A stretch of 64,000 nucleotides of DNA from Sphyrna mokarran. Taxonomy: Eukaryota. The notes beneath the pieces were generated by a model that did no database searches, had not been told where the DNA came from, and saw only the letters and a program-made list of their open reading frames with translations. Shown one piece after another: positions 1-64,000 of the stretch (position 1 is the stretch's first letter; each line of letters begins with the position of its first letter). The DNA lies in contig JAGIQG010000038.1 of NCBI GenBank assembly GCA_024679065.1, positions 4,960,001-5,024,000 on the forward strand. Reading direction: 5' to 3'. The translations under genes and the position numbers were made by a program.

Positions 1-622
1 CTGATTTCGTTCGAAATCTGTGTTTGTAAGAGTCGTACTCTATGATTTCATTCTCAAAAAAAACTGACTAAATTGTAACGCACGTTAGCATCTTTCTAAG
101 CAGCTTTTGTTTTTAAAAATTGAAATAAAATTACAAGAGGAAAGGCTAGTTTTTTTTTCTATCGTTTATGGAGTATGCTGCAAAGGCTACAGCTAATGTG
201 TAGGTGCAATACTTTTCTCTCTGACACTTTATTGTGACATTCTGAACTATACCTCAATTTTTGAAATTTGCCCTCTTCAAAAAGTTCTGAATTTTTTTGA
301 GCAGCAGCTGTTAGCTGACTGGAAGCTGTTGCGCAGTATAACTGAACAGTACTAATGAGCCGAGGAAAATTAGAAATGTTGCATATTGTCAGGCTGTGCA
401 ATCTAAATTCAGCTCCGAGCAGTATGCTTCTGGGCAAGAATGTCAATTTCAAACCAAGGTTTTTGGGAGAGGACTGAGAGACCTTCAAGTTTAAACTTAG
501 TGTAACCATGAAGAGAGACACAATAAAGACAGTGAATAAATTTAATCAGGTTATTGTGAAATACGTAATTTTAACATTTGTTTTAGTTAACTAGTTACTT
601 TGAACGTCAGAAAATGGCCATT

Positions 623-948
623 GGGGTGGCACAGTGATTAGCACTGTTGTCTCACAGCACCAGGGACCTGGATTCAATTCCAGCCTCGGTGACTGTCTGT
701 GCAGAGTTTGCACATTCTCCTGTGTCTGCGTGGATTTCCTCTGTGTGCTCTGATTTCCTCCCACAGTCCAAAGCTGTGCAGGTTAGGTTGATTGGCCATG
801 CTAAATTGCCCCTAGTGCCAAGATGTATTGGTTAGGGGGATTAGCAGGGTAAATACATGGGGTTACGGGAATAGGGGCTGGGTGGGATTGTTGTCAGTGC
901 AGCCTCGATGGGCCAAATGGTCTCCTCCTACACTGTAGGGATTCTATG
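623..948 (+). mobile_element. tRNA-derived V-SINE (HE1-like, elasmobranch)
   Basis: A/B-box-like head (tggcacagtg...ggattcaattcc), V-domain (gagtttgcacattctcc...ttcctcccacagtccaaag), CR1-like tail ending gattctatga. Confidence 0.85.
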
Positions 949-1280
949 AAAAATGGCAAACCCAGTGACCAATTTTGTAATGTTGGTACAAATATGTTTT
1001 CCATTCCAAATTGAGCACAAGAATTTGTAATAGAAAGTTGGCACTCACAATGTGACAACATGAAGTGTACAGAAATGTAAGAGTTTGAATATGTTACATG
1101 CAGCAATTAGAATTTTGCCTTCATGTAAAATCCAACAAATGTGTTTTTGGCGGTAATGTGGGGGTAGAATGAAAATTAAAAGCTGTTGCATATCACAGTG
1201 CTACTTTTTGTTGTAACTTTTGATGGTTTTGAATTGGACTGAATATAAAATTCTGGAATTGGGTTATAATTCTATTAAAG

Positions 1281-1424
1281 TTGCCATGGAACCAGGAGAA
1301 TGTGACATAAAATTTGATGCAGCTATCAGCCAGGAACGAGAAGTGTGCCCAGCAAATGATCCTGTAAAAACAAGCGAAGAAACTGAGGAAGGGAAAAAGA
1401 GGAAGAGGAAGCCATACAGACCTG
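1281..1424 (+). CDS. kmt2d: KMT2D coding exon (approx. human exon 20): AMEPGECDIKFD...EETEEGKKRKRKPYRP(G)
   Basis: Acceptor tctattaaag|, donor cctg|gtaaga, phase 1-1; KKRKRKPYRPG motif shared by KMT2C/KMT2D. Confidence 0.9.
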
Positions 1425-1779
1425 GTAAGAAATTTAATAGATTGCAAGAAGTTTTTTGTAAAAGGCAGCAAAATGTTCATACTTTTGATTTAAAAGCTGA
1501 TTGAAATGTATATTTTTGTCAAATTGATGGCAGTTTATTTATGTAAGTATCGTAAACCTGCAGCACAGTACATTGGTGTAAGTGCTTGACTATACGTTCT
1601 AAGGTGCATCTTTTTTACCCAAGATTCTTGTCTGTGTTTTAACTTTTGGTTCAATGCCACTTCAGTCCGAGTTGCTGCTGTGCAACTTTCAACAGCTGAT
1701 TGCAGAGCAGTATATACAAAGAAACTGAAATAAGTTAAATCTAAGAATTTATATGAGTTAGTACTAAAATAGAAATATA

Positions 1780-3745
1780 AATAATAGGAGCAGGAATAGA
1801 TCATTTGGCCCTTTAAGCCTGCTCCACCATTCAATGTGATCATGGCTGATCCTTATCTCAGCGCCGTGCTAATGCATTCTCCCCATAACTCTTGATACCT
1901 TTTAGAGTCTGGACAATTATCTATTTCCTCCTCAAACCTCTACAGCCTTATGTGATAGAGAATTCCATAGGTTCACCTTAAATGGCCTACCCTGTACCCT
2001 GAGAATGTGACTTCTTGTTCTATATTCTTCAGCCAGAGGAAACAACATCCTTGCATACAGTCTATCTCTGGCCTTGTCAGAATTTTTTACATTTCAATTA
2101 GGTCGACACTCATTCGTCTAAATTTGTTCATACGTGCCCAGTTGACCCAAATCGTCTTGTATGATAATCCTGCCAAGCCCGGAATCAGTATGGTGACCCT
2201 TTGCTATACTCCCTCTATGGCAAGTATACCTTTCTCACAATACTCAAGATGTGGCCTCACTAAGGTTCTATATAGCTGAAGTAGGACACTCCTTTTTCTT
2301 GTACTCAAATCCTCTTGCGATGAAGACCATAGTACCATTTGCCTTCCTAACTGTTAGATGTGCCTGCATGCTTGTTTTAGTGACTGATGCACTGGGATAC
2401 CCAGGTCCCTTTTGTACATCAGCATTTTCCAATCTTATCCCCATTTAAATAATATTCTGCCATTCTTTTTCTCCATCCGAGGTGAATAACTTCCTCGTTA
2501 TCTCATGCATCTGCCATGTAGTTACCCACTCGTTCAATTTATCTAAATCACCTTGTAGCCTCTAACTTCCTTCTCACCACTCTCATTCCCACCAAGTTTC
2601 GTGTCCTCTGTAAACTTATAAATATTATGTTTGGTTCTCTCATCCAAATCATTGATGTATATTGTAAATAGCCTGAGCCCAAGCGCTGATTCCTGTGGGA
2701 TTCCACTAGTCCCACCTGTCACTTTGAAAAAGGCCCTACTCTGTTTCACTTCTACTGTTTCCATTTTAGGCTAATTGGCAAAACAAATTCTCCCTAAGTT
2801 GTCTCAAATTTGGTTTTTAATCCATAGATCTATAAACATAGACAGGGATCATGGGTAGAGGTGGGAACATCGGGGTGGCGGTGCGGGCTCGTTGGGCCGA
2901 AGGGCCTGTTTCCTGTGCTGTTTTGTTCTTTGTTCATTGTGCTAACTAATTCTCAAACCATGCCAATATATTACCCTAACCCCATGTGCTTTAACTTTGC
3001 ACATTAATCTCTTATGTGGGACTTTATCTAAAGCTTTCTGAAAATCCATTTGTTCACCCTTATCTACTCTAATAATTAAGTCCTCAAAAAAAAAAACACT
3101 CCAGTGGGTTTATTAAATATGTTTTCTCTTCAATCGAGAACAAAGAAACCTACAGCACAGGAATAGACCCTTTGGCCTCCGAACCTGCACCAACCATGCT
3201 GCCCAACTTAACAAAAACTCCCTGCACTTCAGGGGACCATATCCCTCTATTCCCATCCTTTTCATGTATTTGTCCAGATGCCCCTTAAAAGCCAACTACC
3301 ATATCTGCTTCTACTACCTCCCCTGGCAGTGAGTTCCAGGCACCCATCACCTTTGTAAAATATCTCATACATCTCCCTTTAAACCTTGCCCCTCGTGTTT
3401 TAAACCTGTGTCCCCTAGTAATTGACTCTTCCACCCTGGGAAAAAGCTTCAGACTATCCACTCTCCATGCCTCTCATAATCTTGTAGACTTCTATCACGT
3501 CTCCCCTCAACCTCCATCGCTCCAGTGAGAACAAACCAAGTTTCTCCAACCTCTCCTCATAGCTAATGCCCTCCATATTTTGACCTTGTCTAATCTTGCT
3601 AATTTTTTTTAAGTATCCTGTTATTACATCCTGTATAATAGACTCTAGCATTTTCCCTACAACTAGTGTTATGCTAATCAGTCTGTAATTCCCTGTCTTT
3701 TTTTTAAATAGTGGGATTACATTTGCCACCCTCCAATCTACACTT
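1780..3745 (-). mobile_element. Degraded CR1 LINE ORF2 (RT), interrupted by a SINE 3' piece (2765-2940) and a younger CR1 3' end (about 3133-3575)
   Basis: Minus-strand peptides TSGIPQESALGLRLFTIYINDLD, KFTEDTKLGG, DWRVANVIPLFKK, SYEERLEKLGLFSLERWRLRGD. Confidence 0.85.
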
Positions 3746-3869
3746 AACAGTGCCTTTTCCTTGCTCACTCAGGCTATTGGCGGAGCAATGAAGCATATAT
3801 ATTTGTGGCAGTAATATACACGTACACAAAACTGTACAGTTTGTACAACTGAAAAATAGTTAATTTTGC

Positions 3870-5354
3870 AAAGTCAAGTCCGGGGCCTGATGGCATTTAT
3901 CCCAGGATGCTTAGGGAGTGCGAGGTGAAATTGCTGGGCCTCTGAAGCAAATCTTTGTCTCTTTGGACACAGTTGAGGTCCCAGAGGTCTGGAGACTAGC
4001 TAATGTTGTACTGTTGTTTAAAAAGGATAGTAGGGATAACCCTGGAAATTATAGGCTGGTGAGTTTGATGTCAGTGGTAGAGAAGCTGTTGGAGGGGATC
4101 CTTAGAGATAGGATGTATAGGCACTTAGAGCGTTGCGATCTGATTAGGGATATGCAGCATGGCTTTGTTAAGGGGAGGTCGTGCCTTACGAATCTGGTAG
4201 AATTTTTTGAGGAGGTGACAAACGGTCGACGAAGGACGAGCCGTTGATGTTGTCTATGTGGATTTCAGTAAGGCGTTTGACAATGTCCTTCATGGGAGGT
4301 TAGTTGAAAAGGTCAAGACTCCATGGGATACAAGGACAGGTAGCTAGATGGATAAGTAACTGGCTTGGTAATAGGAGACAGAGTAATAGTGGAAGGGTGT
4401 TTTTCTAGCTGGAGGTCGGTAACTAGTGGTGTGCTGCAGGGCTCGGTACTGGGACCTCTTCTATTTGTAATATATATAAATGACTTGGAAGAGGGAATAA
4501 GTGGAGTGATCAGCAAGTTTGCAGACGATACAAAGATGGCTGGACTTGCTGATAGTGAGGAGCATTGTCAGGCGATGCAGCAGGACATAGATAGGCTGGT
4601 AGCTTGGGCAGATAGATGGCAGATGGAATTCAATCCTGATAAATGCGAGGTGATGCATTTTGGGAGAAAGAATGTAGGGGGGAGGTATAAGATAAAGGGT
4701 AGACCTATTAAGAGTATAGAAACGCAGAGGGACCTGGGGGTGCAGGTGAACAAGTCTCTGAAGGTGGCAGAGCAAGTGGAGAAGGTTGTGAAGAAAGCAT
4801 ATAGTATGCTAGCCTTTATAGGAAGGGGTATAGAGTACAAGAGCTGGCCTTTAATGTTGCAGTTGTATAAACATTGGTTAGACCTCATTTGGAATACTGC
4901 GTCCAGTTCTGGTCGCTTTACTACCAGAAGGACGTGGAGACTCTGGAGAGAGTGCAGAGGAGGTTTACCAGGATGCTGCCTGGTATGGAAGGTCTGAGTT
5001 ACGAGGAGAGGTTAGGCAAATGGGGGCTGTTTTCCTTAGAAAGACGTAGACTTAGAGAATTGATCTGATAGAGGTATACAAGATTATGAGGGGTATAGAT
5101 AGAGTAAACAGGGTTAAGCTTTTTCCTAGGATGGACTCGAATAGCACGAGGGGTCACGGGCTTAGGGTGAGGGGGGTAAGGAATAATTTGGATGCTAGAG
5201 GGAGTTTTTTCACACAGAGGGTGGTGGGGGTATGAAATGCGCTGTAAAGTGGTGGAGGCAGGTACTCTGGAGTTATTTAAGAAATACTTAGATGGGCACA
5301 TGAACAGAATGGGAATGGAGGGGTATAGAAAACTGATTTAAAATAGGGATCATG
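3870..5354 (+). mobile_element. Relatively young 5'-truncated CR1 LINE (RT, frameshifted)
   Basis: ORF pieces 3918..4247, 4365..4997, 4874..5068 with [46 protein letters not shown]. Confidence 0.92.
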
Positions 5355-5554
5355 AGCCTTGGGAGTCCCTGGGAAGTGTGTAAATAGATGATGATATTGA
5401 TGTACTTGTTTTTATCCTACAGGTGCTCTGGTCCACCTTGTTGTCTAACAAGGGGCATACACATGATGGGTCGTGAGAGGGCTGCTCTTGGATTTTTTCG
5501 AGAGTATCCTAGTGCTTCACATCGTCAGTGTACGCTTGACCTGGACCATTTGAT

Positions 5555-5868
5555 GGGCAACACGACAGCTCAGTGACTGTTGCTGTGCTGTGCAGATACA
5601 TGGATTTGTGTCTGTGGGAGTTTGCGCATTCTCCCCATGCTTGCGTGGGTTTTCTCCAGGTGCTCCGGTTTCCTCCCAAATCTCAAAGATCTGCTCTTAG
5701 GCTAATTGGGAAAACAAATTCTCCCTAAATTGTCTCATTTGGTTTTTAAGCCATAGATCTATAAACATAGACAGGGATCACAGGTAGAAGTGGGAACATC
5801 GGGGTGGCGGCGCGGGCTCGTTGGGCCGAAGGGCCTGTTTCCCGTGCTGTTTTGTTCTTTGTTCATTG
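5555..5868 (+). mobile_element. V-SINE, second subfamily
   Basis: V-domain gagtttgcgcattctccccatgcttgcgtgggttttctcc; tail gggccgaagggcctgtttcc...ttgttctttgttc. Confidence 0.8.
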
Positions 5869-6229
5869 TTCAACAGAGATTGAGGCACATTGTCTCATGT
5901 TATCAGACCTGAGAATTGGTATTAGATTCCAGTCCCAGATTTAGTTGGTTCGTTTGAGAATTCTGTAACCTCCCTTGAATCTGACTCTATTCGAGGGATG
6001 TTTGCTAGTTGGAGGAGTACGTGATATCTGATCAAAAGGAAACTGATGTAAGCGCATGTCACAAATGCATCTTAAAGAAAGTAATCATGTACAGTCTTTG
6101 GCAGTTGCCTGTTGGAAAGTCTGTAACCCATACCTTTGTCCCATTTTGGCCTGTAGAGATTTAATGGGGGAACAACCAATCTTTCTGTGGCTGCAGACAT
6201 AAATCTAGAATGGCATTTTGTCTCCTTGT

Positions 6230-8440
6230 TGCTCAGGTCAAGGATGGCAGTGAATGGCTGCAGAGCACCCTAAGCGGGGAAATTGAACAGCCCTCAGTTC
6301 TGGTCCAAATTGGTACCAATGATGCAGGTAGAAAGAAGGATATGTCCTACAATCAGAATTTAGAGAGCTGAGTAGGAAATTAGCAAACAGGATTTCAAAA
6401 GTAGTAATCTCTGAATTACGCCTAGTACCAAGTACAAGTGAGTGCAGAAATTGGAGGATAAAGCAGATGAATGCATTACTGGAAAATTGATGCAGGGGAG
6501 AGAGCTTTAGATTCCTGAGACTTTGGGACCACTGAGGTGATAAACCCTGTACAGATCAAGACCTAAACAGAGCTGGGACATATTTCCTTGTTTGCAATTT
6601 GCTAATATTATTGGGGTAGATTTAAACTAACTTAGCATTGGTGTGGGAAGCAGGAGTCGTATTTTGGAGGAATACTAAGATGCGCAGAATACTGGAAGAG
6701 GCGGATAGCACTAGAATAGTTATTGGGTGGGTTCATCGTAAGGAGGAAAGTAGTAAAGCCTAAATTAGAGTTACTGTACATATAAGTGATAAGATGGAGA
6801 TATGATTTTGTAGCAATAAGGTGACCTGGCTGAAAGAAGGCCAGAACCGGACATAATTTTTGATTCAGGATAAATGGGAAATGAAGGAACAGGGAGAAGG
6901 AGTGGTAGTGTTAATTTATGAGAACATTATAGCGCTGGAGAGAGAGGATTTGCCAGAGGGGTCAAAGAATCCATTTGGCTAGGGGAGGAAAAAATGTAGA
7001 TTTGCATTGTTCATCCTAGTCAATAGGCCACCAACTAGTGGAAAAGATGTAGAGGAACAAATTTGTCATGAAATTGTAGAGAGGTGCAAGATTGAGAAAG
7101 TAGTTATGATGGGGGACTTGATTCAATATCAAGTGGAATAGCAAAATAAAAGGCAAAGTGTGGCATGAGTTCCTGTAGTTTGTTTGGTGAATTTTCTACA
7201 GTATGTTTCCAGATCAGTGAGAAGAAGGGAGGCACTGCTAGAATGAGATGGACCAAGTGTCAGTGGGAGAATATTTAAGGGACGAAAATCATTGTATCGC
7301 AAGGTTTAGGCTGGCTGTGGAAAAGAACAATCCAGAGGAAGAATAATTAACTAAGGGAAAGCTAACTTTAATGGGTAAAAATGGATCTGACCCAGATAAA
7401 ATAGGACCATAGATTGGCAGGTAAAAATTGTGCTGAATAATGAGCTGCCTTTAAAGAGAGTGCTCTGGCACAGTCAAGTAGAAGGCCTCAGAGAAAGGTA
7501 AGGCAAACAAATCCAGAGCTCCTGGATGACAAGGAGATAGAAATCAAGCCAGATGTCAGATCAGAAATAAAATTGAGAATCAGGCTGAATATGTAAGGTT
7601 CGGAGGGGAATTCAAAAAGAAAGTGAAAGCAGAGAGGATATGAAGAGAGACTGCTAGCCAACATAAAATGGAATCCCAAAGTCTTCTATCGGCCTAGTAA
7701 TAGTTAGAAGGTGGTAAGAGGAGAATGGGTCGATTCGGGTCCATATATAACACTGGGTGAATTATTCTTCTGGAGGTCAGTGCATACAGGACAGGCCATG
7801 TTGCTTATATTTACAAGCTGATAAGACACCAGGGCCGGATGAGGTGCATCCAAGGATACAGAGGGAAGTGAGTGGAAATTGTAGAGGCACTGGCCATAAT
7901 TTTCCATCCTTCCTTAAACTCCAGGATGGTGCTAGAAGACTGGAGAATTGCAGATGCACCTTTGTTCAAAAAGCATGTAAAGATAAGCCCAGCAACTGGG
8001 CCAGTCAGTTCAATCTCTGTAGTGGGTAAGCTTCTAGAAACAATAATTTGGGTCAAAATTAGTAGTTAATTGGACAAATGTGTTCAGGAAAGCCAGCATG
8101 TGTTTGTTGGGAGCAAGTTGTGTTTAACTAAGTTGCTGGGAATTTTTTGATGAGGTGAAAGAGACGGTTAATAATGGTAATTGATGAAAGACACAGTGGT
8201 GACATCAGGGAAAACTTATTCATGCAGTGAATGATTAGGATCTGGAATGTGTAGCTTGAGAATAGTGATGGGGGCAAGTTTAAGCGAGGCACTTGAGGGA
8301 ATTGGGTGATTATTTGAAATGGACAAATGCAGAGCTACGGGAGAAGGCAAGGGAATGATACTGGGTGAATTATTCTTCCAGAAGCCAGCACATACAGGAC
8401 AGGCCATGTTGCTACCTCCTATGCTGTAACCATTCTGTGA
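6230..8440 (+). mobile_element. Old, heavily deleted CR1 (ORF1 esterase remnant, endonuclease/RT fragments, 3' tail)
   Basis: QPSVLVQIGTNDAG (SGNH esterase-like VHIGTND), KTPGPDEVHPR, EDWRIADAPLFKK; tail ctcctatgctgtaaccattctgtgat. Confidence 0.75.
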
Positions 8441-8516
8441 TGAATAGAGGTGAGTTACAAAAGAAAAGTGATGCTTATAAATAAGAAAGAACAAATGCAT
8501 TTTTAACATTTTTCAG

Positions 8517-8636
8517 GAATTGGTGGATTTATGGTACGGCAAAGGCAGTCGCGGACAAAAAATATAAATAAAGCTTCTATAGCACAACCTGGAATGCCCA
8601 CTGAATGTCCAAACACTGAGAGCAACAAAGAAGAAG
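8517..8636 (+). CDS. kmt2d: KMT2D coding exon (approx. exon 21): (G)IGGFMVRQRQSRTKN...SNKEE
   Basis: tttcag| ... gaag|gtgagt; 120 nt, phase 1-1; completes RKPYRPGIGGFMVRQR with the previous exon. Confidence 0.95.
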
Positions 8637-9629
8637 GTGAGTTTATGCTTATTTGGGTCTAAAATCCAAGCATAATGTAAAACAACCAAGAATGTAGAGC
8701 ATTTCTCCAAATGAACAGTCTAAGGCTTTGTTCTCTTTGTAAAATAAATGTTCTCATTAAATTGTTCTGATCTCAAAAATTAATTTTGCCTGTTCTGTCA
8801 ACATGCAGATTCCAGGACCAATTTTAACCTACATTGTCAGATGTATCTGATTTATTTTTATTTTTAGTGGTGGAAGCTGTTCTGAAGTGGTACACTGCTG
8901 CTCATTTTCCTTGATCTGCCTGACTCTACATTTCTTCTACCTCCCTACTCCAAATTGGTCCTCTTCCTTATTTCTGCCCTTTACTCCCTCACAGCTTCTA
9001 ATTGCTCTTCATGTTTCCTGAGGTATCCCATCTTCATTGAACTTCTTCCTCTATTTCCTGGTCAAATTCAAATATGACCTTAAGGAGAAACAAAAGTTTA
9101 AAATATCACTATTCAAAACCATTAAGTTAAACCCTTAAATCTGCTAACAGTTACACACTTTCATTCCTCGTGATCTATAATGGTTCTTTAATATTTGTTA
9201 CATTTTTGAAATTTTATTTTCCTGAAATATAAATCAAAATTTTCTGAAATGTTCTCAGAAGAATTTTCTTTATCTGTATGTTTACAGCCCAAAGAAGGAG
9301 ACATTGCTAGATTTGGTTCTGGAGACTGAGGTGGATCAAGTATCAGTTGGGGGAACATTTAGGGAATGGTGATCGTAGTTTTATAAAATTTGGTTAGCCA
9401 TGGCAAAGGACAAGGAACAATCTGGAATAAAAGTATCTAACTTAGATGGGCACTAATTTCAGTGGGATGAAATGAATCTGACCCAAGTTGTTTTGTAAGT
9501 GGGAAAGATGGAAGACAGCAGTCTTCAAGATGGAGAGTGTTTGCTTGAAACGTTGTTCTGGGTAATATTCAGTGCCAAAGCTGTGCAAGGTTTTTATAAG
9601 TACAATTGTTTTCGATCTCAAGACCTAGA

Positions 9630-10165
9630 TTCAAAGATGTTTACAGCACAGAAAGAGAACATTCAGCCCATTATTTTCATGCCAGTTAACAAAGATCTGA
9701 TTACACTAATCCTGTTTTCCAGTGCCTGGCCCATAGCCTCAGACTATGGCACCGCAAGTGAATATCTAAATACTTGTTCATGCTACGGGAGTTTCTGACT
9801 CAATCACTCTTTCAGGCAGTGAGTTCCAGGCTCCCAGCATCCTCTGGTTAAGAGAATTTTTCCCCAACTCCCCTCTTACTGTAAATCTATGCCCCTGGTT
9901 ACTTGCTGTACGAATTGAAAAAGTACCTTCCCAACCACCCTATCTATGCCCCTCAGAATTTTACATGCCTCTATCAGGTTCCCCCTCAACCTTTGCTACT
10001 CCAAGGAAAACAGCACCAACCTATTCAATCTTGCCTCGTAGCTCAGTCATTTCAGCCTAGGCAGCATCCTGGTAAATCTCTTTTATACTCTATCTCCTGT
10101 ACAATCACATCTTTCCTATAACGTGACCAGAATTGTGCTCAGTGCTCCAGTTGTGGCCTAATCAG
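9630..10165 (-). mobile_element. CR1 3' fragment, antisense
   Basis: caggcagtgagttccagg, aaccaccctatctatgcccctc, ggcagcatcctggtaaatctc (reverse of RFTRMLPG). Confidence 0.75.
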
Positions 10166-10775
10166 TGTTGGGTGGTCGAACCTTGCCAAGCTTTTGAAAA
10201 AGCTCTAAAGAGATCATGCTTTGATCTATTTGATGCATCCTGTAGGACAAAAACTATCCACAAAAATAAGTACTTCTTGATTTTTTTTTTTTGTCTCAAG
10301 ACTGTATACCCATGCTTCCCAGTACTGCACTGATGCATCAGTTTAGATTAAATGTCCAAGCCCTTGAACCTATATCTTGACTGAGATGAAAGTGTAGCCA
10401 ATTGAATAAACTGCCACTGCAATTGAAAAGTCAGGAGTACCTCTCTAATATTCTCCATGTTCTAATTGAGTCATGACAAGGGAGCATAAATATTGGCATA
10501 TATATTTTTCAAACAGTTAGCAATTTGTGAGGTTCATTTTGTTTAAATCTGATATTACAACTGCCTTCAGATGCTATCAAAACCAAAACTGCGAGGGAGC
10601 TAAACCATTATTCCAAGGACTGTCACTAAGTCAGAATTCTTTAGTGACAATGATAACTCTTAACTCTTGATGTAGCTCCTTTGCATAGGTAGGTAAGCAA
10701 TGCCGGAACCTTGTGTGTGGTATACGTTGTTAATAATTATTCCGTGAACAATCCCAACCTCCTTGATTCTTGTAG

Positions 10776-10909
10776 GTACTCAAATAGAGCTTCCAGCTGA
10801 GGGTGCCAGTGAAATACCTGTGATAGGAGCAGATGTAGGTGAGAAGGCAAAGAAACGGCAACGTCGAAAGAAAAGCAAGTTGGAGGATTCCTTTCCAGCA
10901 TACCTGCAG
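10776..10909 (+). CDS. kmt2d: KMT2D coding exon (approx. exon 22): ...EKAKKRQRRKKSKLEDSFPAYLQ
   Basis: ttgtag| ... ctgcag|gtactg; 134 nt, phase 1-0; KKSKLEDxFPAYLQ conserved motif. Confidence 0.93.
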
Positions 10910-12316
10910 GTACTGACATTCTGCTGTGCACGCAGGTGATGATATAATTCTGATAACACTTGTCAGAAGAAAATTACTTGAAAAGGATCTGGAATGCCAA
11001 GTTTGTAGCTAATTGGTTTATTCCTGCAGAAATTAACATGATTGATCCCACAATCTTTTGAATGTCATTTTTAACTGCTCTTCCTGATCAGAAAACCCTG
11101 TTTCATGTTTTTTGTTTTCTTGATCATAATCAAATGTTTGTAGGTAGTTGCTTGCAAACGTAAGGGCCGAAAGGATTAAGTGCTCAATGTTTACAATATT
11201 GTTTGCTTCTATTGTTATTGATCTTCACAAACTGTTCATTTAATTTTACGAAGCTTCACAGCAATTGGTATGTTTCAAGCATGCTGTGTCATCCAGGCAG
11301 TCAAGCCATAATCTAGCCAGACCCGCAAGTGGGGGTGTACAGGCGCGTGACAGATTTTTCAATTAATTCTTCATTTCTGTGAAGATGCACTTGACCTTTG
11401 ACCAGCATTTCTCCATAATGCCACTTGCATGACCTGTCTTACCATTTTATGGCATTGCACTGTAGTTTTTAAAATGTTGTAAGTGTGCAGCTAATTATCT
11501 TGAAAGTTGGATTGTGAGAATTGGTTTTTAAATGTTTGAGTAGTAGAGTATGCTTCCTGCTGCTGCAGGTTGTCTAAATGTGGTTTGGGGTTCTGGTACT
11601 CTGTGGGGCAGAATTTATTTCAAGTGCTATATTTTGACCATTTCAATATGTAGGAAACGATGCAGAAATCTGTGCACAAAAATTATCTCATTGCATTATG
11701 TATTTAAAGTGTGACAATAATTAGAAAGCTAAGTAGTAATGACTTGCATTGGAGTCAGAGATTAGTTAAAGTACATGTGATTTTATTTTTACGTGGGAGC
11801 TTTAACCTATGTGGGTATTATTTAAGATGGAAGACTATGTCTATGCCTTGTGTGTCCATGATGCAAAGTGATCACTTGAAAAGATGACTACTTTCAGGTT
11901 ATTGAGAAATAGCCTGCAGTTCTTTGTCTGGTTCCTTTTCCAGATTTTTACTGAAGTTTTAACATTGCTGTGATTAGTGTTGTAAATGACCAAATACTTG
12001 GTGAAAAAGTTAATTTAGAATTTCAGCTTTTATCCAGTGTCTTTTCAGGGGCCATTTTTGTTTCAGTTTTAAATCTACTTGTAATAGGAATATTGAGCAA
12101 ATCTGTCCAATTTTGTGACTGTTGATCAACTTTTTTCATTATACTTTTGGTAAAGTCTTAATTTTTTTTTCTCATTCTTACTGGAAACTAATGGAAACAG
12201 AAAATACCTAATCACATTTCACAAAAGTTTCCTCCTTCCAAAAATTCTGACCTCTAATATTGCAGCAAAAGATTTAATCAGTTGCGTTGTCGCAAAAGGG
12301 ACAGCAGAATCAACAT

Positions 12317-13627
12317 TTGCCAGTCGCGTTGCAACGGAGGGCACCTAGCCACTCGCATTGCAGCAGAGGTGCCTGTCTGATCATGTTGCAGCAGAGTCCC
12401 TGGCCGGTCACATTGCAGCAGAGGGTGCCTGGCCAGGTTGCTTTGTAGTGCAGCGGAGGGGTCCTGGCTTGTCACATTGCAGCAAAAGGAGCCAGGCTGG
12501 TTGCAACAGAAGACCTTGCCGGTCGCATTGCAGCAAGGTGCGTCCGGCCGGTAGGGTTGCGGCAAGGTGCGTCCGGCCGGTAGGGTTGCGGCAAGGTGCG
12601 TCCGGCCGGTCGGATTGCGGCAAGGTGCGTCCGGCCGGTCGGGTTGCGGCAAGGTGCGTCCGGCCGGTCCGGGTTGCGGCAAGGTGCGTCCGGCCGGTCC
12701 GGGTTGCGGCAAGGTGCGTCCGGCCGGTCCGGGTTGCGGCAAGGTGCGTCCGGCCGGTCCGGGTTGCGGCAAGGTGCGTCCGGCCGGTCCGGGTTGCGGC
12801 AAGGTGCGTCCGGCCGGTCCGGGTTGCGGCAAGGTGCGTCCGGCCGGTCGGGTTGCGGCAAGGTGCGTCCGGCCGGTCGGGTTGCGGCAAGGTGCGTCCG
12901 GCCGGTCGGGTTGCGGCAAGGTGCGTCCGGCCGGTCGGGTGCGGCAAGGTGCGTCGGCCGGTCGGGTTCGCATAACAGTAGAGTTGCATTGCGGCAAGGT
13001 GCGTCCGGCCGGTCGGGTTGCGGCAAGGTGCGTCCGGCCGGTCGCATAACAGTAGAGTTGCATTGGGCAAGGTGCGTCCGGCCGGTCGGGTTGCGGCAAG
13101 GTGCGTCCGGCCGGTCGCATAACAGTAGAGTTGCATTGCGGCAAGGTGCGTCCGGCCGGTCGGGTTGCGGCAAGGTGCGTCTGGCCAGTCGGGTTGCGGC
13201 AAGGTGCGTCCGGCCGGTCGCATAACAGTAGAGTTGCATTGCGGCAAAGTGCGTCCGGCCGGTCGGGTTGCGGCAAGGTGCGTCCGGCCGGTCGCATAAC
13301 AGTAGAGTTGCATTGCGGCAAGGTGCGTCCGGCCGGTCGGGTTGCGGCAAGGTGCGTCCGGCCGGTCGCATAACAGTAGAGTTGCATTGCGGCAAGGTGC
13401 GTCTGGCCGGTTGCATTGCGGCAAGGTGCGTCTGGCCGGTTGCATTGCGGCAAGGTGTGTCTGGCCGGTTGCATTGCGGCAAGGTGTGTCTGGCCGGTTG
13501 CATTGCGGCAAGGTGTGTCTGGCCAGTTGCATTGCGGCAAGGTGTGTCTGGCCAGTTGCATTGCGGCAAGATGTGTCTGGCCAGTTGCATTGCGGCAAGG
13601 TGTGTCTGGCCAGTTGCATTGCGGCAA
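12317..13627. repeat. CpG-rich minisatellite, 29-30 bp unit TTGCGGCAAGGTGCGTCCGGCCGGTC(C)GGG, with a ~74-bp higher-order block
   Basis: Direct periodicity visible; near-perfect core about 12525-13627; degenerate units about 12317-12525. Confidence 0.97.
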
Positions 13628-16600
13628 AACGGTGTTTAACAAGCTATGTGCCGAAATATAGAAACACTGCAAAAATGAGGCCAGCCATATCATAGCAAAG
13701 AAAATTGAATTGCCATGACGCTAAGACTCGAACGCTATTTTATCTAAGTATTACTTTAAATGTTGCAGATTCTGAAGTGAGCGGGATTGCTTCACATTCT
13801 TGAAGTTAAATGGTAGACTACTCTAAACTTTTTGAAGACGGTGCAAATTTTATCTGACTTTGGGCTCGGAGGTAGTTGTTTTAAATCCATGTGGAATAAT
13901 GAAAGCTGTCTTTCTTGCTGTAGCTTCATGGGTTCCATGGAATGTTCTCTGCTTAAAAAAAAAAGATTGTACTTTAATTCTTCCAGACCTGCAGCTCTAT
14001 CACCCTGGTCAATTAGCCACTAATATTAGAAATGCAGCTGATTTACCTTTGTCTGAAAGTTTGCATGTTTTTTTGTTCGTTTTTGCCTAATTTCATAACC
14101 AATCGTACCCGGTATAATTTCAGAGCTTCCTCTTTCTCTGTGATCAGAGGCTCTTCATGCTATAAGTGTCAACATTGTTGTAACCTTATCGTGTGTGTCA
14201 ATTGATTATCTTTCAGCACTTCACATATCATGAATAACTGAAATACCATCACTCTGTTGCCAAATGCAGTTGCTCTTTTCAGTGCAGCAAGATCCCACAA
14301 ACAGCATTGAAATAATTTTGTTGTGGGTTACTAGATAAATGAGAGATATTTTTGTTTTTAATGAGAATTTGGGTTATAATTAGTGCATTATTTAGGAGCT
14401 GTTTGCAGACATATCTGCTGACTGTTGCAACTTCTGTATCCCAATGCTTGTTATGGCATCGCAACAACTTTAGCACAAATTTGTATTGAAATTTTACAGA
14501 TTTCTGGAAAGTTTTCATTTTGTGTACAGGATTGTACCTATAACGACTATTAGTTAAGTATTGTTTATTTCACCAACATTAGTGAGTTTGATCATAGGAT
14601 TGTGCAAAGCATCGTTCTTTAAATTTGAAACAGGTCAAATTGCATAAAAAAGCAAACTTGAGGCTTCGTGTTGCATCAGCCATGACTTTAGCCATCAGAT
14701 TACATCTGGGAGTAAATTTATTTTGCCAGGTGAGAATGTTTAAGCAATAGGTCAGATAAGTTGGTGGCTAAAGTTGCTAGTAAGCTGTAATTCAAAATGA
14801 GAATTTTTTTAAATGTTGTTCCTCCCCCTTCAACTGAAAAATGATCCTTAAATTTCTATCTAGTGTTTCTGGACATGGTTGGATCCCACTACTTAATGGG
14901 CAGGGGAATAGCAGTTTAGAGAATTTGCTGGGTTTAGAACTCTATTTTGCCTTTACTTTTTAAATGGCTGTAGAGGTTCTTGAAGAAGCTCTCCAGACAT
15001 CTTATTTGAATTCCTCCAGAATTCAAATGGAAGTGTCCACATGAATGAAGAAGAAGCGTCAAAGAGTGGATGAGATGAGGGCAAAGAGGTTGGGACCAGG
15101 AAATAAGGTAGGTTAGAGAATGGTGGTTTTACCTCTGGATCCTGTATCTCAAACTTGAATAATGGAACTCTTTGCTCTGCTGATATGAAAGACTGTGTAT
15201 TTTACTTGCTCAGTCCATTAAGCAGGAAACATTGAGCTGTTTTCTCTCTGGTTTTGCATGTTGATAACACTGAAGCTAATTTAATGTTGGTTCTCTTGTA
15301 GGAAAAGCAGGGCACATCATTTTCTTAACAAATTCAACTTGTATATACAGGTTTTTACGAAACCAGAAAACCACTGGAATGGAATATTTTTGAGTATTGT
15401 TGCAATCATACTCTGGTGGGAGGGGGTTGTGTGAAAGAGATGGTGTTAAAAGTGAATGCTTTGTTCTGGAAGTATTTCTCAGTTTGCGTTTATTGTTGGT
15501 TGCAGGATGACATTTTGTAACTGGAAAAAAATTAGCTAGATATTTTTAGTAAAGCTGTATGTAGTCTTTGCATGTCCTTATTTCTAACAAACTTCTGTGC
15601 AGTCATATTGCATGGTGCTAATGGGAAAATACATTAGTGTCACTGTGTTAATTTTATCACTTCTCTTGCAACTTTGTGAAACTTTTACTTATTGTGCAAT
15701 ACAAGTTTTGTAAAGCCAGCGTTTGCTTTTGAACCTGGGACATGGTTTTTTTTATAATTTGTCAGTCAGGGTCTATATCACTGAATTGATATCTGGCTCA
15801 TCTTTGAATTAGTCCTGTTCTTTTTCTCTCTCTGCACATTAAGCCTTTGATCCTTCCCTGTGCAGGCATTATTCAAAATTGCTTTCACTGTTTACTCAAC
15901 AGCAAACTTAATTATGAGAGTTGATTGGAAATTCTTTCAAGTCCATGTAGCTTTCCATGAAACATGGCAGAAAAAGACCTTAAGTTCCAGTTTGTCTCAG
16001 CATAGCTCCAGGTCAAATAATCAAATATGCCAAATTGTTCAGTGTAAATGCAGTTGAGATGTGTTCTATGTCGTCACATAAAGCTGGACCTATGTATTGT
16101 GTTCCACCAAGGTAGTCTCTTGGCCTGAAGCTATAGGTATTCTCAATGTTGCAATTTTTAAGGTTCTGGATGTCTAATGATTGTAGAGTTTGAGTTGCTA
16201 AACTGTTAATGTATCAATTGATGCAGTTGTATCTGGAGGAAAATTGACATGCGTGCATAACACACAGCTCAGATTACTGCTAATCACCAGCACTGACAAA
16301 CATTGGTCACCAAGCTTATACCAAGTTAGAGCTGATGTTTAGTTTTCTTACGGTGCTGGCTAAAATTGGCTGACAATGTGTGATTGTAGTGCCTTCAAAA
16401 GTAAATCTTACAAATGTAGATTCTTCAGAAATGTTCTTAAGTACCTTTCCCCAGTGGCACACTGATGAGCTGCGTCATGCAGACCAGGAAGGTTCCTGAC
16501 TTGTGCTGACTAGGATTATGGTCAAGGTGGCAATTTGAGGTGGTGCATTTGGCCTAAGCACCACTGGTTTATGGGGAAGCTGTTGGCCAAGACTTTTGGC

Positions 16601-18994
16601 AGCACAGATTCTGGATATCAGTCACCTTGTTAAGATAAGCTGAGGCCCACCTCTGTCCTTCATGATCAGAAGCTGCAAATCTTGATTAACCCCTGTTAAC
16701 AAAAGTTCCTGGATTATGTGAACGCATTGATATTTTAATATAAAAGATTTTCAGGGATGTGGGGAAAGGTTCTATGCCTGTGATAGGTTAAATGTAGCTC
16801 ATGTGGTCATGACATCAAATAGGATGATGCCAGATGCTTCTGTTCAGGATCACGTTGATTAACTGGGTCACAATAATTCCTGATGGCGTGAATTTTGACT
16901 TGATTGGCCTAAGGTCGTCATCCTGGTTGCTTCAGCACCTGGTGGTGGTTGGGTTAGTGAAGGCAGTCCAGACAACAGCTGAGCAGAGTAGCAGACTGGT
17001 TAGTTGGTCAATATTGCAATTAATGTGGTGCAGGCAACTGTTGTATAAAGCTGATAAGATTTCAACTGTAGTAATCAACCAAAGACCAGTTTATTGTCAT
17101 GTTGCAATGCCACAGCAGCACAAAAAATGTGAAACTTCCATCTTCAGGCTATCAGTTTTGTTGTACTGTTGGTGCTTTTGAAAGCTGTATATGACTGATG
17201 CAGCAAGAGTAATGCTTTATTTTACTCCTGTGCTAATATTGCAGCAATGGATGTAGATACCAAGGCAAAAGAATTGTTCAAAGTAATTAGTGTTATTTCT
17301 GACTTGCAGATGGACTGATGTCCATTCATTAAATGGGTTTTCATTACAAATTTGACATTTTCTTTGGATGTTTGTAGATCTCTGAAGTGCGTTTATTTCA
17401 ATTAAAACAACCAGCTCAGTTAAAAGTCCTGTTGATATGAATTTGAGTCCTTAATCCAGTTATGATTGCCATCAGAATTATTTGTGTAAATCTTAAATTC
17501 TAAGCCATAAAACATACTTGACAAACATCTGGTTTAGTATTAAATACAATGGTCAGTTGGTTTCCAACATAAATATACTCAGCACTGTCACTATACAACA
17601 ATTAAAATGTTTGTAAATCATTTGCTGGCACATTTTAGGTCAGCTGGCAGTCTCTGCCACAAAGCCTTGTGGTTGACAAAAATACTGGCATTTTTGCGAT
17701 TAACAGAGGATATGTAAAATGGTCTGTTGAATCTTCTATTTATTGTGCTAACAATAGTCTTGTAGGAAAAATCAATGGTAGAGTTCTCTGGCATGAAGCC
17801 AAATTGTTAGTGTCTTTGAGTCTAGAGGCATTGTATGCTTCTGCTGATCAGTACTAATGCAAAATCTTTGCCAGGAGCCAATGACAAATCTCATAATATA
17901 TGGAGCACGTGAACTGGCATCCCTTTTTTAAAAAGTAATAAGCCATGAAAAGTTGGTCAAGTATTAAAGTAGATCCACCATTTGCTGACCACTGAGTTTA
18001 TTCATAGTCTGAATGAGGTTGCAACAGTGTGGGTCTTCATATTTTCAGTTGGAAAATTGCTTGCATAACTTGTGTTTGAATGTGAATTTAATTGAATTTT
18101 TAATTACACTTGATGTAAATTTTTAAGGAAATTTGAGATTCATGATGAAAGCCAGTTGAATTGAAAACTGGCTTGACACTAGGAAGTGGAAATTGGTAAA
18201 TAAATGGAAGAAGTTCTGGATGCAAGGCGTTGATCAGTATTTCAGAAAAAAATTATACCATGTTAAATAATTTGGGCAAAGCATCTTTATTCCCAAGGAA
18301 TCTTTTGGAATGCAAACTATTTACAGTGATCAAAGGTTATTTCTGCAAGCAAGTTGCACAAATAAATGTCTCTCCTCTAACTCTTCCTGTCTCCTAGTTA
18401 GATCACTGACATGTTCAGCAGGCAGTAAAATGTTGCAGCTCTATTAATGTCCTACAAAAGAATATGGATTGCCATTCTAGTATGATGCTGTCCAGCTAAA
18501 TGCAGACATTCTCCTCCTTAGGAAATTATCTGTATTGGGACCCAGTAGTAACTAAGTACCAGCAAAGTTTAAAAGTGATGCATGAGGATCCAGTACATCC
18601 TGATATGCCCAGACTTTGAAGGGTTTCATTCTGCAGCAGAGGAGCCCCTGCTCCCCACTACCTGCTACCATTAATTACTTCCATGTTGTAGTGCTAAACC
18701 AAACTTTTTAGTTCAACTAGAAAAGTCATAGGACCAAGTCTGAAATTTGAATCTAATGATCAACGAATATTGGGAGCTGCTCAGGAATGTTGCAGCTCAT
18801 TCCACTGGAATTCTTGCTTATGCTAGCCTGCAGTGGGTTTCTTTCAATACTTCGTTTTTCTCTTGCTTTGAAAGGAAGTGTTGCTCCATTTATTGTCAAA
18901 GATATAACATGCCATGTAACGAGAATACCATTTGTCATTCCATCCTACTTTATTCAGTAACAAAACATTAACTAAACCCATTAAAGCAGCAAAA

Positions 18995-19380
18995 TGACAA
19001 AAAAATGATAGAAATATTCAGCAAGTCAGGCAACATCTGTGGGGAGAGAAGCAGTCTTAACATTTCAGATTTTTGTTTCAGATTCCAGCATCTGCAGTAT
19101 TTTGTGTTTATCTTAACATTTAAGGTATCTGATTTTTCACTGGAACTGGAAGAAGTTAGAAATGTAATAGACTTTGAGCAGGTGGGGGTGTTTATGGGAA
19201 AGAAGGAAGATCTGTGTTTTAAGCAGAAGAAATTAATGACAAAAGACTTCATGGTGCAAGCTCAAAGGGACAAATAAAGAAGCAAGGTGTGAATGGCAGA
19301 ATCCTGAATAACTGCCGCCTATAAGAAGAGGAAATGAGGGGAAAAGAAAACAACACTTTTAAACCACATAAATCAAACAG
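18995..19380. mobile_element. Rearranged remnant of an abundant short repeat (probably Penelope-derived terminal sequence); related pieces at 51540-51662 and about 55075-55130
   Basis: gaaatattcagcaagtcaggcaacatctgtgg followed by the inverted terminus tttcagattccagcatctgcagtattttg; same terminus in the other orientation at 51543 (gcaaaatactgcagattctggaaatctgaaa). Confidence 0.55.
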
Positions 19381-20137
19381 GGTTATCAAGAATTGCCGTT
19401 GTGTTGTTTACTAACTGGAAAGTGTGTCACACACATGCTTTTGTGAATTGTTGATCAGACAGTTTAAAGTGATGAGTGCTCTAGCACTGCTGTGTTCTAA
19501 GCCAGTATTGATGTCCTGTCTTTGAGAATGTCATCTCTTGTTTGCGATTCAACTTTTACACATTTGTCTGTGGAGTTTGAACAATGAGGAAGAATGTTAT
19601 GTTACCTTTCCTTTTGGTTTGGTGTTCCTCATCCTATTGTACTTCAGCCTCCATATACAAAGCTTCCTCCATCTAATAGAGTGCAACTTAGAACTTAATT
19701 TTAAGTCTTGTATTTAACCTTCTGATTATCAACTCCTTAAATCTGCTGCAACCTTCTTTCAAGCAAACTGAGATATGCTCCCAGAATGAGGCCTATATAT
19801 GCAGTGGAATGGGGAAAGGTCACGTGAATCTCATGGCCTTCTGTGGTGCCAAACTTTTAAAAGGTACACAGTCCTGGTATTTTTGCCACCTCATTTCAAC
19901 GAGGACTTATTTGTATGTGGATTTTGAACTACCTTCAAAAAATGAGGATGATGGTATCTAAGGTAGGTAATTTACATCTGTTGTGCTACGTCCCACTCTG
20001 CTTTTTAAAATGAAGATACTGATGTTAGATGTAATGAAAAATAATTTTTTTTAAGTGTGCATACTTAGAAATTTTACTTTCCGGAATTATTTATAGGTTA
20101 GCAGAGATTTTTTTTCTTAACCTTCCATATCTGACAG

Positions 20138-20309
20138 GAAGCGTTCTTTGGAAAATCACTGCTGGACAGCAGTCGGAAAGTTTGCCTCAGCTCAGAGGGT
20201 TTCTCTGATAATGAAAGCACTGAGTTTCCACAAGCCACGCCTCAAGCGGACTCGGCACCTCAGCAGAAAGATGTAACTGATGAAAAACGTGATGGAGCCC
20301 AGGAAAGGG
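20138..20309 (+). CDS. kmt2d: KMT2D coding exon (approx. exon 23): EAFFGKSLLDSSRK...AQER
   Basis: ctgacag| ... aggg|gtgaga; 172 nt, phase 0-1; continues YLQ-EAFFGK-LLD motif. Confidence 0.93.
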
Positions 20310-21104
20310 GTGAGAGACTTAAGGCTATTGATACTGTTGTTTATATTACCTTTCTGGGCCTTATTTTACAGGATTAAATCTGACTACTTTGGCACAATCC
20401 TATAAATCTCTACTGATAATCTCGTACATTCCAAATGTTCTGGGCTGATTTTTGAAATAGCTGCATTTTTTTGAACAAGTAATTGTAGTAATCAAATGAA
20501 AAGCACTTTTAACAGTCCAGGATTCAAACCGTATAGTGGCTTTATTCTTAAATATTTATGGAGAAAATGCTTATTCTCCTGAAAAAGAATCGAGCGGAAG
20601 GAATACTATGTGGATGTCCATTAAAACCAGCATAAAAACAAAAAAGAGAAAATAGACCAGTAATTGGAGTCATATCTGACATACAGTAAGGTTGTGGTTG
20701 TTGAAGGACAATTCTCGCAAATCCTGGGCCATGTTTTGCTTGCGTTCCTTAGGAAAGCATCTTTGGCCTGTTTATCTTCAGTTTATTGGCTAAAGGCTGC
20801 ACTTGCCTCACTCTTCTGTGACCTCTACCACTGAGAAGGCTTCGAGCAGCAATGCTGTGAGAATATCATTTCTGAATTCCTCTCCCAAATTGTGTACTTT
20901 CCTGGCTTTGACAAATATTCACTATTGCTAGGTCAACATCCTAGCATTTCCTATCTAATGCCATTGTGGGAGCATTATCACCACACAGATTCTAGAAGTC
21001 CAAGGAGAAGGCCCTCCACCAACAGCTGAGGGCAGATAAAGATAGGCAGGCAGTAAATGGACCAATCAGTGCCATCCATGAGTAAATCTTAAAATGTCTA
21101 TGTA

Positions 21105-23170
21105 GGACGAAGGAGCATTTGACCCTTTGAGCCTATTCCACTATTTAGTGAGTTCATGGCTGAACTGTTTGTGGTCTCAATTCCACTTTGCTGTCTGACT
21201 CCTTGACTTTCTTGTCCATCAAAAACTATCTAACTGAGCCTTGAATAAATTAATGACACAGCATCTGATTTCTATAGAAGAGAATTCGACATTCTTAAAG
21301 ACCAACTGGGAGAAGAAAATTGTCCTCATCTCTGTCTGATACGAACTGTGCCCCCTGCTACTTGTGTCTCCCATTAGAGGAAATATCCTCCCAGTAGCTA
21401 CGCTATTAAATCTTCTCGTATTCTTTTGTTTCAGTAAGATCACCTCTCATTCTTCTAAATTCTCATTCTTCTAAATTCTCATTCTTCTAAATTCTCATTC
21501 TTCTAAATTCTCATTCTTCTAAATTCTCATTCTTCTAAATTCTCATTCTTCTAAATTCTCATTCTTCTAATTTCTCATTCTTCTAAATTCTCATTCTTCT
21601 AATTTCTCATTCTTCTAAATTCTCATTCTTCTAAATTCTCATTCTTCTAAATTCTCATTCTTCTAAATTCTCATTCTTCTAAATTCTCATTCTTCTAAAT
21701 TCTCATTCTTCTAAATTCTCATTCTTCTAAATTCTCATTCTTCTAAATTCTCATTCTTCTAAATTCTCATTCTTCTAAATTCTCATTCTTCTAATTTCTC
21801 ATTCTTCTAAATTCTCATTCTTCTAAATTCTCATTCTTCTAAATTCTCATTCTTCTAAATTCTCATTCTTCTAAATTCTCATTCTTCTAAATTCTCATTC
21901 TTCTAAATTCTCATTCTTCTAAATTCTCATTCTTCTAAATTCTCATTCTTCTAAATTCATTCTTCTAATCTCATTCTTCTAAATCTCATTCTTCTAAATT
22001 CTCATTTCTAAATCTCATTCTTCTAAATTCTCATTCTTCTAATTCTCATTCTTCTAAATTCTCATTCTTCTAAATTCTCATTCTTCTAATTCTCATTCTT
22101 CTAAATTCTCATTCTTCTAAATTCTCATTCTTCTAAATTTCATTCTTCTAAATTCTCATTCTCTAAATCTCTTCTTCTAAATTCTCATTCTTCTAAATTC
22201 TCATTCTTCTAAATTCTCATTCTTCTAATTTCATTCTTCTAAATTCCATTTCTAAATTCTCATTCTTCTAAATTCTCATTCTTCTAAATTCTCATTCTTC
22301 TAATTTCTCATTCTTCTAAATTCTCATTCTTCTAAATTCTCATTCTTCTAAATTTCATTCTTCTAAATTCTCATTCTTCTAAATTCTCATTCTTCTAAAT
22401 TCTCATTCTTCTAAATTCTCATTCTTCTAAATTCTCATTCTTCTAAATTCTCATTCTTCTAAATTCTCATTCTTCTAATTTCTCATTCTTCTAAATTCTC
22501 ATTCTTCTAATTTCTCATTCTTCTAAATTCTCATTCTTCTAAATTCTCATTCTTCTAAATTCTCATTCTTCTAAATTCTCATTCTTCTAAATTCTCATTC
22601 TTCTAAATTCTCATTCTTCTAAATTCTCATTCTTCTAAATTCTCATTCTTCTAAATTCCAATAAGGCATTTAAAACTAAACTCTAACCTGTTCAACTTTT
22701 CTTCATAAGTCCTTTATCCCAGAAATGAATGGAATAAAGCTTTGCTGAACCGTTTCCAGCAGAATTATATCCTTGTTCAAATAAGGAGACCAAAGCCATG
22801 CACAGTACTCCAGATGTGGTCTCATTAAGGCCCTATATGGCTGCAGTAAAATTTCCCAACTTTGAAACTTCATTCCCCTTGCAAATAAATGCCAATATTC
22901 CATTTGTTTTCCTAATTGCTTGCTATATTGTGAACCAACTGTTTGTGATTCATGGACCAGGGCACCCCCTGCACAACCAGTTTCTCAATCGCTGTCCGTT
23001 TCCATTCCTGTCAAAATGGATAAGTTTACATTTTCCCACATTGCATTCCAACTGCCAGATTTTTGCCCACTCACTTGACCTGTTTATATCCTTTTGCAGG
23101 CTCTTTGCCTTTTGTTGACAACTTACTTTCCTGCCTATCTTGGTATCATCATCAAATTTAGCTACCATAT
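21105..23170 (-). mobile_element. CR1 LINE 3' part, antisense, split by the 16-mer array
   Basis: Minus-strand peptides MVAKFDDDTKIG, ALMRPHLEYCAWLWSPYL; 3' UTR-like sequence at about 21110-21440. Confidence 0.85.
21445..22658. repeat. Tandem array of 16-bp unit TCTCATTCTTCTAAAT, roughly 75 copies
   Basis: Direct periodicity; no G on the + strand; scattered 1-2 nt deletions at about 21950-22360. Confidence 0.98.
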
Positions 23171-23427
23171 ATTTAGCCTATTGGAGGATTGATTTTGGGT
23201 TGTTGTGTCTTCCAGTGATCAGTGCTGGGACCAAATGTTGCTAATCTACATAGATCATCTGAATTCAGAAAAAACAATGCTGGCTGGACAGATTTGACTT
23301 TGAAATGTGACTGAAAACAAGCTAGTGACATCATTTAGTATCTGTTGAACTGATTTTATTTCCTGTTGACTTGTAACCGAAGCTTAATTTTTCTATATTA
23401 ATAAATATTTCCAATTCATTTTGACAG

Positions 23428-23526
23428 CTCCTGATACAAAAACAATCCAAGGCCTCACAGAACACAATGGAGATTCAATTCCAGATGAACCACCTAAAAC
23501 TGAAGAAACTCAACCAGATGGAATGG
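23428..23526 (+). CDS. kmt2d: KMT2D coding exon (approx. exon 24): APDTKTIQGLTEHNGDSIPDEPPKTEETQPDGM
   Basis: ttttgacag| ... atgg|gtaagt; 99 nt, phase 1-1, open in the expected frame; poorly conserved peptide. Confidence 0.78.
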
Positions 23527-24039
23527 GTAAGTAAGAAGGAGCAGAATGTGAGATTACCATTTTATTTAGATATCTCCAAATACAAATGCGCTGTTGCAAC
23601 TGCACCCCCCCCCCCCCAAAACTTGGTTTCTGTAGCATTCTGAATTAAATCCAAAAACTGGTTGCAATCAAATTTGGATTTGTAGAACAGATAAGTGCAC
23701 TATGCAAAGGCTATTGATTTTGATTCCAAATTAAATTTGTTATCCCCCAATAAACAATTTTGGTTACAAAGTGCAATGTGTTATTGCACTATTGCAGTGT
23801 TCTGTAGAACAGTGAGGCAAGACATCCAGCCAGAATAATGGAGTGCTTGCTGATATGGGAAGAAAAGTTGTAGTACAACTGCTATAAAGTATGTTTCTGC
23901 AGGTTTTAGTCCTTATATTTTTCATGGTTATGAATTGAATGACTTTGACAGGTTTTGAACAAGGCAGCCATCTTGTGTTTAGGTATAGCATGTAATACAG
24001 AAAAATCTAAAAAGAGAAGCTCTTTTTAAATGTAACTAA

Positions 24040-24800
24040 AATTCATGCCATATAAGTGCCAGGCAGTGACCATCCCAAACAAAGAATCTAATCATTGCCA
24101 CTTGACATTCCTTGGTATTGCCATTGCTGAATACCCCAACATCAACATCCTGGGAGTTAAATTGACCAGAAACTGGATGGTCACTGTGACTATAAGAGCT
24201 GGTCAGAGGCTGGAAATCCTGCAGAGTATAACTCACCTCCTGACTTCCCAAAGCCTGTTCACTGTCTACAAGGCACAAGTCATGGGTATGATAGAATATA
24301 CTCCACTTGCTTGGGTGAGTACAACTCCAATAGCACTCAAGAAGCTTGACACCAGCCAGGACACAACCCACTTGATTGGCACCCCATCTACTAACATTCA
24401 CGCCTTTCACCATCTGTGAACAGTGGCACTAATGTGTACCACCTACAAAATGCACTGCAGCAACTCACCAAGACTCCTTAGCCAGCACTTTCCAAATGCA
24501 ACTGCTACCATTTAGAAGGACATGGGTAGCACATGCATGGAAATAGCATCACCTGGAAGTTCCCTTCCAAGCTATTTATCATCCTTACTCGGAAATAAAT
24601 TGCTGTTCTTTCACTGTTGCTGAGTCAAAATCCCTGGAGCTCCCTCCCTAATAGCACTGTGGGATGTACTTTCAGCACAGGGACAGCACCACTTTAAGAA
24701 GGCAGCTCACCACCATCACCACCTTCCTGTGGGCGATTTATGGATGGGCAGTAAATTCTGTCCAAGCCAGCGATACCCACATCCCATGAATGAATTAAAA
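24040..24800 (+). mobile_element. LINE 3' end (CR1-group family with ...cccacatcccatgaatgaat tail); more decayed copy at about 20670-21090
   Basis: ORF 24045..24419 INILGVKL..., RAGQRLEILQ, VYKAQVMGMIEYTPLAW; tail ggcagctcaccaccatcaccaccttcc...atcccatgaatgaat. Confidence 0.75.
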
Positions 24801-25335
24801 AAATTAAAAGCAGTATGTCTAGTACCCATTTCCTGTTGGTCACTCCACAAATCTCAAACTACAGAGAACAAGTGTCCTTTCTCAAAAAGTACAGCGAACC
24901 AAAAATAGTTTTTAACATGTAGAGATTTCTCCAGCAATTGAAAATAACTTAATTGACAGAGGCCTGACTGACCTTGCCAATCATGTAACCTGCAGCCTAA
25001 AGAGCAATTAAACGTTTAAGTTAGCCAGTACTTGCTTAATATTCAGATTTTGTAGCCTTGAAGGAATGCAGCTTCAAATAATGTGTTGTGAATTGTGGCA
25101 CGATGCTGTTTTTACTAAGCATTGTAAAATTCAGCTGAATAAGCAATGGAAATGTAAGTAATGCCATGAGCTGCGCTATTTAATTTAGTTATTCTCTTGC
25201 AATACCCATATGCACATTTGGAAGTCAAGAAACGTTGGCTTTGCCAACCTGTGCCTAAACTTTCTGAACTTGGGTAAGTGGGATGTATCTGTGCAGGAAA
25301 TGTATCCCATTCACATTGCACAAACAGAAGCTGTG

Positions 25336-25416
25336 CTCCCCCTTTCCCCCCCTCCCTCCCCCTTTCCCCCCCCCTCCCCCCCTTTCCCCCCCTCCCTCCC
25401 CCTTTCCCCCCCCCCC
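25336..25416. repeat. Pure C/T tract, about 4 copies of a ~20-bp unit CCTTTCCCCCCCTCCCTCCC
   Basis: Directly visible; many G-runs on the minus strand. Confidence 0.9.
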
Positions 25417-28400
25417 AAGTGCATATAGTTTCAGCAGCATGATTTGAGTAAGGTTTCTGTGGGTCTTAGACACCTGCTGACCAAACAACAAGTTTCTGTA
25501 GTCTCAATCCTGTTTCTATTGGGCCTGGTTCACAAGAATCCAATCGTGAAAGACCTGATGTAGAAGAATCCCTGACTTTGAGCTGTGGCGAAGAGAAGTA
25601 TGTGGACTACCCCAAATCACATTTGCATAAAGCACAGCAGATGCACACATGGAAAATTAAAAGCTCCCAAGTATGCATCTGGTCAACCAGATGGACCTTG
25701 GAACATATTAATGACTGCCTGAATCACACATGAAGGAGGCATCACAGCAAATCCACTCTTCTACTGATGCAATTGTCTGGCTTAACCCATCTGAATGTAA
25801 AATTATAGTTGTTACTATACATGTGCATCAACCATAAGAAGCTACCCTGAATTTAACACTTACTGTCCGTGTCAGACAGACTGATGGATGGTTGGTTGGT
25901 TGGTATGGGGAGGCGTGCCCAAATGGTGCATCTTGTAAAGTTCAGGCTGAGGCACAATATGGGAGTAGTGTGAAGGGAGCTTTGTTCTGCCTCTGCCTGT
26001 GCTATACTTTTCATATGAGTGCATGATGCTGACACTGGGTATGTGAAATAGAAATTGCTGTGTTCTGCATCACTGCCATTGCTTGCGTTGAACACAAAAT
26101 TGTCAATGTAAGTGCTTTCCTATTGAATCTATATTTTCCACTTTTTCCATCTGACTTGTTTCTTATGTTGTGATTGCATTCAATTTTACTTGCCTCTCAT
26201 TGGGTCTTTGCTTTTGGTTTTCATGTTAAATCGTGTTTTTCTGTACTTCACTCTGAAACCTCTCAAATCAGTTTTCTCAATTGCCACCACTAGATTGTTG
26301 TTCCTCTCTCCTGCCTTCAACTGCAGTGGCAGCTGTGCTTAGAGTGAGGGACATAGAGGTGAGGGAACGAGAGAAATAGGTATATAAATAAGGGAGAGAG
26401 TGAGAATGGGTGATACTACAGGTTGGAGAAGGGATTGAGAGTGGGTGAGGGACTGAGGAAGGCAAAAGAGAGAAGGGAAGTTGAGGACCATGACGTGCTT
26501 GTAAGGAACTCCAACATCCATGTTAAAAGAATCTTCCACTGAAAAACTGTCCCGAACTTGCTGCTTCAAGCACCACCCATCAAAGATTGCCTTCTTTAAG
26601 CATGCACAAACATACTCGTCCACTGTCCGGCCCTCTTTATGGAGACTATCTTTCTCCAGTGCACTCTTGCACTTTTTCCCCGTCCAGTGTTTACTCTGCT
26701 CGCACTCATCTTTGCTCAGGCATGTTTGTTCAGATACACATCAAATTTAGGACAATTTTCCATCCGCATACACTTGACAATTTAAGAAATATAAATGTTG
26801 CATCTGCAAATGAGAGATTCCAATTACCCATGATCTATTTTTATAAGAATTTTTTTATATATATATAGTTAAAAAAAACTTGCAATGTGCATTCATTTTT
26901 AACTCAGTTTATTTTACTTTATTACATTCTCCATCACATCATGTAAAAATAGGCACGCAGTTGTAGATTTGCAGATTCTAAAAGTACTATTAACAGTACT
27001 TTATATTAAAAACACAATTTGACATATGCACTGTCAATGTAAATCATTAATTCTCATACTATGTTGTGCATTACTTGAAATAGGAAAACATAAATCTCAA
27101 TGTGAGCAAAATAACAGATCTATGTGCGCATGCCAACAAATTTTGTGGAGGTAAGTACTCATGATGCACAATTGTATGACTGACAACTTTCCCAAGAAGT
27201 AAATGCCAGATTTGCAGATTATTAGCTGAGGACTAGTTCACATTGAAGAACCAGGGGGAGATGAGGATTTTTTTAATGCAGCCAATTTCAAGGCTCTCCT
27301 TGAAAGGATAGTGGAAGCAGATTCAGTAGTAGCTTCCAAAAGGGAATTGAATATATACTTGAAAAAATTGCAAGCCTAAGTGGCTAGTAATTACATAGAG
27401 CCAGCTCCAGTGTGATGGGCCAGATGACCATCACTTCTGTTGTATCATTTTATAAAAATGCAGCCTAACAACTGAACAGGGTTGAAACGTAACATGCCAT
27501 AATCAGCAAACTGCAAACAACTTTTCTTAAAAGAAGGGACTGGTGGAAATTACTGTAAATCTTAGATTGCTGGCTTTTTCAATCATTGATAGAGGGTAGC
27601 AAATGTCATGTACAGTAAATATAAAAATGAGTAATTTCCAAAACACATTTATACAGAAAATTGCCCAACTCTATTTGAAATACAGTATATTGCTGCGTGA
27701 GGCTTAAAGTCCATTTGTGACATGAGCTTTGAGTGTGGTTTTCAGTCCACTGTCTGATCCTGGTGCTTTTGAGAGCAACGTACTTTTTTTGGGGAGGGTA
27801 GGCTGGAGAAAAAAGCCTCTCCCTGCTATTCTGTTTGTTTTGTGTTGATTTCGGACTCGCTTGTCTCCTGCTGATTGCTACCATGTACACCCTTCTTCAT
27901 GTATGTTTGCTGCGCACACCCCCTCCCCACTCCCCACTTGTAGTGCACTCTGATCTGTCTGTCCTTTAATATAATTTTCAATCATGATCTTGTTGCCTTG
28001 CACAAATTCCTGAAATGTGTTGACTTTCTGGTGCATATACCAATGTTGTCAGAACAAGCGATTGATCAGATGAGCAGCAAAATAGAATAGGGAATGTAAG
28101 GACGTTTAAAGAAATAAAGGCAGAGAAATTAAGGAAATTCCAGCTAAATAAAAATGAGGGGATTCATTCAGCTCATTTTAGTTTGTCTGCTGAAATGAAC
28201 ATTTGCATCATGTTAGCCAAACACTTATTTATCTTTATCTCTAATAACCCTATTTGGAAGAGTTGATCTTTTCATGAAAAAGTGCTTTGTGACGCAAGTC
28301 ATTCATTTTCTTTTCAGCAGTTTTAACTTATGCTCTTATGTTTAAGTAATGCTCTCCAGTAGCATTACCTATGATATTTAATATCTTGTATGCTTCTATC

Positions 28401-30012
28401 ATGTCTCTCTCAGCCACCATCTTAAGTTTTTCATTGGTTCATCCAATCTTCCTTAAAGATTGGGTTACAATCAAGAAAGTAGCAATAAATGGTGAAGATA
28501 AGGAGGAATTAGTGAGATGGAAATACTATAACATCCAGTTCCTGTTAATGAGATACAAAACCTTTGTTTTTAAAATGAAACAGAAAGCCAATCATTTCAT
28601 GCTGAGGTTTTTCTTCCCTGGAACCAGTAATTTGGCAGCAACATAACTACTCCATAATTGACCTCCAAGAATTTACAAGCTACTGCATTTCCCTACATAT
28701 TTGTCTGTTTTGCCCAATTTCCCACAGAGTACTCGAGGGTACTGACCGTAAAATGACCAGTCATGTTAGTAACCGCTCTATCTTAGCAGCTAATCACTGA
28801 ACTCTAGACTACTCAAAGCAGTGCCACAGGAGATCATTTAGTAATTTATTTCCAAAGCACTGAATTGCTATGCCTCATGCATTCCCCCGCTAATTCACAT
28901 TTTCTGAAAAATGCTGAATCAATGTAGAAATATACTTTCAAACACAGAAATTGCATTCATAGGTGGGTCGGGGGGCATTATTTAGTTCTTTTGAAATGAC
29001 TTAATTTGGCATGGAACTTGTATGCCATTAAAGATCCCTACAGTTCTCTAACTGGCTGTTACTGTTGGAAAACCTATATAAATTAAATTGGTAGTTGCGG
29101 GCCTGTTAATTTTCCTTGTAGAGGCATGCCCATAATTGGATTATTGAGAGAGCAAATTAATGGACCATGTCTTCTCCCTTACTTTCTAATAACATTCAAC
29201 GTGTTTGAAAAGGTGCAAACGTTCTTGGAAGGACATGACCAAGTTCTTGTTCCCTCCACAATGGAACGTTAACAGTTGGCTTAGATGAAAACAAACAATC
29301 CAGTTGTATTTAAGATTGAGTGAGTTAGCCCATGTTACACCTGGGCAGTGGGTTGGAACAGTACGTTACTTTCTTAGATTATGTATTAATTACATTGATT
29401 TTCTGCAGCCTTCTATTCCTGCTTTAAACTTCAGTTATTTAGAAACTGCATTGTAGTCAGTACTTACTTCACTTTGTGGTATTCCTATTTCATTTCCAAT
29501 TGCATCTCGTTTACTTTTTTTAATTCTTTCCCTGGATGAGCCTTTGCAGAATTGGACTTCAACTGAGATCGATCTACCTTGCTGTTAATTTGACTGTAAA
29601 GGCAAAACCTCTTTCACATACTTTGTTCATTCAGCACATTGGGCAACCATTCAGGGTCTTTATGAGTGCATTCTTAGCTGATGATCTCACTGTAAAAGCC
29701 AGGCTAGAATCCATTTGCACAGTCCATTAACAGGTGTATCTGTGGTTTCAGTCTACTTGTAATCAGTTACACTGACCATCAAGCTAATTCCAGAATCCAA
29801 GCTTTCTGGATAACAGTTGAGGGCCCTGAAATGCTGCAGGTCACTTTGACTTTGGTATGGATCTTGATTGCTTTGTGCTGTGCACAGTGATTGGGCTGTG
29901 TTATTAGGGTAGGGATGGTTGTGGACTTTTAGGTTGGAAAGGGTTAAATGGCTTTTGCTTGCCACTGTTCATTTTTTTCCCTTTTGTTTTTATTGTACTT
30001 TTGGGTTTTTAG

Positions 30013-30060
30013 GTTTCGATCTCAGTCCTTTCCACGCAGACAGCTCCCTCTCTCCCTTTG
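30013..30060 (+). CDS. kmt2d: Candidate 48-nt alternative microexon of KMT2D: GFDLSPFHADSSLSPF
   Basis: Long U-rich tract then ttttag|, donor tttg|gtaagc; 48 nt, phase 1-1, no stop in the gene frame; flanks appear repeat-poor. Confidence 0.68.
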
Positions 30061-33000
30061 GTAAGCAGTCAGACCCTCTCGCCACTCTTTGCGTGTTCAC
30101 GTGTTAACATCAGTAGTTTGTACCTGGGTGCTTGTATGTCTGCTTGCGTTTTCATAGAAGATATTCACATGACATCACCAGTCTATTCAGCAGGTTACTG
30201 GTCAAGTGCTAAGTTTTTTTTTAGCATTTGTGAACATAAAAACCAATGAAGATTTTTTTTACTTTCTTGCCTTTTTAATTTTCTGAAATGTATCTGTAAA
30301 ATGCATGTGAAAATCAGTTTGCATTCACAAAATATCTCAAAGTAACAATTGTGACCATAGATTATCCTGCGTCATATTTTATACTTAATCAAATATTTGT
30401 ATTGTTATGAAGGTGTAGTAGCTAGAATAAAAATATGTTACGGCATGGGCGTTTTCCCAGTGACTATTGGTAGTCTAAGCATGTACAAGTCATGTCACTG
30501 ATTCTTGAACCAAATTCCATCCATGGTGACAAGTGGCAAAATTTGCAAAAGATAAATTTTGTTTGCTCCTCAATATATATTTGTAACCGATTTAGCAACT
30601 TGTTCAAAAGATTTACAGTCTGCTATGTAAAAAGTATTATGTTGGTTCCTGATGTCCACGTTGATAAATGCACCACCGTGTGGTGTGATCCTGAGTCTTA
30701 CAGAATAATGGGCCATAAATTTAATGTCTGGCCCGTGCTTACTAAGCTGACCTCAGGTGGATTGCAGTTGATTCCACGTTATTCTCGCTGTTGATCACCA
30801 GTAGCTCTCAACCCCAGTGGAAAGTTGTACTTGCAGATTTTGAGTGAGGTCGGCATTGGGCTTGGTTGTAATCAGCTCTAATGTTGAATTGTCTACAGAA
30901 CTTTAGTATGAACAATGGCTGTTTGGAATGAATTACTGGAGGGTTGTCAACATCCAAATACTGTAAACCAGCAAATGTGAAGTGCCGTCAACGGAGGAGG
31001 GTGAAAATTGGGTTATAAGAGGTTTTTATAGATCATGTAAGAATGATCAGTATCACTGGTATGGAACAAAGTATATTAATAGGTTTGGGGAGTTGTATCC
31101 CAGCCAAGCCAGGCACGAGGAACTGAATTGGCAACTGTTAATTGAAATTCCCAATAATTAGCAAGTGATTTATTTCTTTCGTTGCGTGCCAATGAGATGG
31201 CATCATGGTTGCAAAAATTAAGATGAAATTGTGTTAATTGTGATTAGTGCAGAGCTTCAGTATAATTTGTGTTGACTGTTGCCCTGTGCATGGTTTCTAT
31301 GCAGTATTGTGGCACGGTGCATATCTTTTGAATTTTTATCATAGGTTCAGTGCAAGTGGGTTTTTTGTTGGATTTCTTTTTCATATTTTCCATCAAAGTA
31401 ACGTGCAAAATCTTTACCAGTTCACGTAAAGATTTCCCAGCATGTGTGAAAATAGCATGCTGAACTGGGGTACTAGTTAGAGTGTGATAAACTGTTGAAA
31501 CTGGCAGATTGTTTGAAGCAGAACTAAAGCATCAAGAAAGAAGTGTGTGCACAAAGAATTAGACTCAATGATCTATTAATTTTCAACCTGTTTTTTAGTA
31601 GGTAAAGGCTCATTTTTAAAAAAAGGTTTGAGGAAAAAGTGAGGTAATCTTTGTTTCGCAATCTAGCAGACTTAAGTTTACCAGGACTTGGGTCTGCTAA
31701 GTTCTGTTGGAGATAGCTTTGTAAAGTGCTTCGCAGAATGTAACTCCAGCCAACCAATGTGGAAATGGCTAGAGACAATTCTGCATTTCTAGCTCAAGAA
31801 GAATGTGTGGCACTCTGAAGGGTTAAATAGGGAAGAAAACATTTGTGATGGATGGGAGGGGGGAAATCCTATTCCAGAGTTGAGCTGTTTATTTTTTGTT
31901 TTTGTTGCTTGGCTTCTTAATATGTGGCTTTAAAAAATTGATTGCTTTCACTCATGCACCTTTCACTGTGTGGACAGGTTATTTCCAGTTGTGGACTTAG
32001 CCAGAGCCACTTATGTAGCACTTCCTCTTTCTCACCACAAGATAAATTTATTGATAAATTATACATTGAGACTAATAATGCTGCTTTTCTGTGTTGTAAC
32101 CAAAAGGCAAGTCTATCTTAAAATTGGCCCCAATTTGTTACTTCCTCAGAAAGTTGGTGAGAATTGTGCTAAACGAAGTTAGCACAATTCCATTCCTGTT
32201 TCAAAAAGTAATGGCTAGTCCTGTATTTAAACTTTTGCGTACAAAACACAACCTTTAAATAATATTACAAGTTCCAGAGGCTAGTAGAACAGCATTGACA
32301 CTTTGCAGGTGTACTCTGCAGAGATTTTAAATTAATTCTGAATATTGACATGCCAGTATTGTAAAACCCACCTTCCTGACAGGCCCTGATCATGGTGAAT
32401 ATGCAGTCACTAGTCTGGTTTAAGTACTGGCAGTTTATTGCCCACTGGTACTCTCCTCTTATGGACTGTACTCTCAAGTGCATTCCCCTTTTTAGTTCAC
32501 TGGCTTATACAAAGTAATCGTTGTGAGGGGTGGAACTTGGTCTTTAAAAGCTAATATTATCACCAAGTAGTCCCTAAATTTAATTCTTACTGAGGGGAGT
32601 ATTGAAAATGTTTAGCTTTGATTCATCACCAGATAGAAAATGGGCAGATCTTTATTTAAACAAAATTCCTTCTTGTAACCTAAATTGCAAATAATGTAAC
32701 TACTAGTAGCCAAAACTCACTAAAATTAAGAAAATAATTATAAATTGAAATCTTGGCTAATTTTAACTTTTTGAGCTGAAGGGGGCCTGGTGTTCTCCAG
32801 TACTTAATCTAAGTGACCTTCATTAATTTTTGAACGTGATCGTGTCAACATTAGCACCAAATTCCATTGGCGTGGAATGTCTTCAGCCTCTGATGTCAAT
32901 TATAACATCTCAATTACGAGGCCATGAATGATTCGTGGGATCTCTGGTGTGCATAGCTGTTACACATTGCCTTTACCAACTGAGCCATTGGGAGAGCTTT

Positions 33001-33578
33001 AGCTCACTCCTTAGAATGACCTTCATGATTATAAACAACTATTATTTGTGAATTGTGTCTCCTTATGGGCTGTAAAAGACAATCAAAAGCAACTGAACCC
33101 ATCAAATATCCATGGTGTGTCTAACCAGAAGCAGTGTTTGTTGCAACATGATGTGGGCATAGTCTGTGTTTTTTCAACCATAAACAAAGGATGTCTCACT
33201 ATTGTGTTGTGTTCCATCTTGCAGTTGAGTAGGAACAAAACTCAGATCTGTGATTGAATTTAATTGATAAGTGGGTTGAATACTGAAATCCATCATTGCT
33301 TGGTTGTGTACGTTAACATTACTTGGTTGGTTTTCAGTGTTCCCACTACCAGTTGTGTTTGACTTTTTAGGTTCGTATTTGTCATTTGATAATTTCCTGC
33401 AAATAGGTAATTTTTAAAAAATTTTTCCTTTGAGAAAGAAAATCATGTAGACTTAGTTTGAACAGGCAACCTGAAAATTGCTTCCCTTGTTCCCTTCTGT
33501 TTTGTGTGATTGAAATCAACTTGTCACAACTGCTGAAAATTTCATTCGGTAACTTATCACAATGCTCCTTTCTTTAAG

Positions 33579-33716
33579 CTGGGATTGACATCTCATCTGT
33601 TACGGATGAGCTTTCAGCTAATCATCCTAATGAGAGCTCAAAGCGAAATCAGCCTTTCGGTGATGTTCCAGTGGAGGGTGCTCTCAGCTCAGATCTTGAC
33701 AAGATTGTAACAGAAG
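33579..33716 (+). CDS. kmt2d: KMT2D coding exon (approx. exon 25): AGIDISSVTDE...ALSSDLDKIVTE
   Basis: tctttaag| ... gaag|gtaggt; 138 nt, phase 1-1; SDLD.I.TE-like motif. Confidence 0.88.
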
Positions 33717-34089
33717 GTAGGTCAAAAAGCATTGTGTGTAAGAAATGATGAAGAGGAAATAGTGAGGATTGCTTCTGGGTTTTTGCTGAAGCTTTGATTC
33801 TTAAGGTTGATTACAGAGGCATGTCTCTTCTATGGTTTGATTTTTGATGTACATTCAGATAAGAGTATAGCTATGCTGTGGTATTCTTTCTGTTACTGTA
33901 TGAAGTAAAATCTTCTCTCAAGTCACCTGTTGCTGCACTTTCAAGGTGATGATTCGTTCAATCATTCATTTCTCAGTAACACTTCAACTCCAAAATTTTA
34001 TTAACTGAATTAATTTTCAACTTGTGTCCCCAGAGCATTAGCCTGGGCCTCTAGTGATGTAGCGCCAACATCACCTTCTCCCTACACGC

Positions 34090-35475
34090 ATTTTATTTAG
34101 CCATCCCTCACTAGATCTAGCTGGACCATATCAGGCAGAATCAGGCCTCGCTCTCCTCTGCCAAAGCCACTCACTCCAGGATCATATTGGTGAGCAAACA
34201 TAATCCCAACTTGTTTTCTCTACTATCAATTGCTTTCTAAAACTGCTTCCCCTTTATCCTTCCTTTCAAGTGCAAAGAGTCTGTGGATTTCTTATCACTT
34301 AAGATTGAGTCCACCCATTCAACTGCCTCCCTCCTTCTCTTTGCCCACTCAACCCTGAACTGATATCTTTAATTTTTCTCATGTCTTCTCCTTGTGTCCT
34401 CTCCAGATGCACACACTCAGATCCACCTTCTGATCCTCAATTCTTTCTACTCAGTCACTTATCACTCAGTTTGCCTTTCTGGCTTGCATGCCACCTGACA
34501 AATGGTTATATTTCTTCATCTTATACTCACCCTTCCCTTCAAAAATAAACCTGCTCTTGATCCTTCTTTGGAAACTACAGTTCCATCTCCAATCTCCCTC
34601 TGCCCTCAAGTTTTTAAGTGTTGTCACTTCCCAAATCTGTGCTATTCTTTTTGCACAATTTCATGCCCTAACTTCCCTTCTTTCCTGTAATAGCACAAAA
34701 AACAGCAGTCAAAGTTACAAATGACATTCTCTGTGACTGTGGTGTATTATCATTTGATATCCTCCTCAACTTTCTTGCTTGTCTGACCTTCAATCTAAGA
34801 TGAGCCATACTTTCTTCCAGTTAAACATTAGGACGACCAAAGCTATTGCCTTCAGCTCTCACCGTAATCTTGTAACCAATTTCATCCCCTTCTCCAGTCA
34901 CTGTCTTTTCCTCAACCAGACTGTGTTTGTAACTTTGTCTTCAGATTCAATGCAAGCTCACCTACCAACAAATAAAAAAACCTGCAGCCTTCTATCTGCA
35001 TTACATCTGTTAGTGTATCTGCTGCTGAATCCCTATATTTTTGAGGGCCCTAGACTGAAATATTTCAGTGTTGACCTGCATTTCCCCAAATCTTCATGTT
35101 CTGTAAACATTAACTCATGGAAAAAAAAACCTCTGCTTTAATCTACTCTATATCAAGTACTTCTTAGCCATCAGATGTTTGCTTGCTGGCCTGCAGTGGT
35201 TCTTGGTCCACCAACGTCTCTCTTGTCTTGGCCTTGTGTTTAAATCTTTTCATGGCCTTGCCCCTCCCTATCTCTTTAACATTGAAAGTGAAACGTGATT
35301 CTCTCATTAAACACTTTTGCCTTTCCACTTCCCTTTTCCACTTAAGGCCCTGCTTAAAGCCACCTCTTTGACTTGTCTTTCCTAGTATTTCCTCCTTGAT
35401 ATAGTGCCCATGTTTGCCTGATGACAGCTCTATGAAATACCTTGAATGTTTTCCTTTTGGTAAAAGCAGTATTTC
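34090..35475 (+). mobile_element. Degraded L2-type LINE; second L2 3' remnant at about 37330-37920
   Basis: C/T-rich composition, MSHTFFQLNIRTTKAIAF (L2 RT C-terminal-like), tail tgtgaaatgccttagagcatcttcttatgttaaatgtgctctttaaatgtaa at about 37861-37912. Confidence 0.6.
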
Positions 35476-35789
35476 TATTGTCACTAAATTTGCCATTGTA
35501 ATTTTTAAGGAATCTTTTGGCCAGTTGTCTCCTCTTCTCCCTCAAAGCTATTGGCATGCTGCGGTATTCCAAATTGGAATTTTCCACCTTTGAGAGGGAA
35601 TTGCAATGTTGCTTTTCCTTGCCAGCTAAAAGCAGATTGTGAATGCCCATGTCATACTTGAACAGCTCATGGATTTTGAAATCCATGAAGAGTTGATGGC
35701 TGAAAAAATACATTCATTTAGGCGTTTAAGAAAACTGCCCATTGTTTCACTCAAAGATAGACAAAGTGCTTTCGAAATGGTGAAAAGCT

Positions 35790-36585
35790 AGAAACAGTAG
35801 AAGTCAAGAAATCTGAGGGTCCAGGAACATGATTAAAATGCCATGATGAGATGCAGAAAATAATCAAACAGGCTAATAGTATGCTATCCTTCGTAACTAT
35901 GCAACTAGAATACAAGTGGATAGAAGTTGCGACAGTTGTACAAATCTTGGTTGGACCACTTTTGTTCTATTCTAGAAAGCCAATTGGTGAAGAATAGAAC
36001 TGGAATCAGCCTTTTCACGCTTCTATACTTAATGATAGACATGCACATTGCAAACATATAGCTCCTCACCCATAAAGCATAGATTTAATTTGTATCTGTT
36101 TTATGTATCTAGTTGATACCCACTAACTACATACAATTAAATGCATTTAGTATTAACACACGCTGGTCTTGGATAGCATGCAGCATAGATTTACCAGAAT
36201 GATACCTGGGCTCCAAGGATTAAATTATGAGGAGATGGTACACAAATTATAATTGCATTCCCTAGAATTTAGAAGGTTAAGGGGTGATTTTATCTAAGTT
36301 TTCAAAATATTATGGGAGACTATTTTTGCTTGTGGGGAGTCTGGGACTAGAATGCATAGTCTGAAATGCAAAGCTAGGCCTTTGGGTGAAATTAAGAAGC
36401 ATGAAGTTTGCAACTCTCTTCTGAAAATAATTGCTGGATCAATTATAAATTTTAATATTGTGTTAAAAATGTGTTATCCAAAGGTATTAAGAGACGTGGA
36501 ACAAAGATGGGTTTGGAGTTAGTTCTCCAATCAGCTGTGATCTGAATGAACATTTGAGCGGGTTAAATTATTATGTTTCTTATGC
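35790..36585 (+). mobile_element. Degraded CR1 3' fragment
   Basis: agatttaccagaatgatacctggg (RFTRMIPG), ctagaatttagaaggttaaggggtgat (LEFRRLRGD). Confidence 0.7.
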
Positions 36586-36650
36586 TTGTGGTATGTTGAT
36601 GGTTAAGAACTTATTTAATTAATTAATCAATAAAATCTTTTTTCATTCAG

Positions 36651-36839
36651 AACTAGCACACATGGAGAGTAAAGATGTACAACAACTCTTCACTGACGTT
36701 CTAGGAACACAGGGAAATCCTCCACTTTCAGAGTCAGCATTGGGTGGCATCAGACCTGCCTCAGAAAGCCACCTTCTCACTTCCCATGGGTTGGGAGAAC
36801 TTATCAGACCTTCAATATGCCAGCGATCTCTCCTTCCTG
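36651..36839 (+). CDS. kmt2d: KMT2D coding exon (approx. exon 26): ELAHMESKDVQQLFTDVLG...RSLLP
   Basis: ttcattcag| ... cctg|gtaaaa; 189 nt, phase 1-1; MESKD.QQLF.DVLG is KMT2D-type. Confidence 0.92.
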
Positions 36840-39438
36840 GTAAAAACAAATATATACTTTTTTAATAATAAAGTCTCATGTCTAGCAAGTTGCATAAGGT
36901 TATTCAAAAAAAAGTACGTGGCTGGAACTTGAATTATTGGATTGGGCTTTGTTGCCCTTTTTGTTCCCCTGTAATATGGCTTGACTTCTAGTTTTTAACC
37001 ATTCTTGTTAATTGTGGCAAGCCCCCACTGATTAGGATGTTCTCTGAACCTTAGCCTGATCCTGCCTTTCCCTGCCAAAAGTGCTTGCAATCTACCTCTC
37101 CTCAAATTGTCTTCACAATTAAAGTTAGCAACTGCAGTGAAAGTGTCCAAACACAGCTATAACCAAATAGAATACTATAGATTGGGAAGGATTTGGGTTG
37201 GGATATTGTGGTTTTGCTGCAGTTGGATGCCTATGGGTGTGCCAAACTGAGGGGGCATTTGGGCATGCTGAGCCTGGTTGCAGAGTTTTACTGTATGGTC
37301 CTTTACCAGCTTGATAGTTCTTCTGCATTCTAAAACACACTTTTCCATGTCTTAACTTACATCAAGTCCCATTCCCCTGTCACCCCTGTGCTTGCTGACT
37401 TGCATTGAATTCTCATTATCATACCCCTCTGTGACCTTGCCCCTTCACATCTCTATAATCCTCTCTTTAACATTGAAAGTGAATTTTGATTCCCTCATTA
37501 AACACTTTTGCCTTTCCACCTCCCTATTCCCTTTAAGGCCTTGTTTAGAACCACATCTTTGACTTGTCTTTCCTAGTACTTCCTCCTTGACATAGTGTCC
37601 ATGTTTGGCTGATGACACCTGTATGAAGTGCCTTGAATGCTTTCCTTTTGGTAAAAAGGTATTTCTATTGTCACTGAACTTGTCCACAACCTTCAGATAT
37701 CTGCTCATCCGATCTGGTCTTTTGAATATTCCTGATTTTAATCACTTTACCCTTAGTGAATGTGTTTTCAGTTATCTTTGGAATTCAGTTAAGCTTTGGA
37801 ATTCCCCCTCTGCACCTCTCCCGTGCGGCTTTGCATCAAATTTGTTTTTTTTAACACTCGTGTGAAATGCCTTAGAGCATCTTCTTATGTTAAATGTGCT
37901 CTTTAAATGTAAAATGCTGTTAATGGACTGTCATGCCTCCTGTTTTGTCTGCATAAGTGCTTTTATATATACCAGAATATGAAAGAAGAGAGTGGGGAAA
38001 TATTGAAATGAGTGAAGGAAAACCTAAAATTAGAGGAAAGAATTTCATAAAAGTGAACTATTAGGAGGGAAAAAAAAAGCGATTCTTTTGGACTTATCAG
38101 TGCCAGTCACTTTAGCTAGTATGGTACAGATGACTCTTACTTTTGTGGACTGATTTCCACAAGGATGAAGTCCGGAGTCTAGTAGAGTTTGGTTATTGTC
38201 AAGGATGGACAAGCAAACTGGAAGCTTAAAATATAAAACAAAAATAGTTTCCTCCTTCTCCTAGCCTTTCTAAGAGGTGCGTTGGCAACACCTTAATGGC
38301 ACTGCCACATATATGTTGCATTCATCTGTACCCCATTGAAAATGACTTCTGCAGCAAGTGAGAAGCAGCACCATTTGGCAACCCTTCCTCCTCTGGAATG
38401 GCATTTTCCCACTGTTGCTTTTCCTTACCCACTATTATGCTACCTCTTAGCTCTGTTCCTAGACTTCAGGATATAATGTGGCCCCCATTTGAGGCACCTA
38501 ATCCCCTTCCGATGCACACACCTTTCAGTTCTCTCCAGGTTGCTCCCCATTCCTAACTATTTCATGGCACTGGTTTCAATCTCTTGACTCCTGCACTACT
38601 GTCCTTTGTGTTGCATAACCATCAGGCTTTACCTTATGTTATTACATTAGGTAACAAAGTCAACAGTCATGTAAAGGAACAAATAAAACATTACAAAATT
38701 ATGTAGATGAACCATATGCGCATAACAATGGCAGATATAATTTTAAAAAGTATGAGATGGTACATTTGGGATGCCAGAATGGAGCATTGGAGTAAGGTCT
38801 AAATGGGGAAGGAAAAAGTAGGCGAACATAACTTATATTACACAAAAAGAAGCTTATGCAAAAAAGAGTTTTGAAAAGACTATTGAGAGAGCAGAGGATA
38901 TATGAGCAAGGAAGTATTGGTGCAGTTACATAGAGCTCCAATTAGACCTTACTGAGAATATTGATTTCTGTATTGGGAGACCCACCTTTGGATGAATGAG
39001 CTGGCTTTGGAAAAGTGGAAATTCACCACAATAAGTAATTATGGGACTGAGCAAACATGGGTTAAATCATTTGGAGATGCAGAGTTTAAGGAATGATCTG
39101 ATTGAAGTGTTTAAAAGAATGGCAAATTAACTGTAAATAAAGGAAATAATTCTTCCTGTTGCTACTAGAATTCTGGAAGAAGTTAGTAGAATTTAAATAA
39201 AACTGGTTAAATCTGTTTCACGCACAGGATGGACTGTGACCTGGAGGGAAATAATCCTCGCTTGCCGTGGGTAACAAATTGCTGCTTCAGGGTTTGTTTA
39301 TAATAGGTTAATTAATGAAAGTAAAATGTTAACAGTTGGTCATGCAATCTGCATTTTAATACAGACACTTATTTTCTGATTGTCTTGTGCACCTTGGTAC
39401 TGAAGTTTGTTTTTGTCTCCTTCCCTTTGGTTCTGTAG

Positions 39439-39541
39439 GAGGGACGATGGCAGTTGCAATTGGTGGTCCTCTGGTACAGCCTTCTGGCGCAGCAAGCGAG
39501 TCATTTCCCAATGTTTGCCAGTCACCATTTCTGGAAAACAG
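39439..39541 (+). CDS. kmt2d: KMT2D coding exon (approx. exon 27): GGTMAVAIGG...SFPNVCQSPFLEN(R)
   Basis: ttctgtag| ... aacag|gtaaac; 103 nt, phase 1-2; CQSPFL motif. Confidence 0.9.
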
Positions 39542-40189
39542 GTAAACTCTTTGCAATTTTTTTTGCGTTCAAATACAAGTGCATTGGCTGTGGTTGAAAG
39601 ATTTCAAGTTATTAATTGGTCCATTTTATCAGTTTCTCCCCTCCTCCCAACTCTCATTTTAGTCTCTGTGTTGCCAGAAAGGGCTCTTGAAAACTCCAGT
39701 TGAATCAATGGAATCAAATTTACTATCTGATTTACAAAACCACCTTGTTATTGTTACTGAAATGTTTTTTCAATCTTCTGGGTGTGTCGTAAAAATTGCT
39801 ATTTTGGAGTCTCTTAAACTGAGCTATTGCAAAATCATGCAGGTTGAATTTGTCTAATGCAGAATGGACACACCTCCCCAAAAAGACATCTCTTAAATTG
39901 ATCCCAAGCTAGTTAGTGAAGTATGAAGTACTTGATCGCTTTATTTACAGAATGCTGTATTACATAATCCATGCTCTCCCCCAACTACCTATGTCCTAAC
40001 AGTGTCTTGTTATACTCCTTTGAGTAACCAGTAAAATAAAGTGGACTGATCAATTAAATTAAGTTAATTTAAAGTGATGGCCTCTTAAAAGGGCACATTT
40101 ATAAGTGCTCTAGGCACTTGTCCTTCACCTGTATATCCTAATGTAGTTAACATTCCATTAACAAGACTGTACTTGCTTATAAATGAACA

Positions 40190-40414
40190 GCCTCAATGGC
40201 CTAATGGATAAGACACTAGCCTTTGGAGCCAGATATTTAGGTGGATTGGCCATGCTAAAATTACCCTTAGTATCAGGGAGACTAGCTAGAGTAAATGCAT
40301 GGGGTTATGGCGATAGGGCCTGGATGGGATTATGGTTGGTGCAAACTCAGTGGGTCTAATGGCCTCCTGCACGGTAAGATTCGATGATTACAGGTTCAAG
40401 TCCCATCTGATGTA
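40190..40414 (+). pseudogene. tRNA-Arg(CCT)-like relic split by a 5'-truncated V-SINE tail (about 40235-40385)
   Basis: gcctcaatggcctaatggataagacactagcc...agccag plus gattacaggttcaagtcccatctg resembles GCCCCAGTGGCCTAATGGATAAGGCACTGGCC...GCCAGGGATTGTGGGTTCGAGTCCCACCTG. Confidence 0.7.
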
Positions 40415-40469
40415 AGGCAGGTTTAATTCTGTAATAAATGTCTGAACACCTTGCAGAAACATTGTTGTA

Positions 40470-40583
40470 GCCTTTAGCCATGCTAGTCTGCAAAATGCCT
40501 GATCTTGTCTAATCCCGGAAGCTAAGCAGACTGGTTAGTACTTGGATGGGAGACAGCTGGGAATACCAAGTGTGTTCGACTTT
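40470..40583 (+). pseudogene. 5S rRNA pseudogene / 5S-derived sequence
   Basis: gcctgatcttgtctaatcccggaagctaagcag...ctggttagtacttggatgggagac...ctgggaatacc matches 5S rRNA boxes A and C, with a short internal deletion and CpG decay; ends in ttt. Confidence 0.9.
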
Positions 40584-41484
40584 GGCTTCCTCCTGTGGCC
40601 TAGAAATATGAACTGAACTGATAAACCACAAACTTAGGGTAATACTCTGGGGTCACTGGCTCAAATTCCACCACAGTAGATGGTTTTAATTTAAATTAAG
40701 ACCTTAGGTGGCAGTTTGCAAGAGCTGTGAGGCATCTTCACCAAGTGTGTGCAGAAGTACAGTTAGAAACTTACTAATTAAAAGATGCAATCTGCTAGCC
40801 TAGTATACTGATCATTTCCTGCTGCTTGTTTCCCTAATGGCATGTTACCTTTAGTAGCACTGGCTTTGTAGGTTGGTTTGAGCTGAATGGAGAAAAATCC
40901 AAATAACTGGTCTACTCCCCCAGGTTCCAAAAATGAGAGCAGTTGCCTAGGTATTCAGCGATACCATCCTGGATTAGAATATGTAACAAAGCATTAGGTT
41001 GGTTTTTCCTTCCCTAGCGTTGTTATCTTGGAGCCACATCGGCCCCAAGTAGACTGTTCTCCTCAACCCCTTTCTCCAGGTGGATAGTGACAAGTTAATC
41101 GTACATTATAGATGTTTAGCCTTTGCTGGGTGCATCACAGTATCAGGAGTTCCTCATGAGTGGTATGATGGGAAACACAACTGACTGAAGCATGTGCATT
41201 GCTATAGTCTTTCTTGACCATAGTTGAACATGTATGATAATCCCATCTAACGACCATTCCACCAATTGGCAAAGCAGAGCTACAGCAGTGAGTATTTGCA
41301 AATCATTGGGAAGTACTGAATCCTGGATGTGAGAAGTGTTCTTCTCATCCAGCTTCCAGTAGCTGCCATTCCAAGTCCTTAAAAGTTATACAACTGATTA
41401 ATTGCTTTTAGTGCACTGCAGGATTGCTTGTAAAGTGCCAAGCATTGAAATTATGTTTGATATGAAAAATTTTTTGTTTTTCAG

Positions 41485-41735
41485 GGAAAGGAGTATACCT
41501 TTCAGTCCAGACAGTGGAGAGCAACAGAGTCCATGGACAACCCCAGCCACCCCAGCTACCCCTACCACTCCAACTACCCCTACCACTCCGACAGAGGGAG
41601 AAGGAGATGGGCTGTCCTACAACCAGCGAAGCATACTGAGATGGGAAAAAGATGAGGCTTTGGGAGAATTATCAACCATATCACCTGTTCTGTACGCAAA
41701 TATCAACTTCCCGAACCTAAAACATGATTACCCAG
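41485..41735 (+). CDS. kmt2d: KMT2D coding exon (approx. exon 28): TP repeats, EGEGDGLSYNQRSILRWEKDEALGELSTISPVLYANINFPNLKHDYP (start of HMG-box region)
   Basis: ttttcag| ... ccag|gtatga; 251 nt, phase 2-1; GDGLSYNQRS and STISPVLYANINFPNLK distinguish KMT2D from KMT2C (MSNAQRS/ATVAPVLYT). Confidence 0.97.
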
Positions 41736-41938
41736 GTATGACATCTGGCATAGGCTCCAGTTTATAGCATGAGTCCATGAGTGAAAAGCATGAACTCAAT
41801 GTATTGTGGTTTTAGGCATCTTAAGAATTATGGAATTTTTTTTTTTATTCTTGTACTTGCTAATTATAATTTTAATTGCTGGCAATCTTGAGTGGCTGTG
41901 TAGAGGTTTCCTTGATTCTTAAAATATTTTTTCTCCAG

Positions 41939-42012
41939 ACTGGGCAAGTCGTTGTAAACAGATCACTAAGATTTGGAGGAAAGTCCCAGCAACTGATAAA
42001 GCACCATTTCTG
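41939..42012 (+). CDS. kmt2d: KMT2D coding exon (approx. exon 29), HMG box: DWASRCKQITKIWRKVPATDKAPFL
   Basis: ttctccag| ... ctg|gtaagt; 74 nt, phase 1-0. Confidence 0.97.
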
Positions 42013-42867
42013 GTAAGTGCTTCTCTCCCTTTGGCATATTGTCTTCAAATCTCACCAGGTCTCCCAGTTTTGAGCAACAGCCCATCCCTCACGCAAGGGA
42101 GGAGATTAAGACAAGAAAGCTCCTAGAGAATGTTTACATCAAACCAAGCCTGCCTCTACCCAAGGGCCTTAGCAATCCACCTGCTGCTTGTCTCCCATCA
42201 TGCCGAGGAATAACAGCAGCGGCCCTATGGCAGGAGGAATGCAACCAACAGGCCATCCACCATTAAAAACCACTTCCTCATCAGACATTCCATAGCCCAA
42301 TTGGCTTCAACCTGTTATGTCAACATTGGGCACTCCTGAAATGTTTCTACACTGGCTAAGGTCCTTGCGCAACAAAGCGGCACAAACAGGCCTGTGCAGG
42401 GAATGCAGAGTACAGTCCTAATAAACGACTGATCATTTAAGACTGCAGAATTCAGCGGAGGGATCAGAGAGCTCCATTCAGTCACTGTGGAATGTATGGT
42501 AGTATTCTTACCAGTGCACTGATGTGCTTTTGTCCAAAAGGCCTTGCACAGACACAAAAAATGCTCTATTAAAGCAATTAATTAACATTATATAAAATTC
42601 AGGTCCCTGACAGCAGATGTAGTTTAAAAAAACGCAGCACAGTTGAGAGCTCAAACAGGCTTGAAATGGTGCATATGGTCTGATTTTTTTTGTGTGTCAT
42701 GTTGGAGATCTATTTAGTCTTTGACATGAATTTCATTTCACAGATCAAGAAAGAAGATTACATGGCTGAGATCAACTGTAGGCTACCACAAACTTAAGAT
42801 GATAAATATTGTCTTAATCTTCAAGACATTATTTTGCATCTAATTCAGAATCTTTCTTGCTTTTCAG

Positions 42868-42918
42868 CAAAAGGCCAAAGACAACAGGGCAGCTCAGCGC
42901 ATCAACAAGGCACAGAAG
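42868..42918 (+). CDS. kmt2d: KMT2D coding exon (approx. exon 30), HMG box end: QKAKDNRAAQRINKAQK
   Basis: ttttcag| ... aag|gtaaat; 51 nt, phase 0-0. Confidence 0.96.
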
Positions 42919-43522
42919 GTAAATTAACTTGGAACTCTAATTTGAGCCTTTACCTGAAACACTCTTAAATTAATTGACTGGTCTACTTAGAGGGAAACAG
43001 AAATTAAGTGAAATGTCTTGTGATTTTCAAGTGTTATTAAAGGCAATACTTATTTACTTGAAGCTTCAGATTGTCCCTAATTAATACCTGTATGTTGAAA
43101 CCTGTTGGAGGCACTTCACATACTGAATTACTTTGAAGTATCTCAACAGTTTTTGTACTCAAAGATGATGACCTTTGTTGGAAAGTGAATCTGTCCCATA
43201 TTTTATAGGTCCAAACTTTCATCAGTTGTTCCAAATACTGCTGCTGTGTATGTTTCTGGGTGTACATTTCTGGTTTTGCTATTTAAGGAAAGCAATGCAT
43301 TGGTTCTTCTATCTACTGGCAATAACATGTATTTAACTGCTAGATTTTCCCAACTACGAATTGATTTTGCAAACTTAAGGTTGTGTTTAAATGTGTTCTT
43401 CGATCTCTCTCAGCATTCACCGCAGTATCCTTGTTGACTTGTACTAATGAATATTCTGTTCTCTCCTTTCCCAAGAAAGCATTCATAAAAAATACAAGGC
43501 ATGTTTTTATTTATTTTCACAG

Positions 43523-45463
43523 CAAGTTGATATGCAAGGTAACAGGCAGCCAAAAATTGAGAGACAAGATGCAAAACAGGATCGTAAGCCGCCCCGTCAC
43601 CTGCAAGCCCTGGCTCAGAATACTGCAGTGACCAGTCTCACTCCAGCAACATTAGTTGGGGGGAATTCTTGTTCCCCAACAGAATTGAGGATTGAAGGTT
43701 TAGGGCAGAATGCTTCATTACATGGTAACAAATCATATACTACCTCGACTAATGAATTTGTCAAACTGCAGTCAGCAAGCCCAACATCTACAGACTCCAG
43801 CAGTGTCTTGTTCCCAAAACTGCACATGCAGTCTCCAACTGGAATTGTAGCCCAGGATCCTTTTGGGCATACACTTACACCGTACCCTCAGGAACCCAAC
43901 ATTCAGTCTTCCAGTAATCCAACTCAAGCACCAGCATGGAACAGCTCCCATCACCAGTCAGGTGTACCTCGTCCTGTTGTTCCAGGCCGACTGCAACTTA
44001 GCTCTTCAGAACTGCATTCTGCCACACCAGGGATGTCGCATCATCAGCATCCTCTAACTCCAGACACTTTCCTCCGATCTAGAGTGCTTGGTGAGTCACA
44101 TGATAACCACACAGTTGATCAGTCTTTAGGAAGTCCAGGGTTTCGATCATCACAGTCAACAGACTGTTACGCAAAACCACCTGAAACTTTAACGTTGCCA
44201 TCATCAACTGGGGAACAATTAAGACGACTCTCAGATCCAGAAGTTGGAGCACAGCATCCCAGAAATGAACAGTATACAGGAGTTATGAGGCAAGATTTGA
44301 GTGCAAATTCCTTGGCTTCCCTTTACAGAGCTGCAATGTTGGATCCAAGTATGAATGTACGGTCACTCTCTGATGGGAGGGACAGAGATATCTTCAAAGC
44401 ACCTTTAACTCCTAGATCATCATATGTGGACCAAACACCCATAGTACCTGCTCAGCGTTCTCAGGAACTGCATCCTCAATCTCAGGGTGTCTCACCACAG
44501 ACTCAGACTGATTTGTACCGGCAATCTCCTTCAACACAATTTTCTGATCCATATCATCAACCTCCCTTGGCACCACGGCCATCTTCTAGTGACAGCTGCT
44601 CTCCACTACCTCCTAAATCCCTCCCTTCTGACTCCCTCTCCAGGGTACCCATGAGTCCACAGTCTCAGTGCAGTTCACCATTGACACCCAGGCCACATTC
44701 CAATGAGACTTTTTCTCAGTCTCCCATTGCTTCCAGATTCCAGTCACCAGATCCTTATTCGCGGCCACCTTCAAGAGATCCTTACGCTCAGCTTCACAAA
44801 CCACAGCGACCCCAGATGGTTGACGGCAGTTTCAAGTCCTCACCAGTACCTCACGGGCAACCAACTGGTACCATTCAGCATTCAGCAATGTTTTCTCAGC
44901 ACAGTGATCCACATTCAAAAACAGCTTATGTAATGCAGCCGCAATCTCCAAGGCCTCACTCTTTTGACCCATGCGCCAAGACATTTGCCGGTGGTCAGCC
45001 ACAAAGTCCATTTCCATTCACTTCATCACCAGGTGACATTGTTAAAGAAACCCATTCTCAGCAGTCAGTGTCCCAGATGCCGCGAGCAAATAATTTTCCA
45101 CAAAGTCACTTGATGAGCAGTCAACTCAATGCAAGTGATGCTCATTGTTCTCAACTCAATGCCAATAATCAGTCAGGACCTCCAGATACGGCATCTATTG
45201 CAAGAGATGAAACTTTCACCAACATGCCTTTACGGCCATCCTTGATCAAGCAGGATGCACTACCTTTACAGCAAGATTGCTCATATCAGACTTCCGCTAG
45301 CAGCCGCTCAGTGAGTGATTCATCACCGACAGAAAGAAGCAGCGAGAGTGCTGCACAGGTCCATCCTCCGGCATCTCCCAGCAGAGACTTGCACGAACTT
45401 CCATTTAACAGGGGAGCACAAGCTGGAAATCTCAGTCAGACGGAGCTGGAGAAACAGCGACAG
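43523..45463 (+). CDS. kmt2d: KMT2D large Pro/Ser/Gln-rich exon (approx. exon 31), 647 codons, ending LSQTELEKQRQ
   Basis: ttcacag| ... cag|gttagt; 1941 nt, phase 0-0; coincides with ORF 43532..45496; DIFKAPLTPR, SRFQSPDPYSRPPSR and ELEKQRQ motifs. Confidence 0.96.
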
Positions 45464-46150
45464 GTTAGTATCTGTAAGATTGAATTAAGCTTGTGATTAT
45501 ATATACTTGCCAACCAAGTTTCACTCCCTTGTTAATCAAGATTCTACCTGGCTCTGCCTTAGAAATATTTAAGGACTTTGCTTCCAATGCTGTTTAGTTG
45601 GAGGGAAAGTGAAATGTCTTTGATTTTTGTGTTATTAAAGGCAATACTTGCAGCTTCAGATTGTTCCTGATTAATACCTGTATGCTAAAGCACTTCATAT
45701 ACTGAATTACTTTGAAGTGTCTCAACAGTTTTTTGTACTCCAAAGTGATGACCTTTGTTGGAAAGAACAGATCCCACTTTCCCCAGTACTGTTGCTAGTG
45801 TCCCACAAATTGGAGCCCATTTCTCCCACGTCAGTCTATGAGCCACATGTTTGTTTCTGTAATCTAATTTGTTTTTATGCACACGGCTCAGCTAATAATC
45901 CAGAATTACCTTCAACATTCTGCTATTTAATTTGGTGTTAGCTCCACTCACTCGCTGTGCAGACCCATCTTCTTCCTGCCTATGTCATTGGAACCTACAT
46001 GAACCACAACCATTGGATCCTCCCCCTCGCACTGAAAGTTTCTCTCCAGCCCTGAGCAGATGTCCTGAACCCTGGCACTCTGGGAAGGCAACACAGCCAT
46101 CTGGACTGTTGCTCCTTGCTACAGAGAGCAGTGTCAATCCCCCTCACTAT

Positions 46151-47667
46151 TGTTAAGGTATGGATCAAAACCCCGAAGTATGTTATGAAGCCTGCCTAGA
46201 CCCCAGCAGTTATTCTATTTTGGCATTTGAGGATAAGGGTGTCACTCCAGGTGTGATTTTATTCTCACACTAAGAACTTTTATCAAAACAAACTTTACTT
46301 AACAATTCAAGTTTAACTATAACAAATGGATTAACTTTTACCACTTGAAATACTTTGCTAACCTATCTCTGCTTGAATTGGAACAAACAATGTTCCTCTT
46401 ATAGACTTAAATTGCTCTTCAAAATCAGTTAGCAACACATGGCTTATGTGCTTGTACTTGCTCGGCCAGTTCTTGAGCCTCTAGAGAGAAAGACATAGAC
46501 CTGTTTCCCCTAGCAGGTCTCTTATAGCAGTCTCCAGAGAGAGAGAAAGAGAGACAAACAGAAACACCTTTTGCTTCTTGTGGAAAAGTGTGAGGTAATG
46601 CACTATGGCAGGAATAATAAATGTGTAGAGTATAGGGCTAATGGTAGGATTCTTAGTAGTCTTGATGAACAGAGGGATCTTGGTGTATATGTGCATAGAT
46701 CCCTGAAAGTAGGCAGTCAAGTCGGGAAGGTTGTTAAGAAGGCATACGGAGTCTTAGCTTTTATTGGTAGGGGGATTGAATTTCGGAGCCGCAACGTCAT
46801 GTTGCAACTGTACAAAACTCTAGTGCGGCCGCACTTGGAGTATTGTGTGAAGTTCTGGTCCCCACATTATAAGAAAGATGTGGAGGCATTGGAGAGGGTA
46901 CAGAGGAGGTTTACCAGGATGTTGCCTGGTATGGAGGGCAGGTCTTATGAAGAGCGGCTGAGGGATTTGAGGCTGTTTTCATTAGAAAGGAGGCGGCTAA
47001 GAGGGGACCTAATCGAAACATATAAGATGATTAGAGGTTTAGATAGGGTGGACAGTGATAGCCTTTTTCATAGGATGGAGAAAGCTAGCACGAGGGGACA
47101 CAGCTTTAAATTAAGGGGTGATAGTTATAGGACGGATATCAGAGGTAGGTTCTTTACCCAAAGGGTGGTTCGGGAGTGGAATGCCCTGCCTGCAGCAGTT
47201 GTGGATGCCCCAAGTTTGGTGGCGTTTAAGAGGTTAGTTGATAAGTATATGGAAGAGAAGGGAATGGTTTAGTTTGGAGGGGCATTGCTTTTTATATTGG
47301 TCGGCGCAACATCGAAGGCCGAAGGGCCTGTTCTGTGCTGTAATGTTCTATGTTCTTTCAGAACCTGGCAGTAACTGGCTGCCTTTCCCTGTTAGCTTAG
47401 TTCCTATCGTTAAGCACGTGATTGTCTTTGTCAGTCAACCTAATCAAAACCTTACTCTGAAACTCCAGAGGAAAACCCAAATAAACAAAAATGCATGAAC
47501 TCAGATTAATACAAACGTATCCCTAGCTAAAATCAGTCAGTAGCCTGCATTCTCAACTTGAGCTGCCTAGTTTGCAGACAAATTGTCGTTGTGTAAAACA
47601 GCTAAATTTTAAACGAGCCCTTTAAATGTTTTACAAATACATTTCTTAAAGGCATTGTGTCATCACA
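46151..47667. mobile_element. Probable solo LTR (about 730 bp after removing the nested CR1)
   Basis: TG...CA termini (tgttaagg...catcaca) interrupt host ccccctcactat|actgtcccct; imperfect ~4-bp TSD (ctat / cat). Confidence 0.6.
46579..47356 (+). mobile_element. Young 5'-truncated CR1 with intact ORF2 C-terminus and tail
   Basis: ORF 46571..47272 (KCEVMHYGR...[17 protein letters not shown]...) uninterrupted, CpGs retained, tail ggccgaagggcctgttctgtgctgtaatgttctatgttct. Confidence 0.93.
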
Positions 47668-48399
47668 CATACTGTCCCCTACACCACTATATCCCCTCAC
47701 TTGAATGGCATCTTGTACCATGGTCATTCAGCTCAATCACCTGCAGCCCCCACTCACCTAAACAAGCTGAAAGAACCTCAGACTTGTTGGACAATTGCAG
47801 AGGTTGATACTGGTTCCCTTTGCCTCCCTGAGCTGCAGTTGCACCTTCTTGTCCCTGATAACTTTCCAAACCAGAAGATCCTATCTAACTATCTAAAGGT
47901 ATGACCACCTCCTGAAACACTATCCAGGTAACTCTTGCTGTCCCTGATGTGTCACATTGTCTGCAGATCAGCCTCTAGCTTAGTGACTCTGAACTGAAAT
48001 TTCTGAAGCTGCAGACGTGCTTGCCCTGGATAAATTACTATCTGTGAGCTCCCATGTGTTGCAGCGTTGGCACATCACCTGTCTTGCCGTTATGAGCTTC
48101 AATTAATTAGCTATTTAATTCATTTTTTTCTTTTAGATATTTATTAATCTTATCACAAACTCCAGTACTATTTTAAAACTTTGGAAAATAAACCTTGACC
48201 ACTTACTGGATATCACCAGATACTTATCAACAGCTCACTTCCTCTCCTATAGTGGAGCAAAATCTAATTACTACAGGGTGAAAAAGTTAGAAAAGGCAAG
48301 GGAAGGACCCCTCTTCTTCTCACTGAACTTCTCCTTCTCACCAAACTTCTGCATTTGATTAGAAAAATTGAAAATGACCAGTCTACAGTGTTAACTGTT

Positions 48400-48745
48400 G
48401 CTAAGCGGGTAGCATTCTTCCTCTAGGTCAGAGGCTGTCGGTACAAGTTGCATCTCAGAATTGTTGCACTGCCTGAGGTGCTGCATGTTGGCTGAGACGT
48501 TAAACCATGGTCCTCTCTGTTGACATAAAAAAATTCAATTTTGAAGAAGAATGGACAAGTTCTCCCTGATGTTCTGGTCAATAGTTACCCTTCGATCAAC
48601 ATCGTGAAAACAGATTAGCTTTCACAATCATGTTTGACAGTGGGGCCTTTGTGCAAATAGTTGCCAGTTTTCATGCCTTGCAGCAGTGACTGAATTTCAA
48701 AAGGTTAAGTAATTAATAGGTCCTAAATTGTCTTGGAATCCAGAG
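48400..48745 (+). mobile_element. Deu-type SINE (SacSINE1/AmnSINE1-like), degraded; related 3' pieces at about 54540-54790, 16300-16425 and (antisense) 14150-14340
   Basis: gcactgcctgaggtgctgcatgttggctgagacgttaaaccatggtcc...ttgaagaagaatggacaagttctccctgatgttctggtcaata resembles the Deu domain. Confidence 0.6.
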
Positions 48746-49017
48746 GTCACCAGTTGCTAAGTAATTGATGTTGGATTCTTGTTTGTAGAATTTGAAACAT
48801 AGTTTTGTGCAGTCTGGTGTGGGTTGAGATGATCTAAGCAATCTGATTTTGAGCATTGACCAAACTTAACAGTTGCTTTGGAAAGTAGTATTCTGGGGCA
48901 GGCTTAGAATTTGACTTCCTTAATCTCTGAATTGTAAACTATTGGAGCTATTAGCTGCAAGCATATAACAGAAGAACTTGTGTTGAAATGCAGTTTCTTC
49001 ATGTATTGTCTTTTCAG

Positions 49018-49197
49018 CGGCAAAGATTGCGTCAACTTTTAATACGTCAGCAAATACAGCGGAATAACTTGCGACAAGAGAAGGAACAGGCAGCTGCGTG
49101 TGGGGGTGGCACTACAACAAGTAGTTGGTCACAAGAAAGTTCAAGCCAGTCCCATGATCTACAGACAAGGGCACCACCTCCATACCCCATCTCCCAG
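49018..49197 (+). CDS. kmt2d: KMT2D coding exon (approx. exon 32): RQRLRQLLIRQQIQRNNLRQEKE...PPPYPISQ
   Basis: ttttcag| ... cccag|gtatct; 180 nt, phase 0-0; LRxLL motif. Confidence 0.95.
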
Positions 49198-49997
49198 GTA
49201 TCTATTGATGTTAGATGTCTGGCTTATAAACAATTTCCAAATTTTCTCCAGTAGAACTTTTCATCAGCTAATGTATGGATTACGCTTTGGTTTTACTATC
49301 TCAGTTAACTAATTTTAACTATTTGAATAGTTAACATAACCACTTTCCATGTGTAAGAGTTCCAAAATAGTTATAACTATTTCCCTTATCACCACCTGTC
49401 TTTCATTCCTCTCCAATATCTATTCTGCACCCTCTTACGAGAGTATAGTCTTGCACTTGTGCGAATGCTTTTTTCAGACCCTTCTGCAGCTACGTTGTGC
49501 CCCAAACACTAATCACCTGGCTGTGGTTGGTAAATTTGCTCTCTGAGATGAATGTAACCAGGTTTCAATTGCTGTGTACTTTTTGAGTCTGAAGCTCAAT
49601 GTTGTCATGTTGCAGTTATTGGGCATTTCGACTTTCCATGCAGTTTGGTGAGATGAGACAAACTTGGATTTATATGCCATCTTGTCACAACTCACATTTC
49701 TGTATTAAAGAAAAAAGTCACAGGACTTCAGCTGATTTCATGTGAAGTGCTTTGGGACCATTGTGGCAACCATTATGTGCACCTCATGATCCCGCAAATA
49801 GCTAATTGCCAGTTAACCTGTTTTTGGGAGTGCTAATTGAAGGCAAATGTTAACTGTACCCTAATCTAACCTTTCTAGATATTTGTAAATAGGGTTTTTT
49901 ATAACGTAATGGTTCTGCAATTCAAACTGCACTAATTTGCACCATTTTGACACAAGTTGAGTTTTTTTTTTGTAGATCTTTATTTTGTTTATTACAG

Positions 49998-50155
49998 GAC
50001 CGGTCTGGCCTGAGAGGGTTAATCCCAGGCTCTGGAAATGGAAGATTAATAAATCCAGTGGTAATAGATAAACAACGATTGTTTCCTCAGGATGAGAGTC
50101 TCTGTCGGCCTCCACAGCCAGGCAATACCCCCACTGGTGAAGTAAACATTCCTAG
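49998..50155 (+). CDS. kmt2d: KMT2D coding exon (approx. exon 33): DRSGLRGLIPG...FPQDESLCRPPQPGNTPTGEVNIP(R)
   Basis: attacag| ... cctag|gtaagt; 158 nt, phase 0-2, matches phases of both neighbours. Confidence 0.9.
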
Positions 50156-50244
50156 GTAAGTACAAGTTAAGCAACATCTATTGCATCAAAATGGCCTTGC
50201 CTAGCAGTTGATTCAGTAACGTAGTCAGTTAAAGCATGTATAGC

Positions 50245-50910
50245 TGGCTGAGTGTTGAAAACTTTCTTGGTCAGTATGTTCTTAGCCCAATTAGAAAAGA
50301 AGCATTGTTGGATCTAGTGCTGGGAAATGAGGTGAGACAAGTGGATCAACTGTCCGTGGGGGAGTATTTGGGCAAGAATGATCATTGTATTGTAAGTTTT
50401 AGATCCGTAAAGGAGAAGCATGAAGAACAATAATATACAACTTCTAAATTGGAAAAGGACTAATTTCAATATAACGTATGATCTAGCCAGGGTAAAATGG
50501 AACCAGAGACTGATACATAAATCTGTAACACAGCAACAGGTGATCTTTGAGGAAGAGGTACTTTAGACACAGGCTAGGTATATTCCAATGAGGGCAAAAG
50601 GTAAGTAAGGGAAGCAAAAACGGGGCTTGTTGCAAGAGGCAAGAGATAGGGAGGGTGTGAGATGTGTATCAGGTGAATTCTTCAAGTGAAACATGCAGTA
50701 GATTGAGAAGGGAGGTGAAGAGGAAAGTAGGACTGGCAAATAGGACGCAGCCAACATAAAAGAGTGCCCAAAAATTTTCAACTAGCATCTAAGTAGCGAA
50801 TGCGTAGTCAAAGGTAGAGTGCGTCCTTTTAAGTACAGAGAGGATGAAATTTGCTGAGAGGCGCAGAGCAAGGCTAAAATACTTGATGAGTTCTTTGTAT
50901 CAGCAGCATT
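50245..50910 (+). mobile_element. Degraded CR1 endonuclease/linker fragment; similar piece at about 9285-9490
   Basis: FLGQYVLSPIRKEALLDLVLGNE...VGEYLGKNDHCIV (APE C-terminal LDL/SDH-like motifs). Confidence 0.8.
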
Positions 50911-51230
50911 ATGTCTGACTGTGAGTAACTCCACAGAAGATCTGCCAGAGCATATAACAAAAAGTGTTTTGGTGGTTAGATTTCCCAATTCAGAACTCTT
51001 TGTGGGACCCATTATAATTATTTAGTTGCAGCATATGTTAGGATTAAGACCTTGAGCAACTTCCAATTCAAAACATCATTTGGCTGATTTCACCCAAATA
51101 ATTCGTGGCATGTGCTGTGCAGCCACCAAGCAGTGACATCTTGTTTTTGATATGAAAGGGCTTGTGGAATAAGTTTTGACACTACTGATATGATTGCTGA
51201 GCATTAGCATGTAATTGGCTGTGTGAAATT

Positions 51231-51512
51231 CATAGAATCCCTACAGAAGGAGGCCATTCAGCCCCTCAAGCCTGCACTGACAAATCCCACCCAGGCCCTA
51301 TCCCCGTAACCATATTTACCCTATTAACCTCTCTGACACTAAGTGGCAATTTAGCATGGCCAGTCAATCTAACCTGCACACCTTTGAAGTGTGGGAGGAA
51401 ACTGGAACACCTGGAGGAAACCCATGCAGACATGGGGAGAACGTGACCGAGGCTAGAATTAAACCTGGGTCCCTGGTGCTGTGAGGCAGCAGTGCTCACC
51501 ACTATGCCGTCT
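51231..51512 (-). mobile_element. V-SINE (HE1-like), antisense
   Basis: Reverse complement of the element at 623-948: gtgggaggaaactggaacacctggaggaaacccatgcagacatggggagaacgt. Confidence 0.85.
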
Positions 51513-52037
51513 CTATTAACAGGACAAAATATTTTTATGAAAGCAAAATACTGCAGATTCTGGAAATCTGAAATAAAAACAAAATGAGCTGGAAATACTA
51601 AAGTTGAGCAGCATCTGTGGAGAGAAACAGTTAATGTGTAAAATGTAACCTTTCATCAGAACAGGATATAACATCCCCTGTCCTGTTCTGACTGTGGTCT
51701 TTTCTATTTCATTGGTGATCAAATTAAAGATTTTTGAAATGATAATAGATCTCAGGGAATCACACCTGTGATATTGGATCATGGGGAAGCTCAAGTCATT
51801 AGAAGTTAAAGTCCATTATGGTAATGAACTGTCTTCATCGCTGTGATCGCTTGCATTTTGTAATGGTCTTGGTGTAGGATGTGTCTTCCCACTTTCAATG
51901 CCTGAAATAATTTGACACCAATTTTTTTTTAATATAGCCAAGCTTATGGGATGTTAGAATTTGTTTCATCATAAAATTACCCCTGTTGGAAATATTATAC
52001 TACTTCTATTCACAATTCCTATTTTTTTACCATCTAG

Positions 52038-54409
52038 ACAATCAGGAGTTGGTAGCCCACAAGGATTTCACCCAAGAAGCTTGCCAACTGCTCAGCAGCA
52101 ACAATGGCAGCAGCAGTTGGTGCAGAGACTTCCTGGACAGACTCGTTTTCAGCAACCTGAAGTTTTGCATGTTAGCAGGCCTGCAATGACCATGCAGGTG
52201 AACAGCACAGCTGGACTTAATCCTAGAATTGCCACTCAGATCACTTTTCAGAATGCACAGCAACAAATTGTGGCTTCACCAATTCCTGTGAGTCCTCAGT
52301 ATATAGAATTGAGACACAATTCCCAGCGCTTGCCCATTGCTGCCCAGTTGGCACAGCGAAATCCCCAATCAAGACCACGCCTTCCAATACCAAATCAAGA
52401 AATCAGCCCGTTTGTCCACCAAATGCAGGGATGCAAGGTGATGTCAAGAGGTCCAGGTACATCTTTGCCGCAGTCACCAGTTGGGATTACACTCTTGCCC
52501 CAGCAGAATATTTCCACTCCATTGCCATCTTCACCTCATTCAGTGGAAGTATCAAGTGCCCATCAGCATATTCAAACAAAAGAACCATTAAATTCCACTG
52601 TACAAGTTGAATCACAAGAGACATTTCAGACAACTTCGTCGACAACATCATCCACTTCTAGTTGCTGTTCAGATAGTTTGAAGGACAGCTCAGTATCCTT
52701 TCCACTTAACTCTGTCCCATCAATCTCCAGTGTAGTTACGGAGCATGCAGAGTTGGATCCTCGCAAGATTCCTTGTCATGACTCGGTAGAAAAAGCCTTA
52801 GATGAGGAACTTGATTCACCTAAAGAGCTAGATGAAGAAGATGACCTGGCCAATCTGAGTCTTGACCCAGACAGTAAGACAGATGATGAGCTTGGTAACC
52901 TTGATAACCTGGAAACCAATGACCCCCATCTGGATGATCTTCTGAAGTGTGAAGAATTTGATCTGTTGGCTTATACTGATCCTGAGCTAGACACCGGAGA
53001 TAAAAAAGACATTTTTACAGAGCAGCTGCGTTTAGTGGAATCTGCAAATGAAAAAGCAGAAGAGGGTCAGTGTATATTGACTGATCAGGGTGCTGTCGAC
53101 CCAGCAATTAAATGTACAAATGATAAAGTCAACAAATCTGATTTGGAAAAAACAGAAAAGGGAGAGGAGCGTGAAAAAGCAATGGCTAAATCAGATGTCA
53201 TTGCTGATGCTCTGTCCACTTCTGGTAGGGTTGTGTGTGAGACAGTGAATAACGTCAATTCAGAGACTAATACTGGCAGTCAGTGCAGTGATCCCATCAG
53301 CAGAGCCCCATCTACTGACAATTCTCCTAAACCTACTCTTGATTTAGTACTGAAGGTTGAAGAGAACATTTCCCAAAATTCAGCTTGCCAGTTTGTAGCA
53401 AATACGTCCAATGCACAGACAGTTTTGATAAAATCAGAAAGTCCACCAAAGGGGGATGATGAAAGGGGAGCAGTGTCGATGCTCCTCAGTATTGGAACTG
53501 GGCTCACTGTTAACACAAGTGTAGCACTGTGTCAGTCATCTACATGTGCTACCAGTGGAACACAAACTACTACTCAAAGTAGTACAATTGCCTCAAGTGG
53601 CCATCGAACTGTACGCATTCCCAGCAATGGGCATTCTAACCTAGATTTAGAAAGTATTCCCTGCGCATCTTCAGCTCAGATAGTGTCCAAGATGCCTCTG
53701 GCTGTCCAGTCTAGGCCGCCATTGGGTAAACTAGGACTAGATGAGATGTGCCATCATGTAGCCGGTATGGAGCCTAAACGTCGATCTGTGGATGACCTTG
53801 TCAAAGTAGAAAGTTCTTTGGAAGCAAGTGAGCTTCCACTACTTCTGCACGATTTACTTGAGCAAGAGAAAATGGAACTGCAGCAACAACAGCAATTGGG
53901 AGGATCACAGTGTGTACCTGCACAGCAACAGCATTCAGGACCAAAGGCCCTTCCAGTTCTGCAACAGCAGCAACAACTTGAGGTTTCACATCAGCAGAGT
54001 CATCCAGGACTTTCCCAACATCTTCCAACAACACAGCAATCTCAGCACCTTGAGGGGTCACCACAGAGTCTAAACCTGCCACAGCAACATATCTTGGGAG
54101 TGATACAGCATCATCACTTGGGAATCCCACGATCTCTTCCATCTTCGCCACAGCAACAGTTGACAGCATCGCAACAACGGCTTGGAGCCTCACCACATGT
54201 AGTCATGTCCCAACAGCAGCAGCATGTGGCAACAGGGCAACATCCACCGCAGCAGATAGTGGCTTCACAGCAGAGTCAACATATGACCTCACCGCAATTG
54301 CTGTCAACTCAGCAGTTAGCTGTATCGCAATTGGGCATCATGCAGCAGACACAGCAAGTTGTGATGCAACAGCAGCAACAATTAGCCAATGCTTTCTTCC
54401 CAGATACAG
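52038..54409 (+). CDS. kmt2d: KMT2D large exon (approx. exon 34) with acidic LxxLL segment and Gln-rich region, ending LANAFFPDT
   Basis: catctag| ... acag|gtatag; 2372 nt, phase 2-1; within ORF 51961..54441; NLETNDPHLDDLL...FDLLAYTDPELDTGDKKDIF...LRLVESANEKAE and VESSLEASELPLLL are KMT2D hallmarks. Confidence 0.96.
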
Positions 54410-56134
54410 GTATAGTAGGTGATGGGCAAATTTGCAGATAATATCGCGTTCTTGCTGGTTAACCAGTATCGGTTGCTGCACTAAATGATGCCTACCTGAA
54501 TTACAGGAATAGGAAGCTTCTTCCTGTTCCTGTAGTTCCAGTGGGCAGTAAAGATCCCACAGCACTGTGAAAGTAAATTTTCCATGCATCTTGGCCAACA
54601 TTACTCCTGTAAGCGGCACCAAAAAAACAAGAAATAACTAGGCATAGATTTCATGGCTGTTTATGGAATCTTGGTGTGCGCAAAATGTCTATCACATTTA
54701 CTATTGCTGTGCTTCAAAGCAATTCATTGTACGTGAAGTGCTTTGAGACATTTGAGATATGATAATACGCTGTATAAATGCAAGTCATTTTATGTTTGCA
54801 TTTTTCATTAATTTCAATTGTAGTCATGCATCATGTGGATTAAGATGGGATTTTGTATTCATTTTTAAAGGCAATTTTATGTTTCCACCATTGCAGTCCT
54901 GTTAACCCATTCGTTTCCTATAATTTATTCAAACTGCACTTGTGCTTTGCACTGCTGTTTAATCAAGTTTCACATCTGTTTTGGGGATGAAAATGATGAA
55001 ATTCAATAAGAATTTGAAGAAGTTAACATTAACAAATGGATGCGGCAGTTACAATCAGAACACTTCAGAAATAGAAAGAAAACTGTAAATGCTGGAAAAT
55101 ATACAAGGGGTCAGTTCGCATCAAAACCAGAACTGTATGTTCTTTTGGAGTAATTAGGACTAATTACTGAAAGTCAACAGGTTTAATGTTACGTTTATTC
55201 TGGACCCACTGCAGGTCAGTGAAAGTAATTAATTTTGGTCAATGTAAGTTTTTTTTCACTCCTCATCATCCGTACATTTTTGAGTATTGCCTATCTTGAT
55301 ATATTACGGGTAACAATGTGCTGTGTCTGCATGTGAAAAATGTTGTCATGGTGTTGCAGATAGGTGAAGCTGCATGTGATCTCCTTCTCTTGCAACTTAT
55401 GGACCCCCCACCCACCAAATATTTGTCACTGTATTGCTCATCCCCCAGCTAAAAGTTCTTTGTTCTTCATAACATATATTCTGTCAACAAAAATTTTGAG
55501 TAACCTTTTCTTCTGATCTAGATTCTTTTGATGAGACAGTGTTTTGTAATGTTAATTTAGCCTGTCCTTATTTTTGTATTGTCCTTTTCAGGACACTTAA
55601 GGTAGATGTATCAAGCTTTAAAACAAATTAAACTTGTGCTATTCTTTTCAAGTGCAACATACAAAAGAAAGTATTCTGATGTTCAGGTTGTTTTCATAGT
55701 AGGATTATTCACACATTGGACTTTAAAAAAAATCAACCAGTTTTAATATGAATGTTCCTTCTATAGCTGTAACCATCTTTATACCAGTTGATAGACTGGT
55801 TATTCCCATACAATGGAAGGGTAGTATGACCTCTTATAATCCGTATGATGATTGTGGGAATACCTATACCCACCAGACAAGAGTATCCTGCTGGATGTAT
55901 TCCCAGAATTCAGGAACTAGAATTTTCTAGAATTGGATGTGAACCTTGTGTCTTCTGATTGTGAGGCAGGAACACTATGATGAAACAAAAGGCTCTCTCT
56001 CTGTTCAGGTTATATGGTAACATCAGTGAGCAATTGAGTGCTCCTGCTGCCATGTATTGAGAGCAAATAAAGTATTTTCATTTACCCATGGTCATCCTTT
56101 ATCATTGGCTGGCAGTAAAGGCTGTGAATCAAAA

Positions 56135-56390
56135 TAAACTAAAGTTTTACAACACCAATTTTAAATCCAACCAATTTATTTGATAGTAAATCTGTGAGCT
56201 TTTGACGCTATGCGCCTTCGTCAGGCAAATGCAGTGTTCTGATCTGCAGAGGCACTCATATCCACACAGACAGTTACAGATTGCTGATTAGAATGCGAAT
56301 CCTTACATCTAACCTGCTATTCAAGTGTTAAAGTGGCTAACAATGTGTGTGAAGGGAATCCTGAGCATTGGTTAGAGAATTATGTATTTT
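56135..56390 (-). mobile_element. Penelope-type terminal repeat fragment carrying a hammerhead-like motif
   Basis: Minus strand reads CCTGACGAAGGCGCATAGCGTCAAAAGCTC...AAATAAATTGGTTGGATTTAAAATTGGTGTTGT. Confidence 0.55.
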
Positions 56391-58119
56391 CTCAATCAAA
56401 ATAAAGTCATAATTGTTCTATGTTACCATAGCTACAACAGTCTTTGAAATCTCTGCAAAATGCCTTGCACGTTTTTCAGATTTTTCTGTTCACTGAGTAA
56501 CATGACACAGCTTGAAGTGTGTGGGCAATGTATTTAAATGTGAGACCCTTTTACATTCTTTGTGTAGCCAGGTACACGTAGACTTTAAAGAGGCCTATTT
56601 GAGTGTGACCCATGTGCAAAGACTGGTTACCACACAAGTATACCTTTGAGAGAAAACCCAACAGCTGATACTATGAACAGAGTTTTTTTTTAGTTGAATT
56701 ACCTTGAAGATGGTGAACTGGAAAAAGAAAATGATAATCAAATAGATCCTCTTTTACAGACTCCACAATTCAGTACTTGAGAGAGACTGTTCTCTGTAGT
56801 ACTCCAGGCTATTATTGATGGTTAACCAGCTAGCTTCGTTTGTTAATGGGAATTGAGGATTGCCCTGTCATGGGAGGCTGTACTTGGCTCTTAATATCTC
56901 TGCACTACCCTAATGGTTAGAATGATTCTGCATGGACTAGGGGCAGGGAGCTTATCAATGCTGTATAATTTTAACTGGTTCAAGTCTGGCACTTGCTGTT
57001 GGAAATTCCTAAGCTTTCATTGTTGTCAACTGGATGCAAGCTCTCTGAACTTGAGTGGGATATGTTCCTATGGGGAGGATATGAGACCATATTAGTATAA
57101 ATTCTATCTTTGCTGCTGTTTGGGTTTTTTTGACTTGCTTTGGAGACTTAAGCACAGTGCTGGGTTTCCACATCAGATATTTTGCCAGCAAATTACAGTG
57201 GGTATGTTAAATCTGACACAAAATATACCTATAAGGAACAGTATTTGCCACGAGTCAGAACAGCACATTAAAACTCAGAACCCTAGTCAAGAATGCGCTG
57301 GCACCCATTGATTGTAAGAAGCTTTCATTTCTCAGTACAGATATCATTGGCACCAGGAGTATGATGTACAAGACATTAGTCGTACAAGACATTAGTCGCA
57401 CAAAACTGCAGTAAATAATGCATAAGCCCATCTTGAATGCGATATTTTCTGACTGCACCATTTTCACTCTTTATCCATTTAAGCCATGTCATTGAGGAAA
57501 CAGTGATTCAGGAGTATATCTGACACCATTCCCTCAACTTTATACTAGAGAACAGAGCATGCAGCATAATCAATTTAACTCTTTGAGTAAGACAATCAGT
57601 GAGTTGGCACGAGCCATAATCCCTCCACAACCCACTGGTCGACAGATAACTAGGAATCTGATTCTTCTGAAATGAAATGTAAAATGATAAACTGATCAGA
57701 CATGTTGAGCCAGTTACAAAAGCATTTGACACAAGTTGTCCAGTGCTTGACTCTACTGGTTTTAGGGTACTTGACGTTGGTTGGAGCCTTCGCTTTAGAT
57801 CTCATATAGTTCTATCATAGGTTCTTCATGGCTGCATTCTAACAGGGTACAATCAAAAAGGTCTTGACCATTGTCACCAAATGTACCAACATGATCTAAT
57901 TGGGTTAGAGGACAACCCATTGGGCAAAGCTTATTCAAGCAGTCGCTGAAACAGATGGCAGCATTTTATGTCCACTGCATCTGATTGAGGACCAAATGCA
58001 GACTGCTGCATTACAGGAAGAGGCAGCAATCTGCTGTGGTTTCAGCACCGAAATCTATGACTGGTTTATTGATCCACAAATTGGCATAACAATTGCTTGG
58101 TAGTACTGAATTTTATTAT

Positions 58120-59400
58120 TGCTAAAAAGAGACATGTTGCTAAAGCTTTTCATCTTCCACTTATCAACAAGCACAAGAATACCAAACTGCCACAATTTAT
58201 ACTACAAGAGAAAAGGATGCTGATTGGATGGCAAGTTGACTCTGGCCAAGATGTTGCCATGGGTAAAACAAGTGAAACTATAGGCTCCCCAAGCTCCCAG
58301 ATAATTCAAAAAAGCAGCACGTGTTCAACATAGTCCTTTTGGATGCAGAAAACCAGTCCCTATGTATAAATACATGTCACTTCTGGTAAGCGTAAATGGG
58401 CTATGTTATGAGCATGACTGATCATCTTAAATTGGTTGTTAACTATTAGCATACTCTGGATTGTTTAAAGTACTGCCCAATTGCAGGATTGCGTCTAACA
58501 ATAGATGATTTGTTTTGTGCAGTTTGGTGGAATCTGATTTGTATCCTGCCTATTTTATGCAACCAAAGGAACATGCCATTTGATTTGATCAGCCAATTGT
58601 ACAGCAAGTTACCTGGCATTGCTCTGGCACTGAAATCCATACACACCTTTGCTTAATTGTGTGGTAGGCAGACTTTTTATTTGAACCAACAACACCCTGT
58701 TAATAGAAAATACCACTCGTGCAGCCATTGCATAGTAGCAGCGTAAAGCAGCTTGCTTAACTTGTTCAATTTTTTTGAGAGGATTTGCCTTTCCATCTAA
58801 TTTGAGATAGGGCACTTTTCAGTTTTGGAAGTGGAAGTCTTTGATCCATTTGTTCACTGTATATTGTGCAAACCTGTAATGTTCTGATGAAGATAGCCAT
58901 TGACCCACAGGATAGATTTTTGATGTGCTCTATTTCTCTGTATGAGGCCAATCTTGCAGTGCATGGAGCTATACAAATCTCAATGTGTATATGTTGATCA
59001 GTGAAGGTAGGCTTCAGATACACAATAGTGGAGAAGCCATTAGTAGATTCCTCAACTAATACGTCAAAGAGAGGGAGCACATCAGACTATCCATTTCAAA
59101 AGTGGATATGTGTGTAAGGAAACTTACACGTGGTTGTAGATTCAAGCATTGTGAACCTATCATCTACATATTGGAAGGGTTGGTCATTCTGTCAAAAACA
59201 CACTTTGCGTTGAAACCCAACAAAAAAAATGTCTCGGCACTGAACCTGGAGGGGATTCCACAACTGTGCCATCTGTTTGGGCATTCATAGTGTCATTGAA
59301 ACTGAGCTCAATTGCTTGAGTTGCTAAGTTCATAAGTTCAACTAATACAAATTCAGAAAATGGTGGCATGTCTATATTGCTGTGATAATGACGCAGTGCA
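58120..59400 (-). mobile_element. Penelope-like element remnant (RT + GIY-YIG endonuclease)
   Basis: Minus-strand peptides ELMNLATQAIELSFNDTMNAQTDG, LPLFDVLVEESTNGFSTIVYLKPTFT, VYGFQCQSNAR (GIY-like), AIGQYF. Confidence 0.8.
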
Positions 59401-59459
59401 AATGTTGATGGCTTTTTTCAGCAGCCTGTTTGTAAATAAGCTTGCAATGCTTCTATGAT

Positions 59460-60297
59460 GCTCGAAGCGTAAACGTGTTTCCCAATGATTGGCTGATTGC
59501 AAAGGATTCAATAGGCAGGCTATTCAAAAGTTGTGCTTTCAAAACCCCTAAGCAAAACGTCTACTGTTAGATGTGATTCTGTGATTCGGCAGCACTTGGT
59601 GAACAGTCCTGAGTGCATTAATAGCTACGTTAACAACCAATTTAAGATCATCAGTGCAGCATGTAACATGGTTTCTTTACGCTGGCTAAAAGTGACATAC
59701 CTTCAGAGACAGGGACCTGTTCTCTGCAAACAAAAGGAATGTATTAAAGCCTTGTTCATTTTTAAAATTACCCAGAAGCTTGAGGAGCCTATAGTTCCCT
59801 GTTGCCGCCTTCATGGCAACACTTAGCCAATCAGAATCAAATTGACAACCAGTCAGCATCCTTTTCTCCTGTAGTTCTCCTGCTGCTTCACAGCTCCGGG
59901 GTCCTGGGTTCGATTCGCGGTCGGGTCACTGACTGTGTGGAGTTTGCACGTTCTCCTTGCGTCTGCTTGGTTCCTCTGGATACTCCGGTTTCCTCCCACA
60001 GTCCAAAGATGTGTGGGTTAGGTTGATTGGCCATGCTAAGAAATTGTCCCTTAGGATCTAGGGATGTATAGGTTAGAGGGATTAGTGGATGTAATATGTA
60101 GGGATATGGGGGTAGGGCTTGGTTAGTATTGTGTTCGGTGCAAACTTGATGGGCCGAAGGGCCTCTTTCTGCACTGTAGGGTTCTATGTTCTAGTATAGA
60201 TTGTTGCAATCATTTGAAATTTGACATTCTTGCATTTGACCTGGTGGGTGCAAGATGAAAAACTATCATTTGTGTGTCTGTCTCTCTCTCCAGCAAT
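59460..60297 (+). mobile_element. Second Penelope 3' part in the opposite orientation, interrupted by a V-SINE at about 59876-60193
   Basis: ORF 59533..59826 DSVIRQHLVNSPECINSY..QFKII...GPVLCKQKE; 3' sequence catggcaac...cagcatccttttctc is the reverse complement of 58208-58260. Confidence 0.75.
59876..60193 (+). mobile_element. V-SINE
   Basis: ggttcgattc B box, V-domain tgtgtggagtttgcacgttctcc, tail gttctatgttct; possible TSD tagt. Confidence 0.85.
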
Positions 60298-60312
60298 AGA
60301 ATTGGCATAACT

Positions 60313-60616
60313 AGAGTGACATGGTGGCATAGTGGTGCTGCCTCTCATGCCAGGTACCCGGGTTCAGTTCTGGCCTTGGGTGACTGTGGAGGTTGCACGT
60401 TCTCCCTGTGTCTGCATAGATTTCCTCCAGTGCTGCAGTTTTCTCCCATGCTCCAAAGATGTACAGATTACGTGAATTGGCCATGCTAGATTGCCCTTTC
60501 TGCCAAAGGGATTAACAGGGTAAATATATGGGGTTACGGGAATAGGGCCTTGGTGGAATTGTTGTCAGTGCAGATTTGACAGGCCGAATGACTTCGTTCT
60601 GCACTGTATGATTCTA
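60313..60616 (+). mobile_element. V-SINE (older copy)
   Basis: ggtggcatagtgg head, gttgcacgttctccctgtgtctgc V-domain, tail ctgcactgtatgattcta. Confidence 0.8.
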
Positions 60617-62029
60617 ACTGCAACTGGTGTCATTCCACTGGATGTGCTAACAGCAAATACCTCTTCTTGGCTGGCATCAGAGGTGTACTTCTGAAATTGT
60701 CCCATGGAGATTTTTGAGGTGTAGGTGGAATCTGATTTAACAGCAAAAGTTGACAGAACACGGTGACTAAGAAAAGGTAGATCCTTTCATTGAGCTCCCT
60801 TCCTGAACTGACAGGGTATAGAAACGCCCATTGTAGCTTCAACTGTTGCGTTGTGTCCAAGAGTGCTCTTCAACATCTGAATAGTATCCACGCCTGGGCA
60901 TCCTGCAGTGCATATGGGATGCATTCCTTTCGGAGCTACTTGCAGAAATTTCTGGCTTTATGAAGAGACATGGTTCTGAAATTATCGAGGAGAGTTACTC
61001 AATTTCAGAAGTACACTACTGATGCCAGGCAAGAAGAGACAAATGGCTTCCATTGTGGATTATGGCAAGAGTGTACCCCACTTAGGAGGGAGCAGTTGTC
61101 TTCTGCACATGTTTTAAATAGAACATAGAACATTACAGCGCAGAACAGGCCCTTCGGCCTTCAATGTTGCGCTGACCATTATAAAAAGCAATGACCCTCC
61201 AGTTTTAAACAAACCTTTAGTTTGTTTAAAACTAAACACCTGAACTTAATCGCAAAGTGCAGCATTGATTCCGAACACAAGCAACTTCAAGTGGCAAACT
61301 TAGCAGTATAGCACACTTCCCCACGTGTGTACTTGCAGTGCAATTCCATGAGCTTGGAGAATTTTTTTTTTCAAGTACCAACACCTGAGGTTTGACAGCA
61401 TAATTCTGTGCTAAATGCACACTTTGGATATCAACCATGAGCTATCCCAGCTACAACCGAAGTCGGAGCAAATGCTTTTAGGGAATTATATACAATTCAA
61501 CAGATTTTAAAGTATTTGTGGTTCTGATCATCCTCTTTTCAATGAGTCATGTTGGTTCAGATTTTTAAGACTATTGGCAACAACTATCATTACAGTTCCC
61601 AAAGCATGACTTTCAGTTGCACCCCTGGAGGGCAGAGCCTCTTGCCCAGCCAATAAAAGTGGATCAGGTTTTGACTCTCCCATGATCCCAGCAGCTCACT
61701 GCAATCCCTTTTTACTGTCATAGCGTGCAACACCCAACTGCATGAGAAACTGCTGGCAAGTGGTCAACAGAGCAGTGTATTTGGCTCTTCTAAGTTGTTC
61801 AAAATTAAGGCAATAAGACCAATTACGGAGGAGCAAAATAGTCTCTTTGGGATTGAGTTGGCTCCAGGATGATGTATGCTGCTGAACATCAAGAGACAAA
61901 GGTTGGGTTCCCTCCATTGGAGATGATTTGATGCCACTTATGTGGCATCAGTGTTACTGTTCAATTATCAGGCCAAGCCTGGATGATGTCCAGGTCTTGC
62001 TGCATAGTGGCAAAATAAAAGACAATGTT

Positions 62030-62870
62030 AAGTTGCAGAATTGAAGTGTGAATGGCAAATGAGTTTCAATATATATAAGCATGAAGTATTGCTTTTCAGC
62101 GCAAAGAATAAAGAGACTATCTACTTGAGGGGAAAATAATGTCTTAGAAGCGCAAAGTGATCTAGGGGCACAGATTCACAAATGATTAAAAGTAACAACA
62201 GTTAACAAGGCCTTGAGGGGGGAAAAAAGTGCAATCAAGGCACTGATTTCATTTGTACAGAAAGGGAATTTAACTACAAAATAATTAGGATTATCTTAGG
62301 GGCTTTAAAACAAAGGATGGCATGGACAAGTTGGGTTGAAGGGCATGTTTCCCTGCTGTAACCCTCTATGACTCTGAGATGTTAAGTCTCTGTTAGACCA
62401 CACTATTGCACTCAGACGTGGCCATCACCTTATAAGGCTGCAGACACACTGGAGACAGTAAAAGATACTGGAACTGAGGGTGTGACTATCAAAAAAGACC
62501 GAACAGGCGCAGGCTCTGTTCTCTAGAAAAGAGATGATCTTAAAATTACATATGGGTTTAATAGGGTAATGTTTAAGGAACATTAGGAATGAAGGAAATG
62601 TTTAAACTTGTGGGGAGTCCAAAACTATGGGCCAGGTCGATCACAATAATCTCTGATAAAGCCAAAAAGAAATTCAAGAGTGGTTAAAACCTGTAACTTG
62701 CGACCAAATAGCGTAATTGAGACAATAGCATTGTTACATTTAAGGAGAAGCTAGTTAAGTATTTGATGGGTAAAGGAATAAAAATATATGTATTTGGAGC
62801 GGGAGAGGTTCTTGTAGGGCATGAATATTGGCATATACCTGTTGGGCTAAATGGAATGTGCTGTAGATCT
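62030..62870 (+). mobile_element. Degraded CR1 3' fragment with a short nested tail
   Basis: gaatggcaaatgagtttcaat (WQMSFN), gttagaccacacta, ctgttctctagaaaagag. Confidence 0.6.
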
Positions 62871-63139
62871 TTAAGGAATTCTGTGTAATTCCAATGCAGT
62901 GTCGATGGTGATTGAGTACTGGAGTCGATAATTGTTTGAAGTCTGACTAACGTGTTGTATTTCAGGTATAGAGTATTTAACAGAGCAGTGCATAAGTTTT
63001 TGGAGGGGATGTTGGTGAGAAGAAGGAATGGTGGGAGTGTCAAAACAAACAATATGGGGGGAAATAAATTTCAGGCATTGCAAAAAGCTCTTGAAATGAG
63101 GAACTAGAAGTAGAATTTCAGGAATTGTTGCTCGCTATT

Positions 63140-63670
63140 GCTCAATCTGAAGATGACATCTCCTCAGTGTTGCACATTTCTGCCATGGCTCTTCAAGCGC
63201 GTGACCAAGCCAGTTCTTGAACTGCAGGTCTTTAGGCACATGGAGCATGACATTTTATGTGATAGCATGATCATGAGTGCAGTATTTGTATCCTTTATTT
63301 TGCTACTGCCCCTCTGCCTTATCATTAAGGAAGTGGGTTTCGAAGCATGCTGCAACTTGATGAACAATTCTGAATGATTGGTAGAAAGCTTCTCCTAGTC
63401 ATTAAGGTCAATTTCATTGCACTTCAAGAAGAATTCAGTGTCCTTGAAGTAGTATTTTCCCTCCCCTGGAACATTGATCGCTTGAAAGTAGAGAGAACAG
63501 GACCTGGTGGAGGAGATGTTCTTCAACAATCCGGACACAGTCCATCAAAGTTCATTTTGCAGGAGTTGTGCCTGAATGCATGTAAACCTGGCTTCAAGAA
63601 GAACACCAGCCTTTGTTCAGCAATCTCCCATTGAATTGAATGGTACTCTTAGAATTGCTTCCAGTGTCAT
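63140..63670 (-). mobile_element. RTE-clade LINE 3' remnant
   Basis: Minus-strand CSMCLKTCSSRTGLVTRLKSH resembles the RTE C-terminal zinc motif; upstream PGEGKYYFKDT resembles GG..KRFKDT. Confidence 0.6.
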
Positions 63671-64000
63671 GAGCTAATCAGTGCAGGAAAAGACGGTGAG
63701 GGAAAAAAAATAGTGGTTAGAGACATTTTGCAGAAAGGAGGAGTACAAATTCTTTGGGCAGAAGTGAGTTGCACTGGCAGACCAGCAGATAGTTGAATAG
63801 AAGCCAATGCCAATATACTCACCATGTGGTTAATTAGAACTGTGATGTCTAAATTAAAATGACGGGGAAAGTAAAAGCGGCAGAGTACAGTTTGCAGCTG
63901 GGAAGGCCAGTCAACTCTAGGTGTATAGTAGGTAGAGGAGTTGAGAGAAACAACTATTTGCAAACAGGGTATAAGCAAAAGAGTTTGGAAGGTAGAAAGG

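What the first reader, a model, noticed from the sequence alone, without database searches (positions are those of the whole stretch)
29940..30310. Extra 48-nt in-frame microexon in shark KMT2D with a regulated-exon context
Seen: strong U-rich acceptor, G|GTAAGC donor, 48 nt, phase 1-1, encoding GFDLSPFHADSSLSPF. It has UGC/YGCY motifs upstream (tttgcttgcc, about 29955), YGCY (about 30129, 30141) and a YCAY cluster (30152-30180) downstream, and TGCATG at 30302; the flanks appear repeat-poor. Knowledge: these motifs are bound by SRRM4, MBNL, NOVA and RBFOX. The other 15 exons map one-to-one on my recollection of human KMT2D exons 20-34, leaving this one as an extra. Inference: I recall a similar optional peptide at the equivalent position of some vertebrate KMT2C isoforms. 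If so, this may be an ancestral tissue-regulated exon that predates the KMT2C/D duplication and is absent from canonical mammalian KMT2D.
Basis: partly seen in the sequence, partly recalled or inferred. Interest (0 to 1): 0.7.

Follow-up and report, generated by a model that had tools for sequence, protein, structure and literature searches.

The report
Ancient optional exon in KMT2C/KMT2D
This 48-base stretch in a shark gene for the chromatin enzyme KMT2D is the twin of an optional exon of its sister gene KMT2C, so it likely dates from before the two genes split and is likely still spliced in at times, while it is missing from the reptile, bird and bony-fish KMT2D proteins checked.

Summary
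Exon confirmed: window 30013-30060, AG/GTAAGC, phase 1-1; the KMT2D frame is open with and without it. This shark's own KMT2C carries a paralogous 48-nt exon at the same junction (31/48 nt, 8/16 aa; exon lengths 105/48/138 vs 99/48/138), better conserved than the flanking exons. The KMT2C peptide is in 117 of 117 jawed-vertebrate KMT2C hits of a peptide-bearing query and is optional within species; a lamprey model has a 16-aa counterpart. It is absent from 140 of 140 sauropsid/teleost KMT2D models; mammals, gar, coelacanth and other sharks' KMT2D proteins were not retrieved. A related shark's RNA contig shows the skip joint; no inclusion was seen in 3 RNA runs. The cited YGCY/YCAY motifs are at background; the UGCs are misplaced for SRRM4; only a downstream TGCATG in both paralogs hints at RBFOX. 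Verdict: a real, ancestral, likely alternatively spliced exon; tissue regulation and peptide function unshown. Not found in print or in earlier scan notes.

The parts
30013..30060 (+). 48-nt frame-preserving (phase 1-1) cassette exon of KMT2D, peptide GFDLSPFHADSSLSPF
   Evidence: paralog in own KMT2C at G000:C771:16811779-16811826 (-); profile score 40.0 vs best of 54,410 other 16-mers 20.2
29964..30012 (+). U-rich polypyrimidine tract and AG acceptor; AG-free zone of 71 nt; last bases resemble the KMT2C acceptor (TGGGT..TAG in both)
30061..30066 (+). donor GTAAGC (KMT2C paralog GTAAGA)
30302..30307 (+). TGCATG, candidate RBFOX site (+242); KMT2C paralog has one at +71 and one at -105
   Evidence: 10% of random 300-nt windows hold one, so a lead only
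29954..29963 (+). two UGC (-57, -53), 5' of the pyrimidine tract; not in the SRRM4 position, not matched in KMT2C
30129..30178 (+).
23428..23526 (+). upstream KMT2D exon, 99 nt (KMT2C counterpart 105 nt)
   Evidence: (RNA contigs of X1, X3)
33579..33716 (+). downstream KMT2D exon, 138 nt (KMT2C counterpart 138 nt)
   Evidence: (RNA contigs of X1, X2, X3)
1262..1424 (+). KMT2D exon (5' end approximate, from tblastn)
8517..8636 (+). KMT2D exon
10776..10909 (+). KMT2D exon
20138..20309 (+). KMT2D exon (QEAFFG motif)
36651..36839 (+). KMT2D exon
39439..39541 (+). KMT2D exon
41485..41735 (+). KMT2D exon, start of the conserved region around the HMG-like box (box name recalled; Pfam PF00505 is listed for lamprey P0115)
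41939..42012 (+). KMT2D exon
42868..42918 (+). KMT2D exon, 51 nt
43523..45463 (+). KMT2D large exon, 1941 nt
49018..49197 (+). KMT2D exon
49998..50155 (+). KMT2D exon
52038..54409 (+). KMT2D large exon, 2372 nt

Best explanation
Window 30013-30060 is a 48-nt in-frame exon of shark KMT2D that is paralogous to an optional 48-nt exon at the same junction of KMT2C, likely inherited from the single ancestral KMT2C/D gene, likely still included in part of the transcripts, and likely lost from KMT2D in bony vertebrates while kept in KMT2C. Shown: exon anatomy, open frame either way, the paralog, the skip form in a related shark, optional use of the KMT2C peptide in annotated models, a lamprey counterpart. 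Inferred: inclusion adds a 16-aa hydrophobic/Ser-Pro short linear motif (two invariant Phe) to a low-complexity linker about 210 aa before the conserved WEKDE/HMG-like region, and so would switch a protein contact or phosphorylation site on or off. The most likely control is RBFOX acting from the downstream TGCATG, which would give brain/heart/muscle inclusion (about 0.45 for this step alone).
For: Paralog in own genome with the same length, phase, position and similar splice sites; 31/48 nt and 8/16 aa, 10 of 17 differences at third codon positions, whereas the constitutive 138-nt neighbours share 65/138 nt and 12/45 aa ungapped and the upstream exons look unrelated. Against the set of 22 distinct KMT2C peptides the window peptide scores 40.0, the lamprey one 31.0, the next best of 54,411 stop-free 16-mers of the window 20.2 (mean -16.9, SD 7.7). 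The KMT2C peptide is 16/16 identical between white shark and wallaby, turtle, rhea, Xenopus, gar and a manta ray, 14/16 jaguar, 12/16 milkfish, above its flanks. Of 101 cluster members that hold the region 74 carry it, 26 skip it, 1 is an aberrant partial; both forms occur in white shark, basking shark, gar and others. Lamprey P0125 has it, P0119 (same species) lacks it. Skip joint 23526>33579 in an RNA contig of depth 39 (X3). TGCATG downstream in both paralogs is the one motif enriched downstream of alternative micro-exons <=51 nt (PMC4317164, passages). Flanks are 67% disorder-promoting residues, 2.5% aromatic.
Against: No RNA contig covers the exon in 3 of 3 RNA runs laid; contigs drop rare forms and tissues are unknown, but inclusion is unshown. 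No other chondrichthyan KMT2D protein was retrieved, so conservation of the KMT2D copy across sharks is untested at base level; the DNA contig of a related organism that spans it is 5.1% divergent, no better than the other intronic contigs. The 117 of 117 count is biased by a query that carried the peptide. Absence in KMT2D rests on protein models of sauropsids and teleosts only, many of them isoforms of one species. One TGCATG occurs in 10% of random windows and the KMT2D one lies 242 nt away. No partner or structure for the peptide was found (0 PDB matches).
Confidence: 0.78

Rival explanations
1. The exon is real and alternative but not tissue-specific: it is partly included in most tissues because it is short.
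For: Most cited motifs are at background; no 48-nt Mll3 exon among the 4 Mll3 events (120, 105, 213, 162 nt) of a 16,036-row mouse cassette-exon table; no paper describing it as neural or muscle-specific.
Against: 0 of 3 RNA runs show it while 1 shows the skip, which fits a restricted exon; TGCATG downstream in both paralogs. The mouse table may simply lack the exon in its annotation.
Confidence: 0.3
2. It is an SRRM3/4-dependent neural microexon, as the first reader suggested from the upstream UGC.
For: Long U-rich tract and 71-nt AG-free zone; two UGC lie 3' of a weak branch-point candidate at about -69; UGC is not strictly needed at high SRRM4 (10.1101/2024.09.17.613571, passages).
Against: 48 nt is above the 3-27 nt class (PMC8437376 passage); the UGCs sit at -57/-53, 5' of the pyrimidine tract and not between tract and AG; the KMT2C paralog has no UGC within 70 nt; UGC density is below the window average.
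Confidence: 0.12
3. It is a vestige: once used, now a silent pseudo-exon in shark KMT2D on its way to the loss seen in other lineages.
For: No inclusion seen in 3 RNA runs; no extra conservation of the surrounding 1.7 kb in a related organism; 8 of 16 residues differ from a peptide that is nearly invariant in KMT2C.
Against: Length, frame and both splice sites are intact and the exon is closer to its paralog than the constitutive neighbours are, with changes biased to third positions; unselected sequence would not keep this since the origin of jawed vertebrates (established knowledge).
Confidence: 0.07
4. The similarity to KMT2C arose by a later transfer (gene conversion) or by chance rather than by common ancestry.
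For: The exon is missing in all 140 other KMT2D models checked, so a single gain is formally as short a history as one or two losses.
Against: The genes lie on different contigs (C971, C771), the exons are only 65% alike, the junction and phase are the same, and a lamprey model has the exon; chance is excluded by the profile control.
Confidence: 0.03

Closest known systems
Optional 16-aa segment of vertebrate KMT2C (MLL3) in NCBI predicted isoforms, e.g. white shark XP_041040294.1 (with) and XP_041040299.1 (without)
   Same: Same junction, length 48 nt/16 aa, phase 1-1, 8/16 identical residues, same 138-nt downstream exon.
   Different: Here it is in KMT2D; the peptide has diverged from the near-invariant KMT2C form; the KMT2C exon is annotated in models but was not found described in a paper.
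Alternatively spliced micro-exons <=51 nt enhanced by downstream RBFOX sites (Li et al. 2015, PMC4317164; passages read)
   Same: Length, frame preservation, U-rich upstream intron, downstream TGCATG in both paralogs.
   Different: Tissue pattern, RBFOX binding and conservation of the site across species are untested; that paper's searchable supplements list only a 23-nt MLL3 exon (file 1 not searched).
SRRM3/4-dependent neural microexons (3-27 nt; 10.1101/2024.09.17.613571, passages read)
   Same: Frame-preserving, long pyrimidine tract, deep vertebrate conservation.
   Different: Too long; UGC not between tract and AG and not shared with the paralog.
Human KMT2D 48-nt exon HsaEX0039490 (chr12:49024053-49024100; PMC7935315 supplement row)
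   Same: A 48-nt low-inclusion (PSI 5-17) cassette exon in KMT2D.
   Different: Likely another exon: by my recall of the gene's coordinates it lies near the 3' end, far from this junction; not tested, no human sequence was on hand.
CtBP-binding PxDLS / degenerate GLDLSKK motif of HIC1 (title in the reference list of PMC1592084)
   Same: The peptides begin GLDLC (KMT2C) and GFDLS (shark KMT2D).
   Different: The Asp is replaced by Gly or His in shrew, musk deer, tarpon and mustelid KMT2C, while the invariant residues are the two Phe further on; a weak lead only.

Membership tests
KMT2D (MLL4) gene | Exons match KMT2D better than KMT2C, and a separate KMT2C exists in the genome | tested here: met
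Coding cassette exon | Canonical AG/GT sites, length a multiple of 3, frame open with and without it | tested here: met
Coding cassette exon | Skip junction in RNA | tested here: met
   joint 23526>33579 in one contig of run X3, another organism
Coding cassette exon | Inclusion junction in RNA | tested here: inconclusive
   0 of 3 RNA runs cover it; only 4 of 24 listed runs were laid, all contigs, tissues unknown
Paralog of the KMT2C optional exon | Same junction, length, phase and similarity above chance | tested here: met
Exon older than the KMT2C/KMT2D split | Present in both paralogs and in a jawless vertebrate | tested here: met
   whether the lamprey gene is a KMT2C ortholog or an outgroup was not resolved (no tree was built)
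Micro-exon (<=51 nt definition) | Length <=51 nt | tested here: met
   48 nt; definition in PMC4317164
SRRM3/4 neural microexon | Length 3-27 nt | tested here: not met
   48 nt; class limits in PMC8437376 passage
SRRM3/4 neural microexon | UGC near the AG, 3' of the pyrimidine tract | tested here: not met
   nearest UGC -53 (KMT2D), -71 (KMT2C); architecture
SRRM3/4 neural microexon | Inclusion depends on SRRM3/4 | not testable with these tools
   needs perturbation data
RBFOX-enhanced exon | TGCATG in the downstream intron | tested here: met
   +242 in KMT2D, +71 in KMT2C; 10% background
RBFOX-enhanced exon | Site conserved across species; brain/heart/muscle inclusion; response to RBFOX loss | not testable with these tools
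   base-level differences at the site were not shown; no tissue-labelled data
NOVA or MBNL target | YCAY or YGCY clusters above background | tested here: not met
   26% and 56% of random windows match
CtBP-binding motif | Conserved DLS core | tested here: not met
   Asp varies to Gly/His and Ser is Cys/Tyr in KMT2C; binding itself not tested

The most novel reading that the evidence does not exclude
The ancestral vertebrate MLL3/4 gene had a tissue-regulated 16-aa binding switch; both duplicates kept it in sharks, bony vertebrates lost it from KMT2D, and so a neuron- or muscle-enriched KMT2C isoform carries a near-invariant, unstudied motif that KMT2D cannot supply, a concrete cause of non-redundancy between the two disease genes.
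Probability: 0.22. Interest if true: 0.75.

Novelty: new member of a known kind. Interest (0 to 1): 0.5.

Why it matters
KMT2C and KMT2D are the enhancer H3K4 methyltransferases behind Kleefstra-type and Kabuki syndromes and many cancers (established knowledge); how they differ is an open question. The shark exon points to a 16-aa optional KMT2C segment that is more conserved than its constitutive neighbours from shark to marsupial, that several reference mammalian KMT2C entries omit (7 of 7 KMT2C hits), and that KMT2D of reptiles, birds and teleosts lacks. That gives a sharp, cheap test (tissue PSI, exon deletion, peptide pull-down) and a clean case of a splicing switch kept in both duplicates in one lineage and lost from one in another. 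As a kind of thing it is ordinary.

Tried and rejected
Searching the own genome with the 26-aa frame around the exon found only itself; the paralog came from fetching the KMT2C intron. Searches for shark KMT2D proteins failed: 3 hits, none shark; length limit 1665-5299 aa and best 120 of 234 listed; best 120 of 367 all KMT2C; 2 weak hits among cluster representatives. PDB search with a 49-aa KMT2C stretch: 0 matches at E<=10. First regexes under-counted the peptide (36, then 99 of 120); the final count uses a wider pattern, 117 of 117 jawed-vertebrate rows, 3 lamprey rows set apart; 4 mustelid rows were re-scored by eye as carrying it. Exon ends were first off by 1-2 nt and fixed. SRRM4, NOVA, MBNL and CtBP readings rejected as above. 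No tree was built: no outgroup was on hand to root it. No complex was predicted: no candidate partner with a reason. Runs with small word shares were not used as evidence. Supplements: PMC4317164 (file 1 not searched), PMC5989265 (files 13-15 not searched), PMC5630039 (0 hits, 16 of 27 files not searched), PMC7935315 (files 13-19 not searched), PMC10987577 and PMC10888101 (not readable): any of these may hold tissue data on the KMT2C exon. Two papers asked for by recalled id were not held. Scan notes: 0 by words; 8 shown of 11 by place, all on other genes.
Full report
1. Observation. The window shows a U-rich tract and AG ending at 30012, 48 nt, and G|GTAAGC at 30060; the frame reads GFDLSPFHADSSLSPF. 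In the 10,052-nt intron it is the only stretch that passes a strict exon filter. The gene is KMT2D: 15 other exons match KMT2D proteins, far better than KMT2C, and the genome holds a separate KMT2C on contig C771. Fourteen of them plus this exon give 2009 aa without a stop, 1993 aa without the exon (the first exon was left out). The flanks are single-copy in a DNA run of a related organism. The named motifs are present but mostly common: 3 YCAY in 30 nt in 26% and >=3 YGCY in 56% of 213 windows, TGCATG in 10%.

2. The paralog. In the intron between the matching KMT2C exons of the same genome, one of ten AG-48-GT open-frame candidates matches: C771:16811779-16811826, minus strand, GLDLCTFQVENSPSPF, donor GTAAGA. 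The exon series is 105/48/138 nt in KMT2C and 99/48/138 nt in KMT2D. The two 48-nt exons share 31 nt and 8 residues, 10 of the 17 differences fall on third codon positions, and the last bases of the acceptors are alike; the 138-nt neighbours share 65 nt and 12 of 45 residues ungapped. Scored against 22 distinct KMT2C peptides, the window peptide ranks first of 54,411 stop-free 16-mers of the window, 40.0 against 20.2 for the next. This is not chance, and conservation above that of the constitutive neighbours is best read as purifying selection (inference).

3. Distribution. A search with a lamprey query that carries the peptide returned 117 jawed-vertebrate KMT2C proteins among the best 120 of 367; all 117 have it (sharks, rays, gar, bowfin, teleosts, amphibians, reptiles, birds, mammals). 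This count is biased by the query. The 7 mammalian KMT2C proteins returned by a query without it all lack it. In eight KMT2C clusters, of 104 listed new members 101 hold the region: 74 with, 26 without, 1 aberrant; both forms occur within white shark, basking shark, horn shark, smooth-hound, skates, mobulid rays and gar. The peptide is 16/16 identical from white shark to wallaby, turtle, rhea, Xenopus and gar, above either flank. In brook lamprey, model P0125 has GSDLDSFHLVNSPSLF at this junction and P0119 does not; NCBI names that gene KMT2C, and its place in the tree was not resolved. None of 140 KMT2D models of lizards, snakes, turtles, crocodilians, birds and teleosts has the peptide (best score 19.4), though KMT2C models from the same groups do. 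These 140 include many isoforms of one species, and no full-length mammalian, amphibian, gar, coelacanth or chondrichthyan KMT2D was retrieved, so the time of loss, and whether public shark KMT2D models already annotate the exon, stay open.

4. RNA. Of 24 runs listed, 4 were laid, all as contigs. Run X3 (another organism, RNA by guess) joins 23526 to 33579 in a contig of depth 39: the skip form exists. X1, the closest match to the window, and X2 have contigs on the flanking exons but none that joins them within the stretch. None of the three covers the 48-nt exon. Contigs drop rare forms and the tissues are not given, so this shows neither absence nor regulation. DNA run X15 spans the exon with 88 differences in 1726 nt (5.1%), like other intronic contigs (pooled 4.7%); the letters at the exon itself were not listed.

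5. Mechanism. Shown: a symmetric exon whose use adds 16 aa to a linker rich in disorder-promoting residues (67%, 2.5% aromatic), about 210 aa before the conserved WEKDE region. Inferred: the peptide, with invariant Phe at 7 and 16 and Ser-Pro near its end, acts as a short linear motif or phosphorylation patch; no solved structure matches. A CtBP motif (GLDLSKK of HIC1, seen as a title in the reference list of PMC1592084) was weighed and is weak, since the Asp varies. For control, the UGCs lie at -57/-53, 5' of the pyrimidine tract, and KMT2C has none within 70 nt, unlike the SRRM3/4 layout (10.1101/2024.09.17.613571, passages). Both paralogs have a downstream TGCATG (+242, +71), and KMT2C also ACTAAY at +136 (read as a QKI site from recall). 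TGCATG is the one motif enriched downstream of alternative micro-exons and RBFOX there promotes inclusion (PMC4317164, passages). I put RBFOX-type brain/muscle inclusion at about 0.45, untargeted partial inclusion at 0.3, SRRM3/4 at 0.12.

6. What is known. The KMT2C exon is in predicted isoform models, so it is annotated; I found no paper on it or on its history: KMT2D+microexon 0 papers, KMT2C+KMT2D+lamprey+shark+exon 0; listings gave none by title or abstract start, and passages read in PMC8437376 and PMC6429586 do not describe it. Supplement rows show other events only: a 23-nt MLL3 exon, a 105-nt Qki-sensitive Mll3 cassette, PSI 0.81 to 0.66 (same length as the exon just upstream in shark KMT2C, identity not tested), four Mll3 cassettes none of 48 nt, and a human KMT2D 48-nt exon that is likely elsewhere in the gene. 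Several supplement files could not be searched, and subscription journals and splicing databases are not covered. Earlier scan notes hold nothing on it.

7. Verdict. Real exon, ancestral to the KMT2C/KMT2D split (about 0.9), likely still alternatively spliced in shark KMT2D (about 0.85), likely lost from bony-vertebrate KMT2D (about 0.75 on present sampling). A new member of a known kind; its value is as a pointer to an unstudied, near-invariant optional segment of KMT2C. Interest 0.5.

Noticed in passing
window 31324-33381: The DNA contig of a related organism over this part of the downstream intron differs at 2.2% of sites against 4.7% for the other seven intronic contigs (Fisher p 2e-7); the next exon (33579) also has a 113-nt AG-free zone. 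A conserved element may lie here; no convincing exon was found.
   Followed up: partly
L002 (G000:C771, KMT2C), 105-nt exon upstream of the 48-nt exon: Lamprey model P0115 lacks both this exon and the 48-nt exon, and a 105-nt mouse Mll3 cassette responds to Qki loss: the two exons may form a jointly regulated alternative block.
   Followed up: no
window 30012-30026 and 33579-33596: The small exon and the next exon begin with a similar Gly-hydrophobic-Asp-hydrophobic word in KMT2D, KMT2C and lamprey; the small exon may have arisen by duplication of the next exon's 5' end (speculation).
   Followed up: no
window 33579-33716: Teleost KMT2D proteins lack the conserved end of this exon's peptide (LSSDLDK-type motif) that sharks and sauropsids share: the whole linker was remodelled in teleosts.
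   Followed up: no
proteins P0177, P0238, P0292, P0304: The same junction shows further small variants: 6 extra residues in alligator KMT2D, 5 in frog KMT2C, a 3-aa shorter acceptor in mammals and a longer truncation in catshark KMT2C.
   Followed up: no
window 21445-22658: Tandem array of a 16-bp unit, 77 copies, 96% matches, in the intron before the upstream exon.
   Followed up: no
window 12281-13720: GC-rich minisatellite-like stretch with long open frames on both strands; intronic.
   Followed up: no
window 3915-4994 and 46514-47269: Open frames that read like LINE reverse-transcriptase fragments (by recall of the family); also a high-copy repeat at about 24000-25050.
   Followed up: no
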